Origin: Planctomycetota bacterium
GTDB taxonomy: Bacteria > Planctomycetota > UBA1135 > UBA2386
Direction of reading: 5' to 3'
NCBI GenBank assembly: GCA_050245995.1
Contig: JBFWWV010000014.1
Span: 73,893-137,892, forward strand
Length of the DNA: 64,000 bases
This document shows positions 1-64,000 of this stretch, piece after piece. Each line of letters begins with the position of its first letter. The stretch's first letter is position 1. The notes beneath the pieces were generated by a model. It worked only from the letters and a program-made list of their open reading frames with translations. It ran no database searches and was not told the origin of the DNA. The position numbers were made by a program, and so were the translations under genes.

Positions 1-1108
1 CGTCCCGGCTCTCCCGCGCGACGCGCGACGCGGCGTCGCTGACCTCGTGCAGCGAGGCGTTGATCTCCTCGATCGTGGCCGCGTTCTGCGAGGCGCCGAT
101 CGCGAGGCGGTTGGCCTCCTTGGAGATCGCCTGCGACGCTTCGTCGACGCCGTCGCCGACGACGTTGACCTCGGCGATGGCGTCGTGCATGCGCTCGGTG
201 AAGATGTCGAACCAGTGCGCGACGGTGCCGATCTCGTCCTTCCGCTCGCCGCCGACGCGTTGGGTGAGGTCGCCGTCGCCCTCGGCGATCTCGCGCATCC
301 GGTCGGCCAGCGCCTGCAGCGGCCGCTGCAGGCTGCGGCGCAGCAGCGCGAAGATGCCGATCGCGGCCAACACGACCAACGGCAGGCTCCACAGCGTCGC
401 CTGGCCGACGAAGCCGGCGATCGCGGCGTCGCGCTGCGACAGCGGCATCACGACTTCGAACGCGCCGTGCAGGTCGCCGGGCTTCCAGTTCTCCATCCGG
501 AAGCCGGTGATGTCGAGCCCGTCGCCCGTGGGGCTGGTCTTGGGGTCGCCGTGGCAGCTCATGCAGCTGCTCTCGAGCTGGATCGCCCGCAGGTAGTGGA
601 GTCGGTTGGTGGCGTGGTCGGTGCGCGCGATCGCGACCTTGCCGCCCCCGTCCACCTGGCGCCCCAGGTCCTGCAGCAGCGCCGTCCGGAACTCGCTGGC
701 GTCGTCGCTGTTGCGCGGGTCGTTGGCCGGGTTGCGCGCGTCGAAGGCGATGACCCGGAAGTCGATGCCCTCCTTCTCCGCGGCCTTCTGCGCCGCCTGC
801 CACCCGGCGACCACCGGGATCGCGCCGTAGAGCCGCGCCTCGCGGTAGCTGCCGCCGCGCGCCAGCACCTGCCTCAGCTCCTCGACGAGCTCGCCCTTCT
901 TGAACACGTCGTCGGCGTGCATGCGGCTCACGTGATCGCGCGTCGCCTCGGCGACCGCGGTGAACGCCGCGGCCTTGTCCGCCAGCGCCTGCTCGGCGTC
1001 GGTCGCGTAGTCGCGCACGACGACGGCCAGGACGACGGCGACGGTGACCGCCAGGATTCCCAACGTGGTCCACACCACGCGCGAGACGATGCTGTTCTTC
1101 CAGGACAT
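1..1108 (-). CDS. Methyl-accepting chemotaxis protein with periplasmic c-type heme (DUF3365-like) sensor and HAMP domain; 3' end runs off the window
   Basis: Own translation (not in ORF track): MSWKNSIVSRVVW-TM1...ARNPAND...RAIQLESSCMSCHG...GDLHGAFEV-TM2-HAMP (RPLQALADRMREIAEGDGDLTQRV...DEIG) then MCP-like helices; GGGAG RBS upstream of the ATG at 1108. Confidence 0.85.
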   Translation of the reverse strand, partial: MSWKNSIVSRVVWTTLGILAVTVAVVLAVVVRDYATDAEQALADKAAAFTAVAEATRDHVSRMHADDVFKKGELVEELRQVLARGGSYREARLYGAIPVVAGWQAAQKAAEKEGIDFRVIAFDARNPANDPRNSDDASEFRTALLQDLGRQVDGGGKVAIARTDHATNRLHYLRAIQLESSCMSCHGDPKTSPTGDGLDITGFRMENWKPGDLHGAFEVVMPLSQRDAAIAGFVGQATLWSLPLVVLAAIGIFALLRRSLQRPLQALADRMREIAEGDGDLTQRVGGERKDEIGTVAHWFDIFTERMHDAIAEVNVVGDGVDEASQAISKEANRLAIGASQNAATIEEINASLHEVSDAASRVARESRD

Positions 1109-1250
1109 AAGATTGCTCCCTGACGACCCCATTCGGGACCGGACCCGGCGGCGGTGCATGAGCACTAACCCTGACGCGGCGCCGACCCGCCGCCTCGCGC
1201 TGAGGGGTTCACCGACGCCCTACGTCGGCGGCCCCACTGCCGAACCGCGG

Positions 1251-1264
1251 CCCCCCCCCCCCCC
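1251..1264. repeat. C14 homopolymer
   Basis: 14 consecutive C read directly, about 140 bp upstream of the MCP start. Confidence 0.9.
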
Positions 1265-1267
1265 TAG

Positions 1268-1431
1268 TAGTGTCCTGAGCCGGAAGTTCCGAAGCTCAAG
1301 GCACGCCTCCGACCGCCGCTCGCAGCGTCGCACCTCCTCGACGTATCCACCGATATGCCTGCGTCGGCGCTCCTTGCGAGCGACGCCCGGCGACGCACCC
1401 TGAGCATCACGATTTCCGACTCAGGACCCCA
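1268..1431. mobile_element. Putative MITE / IS remnant bounded by imperfect terminal inverted repeats
   Basis: Left TAGTGTCCTGAGCCGGAAGT versus reverse complement of right end TGGGGTCCTGAGTCGGAAAT (16/20 match); no transposase inside. Confidence 0.55.
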
Positions 1432-1592
1432 GGAGTCTGCACCACGGGAACGCACGACGCCGAGCACGCGCCCTTCGCCCGGCAGCGCCGCCCGAAAGCC
1501 TCGGTGAATCCACCGATTCGCCTGCGTTCTCGGACGACGCCGCCGAACGAAACTCACGCACCCGGCATTCGCGCCTCCCGTGGCGCAGGCTC

Positions 1593-3002
1593 CTAGCGAC
1601 CGCGGCCGCGCTCGAGCGCGGCGCGCCCGGCCTCGGAGTACTCCGGGCGGCCGTCGCGATCGGCGAGCTGACGCACCACCGCCTCGATGCCGGCGATGAC
1701 GGCGGTCATGTGCGGCAGGTCGAGCTTCTCGACCTCGTCCGACGGCTGGTGGTAGTCGCCGTGCAGCGAGCCGGCGCTGATCGAGTGCGCGACCACGCCC
1801 ATCCGGGCCAACGACCAATTGTCGCTCTGCGCGAACAACTGGCGCGCCTGCGGGAAGTCGACCAGCTCGATTCCCTTCGACTGCAGCGCCGGCCCGGCGA
1901 TCGCGGCGAAGTCCGAGTACTCGGCGCCGGTGATCCAGGCCGCGCGCTCGCTGCCCTCCTCGGGGCGGCCGATCATCTCGATGTTCACGTTGGCGACGAT
2001 CGCCGCCAGCGGCACGGGCGGCTCGGCCACGAACGCCGCCGAACCCCGCAGCCCCTTCTCCTCGGCCGAGAACGCGACCAGCATCACGCTGCGGCGCGGG
2101 CGCGGACCGCGCGCGAGCAGCTCGGACAGCAGGACCAGCGCCGTCGTGCCGGTGGCGTCGTCGTCGGCGCCGTTGTAGATGGCGTCGCCGTCGACCGGCG
2201 CGCCGATGCCGACGTGGTCGTAGTGCGCCGAGACCAGGACGTACTCGTCCGGCAGCTCGGCGCCGCGCAGCACGCCGACGACGTTGGTCAGCTCGACGTC
2301 GACGGCGGCGGCGTCGGCGCCGCGCCAGGACACGCTCCAGGCCGTCGGCGCCGAGGCCTTGACGTCGGTCGGCACCGCCGCGGTGGCGGCCAGCGCCCCT
2401 TCTCGCACCAGGAACACGGGCGCCGAGCCCCGCAGACGGCGCGAGATCGCCTCGCGCTCGCCGGCGCAGTCGAGCCACAACGGGTGCTGCTCGGACACCT
2501 CCACGAGCGTGGCCGTCCGCCCGCCGCCGTAGCCGAGGGCGCGGCCCAGCCGCGAGTCGCCGCTGCGCAGCACGGTCGCGCGCGGGGCGTTGCCATCCGC
2601 CGTGGCGCCGGCCCGCAGCAGGCGCACGTCGGCGTCGCCGCGCAACGTCACCTTCTCCTCGCGCTCGCCTTCGGTCAGCACGACCTCGAGCTCGAGCGAC
2701 CGCGAGTCGAGGCGCTGCCCCGGTGTGGTGTAGCGCTGGCGCCAGGCGCCGGCGGCGCCGGGCGCGAACCCGGCCTGCTGCCAGCGATCCTGCACGTACT
2801 GCGCGGCGGTCTCGAGGCCGGGGCTCGGGCTCTGGCGCCCGCGCAGTTCGTCGGCGGCCAGGAACGACACGACCTCGCGCACGCGCTCGACGGTCAGGAC
2901 CTCGTCCTGCTTCTGCGGCGCGGCGGCGCCCTGCGCTCGCAGCGCCGGCGCCGCGAGGATCGCGGCGACGAGCCACCACTGCGCGGCGGGAGAACGGCTC
3001 AC
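1593..3002 (-). CDS. Secreted M28 family metallopeptidase
   Basis: Signal peptide (…APALRAQ); LAADELRGR, SAHYDHVG, NGADDDATGT, FSAEEKGLRGS, NIEMIG, DYHQPSD; GTG start overlaps the larE stop (GTGA). Confidence 0.88.
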   Translation of the reverse strand: MSRSPAAQWWLVAAILAAPALRAQGAAAPQKQDEVLTVERVREVVSFLAADELRGRQSPSPGLETAAQYVQDRWQQAGFAPGAAGAWRQRYTTPGQRLDSRSLELEVVLTEGEREEKVTLRGDADVRLLRAGATADGNAPRATVLRSGDSRLGRALGYGGGRTATLVEVSEQHPLWLDCAGEREAISRRLRGSAPVFLVREGALAATAAVPTDVKASAPTAWSVSWRGADAAAVDVELTNVVGVLRGAELPDEYVLVSAHYDHVGIGAPVDGDAIYNGADDDATGTTALVLLSELLARGPRPRRSVMLVAFSAEEKGLRGSAAFVAEPPVPLAAIVANVNIEMIGRPEEGSERAAWITGAEYSDFAAIAGPALQSKGIELVDFPQARQLFAQSDNWSLARMGVVAHSISAGSLHGDYHQPSDEVEKLDLPHMTAVIAGIEAVVRQLADRDGRPEYSEAGRAALERGRGR

Positions 3003-3892
3003 GACCGCACCTCCCCGGTCGCGGCGGCGCCCGGCGCGTTGACCGACCCGGTGCGGTAGCCCAGCAGATCGACGGCCACGAACCGGTAGCCCGCGGCCTG
3101 CACGCCGGCGGCGAGCGCCTCGCGCAGCTCCAGCGCGCGCGGCAGCTCCGCTGCGTCCAGCTCGAGCCGTGCGATGTCGCCGTGGTGGCGCACGCGGAAG
3201 CGCCCGAACCCGTGCGCGCGCAGCACCTCCTCGGCCCGCTCGATCCGCTGCAGCAGCGCGCGATCGATGGCGGTGCCCTGCGGCACGCGCGACGACAGGC
3301 AGGCGAAGCTCTGCTTGTCGGCGGTGGCCAGGCCGGCCTCTCGGCTGTAGCGCCGCACGTCGACCTTGCCGAAGCCGGCGTCGAGCAGCGGCGCCAGCAC
3401 GCCGTGCTCGCGCGCTGCCTGCTGTCCGGGCCGGTGCTCGCCGAGGTCGTCGACGATCGCGCCGTAGGCGACGGCCCAGTCGGCCGGCGCCACCTCGGCG
3501 CGGCGCCGCGCGACGGTCACGAACAGCTCCTTCTTGCAGTGGTAGCAGCGGTCGCCGGCGTTGCGCCGGTACTCGTCGCGCTCCAGCTCCGCGGTCGGCA
3601 GCACCACGTGCCGCACGCCCAGGTCGCGCGCCAGCGCCCGCGCCTCGGCGAGCTCGGCCCGCGGCAACGACGGCGAGTCCGCGGTGACGGCGACCGCCCG
3701 GTCGCCCAGCGACCCGACACAGGCGTGCAGCAACATGGTGCTGTCGACGCCGCCGGAGAACGCGACCACGGCGCCGGGCAGCGCCCGCAGCCGCTGGTCG
3801 AGCGCGCGGACCTTGTCGGCGTAGGGCGCCGCGGCCAGGACGGGGGCCGCGGGCGGCGCGGCCGGACTCGGGGTCGACGTCGGGAGAACCAC
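2999..3892 (-). CDS. larE: ATP-dependent sulfur transferase LarE (PP-loop)
   Basis: AFSGGVDS PP-loop, RCYHCK, RPG, ACLSSRVP, RVRHHGDIARLE, GYRTGSVN. Confidence 0.9.
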   Translation of the reverse strand: MVLPTSTPSPAAPPAAPVLAAAPYADKVRALDQRLRALPGAVVAFSGGVDSTMLLHACVGSLGDRAVAVTADSPSLPRAELAEARALARDLGVRHVVLPTAELERDEYRRNAGDRCYHCKKELFVTVARRRAEVAPADWAVAYGAIVDDLGEHRPGQQAAREHGVLAPLLDAGFGKVDVRRYSREAGLATADKQSFACLSSRVPQGTAIDRALLQRIERAEEVLRAHGFGRFRVRHHGDIARLELDAAELPRALELREALAAGVQAAGYRFVAVDLLGYRTGSVNAPGAAATGEVRS

Positions 3893-3901
3893 GGCGACGT
3901 T

Positions 3902-5815
3902 CTACCCGCCACCGCCGGCCGCCGCCTCGCGTCGCTGCAGGAATGCGCGAGCGCCGTCGCCGGCCGCGGCCAGGATCTCGGCCCGGCGGTGCTGCCACAG
4001 GGAATCGAGGCCGAGCACGCGCAGCGCCGGCTGCGCCAGCTGCGCGAACGCGCTGTCCTTCGGCTCGACGCGGAACAGCTCGGCAAACGGGGCCGCCAGC
4101 TCGAGGTGGACGCGCGACCCGATCGCGGCGTCGGCGCACAGCCCGGCGGCGAGGCACAGCCGCGCCTGCACGCTGCGGCGCTCCTCGAGCGCCACGGCCA
4201 GCAGCCACTCGAGGATCGCGCGGTGGCCGTAGACCCGGTCCTTCGGCAGCGCTCCCTGCGAGGCGGTGACCAGCGCCGCGAGCTGCGCGAGGCCGGCGGC
4301 GTAGTGGTCCCAGAAGACCTCGCTGCCGAACGTCGGCCGCACGGGCTCGCCGCCCAGGGCGGGCCCGAGGTCCGCGAGCAGCTGCAGCAGGACGGGGCCG
4401 AGCTTGCCCTCCTCGCCGGTTGCCGACACGGTGGCGACGCGCCTGCCGGCGGCGGCGTCGAACACCCACAGGTCGACCTTGCGGTCGCGGCCCGAGGCCT
4501 CGACCTGGCCGGTGACGACCAGCGTGTCGCCGCGCTCGCGGTCGGTCAGCAGCTCGACGATGCGCTCCTCGGGCCACGGCGTGCCCGACACGACCCAGCC
4601 GCCGGCCTCGGCCATCGGCAGCGCCGCGGCCACCGCGAGGCCTCCCGACAGCTGCAGGTGGTCCTGCAGGAACAACGGCAGGCTGCGCGACAGCCGCCCC
4701 AGCTCGTCCTCGCGCATCAGCTGCGCGGTGACCGTCTGCTGACGGACCGCCAGCGCGGCGACCATCACCGGCCGCACGCCGTCGCGCTTTCGCGGCAGCG
4801 CGAACTCGGGCCGACCCAGCGGCGCGAACCAGACCGGGCGATCGAGCCGGTACAGCGTGATCCGCGGCGTGCCGACCGGCTGCGGCGGCGCCGCCGGCAC
4901 GCGCATGCGCGTGAACGCGGCGTCGAACGGCGCCAGCTGCTGGTCGAGCGCGCGCTGGAACCGCACCCGCAGGCGGTGCAGCAGCTCCATGCCCTCGTCG
5001 GGCTGCTGCTTGCCGGCGTGGTACTGCAGGATCGCCAGCCCCACCGCGGGGTGGTGCTGCTCGAGCTGGTAGCGCGGCAGCACCAGCTCCTCGATCAACT
5101 CGTGCTGGCGCGCGCGCGCCAGGTCCTGCGCGACGGTGACCAGCACGTCGGGCTGCTGCGCGGCGCGGGCGAGCACGTCGCGATGGTCGTTCGCCGCGCC
5201 GTCGAAGTCCCCGCGCTCGAGCCGCCAGCGCGCGCGCCACAGCTGCGGGCGCCAGCTGCCGGGCAACGCGCACACCTCCTCCAGCGCCGCCGGGTACCCG
5301 TCCTCGCCGCGGCCCTGGTGCTGCCACTGCAGCCACGAGTGCAGCGCGTCGGCGTGGTTGCCGTCCTGCTGCAACGCCTCCCAGACGAGCGCCACCGCGC
5401 CGTCGCGGTCGCCGCGCGCATCGCGCACCATGGCCAGGCCGACGCGGGCCTGGCTCGACTGCGGCCGGCGCTGCTGCAGCTCCTTCAGCGTCGACTCGGC
5501 GCCGTCGAGGTCGCCGGTCGCGCGCTGCACCGCCGCCAGCACCGCGAGACCGCGCTCGGGCTCCTGGTCGACGGCAGCGAGCCGCAGCGCCGCGGGCAGC
5601 AGGTCCTCGCCGAGCCCCTCGCGCAGGTGCTGCACGATCATCGCCGCGAGCTTGTCGGGCGCGTGCGCGTAGGCGTCGACCATCTTCGGCAGCACCTCCT
5701 TGCGCCACTGCGCGCGCGGCAGCTGCGTGGGGCGCCCGAAGGCGTCCATCATCGTCACCGTGGTGGCGGCGCCGGGGCGCTGCGGATCCGGGGTCGGCTC
5801 GGGTCGGTCGGTCAT
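3902..5815 (-). CDS. Tetratricopeptide-repeat protein
   Basis: C-terminal part of ORF 3902..7081 from MTDRPEP; TPR-like helical repeats (GDLDGAESTLKE, GDRDGAVALVWEAL, GDFDGA). Confidence 0.7.
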   Translation of the reverse strand: MTDRPEPTPDPQRPGAATTVTMMDAFGRPTQLPRAQWRKEVLPKMVDAYAHAPDKLAAMIVQHLREGLGEDLLPAALRLAAVDQEPERGLAVLAAVQRATGDLDGAESTLKELQQRRPQSSQARVGLAMVRDARGDRDGAVALVWEALQQDGNHADALHSWLQWQHQGRGEDGYPAALEEVCALPGSWRPQLWRARWRLERGDFDGAANDHRDVLARAAQQPDVLVTVAQDLARARQHELIEELVLPRYQLEQHHPAVGLAILQYHAGKQQPDEGMELLHRLRVRFQRALDQQLAPFDAAFTRMRVPAAPPQPVGTPRITLYRLDRPVWFAPLGRPEFALPRKRDGVRPVMVAALAVRQQTVTAQLMREDELGRLSRSLPLFLQDHLQLSGGLAVAAALPMAEAGGWVVSGTPWPEERIVELLTDRERGDTLVVTGQVEASGRDRKVDLWVFDAAAGRRVATVSATGEEGKLGPVLLQLLADLGPALGGEPVRPTFGSEVFWDHYAAGLAQLAALVTASQGALPKDRVYGHRAILEWLLAVALEERRSVQARLCLAAGLCADAAIGSRVHLELAAPFAELFRVEPKDSAFAQLAQPALRVLGLDSLWQHRRAEILAAAGDGARAFLQRREAAAGGGG

Positions 5816-5872
5816 CGCGGTCCTGGTGGCGCCGGTTGCCGGCGCCGGGCGGACCACGGTAGCGTGCCGCCG

Positions 5873-7156
5873 ATGCTGCGACCACTCGACGTGACGGCGA
5901 TCCGGCGCCGGTTCCCGGGCCTGCTGCGCCAGCTCGGCGAAGGCCCTGCCGCGCGGCGCGCGCTGTTCCTGGACGGCCCCGCCGGCAGCCAGGTGCCGCG
6001 CAGCGTCACCGACGCGATGGCGAACTACCTGCTGTACCACAACGCCAACCACGGCGGCCCGTTCGCGACGTCGCGCGAGACCGACGCCATGGTGGCCGGC
6101 GCGCGCGCGGCGTTCGCCGACCTGTTCGGCGCCGTCGACCCCGAGGAGGTCGTGTTCGGGCCGAACATGACGACGCTGACCTTCCAGCTGTCGCGCGCGC
6201 TGGCGCGCACCTGGCGCCCCGGCGACGAGGTCGTCGTCACCGACAGCGACCACGACGCCAACGTCACGCCGTGGGTGCTGGCGGCGCGCGACGCCGGCGC
6301 CGTGGTCCGCCGCGCACCGGTGACCCGGGACGGCTCGCTCGATCCCGCCGCGTTCGCCGCGCAGCTGTCCGACCGCACGCGCCTGTGCGCGATCGGCGCG
6401 GCGTCGAACCTGACCGGCACCGTGCACGACGTGCGCGCGCTGACCACCGCGGCGAAGGCGCGCGGCGCGCTGGTGTTCGTCGACGCGGTGCACTTCGCGG
6501 CGCACCGGCGCATGGACGTCGCGGCGTGGGGTTGCGACTTCGCCGCGTGCTCGGCCTACAAGTTCTTCGGCCCGCACCTCGGCGCCCTGTGGGGCCGCCG
6601 CGCGCTGCTGGAGGAGCTCGAGACCTACAAGGTGCGGCCCGCCGCCGACACCGGCGCCGAGAAGTGGCAGCAGGGCACCGCGAACTTCGAGGCGATCGCC
6701 GGCGCGCACGCCGCCGTCGAGTATCTGACCGAGCTGGGCCGCGAGGTCGGCGGCACCGGCGACCGCCGCGCGCTGCTCGACGCGGCCTTCGCCGCGATCG
6801 CCGCGCACGAGCGCACGCTGTGCGTGCGCCTGCTCGACGGACTGCAGCGCCTCGACGCCGTGCGCGTGATCGGGCTCTGCGAGCCCGCCGACCTCGACCG
6901 CCGCTGCGCCACGGTGTCGATCGTGCCGCGCGACGCGACCGTGACGCCCGACCGACTGTGCGCGGCGCTGGCGGAGCGCGGCGTCTTCACTTGGGCCGGT
7001 CACAGTTACGCGCTGGCGCTGGTCGCGTCGTTGGGACTGTTGCCGCACGGTGTTCTGCGCACAGGCCTGCTGCACTACCACACCGACGACGAGGTGAATC
7101 GCCTGCTTGCCGAACTCTCGCCGCTGCTCGCTTGCGGCACGGGCAGGAATCCCTAA
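5873..7156 (+). CDS. Cysteine desulfurase-like class V PLP aminotransferase
   Basis: FLDGPAGSQVP, FGPNMTTL, DHDANVTPW, ASNLTGT, VDAVH, CSAYKFFGPHLG (PLP lysine). Confidence 0.88.
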   Translation: MLRPLDVTAIRRRFPGLLRQLGEGPAARRALFLDGPAGSQVPRSVTDAMANYLLYHNANHGGPFATSRETDAMVAGARAAFADLFGAVDPEEVVFGPNMTTLTFQLSRALARTWRPGDEVVVTDSDHDANVTPWVLAARDAGAVVRRAPVTRDGSLDPAAFAAQLSDRTRLCAIGAASNLTGTVHDVRALTTAAKARGALVFVDAVHFAAHRRMDVAAWGCDFAACSAYKFFGPHLGALWGRRALLEELETYKVRPAADTGAEKWQQGTANFEAIAGAHAAVEYLTELGREVGGTGDRRALLDAAFAAIAAHERTLCVRLLDGLQRLDAVRVIGLCEPADLDRRCATVSIVPRDATVTPDRLCAALAERGVFTWAGHSYALALVASLGLLPHGVLRTGLLHYHTDDEVNRLLAELSPLLACGTGRNP

Positions 7157-7212
7157 CCTACTCCGGCTCGAAACGGCGGCTCGCGCGTAGTGCGGGCCCC
7201 CTCAGGAGACAA

Positions 7213-7853
7213 ATGACGATGCGTATCCCCCATTCGCTGTGCGCCGTGGCCCTCGCCGCGGTCGCGTTCCTCGCCCCCGCCCGCGCCCAGATCCAGACGT
7301 TCGGCGGCCCCGACGAGGACCGCATGGCCTCGACCCTGATCTTCGCCGACACCAGCGGCGGCACGTTCTCGCCCAAGGGCGCACTGTCGATCAGCTACAG
7401 CCAGCCCGACTGGCAGGACAAGTACACCAAGGTCCTCGAGTCCGGCAAGTTCAACGGCACCAACCAGCGCCTCGGCAAGAACTGGTGGACCAGCTTCGAC
7501 ACGATGACCGCGCTGGAGATCGGCGGCACCAAGATCGCGGCCGGCACCTACTACCTCGGCATCCACGTCGACAAGGAGGGCAAGCTCCACCTGATGGTGA
7601 TCGACACCAAGACGGCGATCACCAAGGGCTGGACCCCGTTCATGCCCGACAGTGGAAGACCGAGACGATGTGCCCGCTGACCCTGCACAAGGACACGCTC
7701 GACGAGACCCACAAGAAGATGGAGATCGCGATCACGGCCGACGAGGGCGACGCCACCAAGGGCAAGTTCTCGATCCGCTGGGGCAAGCACGAGCTGACGG
7801 CGCCGGTGACGTTCCACCTCGGCGGCCCGCAGAACGCCAGCAGCGACAAGTGA
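7213..7853 (+). pseudogene. DUF2911-like exported protein with a frameshift near 7650
   Basis: AGGAG RBS, signal peptide, ISYSQP, RLGKNWWT, IAAGTYYL; coding continues in another frame (QWKTET...IRWGKHELTAPV*); one extra C (GAC CAG) would join them. Confidence 0.7.
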
Positions 7854-7889
7854 GCGCGCGGCCGCCCACGGCGGCCCTTCCGCACCGAC

Positions 7890-7921
7890 CGACGGGCGCC
7901 GCTGGCGCCCGTCGTCGTTTC
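7890..7921 (+). terminator. Probable intrinsic terminator
   Basis: CGACGGGCGCC-gct-GGCGCCCGTCG perfect stem followed by TCGTTT. Confidence 0.55.
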
Positions 7922-7949
7922 CACGCCGCGCACGCGTAAGCTGCGCCGC

Positions 7950-8693
7950 ATGTTCCGGCGCCTGCTCGAAGCGTTCGCGACCCCGCCCGGCGGCTGCCTC
8001 GTGCTGCTGCTGGCCGGCCTGCTGCTGCGCCGGCGGTGGCCGCGGCTGGGGCTCGGGCTGCAGCTCGCCGGGCTGATCTCGCTGTGGCTGTTCAGCACGC
8101 CGGTGTTCGCAGGCCTGCTGCTCGGCAGCCTGCAGACCGCGCCGCCGCTGCCGGCCACGGGTCCCCTGCCCGACGCGCAGGCCATCGTCGTACTCAGCGC
8201 CGAGGCCGACGGCGACGGCTTCGAGTACGGCGGCGGGACGGTCGGCTCGCTGACCCTGCGGCGCATGCGCTACGCCGCGGTCCTGCACCACCGCACCGGC
8301 CTGCCGGTGTTGACCAGCGGCGGCCGCCCGGGCACCGGCCTGCCGCCGATGGCGGAGCTGATGGCGCGGACGCTGGAGGCCGAGTTCCGGGTGCCGGTGC
8401 GCTGGCAGGAGGGCCGCTCGGCCGACACCTGGGAGAACGCCAAGTACAGCGCCGAGCTGCTGGCCGCCGACGGCATCCGGCGCGTGCTGCTGGTCACCCA
8501 CGCCTGGCACCTGCCGCGCGCGATCCGCAGCTTCGAGCACCACGGCCTCACGGTCGTGCCGGCGCCGACCGCGTTCCGCGGGCCCTGCTGGGTCGACGCG
8601 CTGAGCCTGGTGCCGAGCGCCTCGGCGGTGCGCGACAGCGCCCTGGCGCTGCACGAGTGGCTCGGCCGGCTGGCGTACTGGTTCCGCGGCTGA
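7950..8693 (+). CDS. YdcF/ElyC (DUF218) family membrane protein
   Basis: N-terminal TM segments, AIVVLS, LTSGG, EGRSADTWENA, LLVTHAWHLPRA, ALHEWLG. Confidence 0.88.
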   Translation: MFRRLLEAFATPPGGCLVLLLAGLLLRRRWPRLGLGLQLAGLISLWLFSTPVFAGLLLGSLQTAPPLPATGPLPDAQAIVVLSAEADGDGFEYGGGTVGSLTLRRMRYAAVLHHRTGLPVLTSGGRPGTGLPPMAELMARTLEAEFRVPVRWQEGRSADTWENAKYSAELLAADGIRRVLLVTHAWHLPRAIRSFEHHGLTVVPAPTAFRGPCWVDALSLVPSASAVRDSALALHEWLGRLAYWFRG

Positions 8694-8757
8694 GCCGCGT
8701 CGCCGATCGCCGCCCTGCGCGGGAAACCGCGCCCGGGGCTTGCATCGCGACCCGCAC

Positions 8758-8792
8758 TGCATAAATATGCGCGCTTCTCGCATACTTATGCA
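8758..8792 (+). promoter_or_regulatory. Tandem ARG boxes (ArgR operator)
   Basis: TGCATAAATATGCG-N7-CGCATACTTATGCA directly upstream of argR; canonical tandem spacing. Confidence 0.88.
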
Positions 8793-8799
8793 GTCCCGA

Positions 8800-9312
8800 A
8801 TGCAGACCAGGAACGCCACCCCGGACCGCGACCGCCGCCGCCAGCGCATCCTCGAGCTGGTCGGGCGCCACGCGATCCGCAGCCAGGCCGAGCTGCAGGA
8901 GCGGCTCGACGCCGCCGGCGTCCGCGTCAACCAGGCGACGTTGTCGCGCGACCTGCGCATGCTCGGCGTCAGCAAGGGCAAGGACGGCTACGAGCTGCCG
9001 GGGGCGCCGTCGCTGACGCCCGCGGTCGCCGGCGCCAGCCTGTGGCACGCCGTGCACGCCTGGCTGCTGACGGCCGTGCCGGCGCAGAACCAGGTGGTGC
9101 TGCGCACGCCGCCCGGCGGCGCGCCGCCGCTGGCGCTGGCGCTCGATCGCACCGCGCAGGAGCAGGACGGCGCCGACGCGCGCGACCGGATGCTGCCGGG
9201 CCTGGTCGGCACGCTGGCCGGCGACGACACCGTGCTGGCGATCTGCACCGACGCGGCGCGGGCGCGCGCGCTGGCGCGCCGGCTGCAGGCGCTGAAGGAC
9301 GGGCCGGGCTGA
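8800..9312 (+). CDS. argR: Arginine repressor (alternative start 8788)
   Basis: SQAEL, VNQATLSRDL, VLRTPPG, GTLAGDDT. Confidence 0.93.
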   Translation: MQTRNATPDRDRRRQRILELVGRHAIRSQAELQERLDAAGVRVNQATLSRDLRMLGVSKGKDGYELPGAPSLTPAVAGASLWHAVHAWLLTAVPAQNQVVLRTPPGGAPPLALALDRTAQEQDGADARDRMLPGLVGTLAGDDTVLAICTDAARARALARRLQALKDGPG

Positions 9313-10304
9313 TGGCCGCGCCCCGCACCGTCGCCGTCGTCGGCGCCTCGGGCTACACCGGCCGCGAGCTGCTGCACCTGCTGCGGCGCCACCCGTCGCT
9401 CGAGGCCACGGTGGTGATGACCGCGCGCGCCGGCAGCCAGCCGGAGCCGCCGACGTTCCCCAACGACCCGACCATCGACCCGCTCGACCTCGACCGGCTG
9501 CGGCAGGTGGACGGCGCGTTCCTGTGCACGCCGCACGGCGCAGCCAGCGCGATCGCCCAGGCCGCGCTCGACGCCGGCTGCGCGGTCGTCGACCTGTCGG
9601 CCGACTTCCGCCTGCGCGACCCGGCGCTGTACGCGGCGACCTACGGCGCCCCGCACCCCGCACCGCAGCTGCTCGAACGCGCGGTCTACGGCCTGACCGA
9701 GCACGCGCGCCAGCACCTGCGCACCGCCCGGCTGTGCGCCAACCCCGGCTGCTACCCGACCTCGATCCTGCTGCCGCTGCTGCCGCTGCTGCACGAGGGA
9801 CTGCTCGACGAGCATGCGCCGATCGTCGCCGACAGCAAGAGCGGCACGTCGGGCGCCGGCAAGGCGCCGAGCGAGCGCGTGCACTTCGGCAACGTGCACG
9901 AGAACTTCCTGGCCTACGGTGTGGGCTCGCACCGCCACACACCCGAGATCCTCCAGCAGGCCGGCACCGACCGCGTGGTGTTCACGCCGCACCTGCTGCC
10001 GGTGTTCCGCGGCATCCTGTCGACGCTGTACCTCACGCCGCGCCCCGGCGTCGGCGCCGACGCGGTGCGCGCGTGCCTGCTGCGCCGCTACGGCGACGAG
10101 CCGTTCGTGCGCGTCTACGAGCGCGGCCTGCCCGAGCTGCGCGCGGTGCAGCACACCAACGAGTGCCACATCGCCGTCGCCGACAGCGGCGGCATGGTGG
10201 TCGTGCTGTCGGCGATCGACAACCTCGTGAAGGGCGCCTCCGGGCAGGCGCTGCAGAACATGAACGTGATGCTCGGCCTCGCCGAGTCGGAGGGACTGCA
10301 GTGA
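9312..10304 (+). CDS. argC: N-acetyl-gamma-glutamyl-phosphate reductase
   Basis: GASGYTG, DLSADFRL, ANPGCYPT, SGTSGAG, DNLVKGASGQA. Confidence 0.96.
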   Translation: MAAPRTVAVVGASGYTGRELLHLLRRHPSLEATVVMTARAGSQPEPPTFPNDPTIDPLDLDRLRQVDGAFLCTPHGAASAIAQAALDAGCAVVDLSADFRLRDPALYAATYGAPHPAPQLLERAVYGLTEHARQHLRTARLCANPGCYPTSILLPLLPLLHEGLLDEHAPIVADSKSGTSGAGKAPSERVHFGNVHENFLAYGVGSHRHTPEILQQAGTDRVVFTPHLLPVFRGILSTLYLTPRPGVGADAVRACLLRRYGDEPFVRVYERGLPELRAVQHTNECHIAVADSGGMVVVLSAIDNLVKGASGQALQNMNVMLGLAESEGLQ

Positions 10305-11134
10305 GGATCCTCGTCAAGATCGGCGGCGCCTGGCTCGAGGAGACCGGGCCGCGCGCGCAGCTGTGTCAGGGCATCGCCGCAGCCCGACGCGCCGGCCACG
10401 AGGTGGTCGTCGTGCACGGCGGCGGCAACCAGATCCGCCAGCTCGGCCGCGACCTCGGCGTGCCCGAGCGCTACCACGACGGCCTGCGCGTCACCGACGC
10501 GCGCACCGCCGAGGTCGTGCTGATGGTGCTCGCCGGCCAGGTCAACCGCACGCTGACCGCGGCGCTGCAGCGCGCCGGCGTGCCGGCGGCCGGCATCTGC
10601 GGCGCCGACGGCGGCTCGTTCTCGGCGCGGCGGATGCACAGCGACGACGTCGACCTCGGCTACGTCGGCGCCGTCGACGAGGTGCGGCCGCAGCTGGTGC
10701 GTACGCTGCTCGACGCCGAGTTCGTGCCGGTCGTCGCCACCGTCGCGCCCGGCGTGCACGGCGATGCCAGCGAGCCGTTCTACAACATCAATGCCGACCA
10801 CGCCGCGGCGCCGCTGTGCAAGGCGTTCGACTGCGCGGCGCTGCTGTTCCTCACCGACGTCGACGGCGTGCGCGGCGACGACGGCGCGGTGCTGCCGCGG
10901 CTCGACCCCGCCGCCTGCAAGCGCCTGATCGCCAGCGGCACCGCCAGCGGTGGCATGCTGCCCAAGCTCGACGCGGCGCTGCGCGCGCTGCGCGAGAACC
11001 CGACCGCGCTGGTCAAGATCGCGCCGGCCGGCGCCGCCGACGCGGTGCTGAACGCGCTGCGCCCCGACGTCGGCACCGCGTTCGTCGCCGACCTCGCCGC
11101 CACCCCCCACCCCGCGGAGGCCGCCCGTGGATGA
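10301..11134 (+). CDS. argB: Acetylglutamate kinase
   Basis: VKIGG, VVHGGG, GLRVTD, NINAD, TDVDGV, GGMLPKL. Confidence 0.94.
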   Translation: MRILVKIGGAWLEETGPRAQLCQGIAAARRAGHEVVVVHGGGNQIRQLGRDLGVPERYHDGLRVTDARTAEVVLMVLAGQVNRTLTAALQRAGVPAAGICGADGGSFSARRMHSDDVDLGYVGAVDEVRPQLVRTLLDAEFVPVVATVAPGVHGDASEPFYNINADHAAAPLCKAFDCAALLFLTDVDGVRGDDGAVLPRLDPAACKRLIASGTASGGMLPKLDAALRALRENPTALVKIAPAGAADAVLNALRPDVGTAFVADLAATPHPAEAARG

Positions 11135-12317
11135 GGGCGTGATGAAGACCTACGCGCGCCAGCGCGAGGTGTTCGTGGACGGACACGGCGCGGTGCTCGT
11201 CGACCGCGACGGCCGCGAGTTCCTCGACTTCCTGGCCGGCATCGCCGTCAGCGCGCTCGGCCACGGCCACCAGGGCCTCGCCGCGGCGCTGCGCGACCAG
11301 GTCGGCAAGGTCGTGCACCTCAGCAACCTGTTCCGGCACCCGTACACCGAGGACGTCGCCACCCGGCTGTGCGCGCACACCGGCATGGCCGCCGCGTTCT
11401 TCACCAACTCGGGCACCGAGGCGATCGAGTGCGCGCTGAAGCTGGCGCGCAAGGCGATGCGCGCGCGCGGCGAACCCGACCGCACGTCGTTCGTGGCGAT
11501 CGAGGGCGGCTTCCATGGCCGCTCGCTCGGCGCGCTGTCGCTGACCTGGAGCGAGAAGTACCGGGCGCCGTTCGCGCCGCTGTTCGACGTGACCTGGGTG
11601 CCGCCCGACGACGTGCCCGCGCTCGAACGCGCGCTGCAGCGGCGGCCGGCGGCGCTGGTGCTGGAACCCATCCAGGGCGAGGGCGGCATCCGGCCGCTGG
11701 CGCCGGAGTTCCTGCGCGCGGCGCGTTCGCTGTGCACCGCGACCGGCACCGTGCTCGTGCACGACGAGATCCAGAGCGGCTGCGGCCGCACCGGCGCGTT
11801 CCTGGCGGCGCAGCACCACGACGTCACGCCCGACGTGGTGGCGCTCGCCAAGCCGATCGCCGCCGGTCTGCCGATGGGCGCGTGCCTCGCCAGCGCCGCA
11901 TTCGCCGACACGTTCGCCAAGGGCGAGCACGGCTCGACGTTCGCCGGCGGCCCGCTGGTGTGCCGCGCGGCGCAGGTGTTCCTCGACGCCGTCGACGGCG
12001 GCCTGCTGGCCGCCGTGCAGGAGCGCGGCGCGCAGCTGCAGGCGGGCCTGCAGGCGCTGCAGCGCGAGCTGCCGATCGTGCGCGAGGTGCGCGGCCGCGG
12101 CCTGATGCAGGGCCTGCGCCTGTGGCACTCGGCTGGCGAGGTGCAGCAGGCGCTGTACACGGCCGGCGTGATCACCAACTGCACCGCCGGCGACGTGATC
12201 CGCATCGTGCCGCCGTTCGTCGTGACCGAGGCGCAGGTCGAGGACGGCCTGCAGCGCATCGCCGCGGCGCTGCGCGCGTTCCCCCAAGACCAGCAGCAGG
12301 ACCCCGCCCGAGGATGA
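11127..12317 (+). CDS. argD: Acetylornithine aminotransferase
   Basis: DFLAGIAV, NSGTEA, FHGRS, EPIQGEGG, DEIQSGCGRTG, AKPIAAG, HGSTFAG. Confidence 0.94.
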   Translation: MDEGVMKTYARQREVFVDGHGAVLVDRDGREFLDFLAGIAVSALGHGHQGLAAALRDQVGKVVHLSNLFRHPYTEDVATRLCAHTGMAAAFFTNSGTEAIECALKLARKAMRARGEPDRTSFVAIEGGFHGRSLGALSLTWSEKYRAPFAPLFDVTWVPPDDVPALERALQRRPAALVLEPIQGEGGIRPLAPEFLRAARSLCTATGTVLVHDEIQSGCGRTGAFLAAQHHDVTPDVVALAKPIAAGLPMGACLASAAFADTFAKGEHGSTFAGGPLVCRAAQVFLDAVDGGLLAAVQERGAQLQAGLQALQRELPIVREVRGRGLMQGLRLWHSAGEVQQALYTAGVITNCTAGDVIRIVPPFVVTEAQVEDGLQRIAAALRAFPQDQQQDPARG

Positions 12318-12321
12318 TCGC

Positions 12322-13266
12322 ATGAGCAACCCCGCCCCGTTCGGCAGGCTCTCGCAGAAGGACCTGCTCTGCACCTCGGCGCTCAGCCGCGCCGACTTCG
12401 ACACGATCTTCGCCGCCGCCGGCGCCCTCAAGGCCGGTCGCGAGGAGCACACCGAGGTGCTGCGCCACAAGCGCCTGGCGATGATCTTCGAGAAGGACTC
12501 GCTGCGCACGCGCTTCACGTTCGACGTCGGCATGCACGACCTCGGCGGCAGCGCCGTGTTCATGGACCACCGCGACGCGCGCATCGGCTCGCGCGAGTCG
12601 GTCAAGGACATCGCCCGCAACCTCGAGCGCTGGGTGCACGGCATCGTCGCCCGCACGTTCAAGCACAAGGCCGTCGAGGAGCTGGCGCAGAACTGCGGCA
12701 TCCCGGTCATCAACGGCCTGACCGACTTCGTGCACCCGTGCCAGGCGCTGGCCGACTTCTACACGATGTTCGAGAAGTGGGGCGCCGTGCAGGGCCGCAC
12801 GCTGACGTTCGTCGGCGACGGCAACAACACCTGCCACTCGCTGATCCACACCGCCGCGCGCCTCGGCACGCACATCCGCGTGTGCTCGCCCGAGGGCTAC
12901 GAGCCCAACGCCCGCGTCGTCAACGAGGCGATGCGCACCGCCGCCGAGACCGGCGCCGAGATCCACATCCTCAACGACCCCGACGAGGCCGCCGACGGCG
13001 CCGACGCGATCTACACCGACGTCTGGGCGTCGATGGGCCAGGAGGACGAGATCGAGGAGCGCAACGGCGTGTTCGCCGCCTACCAGGTCGACGAGGAGAT
13101 GATGGCGCGCGCCAAGCCCGGCGCGCTGTTCATGCACTGCCTGCCCGCGCACCGCGGCTGGGAGGTCACGCAGGAGGTCATGGACGGCCCGCAGAGCGTC
13201 GTCTACGACATCGCCGAGAACCGCCTGCACGTGCAGAAGGCCGTGATGGCGCTGTTGATGCAGTGA
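12322..13266 (+). CDS. argF: Ornithine carbamoyltransferase
   Basis: FEKDSLRTR, HPCQALAD, GDGNN, TDVWASMGQE, HCLPAHRG, AENRLH. Confidence 0.95.
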   Translation: MSNPAPFGRLSQKDLLCTSALSRADFDTIFAAAGALKAGREEHTEVLRHKRLAMIFEKDSLRTRFTFDVGMHDLGGSAVFMDHRDARIGSRESVKDIARNLERWVHGIVARTFKHKAVEELAQNCGIPVINGLTDFVHPCQALADFYTMFEKWGAVQGRTLTFVGDGNNTCHSLIHTAARLGTHIRVCSPEGYEPNARVVNEAMRTAAETGAEIHILNDPDEAADGADAIYTDVWASMGQEDEIEERNGVFAAYQVDEEMMARAKPGALFMHCLPAHRGWEVTQEVMDGPQSVVYDIAENRLHVQKAVMALLMQ

Positions 13267-13409
13267 GCCGCGGAGATCCCGCCGGTGCGCCGGGCCTGTG
13301 GTCATCGCTCTGGTGGGCTCCGGGGGCCTTGCCGGCTCCCGGACACCCACTACACTTCGGGGCGCACGATGCATCACGCAACCGAGTGACCCGAACGAAG
13401 GAGCGGATC

Positions 13410-15372
13410 ATGACGCGGACGACCGGTAGGGAAGGGAAGGGAAGGGAAGGGAAGGCATAGCCGTGCAGTCGCACGCCGTGCCGCTACTGTCCTGCTGACC
13501 GTGGCAAGTCTGATGGGCGACCACCTGGGCGCTCAGAGCCTCGGCGGCGCCTGGACCATGGCGTTCAACCATCAGGATGGACAGCAGGCCGGCCAGAGCG
13601 CCACCGACCCCTATGCCGGGTTTCCCGCCGGCACGTTCGTGATCGACGGGTTCTACGACTTCCCGACCCGACTGAAGGCCGCGCACATGGCGCTGATCCC
13701 GCGCGGCCCACATCAGGGCAAGGTCCTCGTCTGGGACCAGGACCCGGTTGTCGGTTTCGCGCCGCACCTGCCGCAGGGTTCCGGCGTCGGTTGGTCCTAT
13801 CAGCCCTACGCGATCGTCGACCCGCGACCCACACTGCCGCCCGGCCAAGTCCGGTTCCGTAACTTCCTGCTGCCGATCGGCCCGGTCCTCAACGACACCG
13901 GTGGCGACATCTTCTGCTCCGGCCACTGCTGGACGCCGTTCGGCGACCTGGTCGTCGTCGGCGGCACCGACTTTTCGCCGGCCGGGATGATGGCGGCCAA
14001 CAAGACGTTCGTCTTCAACCCGACGCTGGTCTCCGAGCACTACCCGCAGATCGGGCGTTGGATCCAGGGCCCCGACCTGCAGTCCCTCAGGTGGTATCCA
14101 ACAGCGACATTGACGGGCCGCTTGCCGCGGCTGAACTCGATGAACCCTCAGGGTAGCCATGCGATCCTGGTACTGGGTGGTTCCTCTGACCTCACAGCCG
14201 GGGCGGGTCCGGGTACCAATCCGACCTGGAACACCTACGAAGCCTTCGAAGTGATTGGACCGTCGAGTATCTCACCACAGGTCGACTCCGGCCTGATTCG
14301 CGATACGTTCACGCCCATTGGCGGCACGCCGACCTCGACGTTCGCAGGGCCATCGGCCACTTTCCTGGCCAACTGGCGGGATGAGTCCCTGTACTTCTAC
14401 CCACGCTGCCACTTGCTCACCACTGGACGCGTGTTCATGGGTTCCTTTGCGCCTCTGTCGGCAGCCGTCGACCACGACTCCGTCGCTTGGGACCTGTTTC
14501 CAGGCCACTCGTTCCAGGCGTCGTTGTGGAACGGATTCCGCGAGTATGGGGCCAGCGTGCTCTATCCCAACATTGGCGGGCGGCGCAACGAGGTCGTCCG
14601 ACTCGGCGGCCGGGACATGCAGTCGACCGGCGATTGGACCACGTCGACGGTAGAGATCTGCGACGCCGACGATCCCTCGGCGATCTGGACGAAGCTGCCG
14701 GAGATGAAGCGATCGCGCTCGGTGTTCAACGTCGTGGTTCTGCCCGATGCATCCCTGATCGCGTTCGGCGGGCTGAACGAAACCAACGCAACGAATCCAC
14801 CGGTGTCTCACTTCCAGCCCGAGATCCTGCCCGCCGGGAGCACCAAGTGGCACCTGTTGCCGCCGGCGTTCTCGGTGCGCCAGTACCACTCTGCAGCAGT
14901 CCTCCTACCCGATGGACGCGTCTTGACCGGCGGCGGTGAAGAGCGCATCGACGATATCAACGGCGGCTCGAACGGCACCGACTACGAGGTGTTCTCGCCC
15001 CCGTACCTCGTCGGCGCTGAAGGCGATGTTCCGCTGCGTCCGACCGGCGTCGACATCCTCAATCCGTTCGCACACGACGCCCAGGACAAGGTCGACATTC
15101 TGCACTACGCATCAACCCTGATGGTGCAGTTCGATCCCCTGCCCCTAGGCATCAGCATTGCGAAGGCCGTCTTCATGGCACCCGGATCGACGACCCACCA
15201 CAGCGACATGCACCAGCGCTACCACGAGGTGCCGGCAAACCACATCTCAACCACGCGGGTCAAGGTGTTCCTGCCGACGACCCCAACAGAGCTGGTCGAG
15301 GGCTTCTACATGATGTTCCTGGTCGACAGCGCCGGGATCCCATCTGAGGCCGTATGGGTGCGAATCCAGTGA
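13410..15372 (+). CDS. Secreted galactose/glyoxal oxidase-like copper radical oxidase (AA5-like); start out of frame at the repeat, body ORF 13501..15372
   Basis: DIFCSGH, RWYPT, RQYHSAAVLLPDGRV, FSPPYL, STTHHSDMHQR match the Cys-Tyr cofactor and Tyr/His/His copper ligands. Confidence 0.85.
13428..13455 (+). repeat. Pentanucleotide simple sequence repeat (AGGGA)5-AGG
   Basis: Read directly; lies 18 nt after an ATG (13410) that has an AAGGAG RBS. Confidence 0.92.
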
Positions 15373-17000
15373 ACCGGCTGCTAGTGGCGCTCGTGTTGGT
15401 CTCGCCTGCCGGGCATGCGCAGGGCACAGCGTGGATCGACATGGACCCTGCGGGAACCCCGTCCTTCCGGCAGAGCATCGACCTGTTCGGTGACTTCGAT
15501 GGGGACGGGTGTGCGGACATCCTACTGGGGTACTCCCCGAATCGATTCGGATCCTATGGCGAGACCAGGATTCTGTCCGGGCGTGACGGCTCACTCCTGT
15601 TCCCTACTTCACTGCCTGCGAATCAAGCGATGCTGGGATTCGTTCACGAGGCCGGTGACGTCGACGGGGATGGCCATCCCGACCTCGCGCTGATCCGCGG
15701 GCCTGCAACGACACCTATCACCCATCGCCTTGAAGTCTGGTCTCCCTTTCTCGGCTCGCAGCTTTGGTTCACTTCGCCCCACAGCCAGTACTACGGTGGC
15801 ACGTCCCTTCGCAGCCAAGTCGCCGGAAACATCGACGTCGACGGGGACGGGCGCTCGGAGATCGTGGTCCTGTCAGCCGACTCGCTCGAGTCCGACGTCT
15901 ACGTCTACAACAGCAACGGGTCGCTCCGCTATCTGCTGCCGGCCCTCGCTTACGGCTGGATCGCCAACTCGGTCGCCGCCATGCCGGACCTAGATGGCGA
16001 TGGTGGTGACGACTTCGTCGTGGGGGCGCATGTGCCGGGCAGTCACGGCGCGGTCTGGGTGATCTCCGGCCGCACCGGCAGCCTGATCCGCATCACCCCC
16101 GACATCCAGCCGGACGACGTGCTCAGCAGCGCCGTCTGCGACGCCGGCGACATGGATCTGGATGGCGTGCACGACTATGCCGCCGCCAGCTACCCGTCCG
16201 CACCCGGCACCCGCATCGCCGTGTTCTCGGGCCGCACCGGCGCCGTGATCCACAGCTGGGGCGACTACGGCACCGACCGCGACGGCATGACCGGCAACGT
16301 CGACTGCGACCTCGACGGCGTCCCGGACCTGGTCGTCGGAGCTGCCGGCTACCAGGTGTCGCCCGTCCACTTCGGTCAGGTCCGCTGCTATTCGGGCCGG
16401 GACGGCTCCGTGCTGTGGAACCTGAGCACAACCGACAACAACGACCCTGTCCGACCCGGCACGATGATCGCGCTCGGGCCCCAACCCGGCAGTCCGTACC
16501 CGGTCGTCGCGTGGCTGCACCGCAACTGGGCTGGCCAGGGCCGCATCGTCGCCCTGCACACCGAGTTGCTCGGCGCCGGCGCGGTCCAGGGCGTCGCCGC
16601 GTCCTCGACCAGCAACCTGCCGCTCATCGGAATGCGCAAGGTCCAGAACGGCAGCGCGAACAACATCCGCATCCACAGCGCGGGTGGCCCGCCTGGCGCG
16701 ATCGCGTGGCTGCTGCTCGCCGGCGCCGGCGACACCGCAGTCAGCGGCGCCACCATCCCCCTCGCGCTCGATCCGCTGGGCCTGACGGGTCTCACCCTAT
16801 ACGTGCCGCCCGTGCTCACCGCGACGACACTGCTTGGCAGCGCCGGTGGCAGTGGCATGGACGCCGGCTTCGGCGCAATAGACCTGCCAATCCCGGCTCT
16901 CGAGCCCAACGGCATCCCGTTCGCCGCGCAGTGGCTCTTGCTCGACCCGCCCACCGGCGCGTTCGCGGCGACGGCGCGGCACGAGTTCCGCGCCCGCTGA
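15369..17000 (+). CDS. Secreted FG-GAP / integrin-alpha repeat protein
   Basis: Signal peptide (…AGHAQ); repeated GDxDGDGxxD motifs with SGRxG turns; GTGA overlap with the oxidase stop. Confidence 0.85.
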   Translation: MNRLLVALVLVSPAGHAQGTAWIDMDPAGTPSFRQSIDLFGDFDGDGCADILLGYSPNRFGSYGETRILSGRDGSLLFPTSLPANQAMLGFVHEAGDVDGDGHPDLALIRGPATTPITHRLEVWSPFLGSQLWFTSPHSQYYGGTSLRSQVAGNIDVDGDGRSEIVVLSADSLESDVYVYNSNGSLRYLLPALAYGWIANSVAAMPDLDGDGGDDFVVGAHVPGSHGAVWVISGRTGSLIRITPDIQPDDVLSSAVCDAGDMDLDGVHDYAAASYPSAPGTRIAVFSGRTGAVIHSWGDYGTDRDGMTGNVDCDLDGVPDLVVGAAGYQVSPVHFGQVRCYSGRDGSVLWNLSTTDNNDPVRPGTMIALGPQPGSPYPVVAWLHRNWAGQGRIVALHTELLGAGAVQGVAASSTSNLPLIGMRKVQNGSANNIRIHSAGGPPGAIAWLLLAGAGDTAVSGATIPLALDPLGLTGLTLYVPPVLTATTLLGSAGGSGMDAGFGAIDLPIPALEPNGIPFAAQWLLLDPPTGAFAATARHEFRAR

Positions 17001-17100
17001 GGTCGCAGCCCGCGCTCCTGGACCTGCGCCCGGGGTGCGCCCGACCCGCCGGTCCCCTACACTCGGCGCACGGGTCGTGTCCGGGTGACCGGAGAATGCC

Positions 17101-19293
17101 ATGCAGAACACCGCGCTCGTCGCCGCCTTGCTCCTCGCCGCCACGGCGCCCGCCCAGCGGCGCGTCCCGGTCGCGGCGCCGATCGACCTCGCCCACGCCT
17201 GGGCCCACGACGCGGCGCGCGATCGGCTCGTGGTGCTGGGCACCGACGGCGAGACCTTCGAACTCGTGGACTTCGCGCTGCGCCGCCGCGCCGACGCGGG
17301 CGGCACCGGCCCTGGACCGCGCAACGGCGCGAGCATGGTGTTCGATCCGACGCGCGGACGCGCGCTGCTGTTCGGCGGCCAGCTGCTGAGCCGCCTCGGC
17401 GACACTTGGAGCTGGGACGGCGCGGCCTGGCGCCAGGAGACCTCGGGCCCGCCGGCCCGCTCCTTCGCCGGCATGGCGTTCGACTCCGCGCGCGGCCGGG
17501 CGGTGCTGTTCGGCGGGCAGGGCAACGGCACGGTGCTGACCGACACCTGGGAGCACGACGGCACGAGCTGGCTCCTGCGCCAGCCGGCGACGGTGCCGCC
17601 CGCGCCGAACGCTCCTGTGATGGCGTTCGACAGCGGCCGCGGCGTGACCGTGATGACGGTGTCGACCGGGTTGTTCGGCGCGCCGGTGCACACCTGGGAG
17701 TGGAACGGCACCGACTGGATCCAGCGCACGTCGGGCCAGCCGGCGCCGATCGGCGGCAACGGCGCGACGATGGTCTACGACCCGCTGCGCGCGCGGTGCG
17801 TGGTGCTCGGCGGCGGCTCCACGACCGTTTCGTTCGGCGGCACCTCGAGCCCCGGCAGCGAGATCTGGGAGTGGGACGGCACGAGCTGGACGCTGGCCAC
17901 GACCCTCGGCGCGCCGCTGCGGCGGTTCACTCCGGCGTGGTTCTCGGCGCGCACCGGCGCGGTCGAGGTGTTCGGCGGGCCCGAGACGACCGGCAACGGG
18001 CTCGACCTCGCGTCGTGGCGGTGGAACGGCGCGGCGCTGCAGCGCCTGTCCGGCGAGCTGTTGCCGGCGCGCCGCCACAGCCACGCGTGGCTGCCCGAGA
18101 TCCGCGGCGGCGGTATCCTGTTCGGCGGCCGGCAAGGCCTCGGCATCCCCGACGACACCTGGCGTTGGGACGGCCATCGCTGGAGCCGGCTGCTGCCGAC
18201 CCCGGCGCCCCCCGGACGCACCGAGCCCGCGACGGCCTTCGATCTGCTGGGCAGCCGGTCGCTCCTGTTCGGCGGCGGCGTCGGCGCGCAGGTGCTCGAC
18301 GACTTCTGGGCCTGGACCGGCACCGCCTGGGCGCGCCTGCCCAACGGTCCGCCCGGCCGCTACGGCGCGGGGCTCGCGTCGGACCTGCTGCGCGGCGAAG
18401 TCGTGCTGTTCGGCGGCGCCACGACCGGGCTGTTCCAGGCGGGCGCGTTGCTCGACGACACCTGGGTGTTCGACGGCACCGCGTGGTCGCAGCGCTTCCC
18501 GACCGCGCGGCCCGGCGGCCGCCACGCCCCGGCGATGGAGCAGGACCTGTCCACCGGCAACGTGGTGCTGTTCGGCGGCCGCACCGGCACCACCGCCGCC
18601 GACCAGCTCGCCGACACCTGGCTGTGGAACGGCGTGCAGTGGTCCCCGCGGGCGACGCCGACCACGCCGCCGGCGCTGATGATGCCGTCGCTGGTGTTCG
18701 CCTGGGAGCGCTCGCGCCTGCAGCTCCTCGGCAGCGAGTGGCGCGGCCAGGGCCAGGACATCGACGAGCAGCTGTGGGAGTTCACCGGCAGCGACTGGGC
18801 GCTGCGCGGCACGGCGCTGCTCGGCGGGGCGTCGGGCGGCCTCGCGATCCTCGACCAGCAGCGCGGCACCGTGGTGGTCGCCGACGGCGGCAACGTGCGC
18901 GAATGGACCGAGGTCGCGGCCGCGGCCAGCTCGGCCGGCGCCGGCTGCGGCCAGGCGCCGCCCCGACTCACGGCGCGCGCCCGACCGCGGCGCGGCGAAC
19001 CCGAGTCGGGCCTCGAACTGTTCACCGCGCCGCAGCAGCCGGTGCTGTTCGCGGCCGACGGCGCCACCGGCAGCATCCCGGTCGGCAACGGCTGCACGCT
19101 GCTGCTCGGCGGACTCACGTTCCTGCACTTCGCGCTCACCGATGGCCGCGGCCTCGCCGAGGTGCGGTGGCCGGTGCCGCGCGAGGTCGAGTGGCGCGGC
19201 CTCGTCCTGCACGCGCAGGCGGCGGTGCTGGACCCGGCGCAGCCCGGCGGCCTCGCGCTGAGCCGGCGGCTCGACCTGACGGTCGGCGACTGA
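17101..19293 (+). CDS. Secreted kelch-like beta-propeller protein
   Basis: Signal peptide (…APAQ); many (M)xFD..RGR.(V/L)LFGG...DTWxWDGxxW repeats. Confidence 0.85.
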   Translation: MQNTALVAALLLAATAPAQRRVPVAAPIDLAHAWAHDAARDRLVVLGTDGETFELVDFALRRRADAGGTGPGPRNGASMVFDPTRGRALLFGGQLLSRLGDTWSWDGAAWRQETSGPPARSFAGMAFDSARGRAVLFGGQGNGTVLTDTWEHDGTSWLLRQPATVPPAPNAPVMAFDSGRGVTVMTVSTGLFGAPVHTWEWNGTDWIQRTSGQPAPIGGNGATMVYDPLRARCVVLGGGSTTVSFGGTSSPGSEIWEWDGTSWTLATTLGAPLRRFTPAWFSARTGAVEVFGGPETTGNGLDLASWRWNGAALQRLSGELLPARRHSHAWLPEIRGGGILFGGRQGLGIPDDTWRWDGHRWSRLLPTPAPPGRTEPATAFDLLGSRSLLFGGGVGAQVLDDFWAWTGTAWARLPNGPPGRYGAGLASDLLRGEVVLFGGATTGLFQAGALLDDTWVFDGTAWSQRFPTARPGGRHAPAMEQDLSTGNVVLFGGRTGTTAADQLADTWLWNGVQWSPRATPTTPPALMMPSLVFAWERSRLQLLGSEWRGQGQDIDEQLWEFTGSDWALRGTALLGGASGGLAILDQQRGTVVVADGGNVREWTEVAAAASSAGAGCGQAPPRLTARARPRRGEPESGLELFTAPQQPVLFAADGATGSIPVGNGCTLLLGGLTFLHFALTDGRGLAEVRWPVPREVEWRGLVLHAQAAVLDPAQPGGLALSRRLDLTVGD

Positions 19294-19355
19294 GCGCCAC
19301 CGCGAACCCCTCGCGCGGATCCCGGCCTGCGCACTTGACGGCGCCGGTCGCCACC

Positions 19356-19390
19356 TGCATAAGTATGCACCTCGATTGCATAATCATGCA
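19356..19390 (+). promoter_or_regulatory. Tandem ARG boxes overlapping the argG promoter
   Basis: TGCATAAGTATGCA-N7-TGCATAATCATGCA; TTGACG (-35-like) at 19335-19340. Confidence 0.9.
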
Positions 19391-19438
19391 TCCGCGACCG
19401 CCCCGGTCGCGACCGCCCCGCGCCGCTGCCCCACCGCC

Positions 19439-20664
<1,226 letters not shown>

Positions 20665-20668
<4 letters not shown>

Positions 20669-22077
20669 GCGCACCGGGCCAGATGTGGGGCGGGCGGTTC
20701 CAGGGCGAGCTCGACCCGCGGTTCGCGCGCTTCCAGCAGAGCCTGCCGCACGACCGCGTGCTGGCGCTTCAGGACCTGCGCACCAACCGCGCCTGGAGCG
20801 CGGCGCTCGGCGGCGCCGGCGTGTTCACCGCCGACGAGGTGCGGCGGGTGCACGCGGCGATCTCCGACCTCGAACGCCACCTGCGCGCGCACGGCGTGCC
20901 CGCCGACGACCCGGCCGAGGACGTGCACAGCTTCGTCGAGCGCGAGCTCGGCGCGCGCTGCGGCGACCTCGCCAAGCGCATCCACACCGGCCGTTCGCGC
21001 AACGACCAGGTCGCCACCGACCTGCGGCTGCACCTGCGCGCCGTCGGCCTCGACCTGCAGGCCGGCATCACCGCCGCGATCGCGGCGCTGGTGCGGCAGG
21101 CCGACCGGCACGCCGACGCGCCGATCCCGGGCTACACCCACCTGCAGCGCGCGCAGCCGATCACGATCGGCCACTGGGCGCTGGCCCACGCCGAGCCGCT
21201 CGGCCGCGACCGCGCGCGCACAGGCGACGCGCTCTTGCGCATGGACCAGTGCCCGCTCGGCAGCGGCGCGCTGGCCGGCACGCCGCTGCCCGTCGACCGC
21301 GCCGGGCTGGCGCAGGAGCTCGGCTTCGCGGGCGGCCCGACGCAGAACAGCATCGACGCCACCGCCGCACGCGACCACTGCTGCGAGCTGCTGTTCGCCG
21401 CGTCGATGGCGATGATCCACCTGTCGCGGCTGTGCGAGGACCTGGTGTTCTTCGCCTCGACCGAGGCGCGCTTCGGCCGGTTCGGCGACCGCGTGTCGAC
21501 CGGCTCCAGCCTGATGCCGCAGAAGCGCAACCCCGACGCCGTCGAGCTGGTGCGCGGCAACGCCGGCCTCGTGCAGGGCGCGCTGGTGGCGCTGCAGACC
21601 GGGCTGAAGGGCCTGCCGCTCGGCTACGACCGCGACCTCCAGGAGGACAAGACGGCGCTGCTGCCGGCGCTCGACCGCGCGACCACGTGCCTGCACATCG
21701 CCGCCACCGCGGTCGACGACTTCTCCTTCGACGCCGCGCGCTGCGCCCGCGAGGCCGAGCGCGGCTACCTGAACGCCACCGACCTCGCCGACCTGCTGGT
21801 CGCCGCCGGCGTGCCGTTCCGCGACGCGCACGAGCTGGTCGGCCGCGCCGTCGACCGCGCCGTCGAGCTCGACTGCGAGCTGCAGGACCTGCCCCCGGCC
21901 GACCGCCAGCGGCTGCTGCCGCAGCTCGACGGCGACCTGCGCCAGCTGCTGTCGGCCGCCAGCGTGCTGGCGCGCCGCGACCGCATCGGCGGCACCGCGC
22001 CGCAGCAGGTGCGCGCGCAGGTGGCGCGCTGGCAGCAGCAGCTCGAGCAATGGCCGCAGCAGGAGACCCCGGCATGA
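20665..22077 (+). CDS. argH: Argininosuccinate lyase
   Basis: MWGGRF, HTGRSRNDQV, GYTHLQRAQP, GSSLMPQKRNPD. Confidence 0.96.
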
Positions 22078-22640
22078 CCGTCACCGACCGCTCCCCGAAC
22101 GTCCCCACGGACCGCGTCGTCATCCGGCCGGCGCTGGTCGCCGACGCCAAGCCGATCCTGACCCTGGTCAACGACCTCGCGGTCAAGCAGGTGATGCTGC
22201 CGCGCTCGCCGGCCTCGGTGATCGAGAACGTGCGCGACTTCTTCGTCGCCGAGCTCGACGGCGCATTCGCCGGCACCGGCGCGCTGGCGGTGACCTGGAC
22301 CGACATCGCCGAGATCCGCTCGCTGGCGGTGGCGCCCGAGCACCAGAAGCACGGCATCGGCCGCCGCCTGGTCGACGCGCTGATCGACGACGCGCGCCGC
22401 CTCGGCATCCCGCGACTGTTCGCGTTCACCTACGTGCCGGGGTTCTTCGAGAAGCTCGGGTTCTCGATCTGCGCGCACGACGACCTGCCGCACAAGGTGT
22501 TCAACGACTGCATGCACTGCCCGAAGTTCCAGGCCTGCGACGAGATCGCGATGGAGCGCGTGCTCGACACCGCGGCGCCGCCGCGGCTGTTCGGCAAGCC
22601 GCAGCGCGCGATCCCGATGCCGGTGCGCAAGCCGGGCTGA
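22074..22640 (+). CDS. argA: Short GNAT N-acetylglutamate synthase
   Basis: MLPRS, AEIRSLAV, GIGRRLV, FFEKLGF, LPHKVFNDCMHCPKFQACDE; coupled to argH by ATGA overlap. Confidence 0.8.
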   Translation: MTVTDRSPNVPTDRVVIRPALVADAKPILTLVNDLAVKQVMLPRSPASVIENVRDFFVAELDGAFAGTGALAVTWTDIAEIRSLAVAPEHQKHGIGRRLVDALIDDARRLGIPRLFAFTYVPGFFEKLGFSICAHDDLPHKVFNDCMHCPKFQACDEIAMERVLDTAAPPRLFGKPQRAIPMPVRKPG

Positions 22641-22696
22641 CGTCGCGGGGCACCGTTCGTTCGATTACGGCGGCCGGTCCGCGTAACGTTCGCGCC

Positions 22697-24526
22697 ATGG
22701 GATTCGGCATGCTGTTCCTCCTGCTCTACCTGGCGACGGCCGCGCTGGCGACGACCGTCGGCCTGCCCCAGCCGTTCTCGATGCCGCCGCTGCCGGAGGA
22801 ACCGGCACTGCTGCGGATCGCCGCCAAGGACAGCATCGTCTGCATCACCTGGTCGGGCGCCGCAGACGCCGACCCGCAGAGCAACAGCCGCACCGAACGC
22901 CTGTGCGCCGAGCCCGACGTCCGGCGCGCGGTCGCGGCGCTGCAGAACGCGCTGAAGGCCGTCATGCTGCACGAGATGGGCATGGCCGGCGGCGCGGCGC
23001 AGGGCGCCCTCGACCTCGCCGTGACGGCGCTGCAGCGGCCGGGCTGCGTGTTCGTCAGCGGCTTCGACCCGCGTGACCCGCAAGCGGTCCGCGCCGGCCT
23101 CGCAGTCAAGCTGGGCGACCGGATGAACGTCGCGCAGACCCTGATCGGCCTCGGCGCGGTGGCGCTCCGCGCCGACCACCGCGACGGCGAGGAGACCTGG
23201 GACGACCTCGAGGTCGACGACGTCCGGTTCCGCGCGCTGCCGTTGCCGGTGACGCAGCCGTTCGTCGGCTGGGCCGCGGTCGACGACTGGCTGCTGGTGG
23301 CGGTCGGACGCGACACCGCGGCGCCGATGCTGACCGGACTGCGTGGGAACGACCAGGGACTGCGCGGCAGCGCGGCGTGCCGAGGCCTGCTCGCGGCGGC
23401 CGAGGTCGAGCGCCCGGCCACGCGCACCTTCGTCGACGTGGCGAAGCTGCAGGCGCTGCTGACGTCGAGGCACGGGCCGCAGACGGGCTCGCTGTTCGAG
23501 GCGCTGGGCCTCGGCCAGGCGACGGCGGCGCTGGCGACCACCGGCCTGCACGGCGACGGCTTCCACGCCCAGGTGCGACTCGCGGTGCCGAAGCCCGAGG
23601 GGCTCCTGGCGGCGCTGGCCGGCCCGCCCATCACCCAGGACGCGCTGATCGCCGTGCCACGCGACGCCGATGTGGCACTCGCCCTGCGCACCGATCCGCA
23701 GCAGCTGCAGGACGCCGTGGTCGGCCTGTTCGACGCGATGTCCGGTGGCCGTGTGCGCGGCGCGTTCGACGGCTTCCGCCGGGAATGGGCGACGCAGTTC
23801 GGATTCGGCTGGAACGAGGGCGTGACCGGCCAGCTCGACGGCCAGCTCACGGCGTGGAACGCGCCGAGCCAGGGCGGCCTCGGCTTCACCGCGGCCACCG
23901 CGCGGCTCGGCCTGCGCGACGGCGCGGCGTTCGCGCAGCCATTCGGCGTGTTCATGGGCCAGATGCAGGTCGAGCTGCCGGGCAAGAAGACCGCCATGGG
24001 TGACGGCCGGCTCCGCCGCAACGGCGTCCACCTGGAGACCTTCGCGCACGGCGACCACACGGCGTGGTGGATCGACGACCTCGACGACGACGTGCCGTTC
24101 GCGTGGTCGTGGAGCGCCGGCCGCGACGCGCTCACGTTCGCGATGACGCCGCAGGCGCTGCGCTGCACCCTCGACGCCGCCGACGCGCCGAACCCCGACC
24201 ACTCGCTGGTTCGCCTGCCGGCGATCAGCAGGCGCGGCGCCGCCACGCTGATGCTGCACCTCGACCTGCAGTCGCTGCTGCGCCGCGGCTACCCGTTGGC
24301 GATGCTGTTGCTGCAGTCGGCCGACGAGGAGTGGCTGCGCGACGGCTTCGACTTCGACGCCGCCGACCTGCCGCGCCTCGAGGCCCTGGCGCAGCACCTC
24401 GGCCAGGAGCTCACCACCGTGGCGCCCGTCGACGGCGGCTTCGAGTACCTGCGCAGCGGCGCGCTGCCGGTCGTGGACCCGCTGACGATGGCGGTGTTCC
24501 TGGCGGTCGCGCTGCCCGAGTTCTGA
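22697..24526 (+). CDS. Hypothetical envelope protein (hydrophobic N- and C-termini)
   Basis: 609 aa ORF with host-like codon usage; no family recognised with confidence. Confidence 0.7.
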   Translation: MGFGMLFLLLYLATAALATTVGLPQPFSMPPLPEEPALLRIAAKDSIVCITWSGAADADPQSNSRTERLCAEPDVRRAVAALQNALKAVMLHEMGMAGGAAQGALDLAVTALQRPGCVFVSGFDPRDPQAVRAGLAVKLGDRMNVAQTLIGLGAVALRADHRDGEETWDDLEVDDVRFRALPLPVTQPFVGWAAVDDWLLVAVGRDTAAPMLTGLRGNDQGLRGSAACRGLLAAAEVERPATRTFVDVAKLQALLTSRHGPQTGSLFEALGLGQATAALATTGLHGDGFHAQVRLAVPKPEGLLAALAGPPITQDALIAVPRDADVALALRTDPQQLQDAVVGLFDAMSGGRVRGAFDGFRREWATQFGFGWNEGVTGQLDGQLTAWNAPSQGGLGFTAATARLGLRDGAAFAQPFGVFMGQMQVELPGKKTAMGDGRLRRNGVHLETFAHGDHTAWWIDDLDDDVPFAWSWSAGRDALTFAMTPQALRCTLDAADAPNPDHSLVRLPAISRRGAATLMLHLDLQSLLRRGYPLAMLLLQSADEEWLRDGFDFDAADLPRLEALAQHLGQELTTVAPVDGGFEYLRSGALPVVDPLTMAVFLAVALPEF

Positions 24527-24545
24527 CGGCGCCGGCAGCCGCGGC

Positions 24546-25631
24546 TCAGCCGGCCGGACGCGACCGCGCGAGCTCGGCGGCCGGCACGTGCCCCAACGCC
24601 CGCAGCCTCGCGGCCGCGTCGCGATCGGGCGTCGCCACGAAAAGGAACTCGCGGTTGCGCACGTGCGACACGGTCCCGACCTTCTCGCCGCGCGGGTTGT
24701 GGATGCCGATGCGCGCGCCGACGTAGCGCGGGTGGTCGCACGCGAGCACCAGCACGGCGCCGCGCGGCGCGAGCATCTCGGCGATGTCGCCGGGCCCGAG
24801 CCAGCCCTCGTCGCTGAACGACAGCACCACGTGCGGCGCCCGCACCGCGGCGAGCACCGCGCGCAGCGCCGCGGCGGCCTGCACGCGCGAGTTGAACGGG
24901 CTGCGCCGCGTGCGGCAGTCGATCCGCTTCTGGGCGACGCCGTAGACCTCGGGCCGGTCCCAGCGCACCAGGGTCTCCCAGAGGTGGTAGTTGCCGAGGT
25001 ACTTGTGCTGGTTGTACGGCGGATCGACGTAGGCGACATCGCCGTCGAGCGCCTGCGCCGCGTCGAGCGCGTCGAGGCCGAACGCCGCGCCCTTGCCGGC
25101 CTCGGCGCGCGGCAGCACCGCCGGCAGCCGCAGCTCGAGCGCGTTGTGCGAACGCGCCGACCAGCGCTTCAGGTAGGCCATCTGCACGCCGGTCGTCGAG
25201 TCGACGCGGTCCGCGGCCTCCATCAACGAGGTCAGCAGCACCGCCTCGAGCTCGGGCTCGAACGCGCGCGCCGCGATCGCCGCGCGGATCGCCTCGATCC
25301 GCGCGGCGTTGTGCGGCTGCAGGTAGCGGCTGCGCTCGCTGTAGGTCCCGGCGAACCACCCGGCGTGCGCCGGCACCCGCGCGAGATCGTCGAGCGCCGC
25401 GCTCGCCGCCGCGAGCACGTCGCGGTCGGCCTGCACGTAGCAGCGCGCCAGCACCTCGGCGTAGGCGCAGTGGTCGTTGGCGAGGACGCGCAGGCCGCGC
25501 GCCTTCAGGGCGTGCCCCACCCGCGCGGTGCCGCTGAACAGGTCGACGACGGTGCGCACCCGCGGCAGCGCCGCGATCGCCGCGAGGATGCGCGGCACCA
25601 GCAGTCGCTTGCTCCCGAGGTACTTGATCAT
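24546..25631 (-). CDS. DNA adenine methyltransferase (D12/alpha class), orphan
   Basis: MIKYLGSK, DLFSGT (motif I), AND, YVDPPY (motif IV). Confidence 0.88.
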   Translation of the reverse strand: MIKYLGSKRLLVPRILAAIAALPRVRTVVDLFSGTARVGHALKARGLRVLANDHCAYAEVLARCYVQADRDVLAAASAALDDLARVPAHAGWFAGTYSERSRYLQPHNAARIEAIRAAIAARAFEPELEAVLLTSLMEAADRVDSTTGVQMAYLKRWSARSHNALELRLPAVLPRAEAGKGAAFGLDALDAAQALDGDVAYVDPPYNQHKYLGNYHLWETLVRWDRPEVYGVAQKRIDCRTRRSPFNSRVQAAAALRAVLAAVRAPHVVLSFSDEGWLGPGDIAEMLAPRGAVLVLACDHPRYVGARIGIHNPRGEKVGTVSHVRNREFLFVATPDRDAAARLRALGHVPAAELARSRPAG

Positions 25632-25858
25632 GCCGCCCGTCGGCGAAGAGCATCGAACGCGCCGGAGCGGATGGCAACCGTGCAGGCGGTGTCCGCCTTC
25701 CGCACGACCGCGGCGGCCGCGGGTGCCGTAACGCACCGGGCCGAAGGCCCCAAGCCAATGGAATATACTGACATACGGTCGCTCCCCGACCGAGGCCACG
25801 ACCCCGTCCGCGGCGTCCGGCACGGATCTCGCATCGGGGTCGTCCCAGAGACTCCAGA

Positions 25859-28156
25859 ATGAACTGCAAGCACCTGCCCCGTCCCTTCTCCACGCTCGCC
25901 TGCTGCCTGCTCGCCCTTGCGGTCTCCGCCTGCGGCGGCGGTGGCGGTGGCGGCGGCGCCGTCGGCCCCGGCCCCGTCCCCCCTGGCCCGGTCCCCACGG
26001 GCCCCGCGACCGCCGTGCACGCCGGCCTGATCAGCGCCGCGGCCGGCAGCGGCGAGGTGCGCGTGCACTGGGACCCGCCCGCCAGCGGCTTCGAGTTCGC
26101 CATCTTCCACAACGACAACAGCGCGGCGGTGCTGAGCGGCACGCAGCTGACCAGCCCGCCGGGCACCAGCGCGACCATCTCCGGCCTGGCCAACGGCGCC
26201 ACCCGTTACTTCGCGATGGGCATCCGCCCGACCGGCTCCGGCGGCAGCTACACGCTGTCGGGCCGCGTGCTCCGCGCGGTGCCGTTCGCGCCGATCTACG
26301 TCGACGCCAACGCCGGCACCAACGGCATCGGCACGCTCGGCAGCCCGTTCAACAACCTGCAGGCGGCCGCCACCGCCGCGGCGGGCCTCGGCGGCGGCAA
26401 CCTGTGGCTGCGCGACGGCACCTACGGCCGCGCGGTGCTCTCGCCGGGCACCCATGTCTACGGCGGCTTCCCGACCGGCAGCGCGTTCACGCTCGCCAAC
26501 CGCAACTTCGCCAGCGGCGCCACGATCGTCACGGCGACCGCCGGCCTGTCGGCGCTCGACATCAGCCTGGTCGGTGACCGCGTCGTCGTCGACGGGCTCG
26601 CCGTCGCCGGCAACAACACCGCGCTCTACGGCATCGACACCGAGGACACCGACCTCGAGGTGCGCTCGGTCACCGTGCGCAACTGCGTCGACCGCGGCAT
26701 CCGCATGCGCAACAGCCGCACCACCGAGACCGCGGTGGTCGAGCTGGTCAACGTCGCGTCGCAGCAGAACGGCGCCGACGGCGTCTCGGTGCTCGGCGCC
26801 TACTCGCTGTTCATCGACGCCTGCAGCTTCGACAGCAACGTGCAGGAGGGCATCGACTGCGGCCCGCTGGTCGCCCTGAACGGCGCCGGCCTGACCTCGA
26901 CCGTCGTGATCACCGCCAGCCGGTTCGCCAACAACGGCGCCGAGGGCCTCGACGCGAGCCTCGACGCGCCGCTGACCGCGACCGGGGGCGCCGGCGCGTT
27001 CGACATCACCATCGCCGGCTGCAACTTCACCGGCAACGCGCTCGACGGCTGCCTGATCGACCAGGAGCACGAGCGCCTGCCCGGCTGGACCATGCGCTGC
27101 GTGGTGCGCGACTGCACCGCGTCGGACAACGGCCTGGCCGGCTTCCACGTCGACTACGACAGCGCCGGCGAGGTGCTGCTGCACCGGAACCGCGCCTCGG
27201 CCAACGGCACCGACGGCGTGTTCATCAGCTCCGAGGTCAGCGCCGGTCACGCGGTGGTCTCGGCCTGCGACCTGGTCGGCAACCTCGGCGCCGGCATGCG
27301 CACCTCGCTGGGCAACAAGGTCATCGCCGCGACGCACTGCGTGTTCAGCGGCAACGCGGAGGGCGGCTTCCTCAGCCTCAACAAGCAGTCGACCGCGACC
27401 AACTGCATCTTCCGGCTGCAGGCCAACGCGACCCAGAACGTGCGGCTGTTCGGCAGCGCGACCGTCACCGACCCGGCCGCCGCGGTGTTCCAGAACGCGC
27501 CGAACGGCTTCGCCAAGGTGCTGTCGCACACCAACGGCGCGCTGGGCCTCGAGCAGGTGGCGTCGTTCGCCGCCGGCGCCACGGTCGAGCTCGCCGACAA
27601 CGGCACCGCGTTCGCGGCCAACCAGGTCAACGGCACCAGCGTGGTGCTGAGCGGCACGCCGGCCCTGCGGCGCACGCCCGCCGCGCTGGCCGCGTTCCCG
27701 AGCGCCAACGTCACCGAGAACCTGCAGCTCGCCGCCGGCTCGGTGGTCGCCGGCCTCGGCATGATCGAGGACACCGGCTTCCCCGCCGTGAACCCCGGCC
27801 CGTTCGGCGCGCCGGCGGGCGGCACCCCCGGCACCGCCGACCAGCTCCCGGGCGGCCTCCTGTGGGTCGACCAGGTCACACCGGCGCCGCAGCAGACGCT
27901 CGGCAGCACCGCCGCCGTGACGCTGCGGTTCTCGTCGGCGCTGAACGCCGGCTCGATCAGCGGCACCCGGGTCCGCGTGCGCGACACCAACGGCAATCCC
28001 GTGGCGGCCGGGTTCGCGCCGAGCTTCAACTCGATCCAGGTCAACCCGCCCGGCGGCGGCTGGCCGGCCGGGGCGCTGAACCTCGAAGTGCACGTCGGCA
28101 TCACCGGCAGCGCCGGCGTGGTGTTCTCGGCGCCGATCGTCGTGCCGCTGCGTTGA
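25859..28156 (+). CDS. Lipoprotein with right-handed beta-helix repeats and Ig/FN3-like domains
   Basis: Lipobox LAVSAC followed by poly-Gly; IYVDA...GTLGSPF; repeated NxxxG motifs. Confidence 0.78.
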   Translation: MNCKHLPRPFSTLACCLLALAVSACGGGGGGGGAVGPGPVPPGPVPTGPATAVHAGLISAAAGSGEVRVHWDPPASGFEFAIFHNDNSAAVLSGTQLTSPPGTSATISGLANGATRYFAMGIRPTGSGGSYTLSGRVLRAVPFAPIYVDANAGTNGIGTLGSPFNNLQAAATAAAGLGGGNLWLRDGTYGRAVLSPGTHVYGGFPTGSAFTLANRNFASGATIVTATAGLSALDISLVGDRVVVDGLAVAGNNTALYGIDTEDTDLEVRSVTVRNCVDRGIRMRNSRTTETAVVELVNVASQQNGADGVSVLGAYSLFIDACSFDSNVQEGIDCGPLVALNGAGLTSTVVITASRFANNGAEGLDASLDAPLTATGGAGAFDITIAGCNFTGNALDGCLIDQEHERLPGWTMRCVVRDCTASDNGLAGFHVDYDSAGEVLLHRNRASANGTDGVFISSEVSAGHAVVSACDLVGNLGAGMRTSLGNKVIAATHCVFSGNAEGGFLSLNKQSTATNCIFRLQANATQNVRLFGSATVTDPAAAVFQNAPNGFAKVLSHTNGALGLEQVASFAAGATVELADNGTAFAANQVNGTSVVLSGTPALRRTPAALAAFPSANVTENLQLAAGSVVAGLGMIEDTGFPAVNPGPFGAPAGGTPGTADQLPGGLLWVDQVTPAPQQTLGSTAAVTLRFSSALNAGSISGTRVRVRDTNGNPVAAGFAPSFNSIQVNPPGGGWPAGALNLEVHVGITGSAGVVFSAPIVVPLR

Positions 28157-28217
28157 TCGCCGCGAACGGCAGCCGCCCGTTCGCGCGGGCGGCCGCCGCC
28201 GCTATCGTGCGGCGTCG

Positions 28218-29396
28218 ATGACCGACGCCGCCGTCCCCCTGCCGCGCGGGTTCCGCGCCGCCGCCGTCCACTGCGGGCTGCGCAAGGATCCCGCCCACCC
28301 CGACCTCGGGCTGCTGCTGGCAGACGACGCCCGGCCGGCCGCGGCCGTGTTCACGCAGAACCGGCTTCGCGGCGCCCACGTGCAGGTGTGCCGCGAACAC
28401 CTGCAGCAGGGCGGCGGCATGGTCCGCGCCCTGCTCGTCAACGCCCGCAACGCCAACTGCGCGACCGGCCAGGCCGGCGTCGACGCGGCGCGCGCCCTGT
28501 GCGCGGACCTCGCCGAGCGCGTCGGCTGCCCGACCGAGCAGGTGCTGATGGCCAGCACCGGTCCGATCGGCGCGCCGCTGCCGCACGAGAAGATCCGCGC
28601 GCGGCTCGACGACCTGCTGCGCGCGGCCAGCGGCGACCCCGCCGGCGCGGCCGCATTCGCGCGCGCGATCATGACGACCGACACGGTGCCGAAGGCCGCG
28701 GCGCAGTCCATCGGCGCCGGGCCCGGCCGCGCCACCGGCTTCGCCAAGGGCGCGGGCATGATCCACCCCGACATGGCGACGATGCTGGCGTTCGTGCTCG
28801 CCGACGCGGCGCCGGGTCCGGCGCTGCAGCCGCTGCTGCAGCGCATCGCCGACCGCAGCTTCCACCGCGTCACCGTCGACGGCGACACCTCGCCGAACGA
28901 CACCTTCCTGCTGTGGGCCGGCGGTGCGCACGCCGACCTGGAGCCGTTCGAGCAGGCGGTGACGGCCCTGAGCCAGGACCTCGCCCGCCGCATCGCCGGC
29001 GACGGCGAAGGCCTGACCCGGCTGATCACCGTCGAGGTGCGCGGCGCCGCCGACGAGCGGGAGGCGAACCACGTCGGTCGCGTCGTCGCCACCAGCCCGC
29101 TGGTGAAGACCGCCGTCGCCGGCCGCGACCCGAACTGGGGGCGGATCCTGTCGGCCGCCGGCCGCGCCGGCGTGCCGTTCGACGCCGAAAGGGCGCGCGT
29201 CTGGGTCGGCGCGACCGAGGTCTACGCGCACGGCGTGCCGCACCCCGAGCGCGAAGCCGCGGCGCACCGCCACCTCGAGCAGGAGCGCGAGGTCGTGCTC
29301 GGCATCGACCTCGGCCGCGGCGAGGCGAAGGCCGACATCTGGACCTGCGACCTGACCAAGGACTACGTGCAGATCAACGCCGACTACCGCACCTGA
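28218..29396 (+). CDS. argJ: Ornithine acetyltransferase
   Basis: VFTQN, NANCATG, IMTTDT, KGAGMIHPDMATML, DGDTSPND, DPNWGRI, INADYRT. Confidence 0.95.
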   Translation: MTDAAVPLPRGFRAAAVHCGLRKDPAHPDLGLLLADDARPAAAVFTQNRLRGAHVQVCREHLQQGGGMVRALLVNARNANCATGQAGVDAARALCADLAERVGCPTEQVLMASTGPIGAPLPHEKIRARLDDLLRAASGDPAGAAAFARAIMTTDTVPKAAAQSIGAGPGRATGFAKGAGMIHPDMATMLAFVLADAAPGPALQPLLQRIADRSFHRVTVDGDTSPNDTFLLWAGGAHADLEPFEQAVTALSQDLARRIAGDGEGLTRLITVEVRGAADEREANHVGRVVATSPLVKTAVAGRDPNWGRILSAAGRAGVPFDAERARVWVGATEVYAHGVPHPEREAAAHRHLEQEREVVLGIDLGRGEAKADIWTCDLTKDYVQINADYRT

Positions 29397-29420
29397 GGCC
29401 CGGCGCTCCGCGGCGCCGCC

Positions 29421-30020
29421 TCAGGGCGCGGCGTCGGGGTCGCGATCGCGGTCCCGTTCGCGGTAGACGCGCGGCAGCGGCGCGTCCTTGCCCTCCCACC
29501 AGGCGCGGTGATCGGCCGCGTCGGCCGGCAACGTCGACGCGTAGCCGAGGCGCGCGTCGGGGACGCAGTCGCTGTACGGCAGGTAGGGCTTGAGGTCGAG
29601 CACCGGCGTCCCGTCGAGCAGGTCGTGGTCGCCGACGCGCAGCACGCGGCCGTCGATGCCGAGCAGCCGCAGGCACGACAGGCCGATCGGGTTCGGGCGC
29701 GCCGGCGCCCGCGTGGCGAACACGCCGCGCTTCCGCGTGTCGCGCGGCGGCGCCACCTTGCTGTTCCAACCGCGCGTGTGGTGGCACCAGAACAGCACCC
29801 ACACGTGCGAGAAGCCGGCGAGGTCATCGAGCCCGTTCTGCAGGCCCTGCGCCAGGTGGATCTCGGCGCACGGCGACGCGGCCGGGTCCGCGTGCGGCCG
29901 CGCCTGCCGCGGCGCGTCGTGGTGCACGCGCAGCGGCGAACGCACGACGCCGATCGGCCGCAGGTCGAAGGCCACCTGCTGCAGCTCCTCGGGCACCGCC
30001 CAGGTGCGCTGCCGCGTCAC
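29421..30020 (-). CDS. trmO: tRNA m6t6A37 methyltransferase TrmO (TsaA)
   Basis: RPIGVVRSP, GFSHVWVLF, GVFATRAPARPNPIGLS, DLLDGTPVLDLKPY. Confidence 0.9.
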   Translation of the reverse strand: MTRQRTWAVPEELQQVAFDLRPIGVVRSPLRVHHDAPRQARPHADPAASPCAEIHLAQGLQNGLDDLAGFSHVWVLFWCHHTRGWNSKVAPPRDTRKRGVFATRAPARPNPIGLSCLRLLGIDGRVLRVGDHDLLDGTPVLDLKPYLPYSDCVPDARLGYASTLPADAADHRAWWEGKDAPLPRVYRERDRDRDPDAAP

Positions 30021-30514
30021 CGGCCCGTGGCCCGCGGGACCTTGACCAAGGTGCCGACGCGCAGCCGCCGCGCGTCGCGGTCGGACCAGCCGTTGAGGTC
30101 CATGATCTCCTTGAAGCGGCGCGCCGAACCGAGGTGCTCCTGCGCCAGGTCCATCAACGTCTGGCGCGGACCGAGCTCGACCTCGAACCACGCCGGCGCC
30201 GGCCGGGTCGGCGGCGCGGACGGCTCCGGCGGCGCGGCCTGGTCCCGGTCGGGGGCGGAGTCGGGCGACGGGTCGGATGCGGATGGCCCGCGCTCCGGCG
30301 GCGCGACGTCCGCCAGCGGCCCCGGCGGGACCTGCTGCGCGGGCAGCAACTCGACGCCGAGGCGCTCGAGCGACGCGGCCAGCGACGGGCTCGCGCCGCC
30401 GAGTTCGAGCACCAGTTCGCCGTCGCCGGCGAGCGCCGGCGCCGCCCGCGGCGCACAGGCCGCCGCCATCGACATCACCACCGCCACCGCTGCCCACCAC
30501 CGGATCCGCCGCAT
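30017..30514 (-). CDS. Exported LysM-domain protein
   Basis: Signal/lipoprotein-like N-terminus, Pro-rich linker, QTLMDLAQEHLGSARRFKEIMDLN...LRVGTLVKVP. Confidence 0.75.
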   Translation of the reverse strand: MRRIRWWAAVAVVMSMAAACAPRAAPALAGDGELVLELGGASPSLAASLERLGVELLPAQQVPPGPLADVAPPERGPSASDPSPDSAPDRDQAAPPEPSAPPTRPAPAWFEVELGPRQTLMDLAQEHLGSARRFKEIMDLNGWSDRDARRLRVGTLVKVPRATGR

Positions 30515-30610
30515 CGGCGCATTGTCGGCGGCGCCGGCGACGGCCGCAACGGCGCAGCCGCCACCGACGCAGCCTTGCGCCCGGGGCGCGGTTCGCCGAG
30601 AACACCGCGC

Positions 30611-31387
30611 GTGTCGACGCGCGCCGTCCTGCTCAACCTGCTGCCGAAGGTGGTGCTGTCGCGCGCGACCGGGCTGCTGACACGGCTGCCGCTGCCGGGC
30701 GGCCTGCGCGGGCCGTTCTTCCGCTGGTTCGCGCGCCGCTACGGCGCCGACCTCGCGCAGATCGACGGCGACCTGCGCCAGTTCGCCAGCCTGCAGCAGT
30801 TCTTCCAGCGGTCGCTGCGCGCGGGCGCGCGCAGGATCGCCGACGTGCCGCTGGTCTGGCCCTGCGACGGCCGCATCGTCACCGCCGGCCCCGTGCGCCA
30901 GGGCCGCATCGAGCAGGTCAAGGGCAACGACTACCCGCTCGCCGACCTGCTCGGCGACAGCGCGCTGGCGCAGCAACTCGACGGCGGCAGCCAGGTCACG
31001 GTCTACCTCGCGCCCGGCGACTACCACCGCGTGCACGCGCCGTTCGCGGCCACCGTCGAACGCGTCGCCGCGCTGCCGGGCACGCTGTTCCCGGTGAACC
31101 CCCCGGCCGTGCGCTGCATCCGCGACCTGTTCGCGCGCAACAGCCGCCACGTGTTCCACTGCCGCCTCCACGACGGCCGTCGCGGCGCGGTCGTGATGGT
31201 CGGCGCCTTCAACGTGGGCGGCACCAGCGTCACCGCTGTGCCGGGCACCGTGGTCTGGCCCGGCGGCGAGCTCGGCCGCTTCGGCTTCGGCTCGACGGCG
31301 GTCGCGATCGTGCAGCGCGGGGCGCCGGCGTTCGCGACGCCGGCGCCGGAGACGCGGGTGTGGATGGGCGGGGCGGCCGTCGGCTGA
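30611..31387 (+). CDS. psd: Phosphatidylserine decarboxylase proenzyme
   Basis: FFQRSL, PCDG, QVKG, YLAPGDYHRVHAP, VGAFNVG, FGFGST cleavage motif. Confidence 0.92.
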   Translation: MSTRAVLLNLLPKVVLSRATGLLTRLPLPGGLRGPFFRWFARRYGADLAQIDGDLRQFASLQQFFQRSLRAGARRIADVPLVWPCDGRIVTAGPVRQGRIEQVKGNDYPLADLLGDSALAQQLDGGSQVTVYLAPGDYHRVHAPFAATVERVAALPGTLFPVNPPAVRCIRDLFARNSRHVFHCRLHDGRRGAVVMVGAFNVGGTSVTAVPGTVVWPGGELGRFGFGSTAVAIVQRGAPAFATPAPETRVWMGGAAVG

Positions 31388-31438
31388 CGGCGGCGGCGGT
31401 TTCGGCAACGCCAGCCGGCGCCCGAACGTTGCCGGCCC

Positions 31439-31987
31439 ATGCGAGAGTTCCTGGGTCCCCACCGACAGCCCGGGCTGGAGCAGGCCCGGACGGGCATCAT
31501 CGCCCCCAAGCCGATTCCGCTCGAGTCGGGCACGCGGCTCTACCGGTTCGCCAACCGCCTCACCCACGGCTGGGACCATCGGGCCGGGCCCTGGTGGATC
31601 GACGAGACTGCCTTCGAACGGATCGTCGCGCGGGCCGAGCGCGCCGGCGTCGACCTCGCCAGCAAGGCGCGCTGGGACCTGGCGATCCTGCCGGCCTGGG
31701 AGCGCTCGATGGACCTGCTGCTGCAGGCGCGTGTGACCGCCCGACTGTGGGCCTGGACGGGCCTCGCCAAGCCGCAGCAGCAGACCCTGCACGACCGGAT
31801 GCTGCGCATGTTCGGCAACCGCGACATCCGCCAGCTCTACCTGATCGGTGTCGCGGACCTGACCGACGGAGTCGGGGTCGGCGACCCGAACGACCGGGCG
31901 ATGCGCGCACCGATGCCGACGCAGTTGGCGCGGCAGCACCTGGCAATCATCGGCGCCAAGCACATCCGCGGCGCGACGCTGCCCTGA
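31439..31987 (+). CDS. Hypothetical protein
   Basis: 182 aa ORF with protein-like composition (LYRF, GPWW, LAILPAW, KPQ, QLYL). Confidence 0.65.
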   Translation: MREFLGPHRQPGLEQARTGIIAPKPIPLESGTRLYRFANRLTHGWDHRAGPWWIDETAFERIVARAERAGVDLASKARWDLAILPAWERSMDLLLQARVTARLWAWTGLAKPQQQTLHDRMLRMFGNRDIRQLYLIGVADLTDGVGVGDPNDRAMRAPMPTQLARQHLAIIGAKHIRGATLP

Positions 31988-32014
31988 GGATCGCGCCCTG
32001 AGGATCGCGCCCTG
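31981..32014. repeat. 14-bp tandem duplication
   Basis: GCCCTGAGGATCGC x2 plus GCCCTG, spanning the stop codon of the upstream ORF. Confidence 0.85.
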
Positions 32015-32146
32015 CTGGTCCGGCCCAGGGTCCGACCCGGAGGGTTCACCCACAACGCCCGATCCCGAGCACCCTTCGCCGCGCGTGGTGCCCGCGGACG
32101 GACCGAGGACGATGCTGCGAGCGCCCCGGGCGCCGTCGCCGGCTCG

Positions 32147-33739
32147 TCAGTAGCCGACCGCGCGCAGCGCGTGCCGCGCCTCTTCGCCGGTGCGGCCCTT
32201 GTGGCGCTGCGCGAGGTGCTGCAGCAGATCCTGGCCGAAGCGGCGCTCGGGGCCGACGGTGTCGGCGAAGTAGGTCGCCAGCTTCAGCATGTGCTCGGGC
32301 TGCATCGAGGTGTCCTTCTTCAGGCGCTCCATCAGCGGGAAGCCCGCGCGCAGCAGCACGGTGAAGAAGCCCATCGCCGGATTGCCCGGGGTGTCGTCCT
32401 CGACGTTGGGCCGCGCCGCGTCCTGCAGGAAGCGGGTGGCGGCGAGCTGGTAGCGGCCCTCGTCGTCGAGCAGGTCGGCCGCGGCCAGCCGCGCGAGGAC
32501 GTGCAGCGCCTCGGCGAAGCGCCGGCTGCGGCGCCAGCGCAGCGCCTTGTCGAGCAGGAACGGCACGATCTTCTGGCCGGCGGACGCGAGCGCCACGTCG
32601 AGCATCAGGTCGGCGATCAGCGCCTTCTGCGGCAGCAGCTTGGTCGCGCGCTCGGCGATCGAGCGCACGTGCTTGGGGCCGAGCAGCGAGCCCAGGCGTC
32701 CGAGGATGCCGCCGAGGCGCCTGGCGTCGACGGGGTCCTTGGCCAGCTGCAGCAGACGCAACACCGGCTCGATCGCGTGCTTGCTGGTGCCCAGCACGTC
32801 CTCGGCGGCGGCGCGGAACCGCGGGTCGTCGTGGTCGCGCAGCTTCAGCGCGAGCTTGATGAGCTCGGGCGTCGGCGAGCTCTTCATCGCGCGGAGCGCG
32901 AACAGGCGCTGCTCCTGGTTGCGCGACGCCAGCAGGCGCTTCAGGGGCGCCGCGAGGCCGTCGGGCCACTTCGGCATCGCCGTCAGCACCCGGCGGATCG
33001 AGTCGTGCAGCGCCTGGTGCTGCGCGTCCTCGAGCTGCGCCAGGAGCCCCTTGGCCTGCAGGGCGGTGAGCTGCTGTCCGGCCAGCGCCTCGAGCGCGGC
33101 CTGGCGCAACGCCGGCGGCGACTTCTCGCCGATGTGCTGCATCAGCACCGCCTTGCCGCCGTTCGGATCGACGTGGGCGACGACGCCGAGCATGGCGGCG
33201 AGCGACGTCTCCGGCAGCGGCTGCTCCATCGCCTTGACCAGCGCGTCGCGCAGCCCCTTGCGGACGGCGTCGTCCATGTCCTCGACCGCGTCGACGACGA
33301 AGGTCGCCGCCTCGTCGCAGGTCTCGGCCGCTGCCAGGGCGTGGACGAATGCCTCGACCGACTGCTTGGAGGGTTCCCGCGCAAGCACTTGCAGCAGGCG
33401 AATCCGGCGATCCGGCGGCGCTTCGGCGAACGCCTCGCCGATCGGGCCGTGGGCGGCGCGACCGGACTCCGCCAGGAGGTGCGATGCTTGATCGACCAAC
33501 GACTCGTGCTCGATGAGCGCGTGCACCACTACCCGCAGCGCTTCGGTCGAACCGATCCGTGCCAGGGCCTCGAGGACGTATCGCCCGAGCACCGGCGATC
33601 GAGCCGCCGAGCCCGCCAACGCCTTCACGACCGCAGCGTCCTTGACCTGCAGCTCGCCGAGGATCTGGGCGGCCGCGATCTGCAGCTCGGGTCGACCGCC
33701 TTCGAGGACGCCGACGATTTGCTTTACGGTGTCGTTCAT
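32147..33739 (-). CDS. HEAT-repeat protein
   Basis: AAAQILGEL, LEALARIG, LRQAALEAL, FRAAAEDVLG helical repeats. Confidence 0.75.
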   Translation of the reverse strand: MNDTVKQIVGVLEGGRPELQIAAAQILGELQVKDAAVVKALAGSAARSPVLGRYVLEALARIGSTEALRVVVHALIEHESLVDQASHLLAESGRAAHGPIGEAFAEAPPDRRIRLLQVLAREPSKQSVEAFVHALAAAETCDEAATFVVDAVEDMDDAVRKGLRDALVKAMEQPLPETSLAAMLGVVAHVDPNGGKAVLMQHIGEKSPPALRQAALEALAGQQLTALQAKGLLAQLEDAQHQALHDSIRRVLTAMPKWPDGLAAPLKRLLASRNQEQRLFALRAMKSSPTPELIKLALKLRDHDDPRFRAAAEDVLGTSKHAIEPVLRLLQLAKDPVDARRLGGILGRLGSLLGPKHVRSIAERATKLLPQKALIADLMLDVALASAGQKIVPFLLDKALRWRRSRRFAEALHVLARLAAADLLDDEGRYQLAATRFLQDAARPNVEDDTPGNPAMGFFTVLLRAGFPLMERLKKDTSMQPEHMLKLATYFADTVGPERRFGQDLLQHLAQRHKGRTGEEARHALRAVGY

Positions 33740-34085
33740 TCGCGCTGCTGCCCTGGCCCTACTTCCGTCGCGTGGCGATGTCCGACGGTCCGAGCCCCGG
33801 GAGCGCGCGGATTATGACAAACCGCCGGGCCGGCGCCAAGCGCAGTCAAGCGCCGCGACCAGAATGTGTGGAAAGTCCATGGACAATGGGCCGCCATCGC
33901 ACCGAAATCACTCCAATGGAAGGATTAATGTTCGCCGGAGCGGATCGGGACGGAGCCAAAGGCGGCCCGGAGGCCGACTGCAGCAGCGGGCCGCACCATT
34001 GCAAATGCGGCGGCGGAGCCACGCGTTGGAGCCGGCGGTCCCTGTGGCGTCCCGCCGTGCCTCCTCCTAGGCTTCCGCGCCTCAC

Positions 34086-35270
34086 TTGCGCCTGCTCGTC
34101 GTCGCCCCCTTCCTGCCGGACCCGGCCGCAGCCCACGGTGGCGGTATGTACCTGGGCGCTCTGTGCGACGCGCTGGCGCAGCGGGCCGAACTGGGCCTCG
34201 TCGCCCAACTCCGCCCTGCCGAAATGGCGCACCTCGCCCGCGAAGCCGGCCCATTCCGCTTCACCGCGCCGGTGGCCCTGGCCGAGCGTCCGCGCGGCCT
34301 CGCCCTCGCGGCGCACCAGGCGAGCATGCTGTTCCGGTGGGGCCTCCGGGGCACGCCGCTCTTGGTCGCGAAGCACCAGAGCCGGGCGATGGGCGCGGCC
34401 GTCCGCCGCGCGGTCGCCGAGTTCCGGCCGGACGCTGCGCTGGTCGAGCTGGCGCAGACCGCACAGTACCTGCCGTGCCTCGACGGGGTGCCCACGGTCC
34501 TGACCGATCACGAGGGCGGGATCCCGGCCAACGCCACCACCGACCTGGGCGGCTGGGCCGACCGTCGCGACGTGCGCCTGTGGCGGGCCTACGTCGCCGC
34601 CTACTACCCGCGGGCCGACCTGGTGCAGGCGGTCACCGACGAAGACGGCGCCCAGCTGCGCGCGATGCTCGGCCGCCCGGTGGCGACGCGCCTGCCCGTG
34701 GTGCGGATGCCGTCGCACCCCGCCGCGAAGACCCGTACCCCGCCGCGCGCGCTGTTCCTCGGCAACTACCGCCATCGCCCGAACCCGGAGGCGGCGGAGG
34801 TGCTCGCGCGGGACGTGCTGCCGCGGCTGCGCGAGCGAATGCCCGATGCCGAGCTGTGGCTCGCCGGCCCCCACCCCGAACGGCTGCCGTCGATCGGCCA
34901 CCTCCCCGGCGTGCGCGTGGTCGGGTTCGTCGAGGACCTCGCCGGCCTGTTCGCGCAGGTGCGCCTGCTGCTGGCGCCGCTGTTCTCCGGCGGCGGCTTC
35001 CGCATGAAGGCGCTGTCGGCGATGGCCCACGGCGTGCCGGTCGTGACCAATGCCCTCGGCGCGCGCGGCTTCGCCGTGCCCGAGCCCGCGCGCACCGTGG
35101 CGGAGGGGACCGATGCGCTGGTGCAGGCGGCGCTGGCCCTGCTCGAGGACCCGCGCCACGCGGCGGCCGCGGGCAAGGCCGCGCACCGGTGGGCCGCGGC
35201 CAACCTGTCGCCGGAGGCCGTCGCGGCGACGCAGCTCGAGCGCATCCAGACGCTGCTGGTCGCGCGCTGA
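34086..35270 (+). CDS. GT4 family glycosyltransferase
   Basis: MRLLVVAPFLP, LFLGNYRHRPN, GFVEDL, GGGFRMKALSAMAHGVPVV. Confidence 0.85.
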   Translation: MRLLVVAPFLPDPAAAHGGGMYLGALCDALAQRAELGLVAQLRPAEMAHLAREAGPFRFTAPVALAERPRGLALAAHQASMLFRWGLRGTPLLVAKHQSRAMGAAVRRAVAEFRPDAALVELAQTAQYLPCLDGVPTVLTDHEGGIPANATTDLGGWADRRDVRLWRAYVAAYYPRADLVQAVTDEDGAQLRAMLGRPVATRLPVVRMPSHPAAKTRTPPRALFLGNYRHRPNPEAAEVLARDVLPRLRERMPDAELWLAGPHPERLPSIGHLPGVRVVGFVEDLAGLFAQVRLLLAPLFSGGGFRMKALSAMAHGVPVVTNALGARGFAVPEPARTVAEGTDALVQAALALLEDPRHAAAAGKAAHRWAAANLSPEAVAATQLERIQTLLVAR

Positions 35271-35295
35271 CGCCGGCGGTCCGCCGCGGTCCCGG

Positions 35296-37248
35296 TCAGG
35301 CGACCGCGGCGCCGCGCGGGCGAAGGACGAGGCGGACCACCTCGCCGCCGTCGCCGGTGCCGTCGCTTCCGCCGGTGCCGCCGCTGCTCCCGCCGGAGCC
35401 GCCGCCGCGGTTCCCGCCGCGGTTGCCGCGTCCGCTGCCGCGGCGCTGGCGCAGGTCCTCCAGGTCGAGCTGCACCTTCACGGCCTGGTCGCCGCGCTTC
35501 AGCTCCAGCTCCATGAACTTCTCGCCCTCGAGCTCGCGCAGGATCTGGAAGATCTCGTGCATCGCCGTGAGCTCCTCGCCCTGTGCCTTGGTGAGCACGT
35601 CGCCCTTCTGGATCCCCATCTTGTCGGCGCGGCCGTCCTTGGTCACCTCGGTGAACGTGAAGCCGTCCAGTTCGGCGTCGAACAGCGCCTGGCCGTAGCT
35701 CCGCGCCTGGCGGCCGCGCTCGCGCTGCACGACGCCGCTGCGGTCCAGCAGCTCCGGCAGGTTGGCGGTGCCGAGCGCAGCCAGCGCGACGACCGTGCTG
35801 GTGTGCGCCTGGTACTCCGGGATCGCCACGTCGAGGCGATCCCACTGCGTGTGCCAGGTGTGCCGGAAGTAGTCGCTGCGGCCCTTCAGGCTCCAGTTCA
35901 GGCCGGGCACGCCGGCGGCGATGAACGACGCGTGGTCGCTGCCGCCGCCGCCGCTGATCGTCGGGCTCTTGCGCAGCACGAACGTCGGCCCCTCGTGGTC
36001 GGCGTCGGGCGCGGTCAGCGCCTGCATCGGCGCGGTCACCCGCAGCATCGGCTCGTACATGGTCTCCGCGACCGTCAGCGCCGCCGCCCAGTTGGTGCCG
36101 GTGTCGTGGTTGAACACCGCGGACACCTTCTCCATCTCGGTGCGGTGCATCTTCACGTAGGCGCCGCTGCCGAGCAGCCCCTGCTCCTCGCCGCCCCACA
36201 GGCAGAAACGGATCGTGCGCTTGGGCCGGGCGCCGATCGCCGACAGGATGCGCGCGGCCTCCATGGTCGAGGTCGCGCCGGTGCCGTTGTCGGTGCAGCC
36301 CTGCGCCTGGTGCCACGAATCGAGGTGGCCGCAGACGATCACCACCTCGTCGGGCTTCTCGGTGCCCGGGATCTCGGCGATGACGTTGTAGAGCGGGATG
36401 CCGCCGTCGCGGAACTCGCTGTCGACCTGGAACTCGCAGACGACCGCCTCGCCGTCGTCGAGCAGCTTCTGCAGCCGCTCCGCGTGGTCCTGCTGCACGA
36501 CGATCGAGGGCACGGTCGGCACCTTGTCGATGCTGCCCATGGCGGTCCGATGGTCGCCGAACACGCGCACCCGCGTCGGGTACGCCTTGTCGTCGGGCTG
36601 GCCCGACGCCGGCGAGACCCAGCCGGCGATGCCGCGCTGCTCGCAGTACTCGCGCACTGCCTTGGGCGGCCGGCGGTCGAAGAACAGGAACGCCCCCCGC
36701 AGATCCTCGCCGAGCGCGGCGGCGGCCAGCTCATCGGCGGGCGCCTGCAGCACGCGCCCGCGACGCAGCCCGTCGGTCGACGCGGTCCACGCCTCGGTCG
36801 CCACGTACATCGGGAAGAAGTACGGCTCGACGATCCGGCCCTGCCACTCGCCGCGGTTCCACGCCAGCCGCCACTCGCCCCACTTCTCCTTGTGGACGTT
36901 CTCGAGCCCCATCGACGAGAACTCGGCGACCGCCCAGTCGCAGGCGCGCGTGAAGTTGTCCGAGCCGGTCAGGCGTTGGCCGATGCTCGTGAGATCGCGC
37001 AGCAGGTGCATCGCGTGCGAGCGCTGGATGCCCTCGGTGCGGATCGCCTCGGCGGTGGCCTCGTCGACGACCGGGGTGACGTCCGTCAGGGTCGCCCCAG
37101 CAGACGACTCGCCGGCCGACTCGGCGACCGCGGGCTCCTGCGCCCCGATCGGCGGCGACAGGACCGGCAGCGTCAGCAGCGGCAGGACCAGCAGGCCGGC
37201 CAACGACGGGAAGGACGGGAGAACGCGACGCAGGATCGACTGGGCCAT
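35296..37248 (-). CDS. Secreted M28 peptidase (carboxypeptidase Q-like) with C-terminal PDZ-like domain
   Basis: IGQRLTGS, GHLDSW, TDNGTG, WGGEEQGLLGS, GSDH, WHTQWD; ADKMGIQKGDV. Confidence 0.88.
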   Translation of the reverse strand: MAQSILRRVLPSFPSLAGLLVLPLLTLPVLSPPIGAQEPAVAESAGESSAGATLTDVTPVVDEATAEAIRTEGIQRSHAMHLLRDLTSIGQRLTGSDNFTRACDWAVAEFSSMGLENVHKEKWGEWRLAWNRGEWQGRIVEPYFFPMYVATEAWTASTDGLRRGRVLQAPADELAAAALGEDLRGAFLFFDRRPPKAVREYCEQRGIAGWVSPASGQPDDKAYPTRVRVFGDHRTAMGSIDKVPTVPSIVVQQDHAERLQKLLDDGEAVVCEFQVDSEFRDGGIPLYNVIAEIPGTEKPDEVVIVCGHLDSWHQAQGCTDNGTGATSTMEAARILSAIGARPKRTIRFCLWGGEEQGLLGSGAYVKMHRTEMEKVSAVFNHDTGTNWAAALTVAETMYEPMLRVTAPMQALTAPDADHEGPTFVLRKSPTISGGGGSDHASFIAAGVPGLNWSLKGRSDYFRHTWHTQWDRLDVAIPEYQAHTSTVVALAALGTANLPELLDRSGVVQRERGRQARSYGQALFDAELDGFTFTEVTKDGRADKMGIQKGDVLTKAQGEELTAMHEIFQILRELEGEKFMELELKRGDQAVKVQLDLEDLRQRRGSGRGNRGGNRGGGSGGSSGGTGGSDGTGDGGEVVRLVLRPRGAAVA

Positions 37249-37416
37249 GGGGTTGGGTCTGGGGCCGGACCAATACGGCCCGCGCGGCCGAGATGTTAGT
37301 GCCGGTCCGGCGCCAGGCGCGTCACCGACCGGTCATTCGTGGTCGGCATTCGCGGTCGGCGCGGTCCGGGCCCGGGCCCGCCGCGGACCGCCGCGGAGAC
37401 GACGACCTCGCGGCCG

Positions 37417-38733
37417 CTACAGGTAGGGCCGCAGCGCCTGCCGCATCTCGCGGTCGGCCGGACCGAGGTCGAAGTCGGTGAACCCCCGCCGCAGATAGTC
37501 GGCGAAGTAGGCCCGGAGCTCGCCCGCGGTGCGGGCGCCGCCGTTGTCGCCGAACTTGGTCACGAACGGCGTGAAGTGCGGATACAGCGCATCGGCGCCC
37601 TGCTTGCCCCACCAGTCGCCGTGCATCGTGGTGCGCATGAAGTTGCCGATCAGGAGGTCGTCGAACGCGTTCCACTCCACCGCCTGCATCAGCGAGTTGC
37701 GCGGCACGGCGAAGGTGATGCCGCGGCGGTGCACCTTCTCGATGTCCAGAGTGTGGTCCTTGCCGCCGACCCGGAACGTCAGGTGGCCGAGGAACGTGCG
37801 CAGGTGCTCGAAGCGCCCGAAGTAGCGCCGCAGCGCCTCGACGTCGGCGACCTCGAGCGGCGTGCTCCAGTCGTCGCCGAACTCGGCGGGCTCCGCCGTC
37901 ACGCCGGCGTTCGACGGCGGGTCGATGCACGAGTGCTCGTCCCGGATCAGGTCGTAGCGCAGGAACGCCGGCAGGCAGCGCGCGCGATCGGAGACGAAGC
38001 CCTTGTCGTACTGGTCCTCCGGCGTGATGCACTCGTTGGCCCACAGGCTGTCGGTGCGCTGGTAGCGGTGCTGACTGCTCGACGGCAGGTAGTTCCCGAT
38101 GCCGTAGCCGTGCAGCACCTCGGCGACCTGGGGCCCGACCGGCTGGTGCTGCATCGCCAGCGGCGGCACGCGGTTGCCCTGCTCGTCGAAGAAGTTGATC
38201 ATGTCGGCATCGCCGTAGCCGAGCAGGCACGCGAGGAACGTCTGCTTGGAGAACCGCGGCAGCTCCCGCTGCAGGAAGGCGCGCGCGCCGCGATCGCCGG
38301 CGTCGTTGGCGTCGATGATCAGGTGGCCGTCGAGGTCGACCAGCAGCACCGCGTCCTGGTTGTAGTTGGCGATGCAGGCGACGCGCAGCCGCGGCGTCAG
38401 CTGCTGCCACTCGCCGCAGCGCAGGACCTGGACCTTGAACCCCATGCCGCGCAGGTCGTCGGCGACGCGGCTGCCGTGGTGATCGGGCAGCAGCAGCTGC
38501 TTGTCGCGCAGCTTCTCGAGCGACGGCAGGCTCAGGTGGTCCGGATGCCCGTGCGAGATCCACAGCCACTTGCACGCGGCCACGTGCGCCTGCTGCTCGG
38601 GCGGCACCTGATGCGACAGGATCCACGAGCCGAAGTACGCCGACCCGGACAGCCACGGGTCGGTCGCGAGCACCGGGCCGTTGTCGTGGAAGATCAGACA
38701 CGCGTTGCCGATCGTCTCGAAGCCGAGGTCCAT
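37417..38733 (-). CDS. Metallo-beta-lactamase-fold hydrolase (alternative start 38742)
   Basis: GNACL, TDPWL.GSAYFGSW, SHGHPDH, DAND. Confidence 0.8.
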   Translation of the reverse strand: MDLGFETIGNACLIFHDNGPVLATDPWLSGSAYFGSWILSHQVPPEQQAHVAACKWLWISHGHPDHLSLPSLEKLRDKQLLLPDHHGSRVADDLRGMGFKVQVLRCGEWQQLTPRLRVACIANYNQDAVLLVDLDGHLIIDANDAGDRGARAFLQRELPRFSKQTFLACLLGYGDADMINFFDEQGNRVPPLAMQHQPVGPQVAEVLHGYGIGNYLPSSSQHRYQRTDSLWANECITPEDQYDKGFVSDRARCLPAFLRYDLIRDEHSCIDPPSNAGVTAEPAEFGDDWSTPLEVADVEALRRYFGRFEHLRTFLGHLTFRVGGKDHTLDIEKVHRRGITFAVPRNSLMQAVEWNAFDDLLIGNFMRTTMHGDWWGKQGADALYPHFTPFVTKFGDNGGARTAGELRAYFADYLRRGFTDFDLGPADREMRQALRPYL

Positions 38734-38923
38734 GCCGTCCATGATGGACGGTTTATCGGCAACGGGGCCCGGCCACCACGACGGCACGCCCCGCGCTACC
38801 ACTCGGGCGGGCAACACCTCGCGCTCCCGCCTCCTGCCGCGCGCGTTTCCCGCCGGACCACCCGCGAGGAACGCACCCGCGACCGGTAGCCTGGATGGCG
38901 CATCCACCCGAGGACCGCACCCG

Positions 38924-39211
38924 ATGGCCATCAGACGCCGCAAACCCCGCCCGGTCACCGCGCCCAAGGAGCATCCCAACGCCGCCGTCGTCCCGGAGGG
39001 CGCCCGACCATGCCCCATCTGCGGTGTCCCCATGACCACCTCCCGACGCGGCGACGACGCCATCGATGTCTGTGAGGAGCACGGCGTCTGGCTCGATCGG
39101 TTCGAACTGGAACGCATGTGTCTGCGGCGGGCCAGGGCGGCGGGGCGCCGCGTGCAGCGGGCGCGGAAGGAGGGGCAACTGGCGGGCTTCTTCTGGGGCG
39201 TCCTGATCTGA
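38924..39211 (+). CDS. Small zinc-ribbon (zf-TFIIB-like) protein
   Basis: CPIC...M...IDVCEEHGVWLD..EL. Confidence 0.75.
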   Translation: MAIRRRKPRPVTAPKEHPNAAVVPEGARPCPICGVPMTTSRRGDDAIDVCEEHGVWLDRFELERMCLRRARAAGRRVQRARKEGQLAGFFWGVLI

Positions 39212-39278
39212 CGGCGGCCACGCGCCGCATCGGGTGACCGCCCGCGCCGCGCCCCGCTCTGCTACAGTCCGCACACCG

Positions 39279-42200
39279 ATGGATCCGCTGACCGCTTTCC
39301 ATCCCACCGTCGCGCGCTGGTTCGCCGAGACCCTCGGCGCCCCATCGGCGCCACAACAGCAGGGCTGGCCGGCGATCGGGCAGGGCGGCCACGTGCTGAT
39401 CGCGGCGCCGACCGGGTCCGGCAAGACCATGGCGGCGTTCCTGCACGCGCTCGACCGGCTGCTGGTCGCGGGCTCGGCGCTGCCGGACGCGACCCAGGTC
39501 GTCTACGTGTCGCCGCTGAAGGCGCTGTCGAACGACGTCCAGAAGAACCTGCAGCGGCCGCTCGCCGAGCTGCGCGCGCGCGACCCGTCGCTGCCCGAGG
39601 TGCGCGTCGCGGTGCGCACCGGCGACACCCCCGCGCACGAGCGCCAGGCGATGCTGCGCCGTCCGCCGCACATCGTCGTGACCACGCCGGAGTCGCTGTA
39701 CCTGCTGCTGACGACGCAGCGCGGCCGGCAGGTGCTGGGGAGCGTGCGCACCGTGATCGTCGACGAGATCCACGCGCTGGCGCGCGACAAGCGCGGCAGC
39801 CACCTGGCGCTGTCGATCGAACGGCTCGACCGCCTGGTCGGCCAGCACGGCGGTGCCCTGCAGCGCATCGGCCTGTCGGCGACGCAGAAGCCGATCGAGG
39901 ACACCGCCGCGCTCCTGTGCGGGCACCGCGACGGCGCGCCGCGCCCGTGCACGATCGTCGACACCGGCCACCGCCGCGAGCTCGACCTGGCGCTCGAAGT
40001 CCCCGGCGCGCCGCTGGGCGTGGTGTGCTCGACCGAGACCTGGGCCGAGGTGTTCGAGCGCATGACGGCGCTGATCGAGCAGCACCGCACCACGCTGGTG
40101 TTCGCCAACACGCGCAAGATGACCGAGCGCATCGCCGCGCGCCTGGGCGAACGCCTCGGCAACGAGCACGTCACCAGCCACCACGGCTCGCTGTCGCGGC
40201 AGCGCCGGCTCGACGCCGAGCAACGCCTGAAGGACGGCCGGCTCAAGGCGCTGGTCGCCACCGCCTCGCTCGAGCTCGGCATCGACATCGGCGACGTCGA
40301 CCTGGTGCTGCAGGTCGGCCCGACGCCGACGATCGCGACGTTCCTGCAGCGGGTCGGCCGCGCCGGCCACGCGCTCGGCCGCGTCCCCAAGGGCCGCCTG
40401 TTCCCGCTGACCCGCGACGAGCTGGCGGCGTCGGCGGCGCTGCTGCTGGCGGTGCGGCGCGGCGACCTGGACCGGACCCTGCAGCCCGAGGCGCCGCTCG
40501 ACATCCTGGCCCAGCAGGCGGTGGCGGCGTGCTGCGACGAGACCTTCGACGAGGACGAGCTGTTCCAGCTGGCCCGGCGGTCGCACCCGTTCCGGCGCCT
40601 CGACCGCGGCGACTTCGACAAGGTGCTCGCGCTGCACGCGCAGGGCCGCGCGGCGCTGCTGCACCGCGACCCGGTGCACCGCCGCGTGCGCGGAACACGC
40701 CGGGCGCGGCTGTGCGCGATCACCTGCGGCGGCGCGATCCCCGACAACGCCGACTACCGCGTGGTGCTCGACCACGACGACACGCCGGTCGGCTCGGTGC
40801 ACGAGGACTTCGCGATCGAGTCGTCGGTCGGCGACGTGTTCCAGCTCGGCAACGCCAGCTGGCAGGTGCGCCGCGTCGGCCAGGGCACCGTGCGCGTCGC
40901 CGACGCGAACGGCGCGCCGCCGACGCTGCCGTTCTGGATCGGCGAGGCGCCGTCGCGCAGCCGGGAGCTGGCGCAGGCGGTCGGCGACGTCCGCCGCCAC
41001 GGCGAGGACCCGGCCTGGCTCGCCGCGCACTGCGGCCTCGGCGACGCGGCGGCCGAACAGCTGGCCGAGTACCTGCGCGCGGGGCGCGCGGCGCTGGGTG
41101 CGGTGCCGACGCCGGACTGCTTGGTGCTCGAGCGCTTCTTCGACGAATCGGGCGGCCAGCAACTCGTGCTGCACAGCCCGCTCGGCAGCCGCCTGAACCG
41201 CGCGTTCGGCCTGGCGCTGCGCAAGCGGTTCTGCACCGGCTTCGGCTTCGAGCTGCAGGCCGCCGCCAACGAGGAGGCGCTGCTCATCTCCCTGGGCCCG
41301 ATGCACAGCTTCGCGCTGGCCGAGGTCTGGGACTACCTGCATCCCGACACCGCCCGCGACGTCCTCGTGCAGGCGCTGCTGCCGGCGCCGATGTTCCAGG
41401 CGCGCTGGCGCTGGAACGTCACGCGCGCGCTGGTGGTCGAGCGCGCGCGCAAGGGCCAGCGCGTGCCGGCGCCGCTGCTGCGATTCCGCGCCGACGACGC
41501 GCTGGTGGCCGCGTTCCCGCAGGCACAGGCGTGCCCGGAGACGCTGCCGCCCGGGCCGATCGAGGTGCCGATGGACCACCCGCTGGTGGCGCAGACGATC
41601 GGTGACTGCCTGCAGGAGGCGATGGACATCGACGGGTTCCTCGGACTGCTGCGGCGGATCCGCCGCCGCGACCAGGACCTCGAGCTGCACGCGATCGACA
41701 CCAACACGCCGTCGCCGTTCGCCGAGGGCATCCTCAACGCGATGCCGTACGCGTTCCTCGACGACGCGCCGCTCGAGGAGCGCCGCACGCAGGCCGTGGT
41801 CACGGCGCAGCGCGGCGCGCGGGCCCAGACGGGCGCCGAGCACGACCTCGACCCGGACGCCGTGGCGCTGGTGCAGAAGGAGGCATGGCCCGACCCGACG
41901 TCGGCCGAGGAGCTGCACGAGGTGCTCGGCTGGGTCGGCTGGCTGGAGGACGGCGAGGTCGCGCCGGCGTGGCGGCCGTGGCTCGACGAGCTGGCCGCCG
42001 ACGGCCGCGCGGTGCGCGACGCCGACCGCTGGTTCGCGCACGGGCAGGACCGCGCGCCGACCTCGCTGTGGAGCGGCCGCCTCGAAGCGGTGCTGCCGGT
42101 GTTCGTCGACGCGCTCCCCGACGACGACCGGCAGGCGCTGCTCGAGCTCGAGACCGAGGGGCTGGCGATGCGCGCGCGCATGGCCGGTCGCGACGTGATC

Positions 42201-43121
42201 TGCCACCGCCGGCTGCTGGCGCGCGTGCGGCGCTACGCGGTCGAACGGCTGCGGCAGGCGATCCAGCCGGTCAGCCAGGCGGACTACGAGGCGTTCCTGC
42301 GCGGCTGGCACGGCCTCGACGGCCATGCGCCGCGCCACGGCCCCCGGGGTCTGGCGACGACGCTGGCGCAGCTCGCGGGCGGCATGGCCACGGTGTCCAC
42401 CTGGGACGAGGAGCTGCTGCCGCAGCGCGTGCAGGGCTACCGCCGCGAGCTGCTCGACCAGCTGACGCAGTCCGGCGAGTTCGTCTGGCTGCGCCTGTGG
42501 GGCAGCTGGCGCGGCCCGCTCAGCAAGGCGCCGCTGTCGCTGGTGCCGCGGCAGGACCTGCCGCTGTGGCTCGAGCTCCCGCTCGAACGCCCCGACCCCG
42601 CGAGCCTCGGCGGCGCCGCCGCGGTGCTGCGCGACCTGCTGCTGCAGCACGGCGCCGCGTTCCCGACCGACCTGCTGACCTGGAGCCGCCTGCTGCCGAG
42701 CCAGCTCGAGGACGGGCTGGCCGAACTGATCGGCACCGGCTTCGCGACCTGCGACTCGTTCGCCGCGGCGCGCCAGCTGGCGGTGCCGCCGAGCCGGCGG
42801 CAGTTCCCGCTGCACGGCGTCGGCCGCTTCCAGCTGGTGCCGTGGGGCCCCGCGCAGCGCGCCGGGGAAGCGGCGATCGAGCACTGCGCCGAGGCGCTCC
42901 TGCGCCGCTTCGGCGTGGTGTCCCAGTCGCTGTTGCTGCAGGAGCGCTGGCCGGTGCCGTGGCGCCTGCTGCTGCGCGCCCTGCGCGCGCTCGAGCTGTC
43001 CGGCCGTGCGCGCGGCGGCCGCTTCGTCACCGGCTGGACCGGCGAGCAGTTCGCCGCGCTCGACGCGGTCGCGCCGTTGCGCCGGCAGCGCGACCGGGCC
43101 GCGGTCGGCGCCGCGGGCTGA
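39279..43121 (+). CDS. lhr: Lhr family DEAH-box helicase with C-terminal extension
   Basis: APTGSGKT, SPLKALSND, TTPESL, DEIH, GLSAT, HHGSLS, SLELGIDIG, QRVGRAGH; C-terminal RGGRFV..GEQFA. Confidence 0.92.
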   Translation: MDPLTAFHPTVARWFAETLGAPSAPQQQGWPAIGQGGHVLIAAPTGSGKTMAAFLHALDRLLVAGSALPDATQVVYVSPLKALSNDVQKNLQRPLAELRARDPSLPEVRVAVRTGDTPAHERQAMLRRPPHIVVTTPESLYLLLTTQRGRQVLGSVRTVIVDEIHALARDKRGSHLALSIERLDRLVGQHGGALQRIGLSATQKPIEDTAALLCGHRDGAPRPCTIVDTGHRRELDLALEVPGAPLGVVCSTETWAEVFERMTALIEQHRTTLVFANTRKMTERIAARLGERLGNEHVTSHHGSLSRQRRLDAEQRLKDGRLKALVATASLELGIDIGDVDLVLQVGPTPTIATFLQRVGRAGHALGRVPKGRLFPLTRDELAASAALLLAVRRGDLDRTLQPEAPLDILAQQAVAACCDETFDEDELFQLARRSHPFRRLDRGDFDKVLALHAQGRAALLHRDPVHRRVRGTRRARLCAITCGGAIPDNADYRVVLDHDDTPVGSVHEDFAIESSVGDVFQLGNASWQVRRVGQGTVRVADANGAPPTLPFWIGEAPSRSRELAQAVGDVRRHGEDPAWLAAHCGLGDAAAEQLAEYLRAGRAALGAVPTPDCLVLERFFDESGGQQLVLHSPLGSRLNRAFGLALRKRFCTGFGFELQAAANEEALLISLGPMHSFALAEVWDYLHPDTARDVLVQALLPAPMFQARWRWNVTRALVVERARKGQRVPAPLLRFRADDALVAAFPQAQACPETLPPGPIEVPMDHPLVAQTIGDCLQEAMDIDGFLGLLRRIRRRDQDLELHAIDTNTPSPFAEGILNAMPYAFLDDAPLEERRTQAVVTAQRGARAQTGAEHDLDPDAVALVQKEAWPDPTSAEELHEVLGWVGWLEDGEVAPAWRPWLDELAADGRAVRDADRWFAHGQDRAPTSLWSGRLEAVLPVFVDALPDDDRQALLELETEGLAMRARMAGRDVICHRRLLARVRRYAVERLRQAIQPVSQADYEAFLRGWHGLDGHAPRHGPRGLATTLAQLAGGMATVSTWDEELLPQRVQGYRRELLDQLTQSGEFVWLRLWGSWRGPLSKAPLSLVPRQDLPLWLELPLERPDPASLGGAAAVLRDLLLQHGAAFPTDLLTWSRLLPSQLEDGLAELIGTGFATCDSFAAARQLAVPPSRRQFPLHGVGRFQLVPWGPAQRAGEAAIEHCAEALLRRFGVVSQSLLLQERWPVPWRLLLRALRALELSGRARGGRFVTGWTGEQFAALDAVAPLRRQRDRAAVGAAG

Positions 43122-43139
43122 GCGCGGTCACCCCGGGAG

Positions 43140-43667
43140 TCACGCGGGCGCCGGCAGCGCCGCCAGCAGCGCGTCCAGGTCGAGCGGCGCGCCCGCCACG
43201 TCGTCGCGCTGCCGGTGCAGCACCCGACCGTCGGCGGCGAGCGCCACGACGCCGCCCTGCTGCCAGGCGTCGCCCTGCACGCGGCCCTGGCGATGGCCCG
43301 CGCGCAGCGCGCGGACCAGGTTGCGCACCATGCCGAAGCGCAACACGGTGCGCAGCCCGCGCCGCATGCCCGCCGCGGCGAACGCACGCAGCTCGGGGTC
43401 GGTCCGCACCGGGTGCCCGCCCGCGTGCTCGTCCGCGAAGCCGCGCGCCATCGCCGGCGTACCGCTGCCGACGAACACCAGCCCCACGCCGCGCGCGCGC
43501 AACTCGTCGTCGCGGCCGCGCACCTGCGCGGCCCGTTCGCGGCAGAACAGTCAACCGAAGTGCCGCACGAACACCACCACCAGCGGTCGCCCCGCGGCGA
43601 CGGCGCGCAGGGGCTCCCGTTCGCCGTCGGGTGTCAGCAGTTCCAGATCCGGCAGCGAGTCCGCCAC
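43140..43667 (-). CDS. Peroxiredoxin-like (AhpC/TSA-2, SelU-like) selenoprotein; TGA at 43553-43551 read as Sec (alternative start 43697)
   Basis: ORFs 43551..43733 and 43140..43523 share a frame: VVVFVRHFG-TGA-LFCRERAAQ...DPELRAF...QQGGVV; TGA occupies the first Cys position of RHxGCxxCR. Confidence 0.85.
43514..43533 (-). promoter_or_regulatory. Putative bacterial SECIS hairpin
   Basis: GGCCGCGC-AGGU-GCGCGGCC, perfect 8-bp stem, loop begins 26 nt after the UGA. Confidence 0.75.
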
Positions 43668-44697
43668 GCCGGAGTTTCTACCAGGGACCCACGCCATCGG
43701 AGGGACGGAAAGAGCCCCCGCCGCGCGAGGCACGACGAGGGCAGGGCTGAGGTGAGGACCAGCCCCGAGTCCAAGGGAGTGGATCGGGCGCTACGACAGC
43801 ATCGCGGCGCCGGCGCCGCGGCGCCGGACGAATAACCGTGGCGAAGCACGCAAGTGCCGAGCCACCGTGAGTCCATGTCTCCTCATATATTCATGGCCCT
43901 CACGGCAAACCGGCCGCAGCCACGCGCGATCGTATTCTCCAGCAGCACCACCAACCGGAGAACCGAACCGCGCGCGCGTCGCGACCGGGCGGCTGCGACA
44001 CTCACGTGCTTCGACGACACGGGGGGGTTGCCCCCCTGGCCGAGCAGCCCACCGACGCGCCGACCCGCCCGCAACCGAAGCTGCGAACGAACCGTCACGG
44101 CGACGAGACTGCGTCGCTCCCGATTGCAAACGGCAGCGCGGAGCTGCGGGCGCCCGGGAGTGCGCCTGCACCTTGGATCCACGCTTGCCACTCGCGGAGC
44201 GGGACGCCTCGCGGCGACCCGCTCCATGAATGTCCGGGTAGTCCCGCGCGCGCTCGACGCCATTGGGCCGCATTGCCGCCTTGGACCACGATCCAAGGCG
44301 TACGGACAAAGCAGTTCCAATGGTGGGGCGGAACGTCGGGACATGACGAATATGGAAACCGCGCGAATTCGCGATGCGGTTCCGGGTGAGTCTGAGGAGA
44401 AGGCTATCTCGGAGCCACCCCACCGGCAACCCGCGATCCCGGCATGCGACCGAGTGCGCAGACGCCGGCGCCGGCGACCCGACCGGACGCGGCCGCGCTC
44501 GATCGACGGTCACGGCCCCCACGCCGCGCGGATCGCGCCGAACGGCCGATGCCATGCGCGCTGCGCGACGCACCTGCGCGCCGGCCGAAATCGCCATGGT
44601 ACGTTGTGCCGTCATGGCCGATGAGGAACGGCCGAGTCCGAAGAACCGACGACCCACCGCCGACGACGCAGCGCTCAGTTCTCGAACACTTCGAAAC

Positions 44698-46326
<1,629 letters not shown>

Positions 46327-46376
46327 GATCGAACGCCAAGAGAACGACCGAGAGAGTCACCGAAGGGACCGCATCC

Positions 46377-47663
46377 ATGACTTGCACCTATCTGCCGCAT
46401 CTCAAAGACCTGCCCGCTGACCGCTTCGCCGGCGTCCGCCGCGACTATTCGCCGCAGGAGGTCGACCGCCTGCGCGGCACCATGCCGATCGAGCACTCGC
46501 TGGCGCAGCACGGCGCGCGCCGCCTGTGGGCGCAGCTGCACGGCCCGACCCACATCGCCGCGCTCGGCGCGCTGACCGGCAACCAGGCCGTGCAGATGGT
46601 CAAGGCCGGCCTGCAGGCGATCTACCTGAGCGGCTGGCAGGTCGCGGCCGACGCCAACCTGTCCGGCCAGATGTACCCGGACCAGAGCCTGTACCCGGCC
46701 AACTCGGTGCCGAACGTCGTCCAGCGCATCAACCAGGCGCTGCAGCGCGCCGACCAGATCGCGCACATGGAGGGCGACCACTCCATCAACTGGTTCGTGC
46801 CGATCGTCGCCGACGCCGAGGCCGGCTTCGGCGGCCCGCTGAACGCGTTCGAGCTGATGAAGCAGATGATCGCCGCCGGCGCCGCCGGCGTGCACTTCGA
46901 GGACCAGCTCGCCAGCGAGAAGAAGTGCGGCCACCTCGGCGGCAAGGTGCTGGTGCCGACGCAGACGTTCGTGCGCACGCTGAACGCCGCCCGCCTCGCC
47001 GCCGACGTCAGCGGCGTGCCGACCGTGCTGGTCGCGCGCACCGACGCCGACGCCGCGGCGCTCTTGACCAGCGACGTCGACGAGCGCGACCACCCGTTCC
47101 TGACCGGCGGCCGCACGTCGGAGGGCTTCTTCGAGACACGGCCGGGCATCGACCAGGCGATCGCGCGCGGCGTCGCCTACGCGCCGTACGCCGACGTCGT
47201 CTGGTGCGAGACCAGCAAGCCCGACCTCGCGCAGGCCAAGCGCTTCGCCGAGGCCGTGCGCAGGGACCACCCGAACAAGCTGCTGGCCTACAACTGCTCG
47301 CCGAGCTTCAACTGGAAGAAGAACCTCGACGACGCGACGATCGCCAGGTTCCAGCGCGAGCTCGGCGCGATGGGCTACAAGTTCCAGTTCGTGACGCTGG
47401 CCGGCTTCCACGCGCTGAACCACTCGATGTTCACGCTGGCGAAGGACTACGCCGCGCGCGGCATGGCCGCCTACGTCGAGCTGCAGCAGGCCGAGTTCGC
47501 CGCCGAGGCGCAGGGCTACACCGCCACCAAGCACCAGCGCGAGGTCGGCACCGGCTACTTCGACGCGGTCTCGCAGGCGATCAGCCAGGGCCAGTCGTCG
47601 ACCACGGCGCTGGCCGGCTCGACCGAGGCCGAGCAGTTCACGGCGGCGAAGAAGGGCGCCTGA
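46377..47663 (+). CDS. aceA: Isocitrate lyase
   Basis: [36 protein letters not shown]. Confidence 0.97.
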
Positions 47664-47694
47664 GCGGAGCGTCGGGCCGCCTCGCGCGGCCCGA

Positions 47695-48777
47695 TCAGCG
47701 CGGAGTCGGGAGCGCGGCGAGCACGACGCCGCGCTCCATGCCGCCCGCGCGCACCCGACTGGAGACCAGCAGCACCACCTGGACCGTTCCTGGTCGCAGG
47801 CCGGCGTCGGCCTCCAGGCCGTGGGTCTTCCGGTGGACATCGAGCAGGTGGCTCTTCCACGGCACCGATTCGCGCTGCCCCGCGTACACGCCGATCTCCG
47901 CGGCATCGCTTCGGTAGGTCAGTTCCACGAACTCCTGGTCGACCTCGCCGACCTCGGCCTCCACCACAGCGGCGCCCATGGGTCCCATGTAGAGGAACTC
48001 GAGGACCCTCCGCCCGACCGCATCGGCCTGGTCGACGTACGACGCGAGCAGGTCGGCGACCGCGGGGCGCAGCGCCGGTGGGAACGCATCGGCTCCTGCC
48101 TGCGGTCGCGAGGCCCATGGCTCCTCGCCGACGACCGGCGGACTCGCCAGGACGCAGCAATGGGTGAGGCCACCGACGATCAGCAGCGTCTGCACGCTGC
48201 CCAGGACCAGCCGTGGCGGCCCGGCACAGCCGTGCCGTCCCTTGATCTCGGCGCTGAGCCTCGAGTCCTCGAGCGAGAACGACAACCGCTGCCGCGCCGA
48301 CAGCATCCAGTCGGGCACCGCGTCGCGGCTGAGCGCGGCGCCGCGATCGGGACCGAAGCCCGTGACCTGGGCGCGCAGCAGCGTGGCGCCGGTGAGCCTT
48401 CGCAGCGCGGTGCCGAACGGCGACCGCGCGTCGACCACGGCGCGCGGATGGCCGGCGAGGATCTCCCGCGCCGCCGAGCGCTCCGGCTCGGGGAAGTCGG
48501 CGAGCAGGTCCTCGGCGACGTTCGCGCGGAGTCGCGCGGCGTCCTCCGGCTCGCTCGGGTCGGTGGCCGGGACACCCGGCGCTCCTGCCGCCGTGGCCGG
48601 AACGAACTCGGCCTCGCTTCGACCTGCCGCGTCGAGCGACTCGGTCGCCGGCAGCGAGGGCCCGTCGCGGCCGGACACGGACCAGGCGACGGCGACGGCT
48701 GCAACCAACGCGACGATCCACACGGCGAGACGCACGGCCAGAGTCCACCGCGCCCCGCCTACCGAGCCTCGAGCCAC
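47695..48777 (-). CDS. Hypothetical protein with N-terminal membrane anchor (start uncertain)
   Basis: C-terminal part of ORF 47695..50352; LAVWIVALVAAVAVAW TM segment. Confidence 0.55.
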   Translation of the reverse strand: MARGSVGGARWTLAVRLAVWIVALVAAVAVAWSVSGRDGPSLPATESLDAAGRSEAEFVPATAAGAPGVPATDPSEPEDAARLRANVAEDLLADFPEPERSAAREILAGHPRAVVDARSPFGTALRRLTGATLLRAQVTGFGPDRGAALSRDAVPDWMLSARQRLSFSLEDSRLSAEIKGRHGCAGPPRLVLGSVQTLLIVGGLTHCCVLASPPVVGEEPWASRPQAGADAFPPALRPAVADLLASYVDQADAVGRRVLEFLYMGPMGAAVVEAEVGEVDQEFVELTYRSDAAEIGVYAGQRESVPWKSHLLDVHRKTHGLEADAGLRPGTVQVVLLVSSRVRAGGMERGVVLAALPTPR

Positions 48778-50114
48778 GCCCGCAGCGCGTCCTTTCCCTG
48801 CAGCAACTCCTGAATGCACCACACCCACACCGCGCCGTCGTCGCCGCGCCGGAACGTGCGGTCGACCAGCTCGGGCCGATCGCCGATCGCGTGGAGCGGC
48901 GGGAACGTCACCGACACCACCACCATCGGCGGCACCGGCAACAGCCGGCACAGGTGCCCGCCCGGCGTCACGTGCGACTCGCCGCGGAGGACCAGCATGC
49001 GCACCTCGGGATCGCCGTCGAAGACCCTGCGGATCTCGGCGCCGCAGAGCTCGTCGCGCTCGGCGTAGCGGACCTCGTCGCACAGGGTCCGGAAGTCGCC
49101 GGGTTCCATCGACCGCACCTCGGCGCCGAGTTCGGTCGCCAGATCGAGGACCGACCGCTGCGCCGCTTCGACCGACGGCTCGAAGCCGACGACGACGCGG
49201 CCGGGCGCGCGCTCGACCATTGCGCGCAGGACGCGCTGCTGCGCCAGGCGCAGCGGCCCTTCGGGCTCGTGGATCTCGCCGAACAGCACCAGCCGCGCAG
49301 CACCGGCCGCCGCCAGCAGCGCGTCGGGCTCGACCTCGGTCCAGGGACGCTTCGCCAGCGCCGCGGCGCCCTCCGCGTTCTCCCGTTGCGCGCGTTCGCG
49401 CACACGCTGCGACTCGGGCCGCGCGTCGACGGTCGCGTCGGCGGCGCGCGCGTCGAGCCGCAGAAGCGCCTCCCTGGCGCGGAAGCGCATCGACGCGCGC
49501 TCCTCGCGGAGGAAGGCCTCCATCAGCGGCCGCTGCTCCGGGTCGTCGACGCGATCGAACAGCGGCAGCAGGCGGTATCCCTGCCAGCTCGACGCCGCGT
49601 CGCCGAGCAGCGCCGAGACGTCGCGCGGGTGGATCGCGGCGCCGCCGTGCACCAGCGTCGACGCGGCCTCGATCCGCACCGGCAGCCACGCGTGCGCCAG
49701 CAGCCCTTCGACGTCGCTCCAGTCGTCCTGCGCCGACCCGGCCAGCGGCAGTCCGGCCAGCGCCCGCAGCGCCGCGATCACGACCTGCTGCGAGCGATCG
49801 CGGAGCGCGCGCCGCAGCAGCGGCAACGCCGCGGGCAACGCCGCAGGATCGCTCTCGGCGATCAGGCCGAGACAGCGCAGCGCCGCCACCTGCAGCTCCG
49901 GGTCGTCGTCGTCGAGCAGCTTGGCGATCGCCTCGACGTGCGAGGCGGTGCCCACCCACTCGAGCGCCATCAGCGCCTCGTGCCGGACCCGGGCGTCGTC
50001 CGCCGCCAGCGCCGCGACCAGCCCGCGCTCGAACGCCGTCGGCGCCGCGGCCTGGCCCGTGAGTCCGGCGCCGAGCAGCGCCGTCGTGAGAACCGCACCG
50101 AACCGTCGACTCAT
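48759..50114 (-). CDS. Exported HEAT-repeat protein with C-terminal ChaN/EreA-like domain
   Basis: Signal peptide; HEAT repeats (VRHEALMAL, LQVAALRCLG, VRIEAA); LVLFGEIH...VVVGFE...LVLRGESHV. Confidence 0.65.
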   Translation of the reverse strand: MSRRFGAVLTTALLGAGLTGQAAAPTAFERGLVAALAADDARVRHEALMALEWVGTASHVEAIAKLLDDDDPELQVAALRCLGLIAESDPAALPAALPLLRRALRDRSQQVVIAALRALAGLPLAGSAQDDWSDVEGLLAHAWLPVRIEAASTLVHGGAAIHPRDVSALLGDAASSWQGYRLLPLFDRVDDPEQRPLMEAFLREERASMRFRAREALLRLDARAADATVDARPESQRVRERAQRENAEGAAALAKRPWTEVEPDALLAAAGAARLVLFGEIHEPEGPLRLAQQRVLRAMVERAPGRVVVGFEPSVEAAQRSVLDLATELGAEVRSMEPGDFRTLCDEVRYAERDELCGAEIRRVFDGDPEVRMLVLRGESHVTPGGHLCRLLPVPPMVVVSVTFPPLHAIGDRPELVDRTFRRGDDGAVWVWCIQELLQGKDALRAWLEAR

Positions 50115-50122
50115 GCCGACGA

Positions 50123-52360
50123 TCAGAACACCTGCCGCCAGTAGACGAAAACCCCCTGCGCGTCCCAGTCGAACAGCCCGCCGTCGGCGCGATACCGGCC
50201 CATGCGGAACTCGGTGCCGAACGCGCGGCGCTCGCCGTCGAGCTGCCAGCGCACGTCGGCGCGCCAGTCGAGGAACGACACCGCGAAGTCGCCGGTCGTG
50301 CGCGTGCAGGCGCCGGTGAACTCCCAGCGCAGGTCGCCCGACGGCTGCGCAACGAAGCTGCCGTGCACGGTGTGGGTGTCGCCGTCGAAGCCGACCAGCG
50401 TCGGCACCGGGTTCGGGTCGGGGTCGAAGTAGAAGCTGGTGCGGGTCTCGCTGTCGATCCGCGCGAACGTGTAGCCGACGTCGCACGACAGCTCGCGACC
50501 GGCGGCGCCGGCGGTCACGCCGGTCGACAGCGCGTCGAGGCGGTGGTCGGCGACGTCGTTGGTGTTGCGGCGGTGCCGCACGAACACCGTGGCGTTCGCC
50601 GTGCGGCCGTCGCCGTCGTCGTCACCGCCGACGAACGCGACGCTGCCCGAGGCCTCGCGCGCGCGCTCCGGCGCGAGTTCGTGCAGCAAGGCGCCGTCCT
50701 GGCCGAAGTCGCGCCACTCGCCGCGCACGGTGATCCCGTCGCACGGCCGCCAGCGCGCGCGCGCGACCACGCCGTCGTCGCGCGCCTGGCCGCGGCGGAA
50801 GTCGCGCGGATCGCCGGGGTCGAGATCGGGCACGCGCAACCATTCGCGCGCGGCGCCGTAGCCCAGCGCCAGCTCGAGCGCGTCGAGCGCCCGCCATTCG
50901 AGCACCGCGCTGCCGTCGAACAGACGCTGCGCGGTGTGCTGGTCGACGTCGGTGTCGACCGTCACCGTGGTCGACAGCGTCGGGAACGTGGTGACGTCGA
51001 ACTGGCGCAGCGACAGGTCCTCGCGGTGGTCCCGCCAGTGCGCGTCCAGCACCAGGACCAGGGCGTCGCCGAGCGCCAGAGTCGTCGCCAGGTCGATCAG
51101 CGACGTGCGCGCGGTGCCGTCGCCGACGGCCGACGTCACGGTGTCGAACTGCGCGATGTCGAAGCCGCTGCTGGTGCCGTCGGCCACCACCCGCCGGTCG
51201 TGGTCGAACACCTGCGCGGTGAGCGCGACGGTCCACGGACCGCCGTCGCCGTCGAGCCGCAGCCGGGCGCCGGGTCCGCGCAAGCTGGTTCGCGACGTGA
51301 AGTCCTCGGTCTCGTCGAACGCCGGGTTGGCCGGCGCCGGGCGCGCGTAGCGCCATTGGTCGCGGCTGCGGTCCTCGCGCAGCAGCGCCGCCACCGCCCA
51401 GTTCCAGTCGTCGACCTCGCCGCGCAGGCCGACCTCGCCGGCAGAGGCACGCGCGCGGCGCGGGCTGTCGACACCGTCGACGAACGACTGCACCGAGACG
51501 TTGCGGTTGCCGATGCGCTGCGTCAGCCAGAACCCCTCGTCGTCGTGGCGCCGGAACGCCGCGAACGCGCGCAGCCCGGCGCCGAGCTCGACCTCGACGT
51601 CGGTGGTCCACGCCTCGGCGGTGCGGTCGACGCGGTGGAAGTCGCCGCCGCCGGCGTAGTGCAGGCGATCGCGCAGGAACGCCACGTCGACCTCGCCGAG
51701 GTCGTCCTCGCGCGCGCGCAGCCCGGCGCTCCAGCGCGGATCGCCGACGTCGTGCGCCTGCAGCGCGAGATCGTCGAACGGGGCGTCCGCGCCCACGCCC
51801 TCGCCGCGCAGCTCCAACGCGCGCAGCCGCGCGCCGGGCTCCAGGTCGACGTCGGTGGCGTAGCCGTCGCGCGAGCCGGCCACGTGCACGAACCGGTAGC
51901 CGAAGTCGACCAGCCCGCTCCAGTCGACGCCCTCTCCCCGCGCCGCCGCGGCCAGCTCCTCGGTGCGCTGCGCGTCGGCGGCCGCCTCGGGCCGCGGCAG
52001 CGCCGCCGCGTGCAGCAGGTCGCGCAGCGGGTGTCGGCCCGCGGCGGGGTCGCGTTCGCGCCCGGGGTGGCACGCGGCGCAGGCCGCCGCCTGCACCGCC
52101 GGCACCGGCGAGGGCGCCCGGTCGCCGGGCCGGCTCGCCGCCGCCACGTGGCCCGCGAGGTCGCCGTGGCACGACGTGCACGCATGCGGCCGGGTGGCCG
52201 ACTGCAGCCACAGCGCCGCGTGCGGCGACTGACGCAGGCCCTTCGCCGCGCCCGGATGGCACACCGCGCACGACGCGCGGTCGAGCGCGGCGGCGCCGCC
52301 GTCCTGCGCCATCGCCGTGCCCGGCGCCAGCAGTGCCATCGCCACCAGCCAGCGCCTCAT
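50123..52360 (-). CDS. MtrB/PioB-like outer-membrane beta-barrel with fused N-terminal triheme cytochrome c
   Basis: Signal peptide MRRWL...AMAQ; CAVCH, CTSCH, CAACH; then GLVDFGYRFVHVAGSRDGYATDVDL.PG and amphipathic beta-strands ending VYWRQVF. Confidence 0.78.
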   Translation of the reverse strand: MRRWLVAMALLAPGTAMAQDGGAAALDRASCAVCHPGAAKGLRQSPHAALWLQSATRPHACTSCHGDLAGHVAAASRPGDRAPSPVPAVQAAACAACHPGRERDPAAGRHPLRDLLHAAALPRPEAAADAQRTEELAAAARGEGVDWSGLVDFGYRFVHVAGSRDGYATDVDLEPGARLRALELRGEGVGADAPFDDLALQAHDVGDPRWSAGLRAREDDLGEVDVAFLRDRLHYAGGGDFHRVDRTAEAWTTDVEVELGAGLRAFAAFRRHDDEGFWLTQRIGNRNVSVQSFVDGVDSPRRARASAGEVGLRGEVDDWNWAVAALLREDRSRDQWRYARPAPANPAFDETEDFTSRTSLRGPGARLRLDGDGGPWTVALTAQVFDHDRRVVADGTSSGFDIAQFDTVTSAVGDGTARTSLIDLATTLALGDALVLVLDAHWRDHREDLSLRQFDVTTFPTLSTTVTVDTDVDQHTAQRLFDGSAVLEWRALDALELALGYGAAREWLRVPDLDPGDPRDFRRGQARDDGVVARARWRPCDGITVRGEWRDFGQDGALLHELAPERAREASGSVAFVGGDDDGDGRTANATVFVRHRRNTNDVADHRLDALSTGVTAGAAGRELSCDVGYTFARIDSETRTSFYFDPDPNPVPTLVGFDGDTHTVHGSFVAQPSGDLRWEFTGACTRTTGDFAVSFLDWRADVRWQLDGERRAFGTEFRMGRYRADGGLFDWDAQGVFVYWRQVF

Positions 52361-54000
52361 CGGAACAGGAACCGCGAGTGGTTGCTGCCGTGCACCTCGG
52401 TGTGGCAGCGCAGGCAGTCGGTGAACACCGCGCCGATCGTCTGGTCGTGGAACGCCGGGAAGTCGCCGTGGCACGAGAGGCAGTTCTGCTGGCTGTTCGG
52501 CTGCCGAAGCAGACGCCGGTTGGCGCCGCCGTGCGGCACGTGGCAGGCGACGCAGCCGTCCCGCCGCCCGGCCTGGTGCGCGAACACGAACGGGCCGGCG
52601 TGGCGCGGGTGGCAGTCGGCGCAGACGCCCTGCGTGAGGTGCAGGTCGCGGATGCGCTGGCGGTCCCGGTGCACGTCGTGGCACGAGCTGCAATGCATCG
52701 TGCCTTCGGGCACCGGGTGGTGGTTCGGCTGCCGGAACTCGGCAGCGACGTCGGCGTGGCAGCGCGCGCAGCTCCGCTCGGCGTCGTCCCGCACGTGGAC
52801 CGGGTCGGCGCCGTGCAGCGGCCCGTGGCAGTCGGCGCAGCCGACGTCGGCGCGCGCGTGTGCGCCGTGTGCGACGCCCCGCAGCGCCTCGTCCTCGCGA
52901 TGGCACTGCATGCAGGCCTGCGCCTGCACCGCGGCCGGCGCGCCGCCGAGGCGTTGCACCAGCTCGCGGCGACCGCCGCGCTCGGCGTGATCGAGCGCGC
53001 CGGCGTGGCAGCTGCCGCAACCGCGGTCGAGGGGCACGTCGGGACCGCCGAGCAGGTGGTGCGTGGAGCCGGGCATCGTGAACAGCGCCGGCACGTGGCA
53101 TGCGGCGCACGCGCGGTTGGTGGCCGCCGCGCCGGCCGTGTGCGGCGCGCCGGCCGCGGTCGCCGCGTCCCGTTCGCGCGGCTCGTGCACGCGGTGGCAG
53201 GTGGCGCAGACGACGCCCTCGGCGAGGTACGGCGCGCGCCGCTCCGCCCAGTGGAAGCGCACCGCGTCGACCTCGGGGTGGCAGGAGCGACAGGTGGCGA
53301 CGCCATCCGCGGCGCGGTCCGGCCGCGTGATCAGGCGCGCCTCGCCGCGGGCGTCGGCGTGCAGGACGCCGTGTCCGTGGCAGCGCTCGCAGCCGTCGCC
53401 GCGCGCGTCGGCGGCGAGGTCGCGGTGCGCGCTCTGGCGCAGCAGCGCGTCGCGGATCGGGTGACACGCGGCGCACTCGGCGCTGCCGGCGGCGTCGCTG
53501 ACCGCGTCCGCGTGCGCGCGCGCCGCGAAGCGCACGCCGGGCAAGGGACCCGCGTCCGGCCGCCCGTGGATCTCGTGGCACTCGGTGCAGGTGCGGCCCG
53601 ACTGCAGCAGCCCCGGCAGGTCGCCGCCGTGCCGCTCGATCTGATCCTGGTGGCAGCGCGCGCAGAACGCGGTCTGCGCCGCCGGCGCCAGCGCCTTCGG
53701 CATGGTGATCGCGCCGAGGTCGTTGTCGGCCGACTCCGCGTGCGCGCGACCGGGCCCGTGGCAGGTCTCGCAGCCCGGCAGCGCCGCGTGCTCCAGCACG
53801 ACCGCGTGCGCCCCCGACAGGAAGCGGCGGTGCTGCCGTTCGTGGCAGCGCGCGCACTCGGCGGCGCCGACGTAGTCGCCGACGCGCGGGAACGGCGCCG
53901 TGTCCTGCGCGCGCGCCAGGGTGCCCGCCGCCAGCAGCAGACACGATGCGGCGAGCCGGCGCACGAGGCGAGGCAGGACCGACGCGGCTGTGGACGACAC
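52357..54000 (-). CDS. 18-heme c-type cytochrome, extended MtrA/DmsE family
   Basis: GGGAG RBS, GTG start, signal peptide; 18 CxxCH counted; ends GPFVFAH...CVACHVPHG...CLRCHTEVHGSNH as in DmsE/MtrA. Confidence 0.9.
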   Translation of the reverse strand: MSSTAASVLPRLVRRLAASCLLLAAGTLARAQDTAPFPRVGDYVGAAECARCHERQHRRFLSGAHAVVLEHAALPGCETCHGPGRAHAESADNDLGAITMPKALAPAAQTAFCARCHQDQIERHGGDLPGLLQSGRTCTECHEIHGRPDAGPLPGVRFAARAHADAVSDAAGSAECAACHPIRDALLRQSAHRDLAADARGDGCERCHGHGVLHADARGEARLITRPDRAADGVATCRSCHPEVDAVRFHWAERRAPYLAEGVVCATCHRVHEPRERDAATAAGAPHTAGAAATNRACAACHVPALFTMPGSTHHLLGGPDVPLDRGCGSCHAGALDHAERGGRRELVQRLGGAPAAVQAQACMQCHREDEALRGVAHGAHARADVGCADCHGPLHGADPVHVRDDAERSCARCHADVAAEFRQPNHHPVPEGTMHCSSCHDVHRDRQRIRDLHLTQGVCADCHPRHAGPFVFAHQAGRRDGCVACHVPHGGANRRLLRQPNSQQNCLSCHGDFPAFHDQTIGAVFTDCLRCHTEVHGSNHSRFLFR

Positions 54001-54031
54001 GGACAACTCCCAGAGGCGACCGGGTCGGGGT

Positions 54032-56479
54032 CTAGCGGGCAAGCGCGCCGTCCGCGATCCAGCGGCGGATCCAGTCGCGGCCGCGCTCGTCGAGCAGGGA
54101 ACCGCTGAGCGGCATCTGCTGCCCGACCGGCGGCAGGCGATCGACCAGCTTGCGGTAGAGCAGCGACGCCTCGGGGTCGCCGGGCACCAGCAACGGCAGC
54201 GCAAAGCCGCTGTCGCCCGGACGCGCGAGCTGCCGCACCGTGTCGCAGCTGTAGCCGCCCTCGCGGCTGCCGCTCATGTGGCACGCGCCGCACTTCTGCA
54301 GCAGCAGCGGTCGCACGTGGCGGGTCCAGGTGATGCCGCCGTCGGCCGGCGGCGCGTCGGCGGCATCGCCGACCAGGATCGCGCCCGCCAGCAGCGGCAG
54401 TCGACCGAAGGCGCCGCCCGCGAGCAGCGGCTCGGGCACTCCGTCGCCGTCGGTGTCGGCGGCGCCGTCGCCCGGCGTCTCGCCGCCGTCCTGCCACTCG
54501 GCGAACGCGAGCGCGGGCCGCAGCCGCTGCAGCAGCGCGGTCTGCGCCGCCGCCGCATCCGGCGCGTCGGCCTGCGCCGCCAGCCGCAGCGCGGCCAGCA
54601 GATCGGCCAGCAGCCGCGGCGTGTAGCGCGCGAAGCCGTGGCCCAGGTCCTGCTGGAAGTGCCCGGCGGGGTCGCGGTGCCGGAGCAGCCGCTCCACCAG
54701 CCGCAACGCCGCGTCGTCGACCTCGGGCAGCGCCACGACACGGGCGGCCTCGAGCATGCCGGCGGTCAGCACCGCCTGGTCGCCGAGCCCCGCGGCACCA
54801 CCGGCGCCGCCGTCGGCGAGGTCCGCGAACTCGAACGCGGCCCCGTCGGGTCCGACCAGGCGTCGCGCCGCGAACGACGCGGCCATGCCGATGACGTCCT
54901 CGACGCCGACACCGTCGTACTCGAGGTCGGGCTGCAGCAGCCAGAGCCGCGTGAGCGCCGACAGCGCGCGGCCGGTCGCCGCGGCGGTGGCGATCGGCAC
55001 GGGGCCGTCGTTCTCACGGCGGTGGAACAGCGCCCCCGAACGGCGATCGAGGTGCAGCGCCACCAGGTTGCGGAAGCTGGCGCGCGCGAGGTCCTCGCCG
55101 GGCGCCGGCGGCGGCGGCACCGACGGCACCTGCTCGAGCGCGCCCTGGTCGATCCAGTCGGCGACCATCTGCAGCTCGGTCGGCGACAGCTCCTGGCCGA
55201 TGCCGGGCGGCATGCGCGGGAACGGGAACCGCGGCGCGGTGAGGATCTCGTAGGCGAAGCTCCGGGTGTGGTCGCCCGGCACGACCATCGGCAGCTGCAG
55301 CTGCCGCGTGCGGTTGCCGCCCTGCAGGAACAGCGCGTAGGTGTCGATCTGGAAGCCGCCGGTCGGGAAGCCCAGGTGGCAGTTCTGGCAACGACCGACG
55401 ACCAGGTTGCGGATCTCGCCGTCCCAGCTCAGCGCCGGCTCGGGCGGATCGACGGGCTCGGGCGGCGGGAACGCCGTCTCGAACACCGCCTGGACCGCAG
55501 CCGACGGGTTGGCGTCGCCCGCGAACCACGCCAGCTCGGCGACCGCGTCGAGCACGGCGGCCAGCCCTTCGAGGTCGCTGGCGCCGTCGAGCACCCGGTA
55601 CAGCGCCGGCGCGCCGGTGCCCTGGTCGATCGCGTCGAACTGCGCCGGCAACCAGCGCGGCCCCTGCGCCGGGTCGTAGTCGGCGAGGTCGCCGAACGTG
55701 CCGAGCAGCGCGCCGTCGGTGCCGAGTCGCGTCACGAGTTCCTCCTCGGTGGCGAGCACCTGCTCGACCAGCAGCAGCCCGAGCAGGCCGGCGTCGGCCG
55801 TCGCGCCGGCGAGGCCGCCGCGCCGCTGCGCCAGCAGGTTGCTGGCGGCGAGCACGCGCGCCTGCATCATGCCGGCGACGTCGAGCAGCCGCACCGACGA
55901 CGAGCCGACGTCGCGCGTGCGCCAGCGCGCGGGGTCGCCGGCGAAGGCGACCGCGGCGCCCGGCGCCGCGGCGAGGTCGGGCGAGCCCTCGGCCCATGGC
56001 AGCAACGGCTGCCGCACGCCGCTGGGGACCGGCGCGCCGGCGAACGCGGCCAGGCGGACGGTCTCCGCCGCCAGCGTCTCGTCGACGTTGCGGCCGTCGC
56101 CGTTCGCGTCGATCGGCGCGTCGTCGGCGCGCGCCAGCCGCAGCACCCGCTGCGAGCCCAGCAGGTCGGGACCGTGACCGGCGCCGAGCGCCCGGCTGCG
56201 CAGGTGGTCGAGCGCGGCCGACGCGAGCTGCAAGGCCAGCGCCGGGTCGGTCACACCGCCCGCGGCGGTCGGCTGCAGCGGCGCCGTGGCGCTGGCCCCC
56301 GCGGCCAGCAGCAGCGCCCCGGCGAGCGCGTCGGCGTCACCGGTCGTGCGCGCGGATTCGACGCGCGGGGCGACCACGGGGATCGAAGCCGCGGACGTGC
56401 GGCCGGCGCCCGTGTCGCACGCGACGAACAGACAGGCGACGACCACCGCGCGGGCGGCGGTGCGCAGGGGATGGTGCAC
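54032..56479 (-). CDS. Large lipoprotein with two planctomycete-type monoheme cytochrome c domains
   Basis: Lipobox LFVAC; RCQNCH...VVPGD...RMPP...WIDQGA and KCGACH...VPGDPEASLL...QMP...WIADGA. Confidence 0.8.
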   Translation of the reverse strand: MHHPLRTAARAVVVACLFVACDTGAGRTSAASIPVVAPRVESARTTGDADALAGALLLAAGASATAPLQPTAAGGVTDPALALQLASAALDHLRSRALGAGHGPDLLGSQRVLRLARADDAPIDANGDGRNVDETLAAETVRLAAFAGAPVPSGVRQPLLPWAEGSPDLAAAPGAAVAFAGDPARWRTRDVGSSSVRLLDVAGMMQARVLAASNLLAQRRGGLAGATADAGLLGLLLVEQVLATEEELVTRLGTDGALLGTFGDLADYDPAQGPRWLPAQFDAIDQGTGAPALYRVLDGASDLEGLAAVLDAVAELAWFAGDANPSAAVQAVFETAFPPPEPVDPPEPALSWDGEIRNLVVGRCQNCHLGFPTGGFQIDTYALFLQGGNRTRQLQLPMVVPGDHTRSFAYEILTAPRFPFPRMPPGIGQELSPTELQMVADWIDQGALEQVPSVPPPPAPGEDLARASFRNLVALHLDRRSGALFHRRENDGPVPIATAAATGRALSALTRLWLLQPDLEYDGVGVEDVIGMAASFAARRLVGPDGAAFEFADLADGGAGGAAGLGDQAVLTAGMLEAARVVALPEVDDAALRLVERLLRHRDPAGHFQQDLGHGFARYTPRLLADLLAALRLAAQADAPDAAAAQTALLQRLRPALAFAEWQDGGETPGDGAADTDGDGVPEPLLAGGAFGRLPLLAGAILVGDAADAPPADGGITWTRHVRPLLLQKCGACHMSGSREGGYSCDTVRQLARPGDSGFALPLLVPGDPEASLLYRKLVDRLPPVGQQMPLSGSLLDERGRDWIRRWIADGALAR

Positions 56480-56884
56480 GGAATCAGCTGCGAGGGAGGA
56501 GCAGGTGCGCAGCATACCTACGCACCCGGACCCCTGGCGACCCGCCCTCGGCCGGAGCGCCGCCGCCGGCCGCCGTCCTCGGCGCACAGGCCGCGGATGC
56601 GTGTCGCCGCAACCCGTGCTCGCCGCCCCGCACGACCCGTGCGCCGGTCCGCGTCTTGAATGTCGATCGACGCAGCGGGACACCGCACCGCCGCAAACCG
56701 GCTGCGCGGTGCAGCAACTCCGATCCGACTCGCGACCGTCGGCCCGAGACAAAAGGGGTGCGCAGAATGGCGGAATGAAACGCGCGGCGACATTTGCGAA
56801 GTGATATAGATGCGGGCAGTCGAGCTTCATTGGCCCGACCGCTGCTCCTCACTGCAGCTTATTACCTCACCAAATGCAGAAGCA

Positions 56885-57772
56885 ATGTCACGCACCCTCA
56901 CCATGGGCCGACTCGGCCTCGTGAGCGGGCTCACGCTCGCTCTCTCCCAGCTCGCCTTTCACTCGACGCCCGTTGCGGCCAATCAGAAGTTCGGCGCCGG
57001 CGCCGAGATCGAGGCTGCGCTCACCGGCGGCGACGTCGCGTCCGGCACCCTCCAGATCGCCAACGTGACCGTCAACGTCGCCGGTGCCACGATGGCGCTG
57101 CCCAGCGGTCGCCCCGTGTCGCTCGCGGACGCCCTCGGCGCCCCGCTGCCGGGACGCACCGCGCCGGGCTTCGTCGGCACGGGCGTCGGCGCGGTCGTCG
57201 CCCCGTCGCTGCTCGGCGCCGACGGCATCGACATCCTGTTCGACCCGGCCCACAACGTCATCATCGGCCCGCTGACGCAGAACGATCCGGGCGGCCCCTT
57301 CCAGGGCCGCACGATCTCGGTGATGGGCCTCGAGCTCGTGCCCGTCGTCGATCCGCGGATGGATCCGTTCCAGGCGCTGGTCGGCCCGCTGCCGGTCGAC
57401 CTGGCGACGGTTCCGCTGGGCTCGCTGGTCGAGGTCCTGGGCTGGCCCGGTGACGACGGCCGGTTCTACGTGACCGAGCTGGGCGCCGACGTCGGCGTGC
57501 CGGCGGGCGGCGGCGTCAACCTGATCGCCATCGAGCGCGGCCAGTGCCGCACCGACAAGGGCCGCCTCGAAGTTCGCGGCGCCTACTCGGGCACCGGGGG
57601 CACGGTCGAGATCCTGAACGAGAACGGCCAGGTCATCGCGACCGGCGCGATCGATCCGCTCGACGGCACCTTCAACGTCCGCTCCGAAGGCGTCCTGTGC
57701 CCCGGCACCGTGCGCGCCCGGCACCAGCCGACGGGCACCATGTCCGATCCGTTCGTGCTGTCGCTGCGCTGA
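56885..57772 (+). CDS. Exported hypothetical protein (DUF5666-like segment)
   Basis: Signal peptide; TISVMG...GSLVEVLGW...FYVTEL. Confidence 0.65.
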   Translation: MSRTLTMGRLGLVSGLTLALSQLAFHSTPVAANQKFGAGAEIEAALTGGDVASGTLQIANVTVNVAGATMALPSGRPVSLADALGAPLPGRTAPGFVGTGVGAVVAPSLLGADGIDILFDPAHNVIIGPLTQNDPGGPFQGRTISVMGLELVPVVDPRMDPFQALVGPLPVDLATVPLGSLVEVLGWPGDDGRFYVTELGADVGVPAGGGVNLIAIERGQCRTDKGRLEVRGAYSGTGGTVEILNENGQVIATGAIDPLDGTFNVRSEGVLCPGTVRARHQPTGTMSDPFVLSLR

Positions 57773-57796
57773 GCGCGACGACCGTTCCGTGCAACG

Positions 57797-57837
57797 CGGC
57801 GCCCGCCGGCTCGTCGAGTCGGCGGGCGCCGTCGTTT
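57797..57837. terminator. Terminator hairpin between convergent genes
   Basis: CGGCGCCCGCCGGCTC-gtc-GAGTCGGCGGGCGCCG followed by TCGTTT. Confidence 0.65.
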
Positions 57838-57863
57838 CGGGGTGACCCCGACGGGGTCGGGCC

Positions 57864-60800
57864 TCAGGGCAGCAGGACGACGTCGCGGGAGTTGCTCATG
57901 CGGCCCGATCCGGTGGACTTCAGCTCGAACAGCTGCAGCGGCAGGTGCAGCCCCCACAGCTGCGCCAGCCCCGGCGCGACCATCGGCACCTCGATCGATC
58001 CGGTCGGCACGAACCCCGTCGACAGCACCACCGCCTGGCTGTGGTCGATCAGCAACACCATGTCGATCGGGAACACCACCGTCAGGTCGAGGTAGTCGCG
58101 GCGCAGCGAGTAGAGCAGGCCGTAGAAGCTCGACGGGTCGGTGGTGATCGTGAACGGCACCGGCTTCTCGCCGGTCCACGCGGTCGGGAAGCGCACGTCC
58201 GGCATCCCGCCGGCGACCGGCACCAGCGACGAGCCGATGCCGACGTTGGTGGCGCCCGGCGTCACGTCGCACTGCTGCACGATCGAGCCGCCGGTCAGCT
58301 CCAGCTCGTCGATCGCGCCGCGCGAGAGGTAGCTGCCCGCGCCGTTGGCGAAGCGCAGCCCCGGGTCGCCGGCGAAGTCGCACGTCTGGATCGCCACGCG
58401 GTCGGAGTCGTCGACCAGGAGCCCGGTGACGCCGAGCGCCGCCCGGACCTGCAGGCCGTCCAGCACGATGACGTTGTCGCAGTTCAGCACCTCCATGCCG
58501 AACGGGCTGGTCGGCGTGCCGATCTCGAGGTCGTACAGCGCCAGGTCGAACTCGCTGGCCGGGATGTCGCGCACCACCAGCTTGCCGAGCGACGTGTCGA
58601 TGCGGACCGGGCCCGAGCCGTCGGGCATGATCCGCACGGCCTTGGTGATCGTGAACGCCGGGTAGGTGCCGGCCTGGACGACGATCTGGCCGCCGGGGCC
58701 GGCCGCCGCGACCGCGGCGGCGATGTCGGGGTAGCCGCCGTTGGTTCCGACGAACCAGGTGTTGCCGACCTGCTGCGGCCACGGCCGCGCGAAGTCGCTG
58801 CCGAGCTGGCGGGGCTCGCCGTGCAGCAGCACCTCCTGCAGCCGGTACGTGTAGCGCGTCGTGTCGACGGTGTTGAAGTCGGTCGCCTGGTAGGCGCCGC
58901 CGGTGCTGGGCGACCCCAGCGGGACGAGCGGGCTGTTGGCGATCTCGACCCACGGGCCGCCGGGGCTGGTCGCGCGCTGCACCTCGAAGCGCGCCACGTC
59001 GACCTCGGCGTCGGTCGCGAACGCGAGCTCGGCGCGGTGGATGGCCGGCCGCGCCGAGAAGCCCACCAGCGCGGTGCGCTCCGGCGGCAGCCAGTCGATC
59101 ACGCCGCCGCCGTCGTCCTCGAACGTCGGGCCCGCGAACGCGCCCGACTCGTTGACGAAGGCCACGACGCCGGCGCCGGTCGACCGGACGTTGAACGTCG
59201 CGGCGCCCGCCTCGAACCGCGCGTAGCGCACCTGCGTCGCGACCGCGCGGTCGAGGTGCAGCAGGCACGAGCCCGGGGTCGGGTCCCCGTCGCGGAAGGT
59301 GCCGGCGCGCAGGTCGCGCGGGCTGGCCGCGATCGTCGCCGCCGCGCGGATCCGCACGCCCGCCGGCCCCATGTTCGCGAACGCGAAGTTCATCGCCTCG
59401 ATCGCGCCGTCGACCAGCACCGCGTAGCCGCCGCCGGGCGGACCGTCGATGGTGGCCGGCGCGTCGAAGGTCCCGACCATGCGCAGCAGGCCGCCGGCCG
59501 GCACCGTCATCACCGCCGCCGCGCCGAGTGTCAGCGCGCCGCCGGCGCCGATCGACAGCGTGCCCTGGACGTCGATGGTGGCCGCAGCGACGCCGAGCGC
59601 CCGACCGCCCAGGTCGAGCTGCGCCGGCGCCAGCACGCGGACGGCGGCGGCCGTGGCGTCGATGTCGGTCGCCACCGAGCGCACGCCGGCCGCGACCTCG
59701 ACCTGCGCGAACGACAGCGCGCCCGTCAGCGACTTCAGGTCGCCGGTGCCGTCGAAGAACACCGTGCCGTTCGTGGGCGCGAAGGTCGCGCCGGCGGTGT
59801 AGTCGCCGCCGCACCGGAGGTCCGGCACGCCGATCGGGTCCGCCGTCACGGCGTCCAGGAACACGTCGCCATCGACGTCGAGCACCGACCCCGCGGCGCC
59901 GCGCAGCGCTCCGGTCGCCGCGAGCAGGTCGCCCTGCACGTGCAGGTTCGCGCCCGCCACCAGCGACAGGGTGCCGCTCAGGAGGTTCAGCGACGCCACC
60001 AGCACGCCGCCCTGCACCGCGACCAGCCCCACCGTGTCGATGTCGATCCCGGTGAACAGTCCCGCCCCCGACACGGCGCCGTCACCGACCATGCGCACGG
60101 CGCCCGCGCCGCCGATCCCGGGCGCGATCGCGCCGGCGTTGGTCAGCGACTTGCTGACCGCGACGACCGAGCCGCTGTCGACGGCCAGCGAACCCACGGG
60201 ACCGATGTCCAGGTTGCCGCGCACCTCCAGCAGCGACGACGGCGCGGTGACGGCGCCGCGGACCAGCAGGTCCTGTTCGAGGATCACGTCGGCGGAGCCG
60301 AACGTCACCTGGGAGCCGGCGTCGACGATCAAGGAGACCAGCCGCAGCTGCGGCGAGGACAGCACCTGCGGCCCGAGGCCGTTCATCTCCATCTCGCCGC
60401 TGGTCGGCAGGAACTGGGGATTGGAGGACCAGTTGGCGCCGCAGCGGATCAGCGCCGGCGGCGACACCACCACGTTGCTGGTGGCGAAGTCGATGTTGCC
60501 GCGGACGTCGAGCACGCCGGGACCGACGTTGTCGACGCTGAGGCCCTGGAAGACCGCGTTGCCCAACCCGGTCAGCGATCGCACCTGCAGGCGTCCGCCG
60601 GTCTGGGTGATCTGCCCGGCCACGACGAGCCGCGTGACGACGTACGGCCCGTTGGTGAACGTCACCTGCGGCAGCTGGATCGACGGCTGCACGTCGATGG
60701 TGCCGGTGCCGACGAAGTGGAACGCGCTGCCGGGCGGCAGCACCAGGGTGCCGTCGACGTCGAGACCGCTCGACAGCTGGTGCGGCCCGGCGCCGGCGGC

Positions 60801-63233
60801 CAGGACGCCGCCGGCCGCGACGTGCAGGTCGCCCTGCACGGTCGCCACCGCGGCGCCGATCTGCAGACCGCCGCTCACCGTGGCGCTGGCGCCGAGCGCG
60901 ACCGTCGTGGCGCCCGCGGCCGTGAGCAGGCCGGCCGAGCCGATCGTCAGCGGGCCGCTGACCTGCACGCCGGTCCCGACCGCCGACAGCTGCCCGAGCA
61001 CGTCCAGGCCGCCCTGCACGAGCACGTCCTGCGGCAGCGCCACGCTGGCGCTCGCGGCGACGCGCAGGTCGAACCAGGGGATCGCCGGCATCGTGACCGT
61101 CTGCGCGCCCACCCCGTCGAACTCGACCAGGCCCGAGGCCGGCGCGAACGACGCGTCCGACAGCCAGTTGCCGCCGCAGCGGATCGTCGCCGGCGGCTGC
61201 GTCGTCGGCGCCGACAGCTGGATTCGCACGTCGCGCCCCACGTCGAGCAACCCCGTGGCCACGTCGACCAGGCCCGTGCCCTGCATCGTCGCGTCGCGCT
61301 GCACCTCGCAGGACCGCACCGCCAGCACACCCGAGATCTGCACGAGGTCCTGGCCCACGGTCAGCGCGTCGACCTGGTAGTCGCCGCCGGCGAACCGCAC
61401 GTTCGGGATCGGACTCGTCGGCACGACGTCGACCACGCCGCCGCCGTCGAACACGGCGATCTGGCCGGCCGGCATCGCCAGCGAGCCCGCCACCAGCAGC
61501 GAGCCGGTCAGCACGTGGTTGCCGTTGCCGAGGGTCACGGCGCCGTCGACGTCCGTGTCGCCGTCGACGTCGAGGAACGCCTGCGGCGCCTGCACGGACC
61601 CGCCGACCACGAGGCCGGCGTGCGCGCGGACGCGCAGGCAGTTGGGCGCGGTGACGCTGCCGGACACGAGCATCGGCCCGAAGCACTCGATGTCGCCGCC
61701 GCCGCTCTGCAGCCCACCCTGGACGTCGAGCGTGCCGCTGGTCCGCACCGCCAGCGGGGTCGCCACCTGCGCCGTCGGCGCGATGCGCAGCGAGTTCCAG
61801 GCGAACGCCGGCATGGTCACCGACTTGGGCCCCACGCCGTCGAACACCACCAGGCCCGAGGTCGGCTGGAACGACGCGTTGGCCGTCCACGAGCCGGCGC
61901 AGAACACCACCGACGGCGGCGTGTTGACGACCGCGACCGTCTGCCACACCACGTTGCCGGCCACGTCGAGCAGGCCGCCCGTGAAGTCGCGCACCGAGTT
62001 GCCGCTCAGCGCGCAGTTGCCGTTCACCGCGCAGCGGAACACGTTGAGGTCGCCGGCGCCGACCGCGTGGGTCAGGTCCCCGCCGACGGTGGCGTCGAGG
62101 ATCGTGTAGCTGGAGCCGGTGATGCGGACGGCGGGCAGCACGTTGAAGGGCGCGATCGTGATCGTGCCGCTGCCGTCGAACTCCAGCGTCGCCGACGCGG
62201 GCGCCGCGAAGCCGCCGGCGATGCCGACCGAGTTCGAGAACCGGTGCACGCCCGCGCCCACGCTCAGGAGCCCGGTCACGAAGAACGTGACGTTGCCGTC
62301 GACGTCGGCCACGGCGTTCGGCAGGTCGATGATGCCGGCCGAGGTGACGCCGTTGCGGATGCGCAGCTGGGTCACCGAGTTGCCCCGCAGTTCGGAGCCG
62401 ATCGTGATGCCGGCCGGCTGCGTCAGGTCGACCACCGCGCCGTTGACGCGCAGGTCGTTGCGCATGCGCAGGGCGCCGGCGACCCGGAGGTCGCCGTTGT
62501 GCGTGAGCCCGAACACGTTCTCGATCTCCAGGCCGCTCCACACCGTGCCGGGGGCGACGTTGGCGATCGCGGCGCCGCTGCCGACGAACCACACCGCGCC
62601 GCTGGCGGGCTGCCAGCTGGCGTCGCTGGTCCAGATCGCGCCGAGCCGGATCAGGCTCGGCGGCGCCGTCACGGGCGCGGTGGCCTGCACCGTGACCGAG
62701 CCCTGCGACTCCAGCAGGCTGCCCGGTCCGCCGAGCAGGCCGGCGCCGCGGAAGGTCGCCGCCACCGAGGCGCGGCACGACTGGATGGTGATCGCGGCCG
62801 AGCCCGGCTGCTGGTCCAGCGTCGCCAGCTGCGCGTCCACCGTGTACGGCCCGGCGACGACGCGCACGTTCTCGAGCAGACCCGTGCCGGACGTCGCGAT
62901 CGCGCCCGAGCCGGTGAGCCGCAGTTCGCCGACCACCGAGCCGGCGCAGGCGATGCTGCCCTGGATCGACAGCGGGAAGCCGACCGGCGCCGACAGGCTC
63001 GCGCCGGCCTGCACGGTCAGATTACGGCACGCCGCCGACGGCGCGCCCGTGGTGTCGGGCTGGTTCGCCGCCGGCGCGACGATCGCGTCCGTCAGGACGC
63101 TCGGAACGCCCGCCGACCAGTTGGACGCGTCGTTCCACGCAGTCGACACCCCACCCGTCCATGCGGTCTGGGCGGTGAGGTGCGTGGCGAAGACGGAGAG
63201 GAGAACGAGGACCGGGGGGAGGATCCTGTGCAT
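57864..63233 (-). CDS. Giant (about 1790 aa) secreted beta-solenoid / adhesin-like repeat protein
   Basis: Signal peptide MHRILPP...LTAQ; WTGGVSTAWNDASNWSAGVP cap; Gly/Val-rich beta repeats; five copies of an internal motif. Confidence 0.8.
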   Translation of the reverse strand: MHRILPPVLVLLSVFATHLTAQTAWTGGVSTAWNDASNWSAGVPSVLTDAIVAPAANQPDTTGAPSAACRNLTVQAGASLSAPVGFPLSIQGSIACAGSVVGELRLTGSGAIATSGTGLLENVRVVAGPYTVDAQLATLDQQPGSAAITIQSCRASVAATFRGAGLLGGPGSLLESQGSVTVQATAPVTAPPSLIRLGAIWTSDASWQPASGAVWFVGSGAAIANVAPGTVWSGLEIENVFGLTHNGDLRVAGALRMRNDLRVNGAVVDLTQPAGITIGSELRGNSVTQLRIRNGVTSAGIIDLPNAVADVDGNVTFFVTGLLSVGAGVHRFSNSVGIAGGFAAPASATLEFDGSGTITIAPFNVLPAVRITGSSYTILDATVGGDLTHAVGAGDLNVFRCAVNGNCALSGNSVRDFTGGLLDVAGNVVWQTVAVVNTPPSVVFCAGSWTANASFQPTSGLVVFDGVGPKSVTMPAFAWNSLRIAPTAQVATPLAVRTSGTLDVQGGLQSGGGDIECFGPMLVSGSVTAPNCLRVRAHAGLVVGGSVQAPQAFLDVDGDTDVDGAVTLGNGNHVLTGSLLVAGSLAMPAGQIAVFDGGGVVDVVPTSPIPNVRFAGGDYQVDALTVGQDLVQISGVLAVRSCEVQRDATMQGTGLVDVATGLLDVGRDVRIQLSAPTTQPPATIRCGGNWLSDASFAPASGLVEFDGVGAQTVTMPAIPWFDLRVAASASVALPQDVLVQGGLDVLGQLSAVGTGVQVSGPLTIGSAGLLTAAGATTVALGASATVSGGLQIGAAVATVQGDLHVAAGGVLAAGAGPHQLSSGLDVDGTLVLPPGSAFHFVGTGTIDVQPSIQLPQVTFTNGPYVVTRLVVAGQITQTGGRLQVRSLTGLGNAVFQGLSVDNVGPGVLDVRGNIDFATSNVVVSPPALIRCGANWSSNPQFLPTSGEMEMNGLGPQVLSSPQLRLVSLIVDAGSQVTFGSADVILEQDLLVRGAVTAPSSLLEVRGNLDIGPVGSLAVDSGSVVAVSKSLTNAGAIAPGIGGAGAVRMVGDGAVSGAGLFTGIDIDTVGLVAVQGGVLVASLNLLSGTLSLVAGANLHVQGDLLAATGALRGAAGSVLDVDGDVFLDAVTADPIGVPDLRCGGDYTAGATFAPTNGTVFFDGTGDLKSLTGALSFAQVEVAAGVRSVATDIDATAAAVRVLAPAQLDLGGRALGVAAATIDVQGTLSIGAGGALTLGAAAVMTVPAGGLLRMVGTFDAPATIDGPPGGGYAVLVDGAIEAMNFAFANMGPAGVRIRAAATIAASPRDLRAGTFRDGDPTPGSCLLHLDRAVATQVRYARFEAGAATFNVRSTGAGVVAFVNESGAFAGPTFEDDGGGVIDWLPPERTALVGFSARPAIHRAELAFATDAEVDVARFEVQRATSPGGPWVEIANSPLVPLGSPSTGGAYQATDFNTVDTTRYTYRLQEVLLHGEPRQLGSDFARPWPQQVGNTWFVGTNGGYPDIAAAVAAAGPGGQIVVQAGTYPAFTITKAVRIMPDGSGPVRIDTSLGKLVVRDIPASEFDLALYDLEIGTPTSPFGMEVLNCDNVIVLDGLQVRAALGVTGLLVDDSDRVAIQTCDFAGDPGLRFANGAGSYLSRGAIDELELTGGSIVQQCDVTPGATNVGIGSSLVPVAGGMPDVRFPTAWTGEKPVPFTITTDPSSFYGLLYSLRRDYLDLTVVFPIDMVLLIDHSQAVVLSTGFVPTGSIEVPMVAPGLAQLWGLHLPLQLFELKSTGSGRMSNSRDVVLLP

Positions 63234-63599
63234 GGGAGTTCGGGGCGAACGGCCTTTTCCCTGGACCGATCGCAGTGGGACTTGGGGCTCTCGAGACGGC
63301 AGGGCTTCTACGCGGCGCGACGACGGACGGGTCGAACGATCCTGGGAGGGGTCGTGTCGACTCGCGATGACTCGTCGCGGGCAATCGACCACGTACCGCT
63401 ACGAGGGCCTTCTAGTCGGCGACCGCACGGTGGCATCGCACGAATTCGTAGACGATGCCGACGGCTCTCCTGGTTCCGTTCGTTGCGAAACGCCGCAGCG
63501 CGCGCACGCCGCGGCGTCGATCGTCGTCGCTGCACCGACACCGCGGCCGGCGCGCCGACGTCGCTGCGTCGACGCCCGCGGCGGCGGCGGGTCAGCCGG

Positions 63600-64000
63600 T
63601 CAGCGCTTCGCCAGCGCCACGCCCGTCGCCATGAAGGTCACGGTCCGCAGCGGCTCGGTGACCTTGGCGGCCTCGTCGTACTTGCCGGCGTCCTCGAGGT
63701 AGTGGCGGCGTTCGGCGACCGACTGCTCCTTGATGGCGAGTTCGCCCTCGAGGATCGCATCGCGGCCCTCCGCATCGAGCGGGACGAAGAAGCCGTAGTC
63801 CTTGAACTTGACGAAGACGTTCGGGTCGCCGCCGATGCGCATCCAGCAGCCCTTCGTCTGACACACCGACTGCACCGGCCCCCGCAGGCGGAGCGACTTG
63901 CCGACGAAGTCCTGCGGCGCGGCCAGCACGCGCTCGACCGGCACCGCGTCGGCGGAGTCGACGCCGGCGCCGAACTGGTCGAACTTCTGCGGGTCGAAGG
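63600..64000 (-). CDS. DUF4920-like protein, 5' end outside the window
   Basis: VCQTKGCWM, VKFKDYGFFVP, RHYLEDAG, ATGV. Confidence 0.85.
   Translation of the reverse strand, partial: FDPQKFDQFGAGVDSADAVPVERVLAAPQDFVGKSLRLRGPVQSVCQTKGCWMRIGGDPNVFVKFKDYGFFVPLDAEGRDAILEGELAIKEQSVAERRHYLEDAGKYDEAAKVTEPLRTVTFMATGVALAKR

Follow-up and report, generated by a model that had tools for sequence, protein, structure and literature searches.

Among the routes by which electrons cross the bacterial outer membrane, MtrA-type conduits are understood best, and they serve as components in bioelectronics. MtoAB/PioAB and DmsEF are systems of the same kind. In Shewanella, the genes are arranged in the order mtrC-mtrA-mtrB, and the passage of electrons through the periplasm depends on soluble shuttles. 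According to the structural description of the complex, the ten hemes of MtrA extend over 80 Å, its N-terminal end points into the periplasm with heme 1 located about 20 Å inside this compartment, hemes 1–5 superpose on NrfB, and MtrB has 26 strands (PMC7198977). A survey of 2014 listed 10 hemes in all MtrA/MtoA/PioA proteins then known (PMC4245776).

Several other described proteins share particular features with the locus reported here. The PCC3 clusters of Fe(II) oxidisers also combine a long, repeat-built periplasmic multiheme cytochrome with an adjacent porin gene. In the accounts cited, this cytochrome has 21–27 hemes in steps of three (21, 24, 27), is suggested to reach farther across the periplasm than MtrA, and is described as non-homologous to Mtr or Pcc; the clusters further encode an extracellular cytochrome with many hemes and a conserved inner-membrane protein with 5 helices (PMC5566968, PMC10734462). 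Outer-membrane barrels covalently linked to a c-type heme domain are exemplified by GM18_3465 (Geobacter sp. M18, Pcc), presented as the first putative porin-like outer-membrane multiheme cytochrome (PMC4245776), and by Cyc2, described as having one heme and a smaller barrel of about 17 strands (PMC10654088). NrfB, the small tetraheme cytochrome STC, and cytochrome c554 are free-standing small cytochromes that represent heme-packing units; the unit repeated in the protein described here corresponds to hemes 1–4 of MtrA.

The window analysed here is a 64,000-nucleotide stretch of a Planctomycetota contig (JBFWWV010000014.1). Its minus strand carries a gene cluster that resembles MtrA-MtrB of Shewanella (6R2Q) in having a cytochrome core that passes the TIGR03508 model and superposes on MtrA, together with a 26-strand MtrB-like barrel. 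It differs in that the cytochrome has 18 hemes instead of 10, owing to two N-terminal tetraheme units, and in that the barrel has three hemes of its own and falls below the threshold of the Pfam family MtrB_PioB. The gene order (lipoprotein cytochrome, periplasmic cytochrome, barrel) is that of mtrCAB, but at the mtrC position, the encoded lipoprotein is a diheme PSCyt1 protein in place of an MtrC/OmcA decaheme. Judged by the cited PCC3 descriptions and by our Pfam scans, the three-step heme counts, the extracellular cytochrome, and the 5-helix protein were not seen here. In contrast to GM18_3465 and Cyc2, this barrel has 26 strands and an MtrB-like fold, carries a copy of the N-terminal unit of its partner as its heme domain, and occurs along with a separate 18-heme cytochrome. 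Unlike in NrfB, STC, and c554, the tetraheme unit is reiterated within one polypeptide. We found no published description of an MtrA-type cytochrome lengthened by tetraheme units or, for the Mtr family, of a barrel that bears such a unit itself. The features are as follows:

54032..56515, minus strand: gene for a diheme PSCyt1-like probable lipoprotein, lipobox LFVAC (PF07635, E 7.6e-9)
52357..54000, minus strand: gene for the 18-heme MtrA/DmsE-family cytochrome, 547 aa, secreted
53908..54000, minus strand: signal peptide of the cytochrome, residues 1–31 (read from sequence)
53512..53892, minus strand: tetraheme unit A, hemes 1–4, residues ~37–163 (decaheme-profile and TIGR03508 matches)
53146..53511, minus strand: tetraheme unit B, hemes 5–8, residues ~164–285 (decaheme-profile and TIGR03508 matches)
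52360..53145, minus strand: decaheme core, hemes 9–18, residues ~286–547, its first four hemes being unit C (TIGR03508 positions 3–257)
50123..52360, minus strand: barrel partner gene, 745 aa, with signal peptide, three-heme domain, helix, and 26-strand beta-barrel (ATGA overlap, AF2)
51986..52297, minus strand: three-heme domain of the barrel, residues ~22–125 (shortened copy of the tetraheme unit)

The 18-heme cytochrome and its tetraheme units

The minus-strand open reading frame 52357..54204 contains exactly 18 CXXCH and no CX3-4CH motifs, including all heme-motif peptides quoted in the original prediction. The frame is open across the gene. Its likely start is the GTG at 54000, with GGGAG located 7 nt 5' of it; the TGA stop (52357–52359) overlaps the ATG of the barrel gene. 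A Sec-type signal with predicted cleavage between ARA and QD at residue 31 was recognized by eye, and the AF2 model places a helix at residues 8–28. The spacing of the CXXCH motifs (28, 36, 25; 38; 28, 33, 28; 33; 30, 35, 25, 23, 26, 23, 23, 24, 22) displays the same pattern three times. In present annotations, proteins of this kind are labelled 'cytochrome c3 family' or 'decaheme', so that the extra hemes are not apparent.

Hemes 9–18 had been predicted to form a DmsE/MtrA-like decaheme, and all comparisons agree with this. The core scored 234.6 bits with TIGR03508 (NCBIfam, DmsE-family decaheme; curated cut-off 192.2 bits), residues 296–542 covering profile positions 3–257 of 258. A phmmer search of the PDB retrieved MtrA (6r2q_A, E 5e-24). 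Foldseek matched the AF2 model of the 18-heme protein, whose C-terminal third is of low confidence, to the same chain (E 6.9e-6, TM by target 0.57). VIA-align superposed model residues 291–543 on residues 62–329 of 6r2q_A (Z 9.5, rmsd 5.3, 229 residues), the runner-up reaching Z 5.6. This model has a pTM of 0.55, with pLDDT of 40–65 in the barrel-embedded part. The TIGR03508 family is characterized by ten motifs; the protein studied here has 18 CXXCH, comprising the complete ten-heme core and eight hemes that precede it. This arrangement identifies the predicted protein as a derived long form of the DmsE/MtrA family and not as a decaheme.

The claim that hemes 1–4 and 5–8 repeat the pattern of hemes 9–12 was borne out by profile comparisons. 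The in-register profile–profile scores were 148.5 (A-B), 108.6 (A-C), and 109.1 (B-C) over 103–110 columns, as compared to 41–77 against slices of hemes 11–18. Each of the three units matched hemes 1–4 of a 95-sequence decaheme profile with scores of 157–170 (169.5 for unit A; 157.2 for unit B). A six-frame TIGR03508 search gave three matches in the gene: besides that of the core, one in unit A (positions 1–108, 52.1 bits) and one in unit B (positions 1–137, 39 bits). Units A, B, and C also have in common conserved distal histidines located +12, +6, and +7/9/14 after the proximal ones (unit A: +12, +6, +7, +3; unit B: +12, +6, +9, +3).

When single sequences were compared with 500 shuffles in which Cys and His were held fixed, the A-B similarity was clearly above the shuffled level (z 4.4, 0/500), B-C was marginal (z 2.0, 22/500), and A-C was not above it (z 0.0, 245/500). 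The A-C signal is thus made up of the Cys/His scaffold plus family conservation. Taken as a whole, the sequence comparisons give good support to the view that units A and B are further copies of the heme 1–4 unit of MtrA/DmsE, the layout being 4+4+10, as predicted. The N-terminal units also resemble NrfB and c554-type heme packing, NrfB and c554 being among the weaker sequence or fold matches to the protein.

The barrel partner and neighbouring genes

The barrel gene is the next one after the cytochrome gene, overlapping it by ATGA. In the AF2 model (pLDDT 83.3, pTM 0.71), 26 strands are located at residues 144–744. The top Foldseek match was MtrB (6r2q_B, E 9.9e-14, TM by target 0.59), with 22-strand TonB-dependent receptors ranking below it. 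The Pfam model MtrB_PioB (PF11854) gave no match to this barrel at E ≤ 0.01 and matched at that level only one of 24 aligned homologues; relatives above its 23-bit cut-off are L001 (26.4 bits), L037 (25.9), L040 (32.8), and L036 (23.8). A barrel gene lies directly 3' of the cytochrome gene in all 16 related loci, each with three CXXCH.

The three CXXCH motifs and three distal histidines of the N-terminal barrel domain are invariant in 24 homologues. In profile comparisons of this domain, the scores were 63–71 with units A/B/C and 80.2 with decaheme positions 56–147 (controls, 43–49), and its top PDB sequence match was MtrA residues 57–157. The domain is a shortened copy of the tetraheme unit of the cytochrome. 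The original prediction made no mention of a unit copy on the barrel. A Cyc2-type fusion acting alone was also considered and rejected, given the three hemes, the 26-strand barrel, and the separate 18-heme cytochrome.

Prediction of a complex between barrel residues 21–745 and core residues 290–547 gave 0.77, against 0.00 for the best of three controls. Of the solved complexes, 58 of 80 attain this mark, as do 2 of 110 mismatched pairs. Contact agreement between the runs was 47% or more, with partner pLDDT of at least 74. Since MtrAB is a solved complex, this result may reflect only the likeness to MtrAB. No residue of the three-heme domain (22–125) is among those named in the prediction as touching the core, residues left unnamed being merely uncertain.

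The PSCyt1 lipoprotein gene, whose start and lipobox were read from the sequence, ends 31 nt before the cytochrome gene. In its product, PSCyt1-like domains contain the two c-type heme motifs, and 11 of 16 related loci have the gene at this upstream position. The operon contains neither an MtrC/OmcA gene nor one for an inner-membrane quinol dehydrogenase, and Pfam scans of the neighbouring genes detected no further multiheme protein or membrane cytochrome. A CbcL-like protein of a relative, used as tblastn query, had no match in this genome at E < 1e-4. In one 22-heme cluster, an 11-heme protein is fused to a cytochrome b561-type membrane domain, providing an inner-membrane quinone link.

Heme-number series and distribution

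The 18-motif architecture is invariant in 83 homologues (33–65% identity), and all named ones belong to the Planctomycetota. Among 120 matches, 10 CXXCH were counted in 24, 14 in 6, 18 in 80, 22 in 1, and other numbers in 9; among 147 further representatives, 10 were counted in 77, 14 in 8, 18 in 4, and 22 in 3. The 28-35-25 spacing is reiterated ahead of the core in the 14-, 18-, and 22-heme forms. The survey for length variants thus recovered the anticipated 10, 14, and 18 hemes and extended the range to 22. These proteins form a natural series of 10, 14, 18, and 22 hemes, in which each step corresponds to one more N-terminal unit.

In a tree of the modules, the three unit positions formed separate clades (SH-aLRT 97, 97, and 98), and the 22-heme forms had three units in common with an 18-heme relative, plus one more. 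This topology shows each predicted unit position to be an old, separately conserved copy. In one relative (L016), the first half of unit A runs in frame into the second half of unit B, resulting in 14 hemes, as expected if one period had been deleted in register. Among the relatives, 22-heme wires also occur together with 8- or 4-heme barrels and, in one case, a wire of 18 hemes with a barrel of 4; the open reading frames that come after 14-heme wires encode 680–760 aa, lack heme motifs, and are assumed to represent barrels. Since the number of units varies in both partners (10, 14, 18, and 22 hemes in the wire; 0, 3, 4, and 8 in the barrel), length is an evolvable trait.

Two-unit forms were present in 20 of 386 sampled Planctomycetota genomes and in none of three samples of other phyla (401 genomes each). 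The 18-heme gene was not found in any of five sampled genomes of the family to which the window belongs and is, therefore, not a general trait of this lineage.

Interpretation as a probable extended conduit

The locus probably encodes an MtrAB-type outer-membrane porin–cytochrome conduit, the cytochrome of which was lengthened stepwise at its periplasmic end. Hemes 9–18 form an ordinary MtrA/DmsE core, which, based on homology and complex prediction, would sit inside the MtrB-like 26-strand barrel. The N-terminus, which in MtrA projects into the periplasm, has gained two tandem copies of the heme 1–4 unit. If units A and B continue the chain at the heme pitch of MtrA, they would provide roughly 65–70 Å of additional periplasmic reach. 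The unit copy on the periplasmic N-terminus of the barrel may serve as a second short heme arm or a docking site. The diheme PSCyt1 lipoprotein, first in the operon, is a likely third redox partner in view of its position and conservation. Of the modular elongation originally proposed, the 4+4+10 layout, generated by added heme 1–4 units, is backed by the profile and TIGR03508 comparisons; the longer wire deduced from it is retained here as a conditional statement.

The extra hemes might instead act as an electron store (capacitor) or branching hub, with units A and B packed beside the core or the three-heme domain of the barrel, so that entry and exit points and not length are gained. With a heme domain on the barrel itself, a second heme arm would join the first at the periplasmic mouth, and the joint rise of heme numbers in wires and barrels of relatives fits side-by-side packing as well as lengthening. 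The low pTM of the 18-heme model is compatible with various inter-unit geometries, and the capacitor idea has been brought forward for PCC3 cytochromes with their many hemes (PMC10734462). We nevertheless consider this rather unlikely, because units were added strictly in tandem at what is described for MtrA as the periplasm-pointing end (PMC7198977), about 28.7 residues per heme are kept, as in wire-type cytochromes, and the named core contacts, uncertain as the unnamed ones are, do not involve the barrel domain.

There is much less reason to regard the protein as a soluble multiheme cytochrome of the periplasm, which would serve an enzyme there in the way NrfB serves NrfA and would not thread a barrel. 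The NrfB- and c554-like packing of the N-terminal units and the failure to find a surface decaheme among the nearby genes would agree with such a role, but the ATGA overlap with an MtrB-like barrel, the adjacency in 16 of 16 loci, the end-to-end alignment of the core with MtrA along with its DmsE/MtrA model match, and a complex prediction above its controls make it very improbable. A misassembled duplication or a pseudogene is hardly conceivable. The former had been judged unlikely from the divergence of the copies, and the present data contradict both: the units are only 27–36% identical as proteins, the frame is open, the DNA lacks long repeats (longest ≤ 50 nt, 64–78% identity), and all 18 motifs are invariant in the 83 homologues. 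Two other studies provided runs (X3, X4) whose contigs had 0 differences over the parts of the gene that they cover, which include the A/B junction but not 53001–53174.

Going beyond the stepwise-lengthened conduit, we tentatively suggest that it could be a length-adjustable two-armed wire. The tetraheme unit, copied on both cytochrome and barrel, would provide arms that bridge a wide periplasm to a membrane-anchored partner without soluble shuttles, the number of units being tuned to envelope width. The taxon distribution of the long forms would be consistent with a link to the wide planctomycete periplasm, although it is confounded by descent.

With the series of 10, 14, 18, and 22 hemes, all built from one reusable four-heme unit, and the natural in-register deletion, the influence of wire length can be tested directly. 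The four-heme units are ready-made extensions for engineered conduits, and the barrel bearing its own unit copy offers a second design idea. The largely uncultured Planctomycetota of sludge and landfill that possess such loci are likely players in extracellular electron exchange.

The 18-heme cytochrome, its barrel partner and the probable lipoprotein

The cytochrome gene is contained in an open frame at 52357..54204 (-) of the window, which has a G+C content of about 75%. The most plausible start is the GTG at 54000, given the GGGAG located 7 nt before it and the end of the upstream gene at 54032. The three genes considered here are:
54032..56515, minus strand: probable lipoprotein of 827 aa, two CXXCH motifs in PSCyt1-type domains
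52357..54000, minus strand: 18-heme cytochrome of 547 aa
50123..52360, minus strand: barrel protein of 745 aa, three CXXCH motifs

As read from the sequence, the cytochrome carries a Sec-type signal ending at ARA/QD (residue 31). It contains 18 CXXCH and no CX3-4CH motifs, and the mature chain has one heme per about 28.7 residues. The spacing of the motifs is 28, 36, 25, (38), 28, 33, 28, (33), 30, 35, 25, 23, 26, 23, 23, 24, 22, where brackets mark the junctions between hemes 1–4 (unit A), hemes 5–8 (unit B) and hemes 9–18. All peptides quoted in the original prediction were found in the product.

Hemes 9–18 had been read as a DmsE/MtrA-like decaheme, and this assignment holds. The curated DmsE-family decaheme model TIGR03508 gave 234.6 bits (cut-off 192.2), and residues 296–542 covered positions 3–257 of its 258. 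The top PDB match by sequence was MtrA (6r2q_A; E 5e-24). An AlphaFold2 model built with 83 homologues (pLDDT 81.9; pTM 0.55) had confidence above 90 in the N-terminal two thirds and 40–65 at residues 430–547. MtrA was its sole significant Foldseek match (E 6.9e-6), and VIA-align placed model residues 291–543 onto MtrA 62–329 with Z 9.5 and rmsd 5.3 over 229 residues, the next entry having Z 5.6.

The ATG of the barrel gene overlaps the stop of the cytochrome gene (ATGA). Its product consists of a signal peptide, a segment with three CXXCH motifs, a helix and a barrel. All 24 homologues keep the three motifs together with three distal histidines. The AlphaFold2 model (pLDDT 83.3; pTM 0.71) has 26 strands at residues 144–744, the strand number given for MtrB (PMC7198977). 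MtrB (6r2q_B) was also the top Foldseek match (E 9.9e-14; TM by target 0.59), with TonB-dependent receptors behind it. By sequence, this barrel is far from the Pfam model: it matched neither PF11854 (MtrB_PioB; E ≤ 0.01) nor TIGR03509, and one of the 24 homologues matched PF11854 at that threshold. The barrels of four relatives exceed the 23-bit PF11854 cut-off by a few bits. A profile of the 24 homologous barrels found no match to MtrB in the PDB at E ≤ 1; the heme domain alone matched MtrA.

Complex prediction for barrel residues 21–745 and cytochrome residues 290–547 gave 0.77 versus 0.00 for the best of three controls, a pass that may reflect likeness only, because MtrAB has already been solved. 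Of 80 solved complexes, 58 attained the mark of 0.77, as did 2 of 110 mismatched pairs. Contact agreement between runs was 47% or more, the partner had a pLDDT of 74 or more, and the predicted contacts involve alternate strand residues all round the barrel.

The lipoprotein gene occupies the operon position of mtrC. Its product has the lipobox LFVAC. An MP motif, which would provide a Met ligand, comes after each CXXCH. The two PSCyt1-type domains are inserted into a scaffold, for which an Atlas structure search gave weak leads to six-hairpin glycosidase-like models (cosine 0.80; TM about 0.5) and no family assignment.

Origin of the N-terminal tetraheme units

Units A and B had been proposed to repeat the start of the decaheme core, that is, hemes 9–12 (unit C). 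BLASTP identities are 35% over 109 residues for A–B, 36% over 106 for B–C and 27% over 106 for A–C. Since heme motifs inflate single-sequence scores, shuffles were run with Cys and His fixed. Under this regime, A–B similarity was clear (z 4.4; 0 of 500 shuffles as high) and B–C similarity marginal (z 2.0; 22 of 500), while A and C shared no single-sequence similarity beyond the Cys/His scaffold (245 of 500). The case for homology of A and C is therefore one made from profiles.

Comparison of unit slices from the 83-sequence alignment as profiles gave in-register scores of 148.5 for A–B, 108.6 for A–C and 109.1 for B–C; hemes 3–6 versus hemes 7–10 scored 118.2, and comparisons with slices of hemes 11–18 scored 41–77. 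When slices were taken out of register, the local alignment returned to the in-register one. When compared with a profile built from 95 decahemes, each of the three units mapped onto its hemes 1–4 (scores 157–170). When the genome was searched in six frames with TIGR03508, this gene was matched three times: positions 3–257 of the model (162 bits), positions 1–108 in unit A (52 bits) and positions 1–137 in unit B (39 bits). The units also have in common the conserved non-motif histidines that follow the proximal histidine of their first three hemes, at +12, +6 and +7/9/14. [quoted passage not shown] Homology of the modules is thus supported by family profiles, by the triple TIGR03508 match and by the common histidine offsets; at the level of single sequences, A aligned with B and fell to shuffle level against C.

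The same unit recurs in the barrel protein. In register with A, B and C, the profile of its three-heme domain scored 63–71; positions 56–147 of the decaheme profile gave 80.2 and controls 43–49. The top PDB sequence match of the domain was MtrA residues 57–157, and its distal histidine offsets begin with +12, +6. Judged by these sequence features, the domain is a shortened copy of the tetraheme unit. The 8-heme barrels of relatives match A+B over both units (E about 1e-18).

A misassembled duplication had been considered unlikely, and several observations argue against one. DNA repeats within the gene are short and diverged (at most 50 nt; 64–78% identity); the 372- and 381-nt intervals of one weak family correspond to the unit period. 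Across 83 homologues of 33–65% identity, all 18 motifs are kept, as are 16 other histidines. Two activated-sludge runs from other studies yielded Logan contigs without differences over parts of the gene that include the A/B junction, positions 53001–53174 being uncovered. Another run, with a gene-spanning contig, was not counted as independent because it may be the source sample. Many short read joints with sides of 20–23 nt were taken as noise in this metagenome of 75% GC.

The expected variants with 10, 14 and 18 hemes were present among homologues, together with 22-heme forms. A word-indexed search returned 120 matches at E ≤ 1e-5, limited to lengths of 300–958. An exhaustive search of 50%-identity representatives returned 3150 matches at E ≤ 0.001, the best 150 of which were examined.

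Table. CXXCH motifs per protein among homologues (motifs: proteins)
Word-indexed search, 120 matches. 8: 1; 10: 24; 11: 2; 12: 1; 14: 6; 16: 1; 17: 2; 18: 80; 22: 1; 24: 1; 26: 1
Exhaustive search, 147 new proteins among the best 150 of 3150. <10: 36; 10: 77; 12: 4; 14: 8; 18: 4; 22: 3; 25–26: 4; 38–42: 11

Two of the six 14-heme entries from the first search (P0078 and P0081) resemble truncated 18-heme proteins. Among the matches listed, all proteins with 14, 18 and 22 hemes have the 28-35-25 spacing one, two and three extra times, respectively, followed by the unchanged core. The source names of the long forms are all Planctomycetota, Planctomycetes or "bacterium". The 38–42-heme giants (P0135, P0142, P0148, P0152, P0155, P0163 and P0173), of about 1000 aa and with uniform spacing of about 23–25, appear to be a different build of very long heme wires. 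A 32-heme frame was seen in an Anaeromyxobacter MAG (L017:7926-10352).

A tree of 110 units was calculated; the 83-member 18-heme set was represented by 17 proteins and the 51 decahemes by 25 (both drawn at random with a fixed seed), and six divergent 18-heme proteins were added. Many forks are unresolved because the alignment has 112 columns only. Within the main 18-heme clade, each of A, B and C has a clade to itself (SH-aLRT 97, 97 and 98), so the copies are older than this clade. The 22-heme proteins have three units in common with the 18-heme protein P0086 (support for the outer two, 99 and 98) and a fourth. All but one of the 25 sampled decaheme units lie beyond a branch with support of 92. 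In one close relative, a 14-heme gene (L016:7800-9251) begins with a hybrid unit, its front half from A and its back half from B, with the frame maintained. Such a hybrid would be the product expected of in-register loss of one period; an assembly error may also account for it, the contig being from a long-read assembly.

Distribution and gene neighbourhoods

Searches of genome samples from four phyla are summarized below.

Table. Genomes with matches to the whole protein or to A+B (260 aa)
Planctomycetota, whole protein, E ≤ 1e-20: 27 of 401; none among the 5 from the window's own family
Planctomycetota, A+B, E ≤ 1e-16: 20 of 386, own genome included; both units spanned, at least 7 families
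Phylum of L018 (a Desulfobacteraceae locus), A+B, E ≤ 1e-16: 1 of 401; one unit only covered
Phylum of L017 (Anaeromyxobacter), A+B, E ≤ 1e-16: 0 of 401
Acidobacteriota (phylum of L021), A+B, E ≤ 1e-6: 131 of 401

The best E value in Acidobacteriota was 5.2e-15, hence no match at 1e-16; the 15 longest open frames fetched from this sample all had at most 11 CXXCH motifs. Among the genomes searched, with Pseudomonadota outside the sample, long forms came from Planctomycetota only. Sludge and landfill are habitats in which the sequence occurs.

In species-representative genomes, the cytochrome gene is directly followed by a barrel homologue in all 16 Planctomycetota loci, and this homologue has exactly three CXXCH motifs in each. 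The cytochrome has 18 motifs in 14 loci; of the other two, L006 is cut by a contig end and L016 holds the 14-heme hybrid. The lipoprotein gene lies upstream in 11 loci, and in two of the other five a nearby contig end may hide it. More distant relatives within the phylum pair wires and barrel-side ORFs with other heme numbers.

Table. Wire and barrel-side genes in relatives' clusters
L036, L038, L039: 22-heme wire, 8-heme barrel-side ORF (one TAG interrupts the 22-heme gene of L039)
L037: 22-heme wire, 4-heme barrel-side ORF
L040: 18-heme wire, 4-heme barrel-side ORF
L041–L043: 14-heme wire, ORF of 680–760 aa without heme motif

Heme numbers of wire and barrel rise together, an observation given without a statistic as the lineages are few and related. 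Two further proteins are encoded in the 22-heme cluster of L036 (L036:300-2870, minus strand): one has 11 hemes and is joined to a membrane domain of the cytochrome b561 type (PF01292; CbcL-like), and the other is a tetraheme protein resembling c554. L037 contains an ORF of 11 hemes whose motifs are spaced like those of the first.

No homologue of the CbcL-like protein was found in the window's own genome by tblastn at E < 1e-4. This genome has 25 frames with at least five CXXCH motifs, two of 23 hemes and one of 16, some of which may be spurious given the high GC. An OmcA/MtrC-family frame (240.3 bits with neighbours; cut-off 209.3) is on another contig and not linked to the operon. Multiheme places in the genome include C2:119520-126904, C16:81346-83706, C5:173840-181883 and C1:112903-129377.

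Other genes in the window are as follows:
57864-63392, minus strand: secreted protein of 1842 aa, encoded upstream in the same orientation; unmatched in Pfam at E ≤ 1e-4; not conserved beside the cluster in related loci
48759-50114, minus strand: HEAT-repeat gene between the glyoxylate-shunt genes and the barrel gene; no counterpart in related loci
44698-47660, plus strand: malate synthase and isocitrate lyase (glyoxylate shunt), convergent to the cluster; recur in L002 and L004 with 68–83% identity
8788-29393, plus strand: arginine-biosynthesis set (repressor, semialdehyde dehydrogenase, amino-acid kinase, aminotransferase, ornithine carbamoyltransferase, argininosuccinate synthase and lyase, ArgJ), with unrelated genes interspersed

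Electron transfer and relation to known systems

[quoted passage not shown] The 18-heme protein keeps this ten-heme core and adds eight hemes at what would be the periplasmic end; at MtrA's pitch, these would give some 65–70 Å more. Addition of four hemes at a time may keep the alternating parallel and perpendicular heme pairing in register. Docking or branching might take place at the three-heme arm of the barrel and at the diheme lipoprotein.

Several known systems offer partial parallels. PCC3 clusters encode long periplasmic multiheme cytochromes of 21–27 hemes beside porins (PMC5566968, PMC10734462), and a porin-like multiheme cytochrome is noted for the Geobacter Pcc system (PMC4245776). 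Heme number is reported to vary in the MtrA family, with motifs gainable by fusion, and tandem tetraheme units are not described in the accessible text of that source (10.1101/2025.05.29.656830). Full-text literature searches turned up no account of a 14/18/22-heme MtrA series, although supplementary tables may list such proteins, and none, for the Mtr family, of an MtrB-type barrel carrying a heme unit. The string "Planctomyc" is absent from Baker et al., 2022 (PMC8805035).

As to the direction of electron flow, the operon resembles the Mto/Pio uptake systems in lacking an MtrC-type gene and in having a lipoprotein whose hemes are probably Met-ligated and of high potential. Against a reading as an uptake system, relatives couple the conduit to a CbcL-like quinone module. 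Such modules serve either direction of flow. In L036, the fused 11-heme protein and the c554-like protein would complete a route from the inner to the outer membrane.

The 4+4+10 arrangement is confirmed, and the evolutionary part of its interpretation is supported. The longer wire had been suggested to suit an enlarged planctomycete periplasm; the distribution of the long forms may be explained by shared descent rather than by envelope shape.
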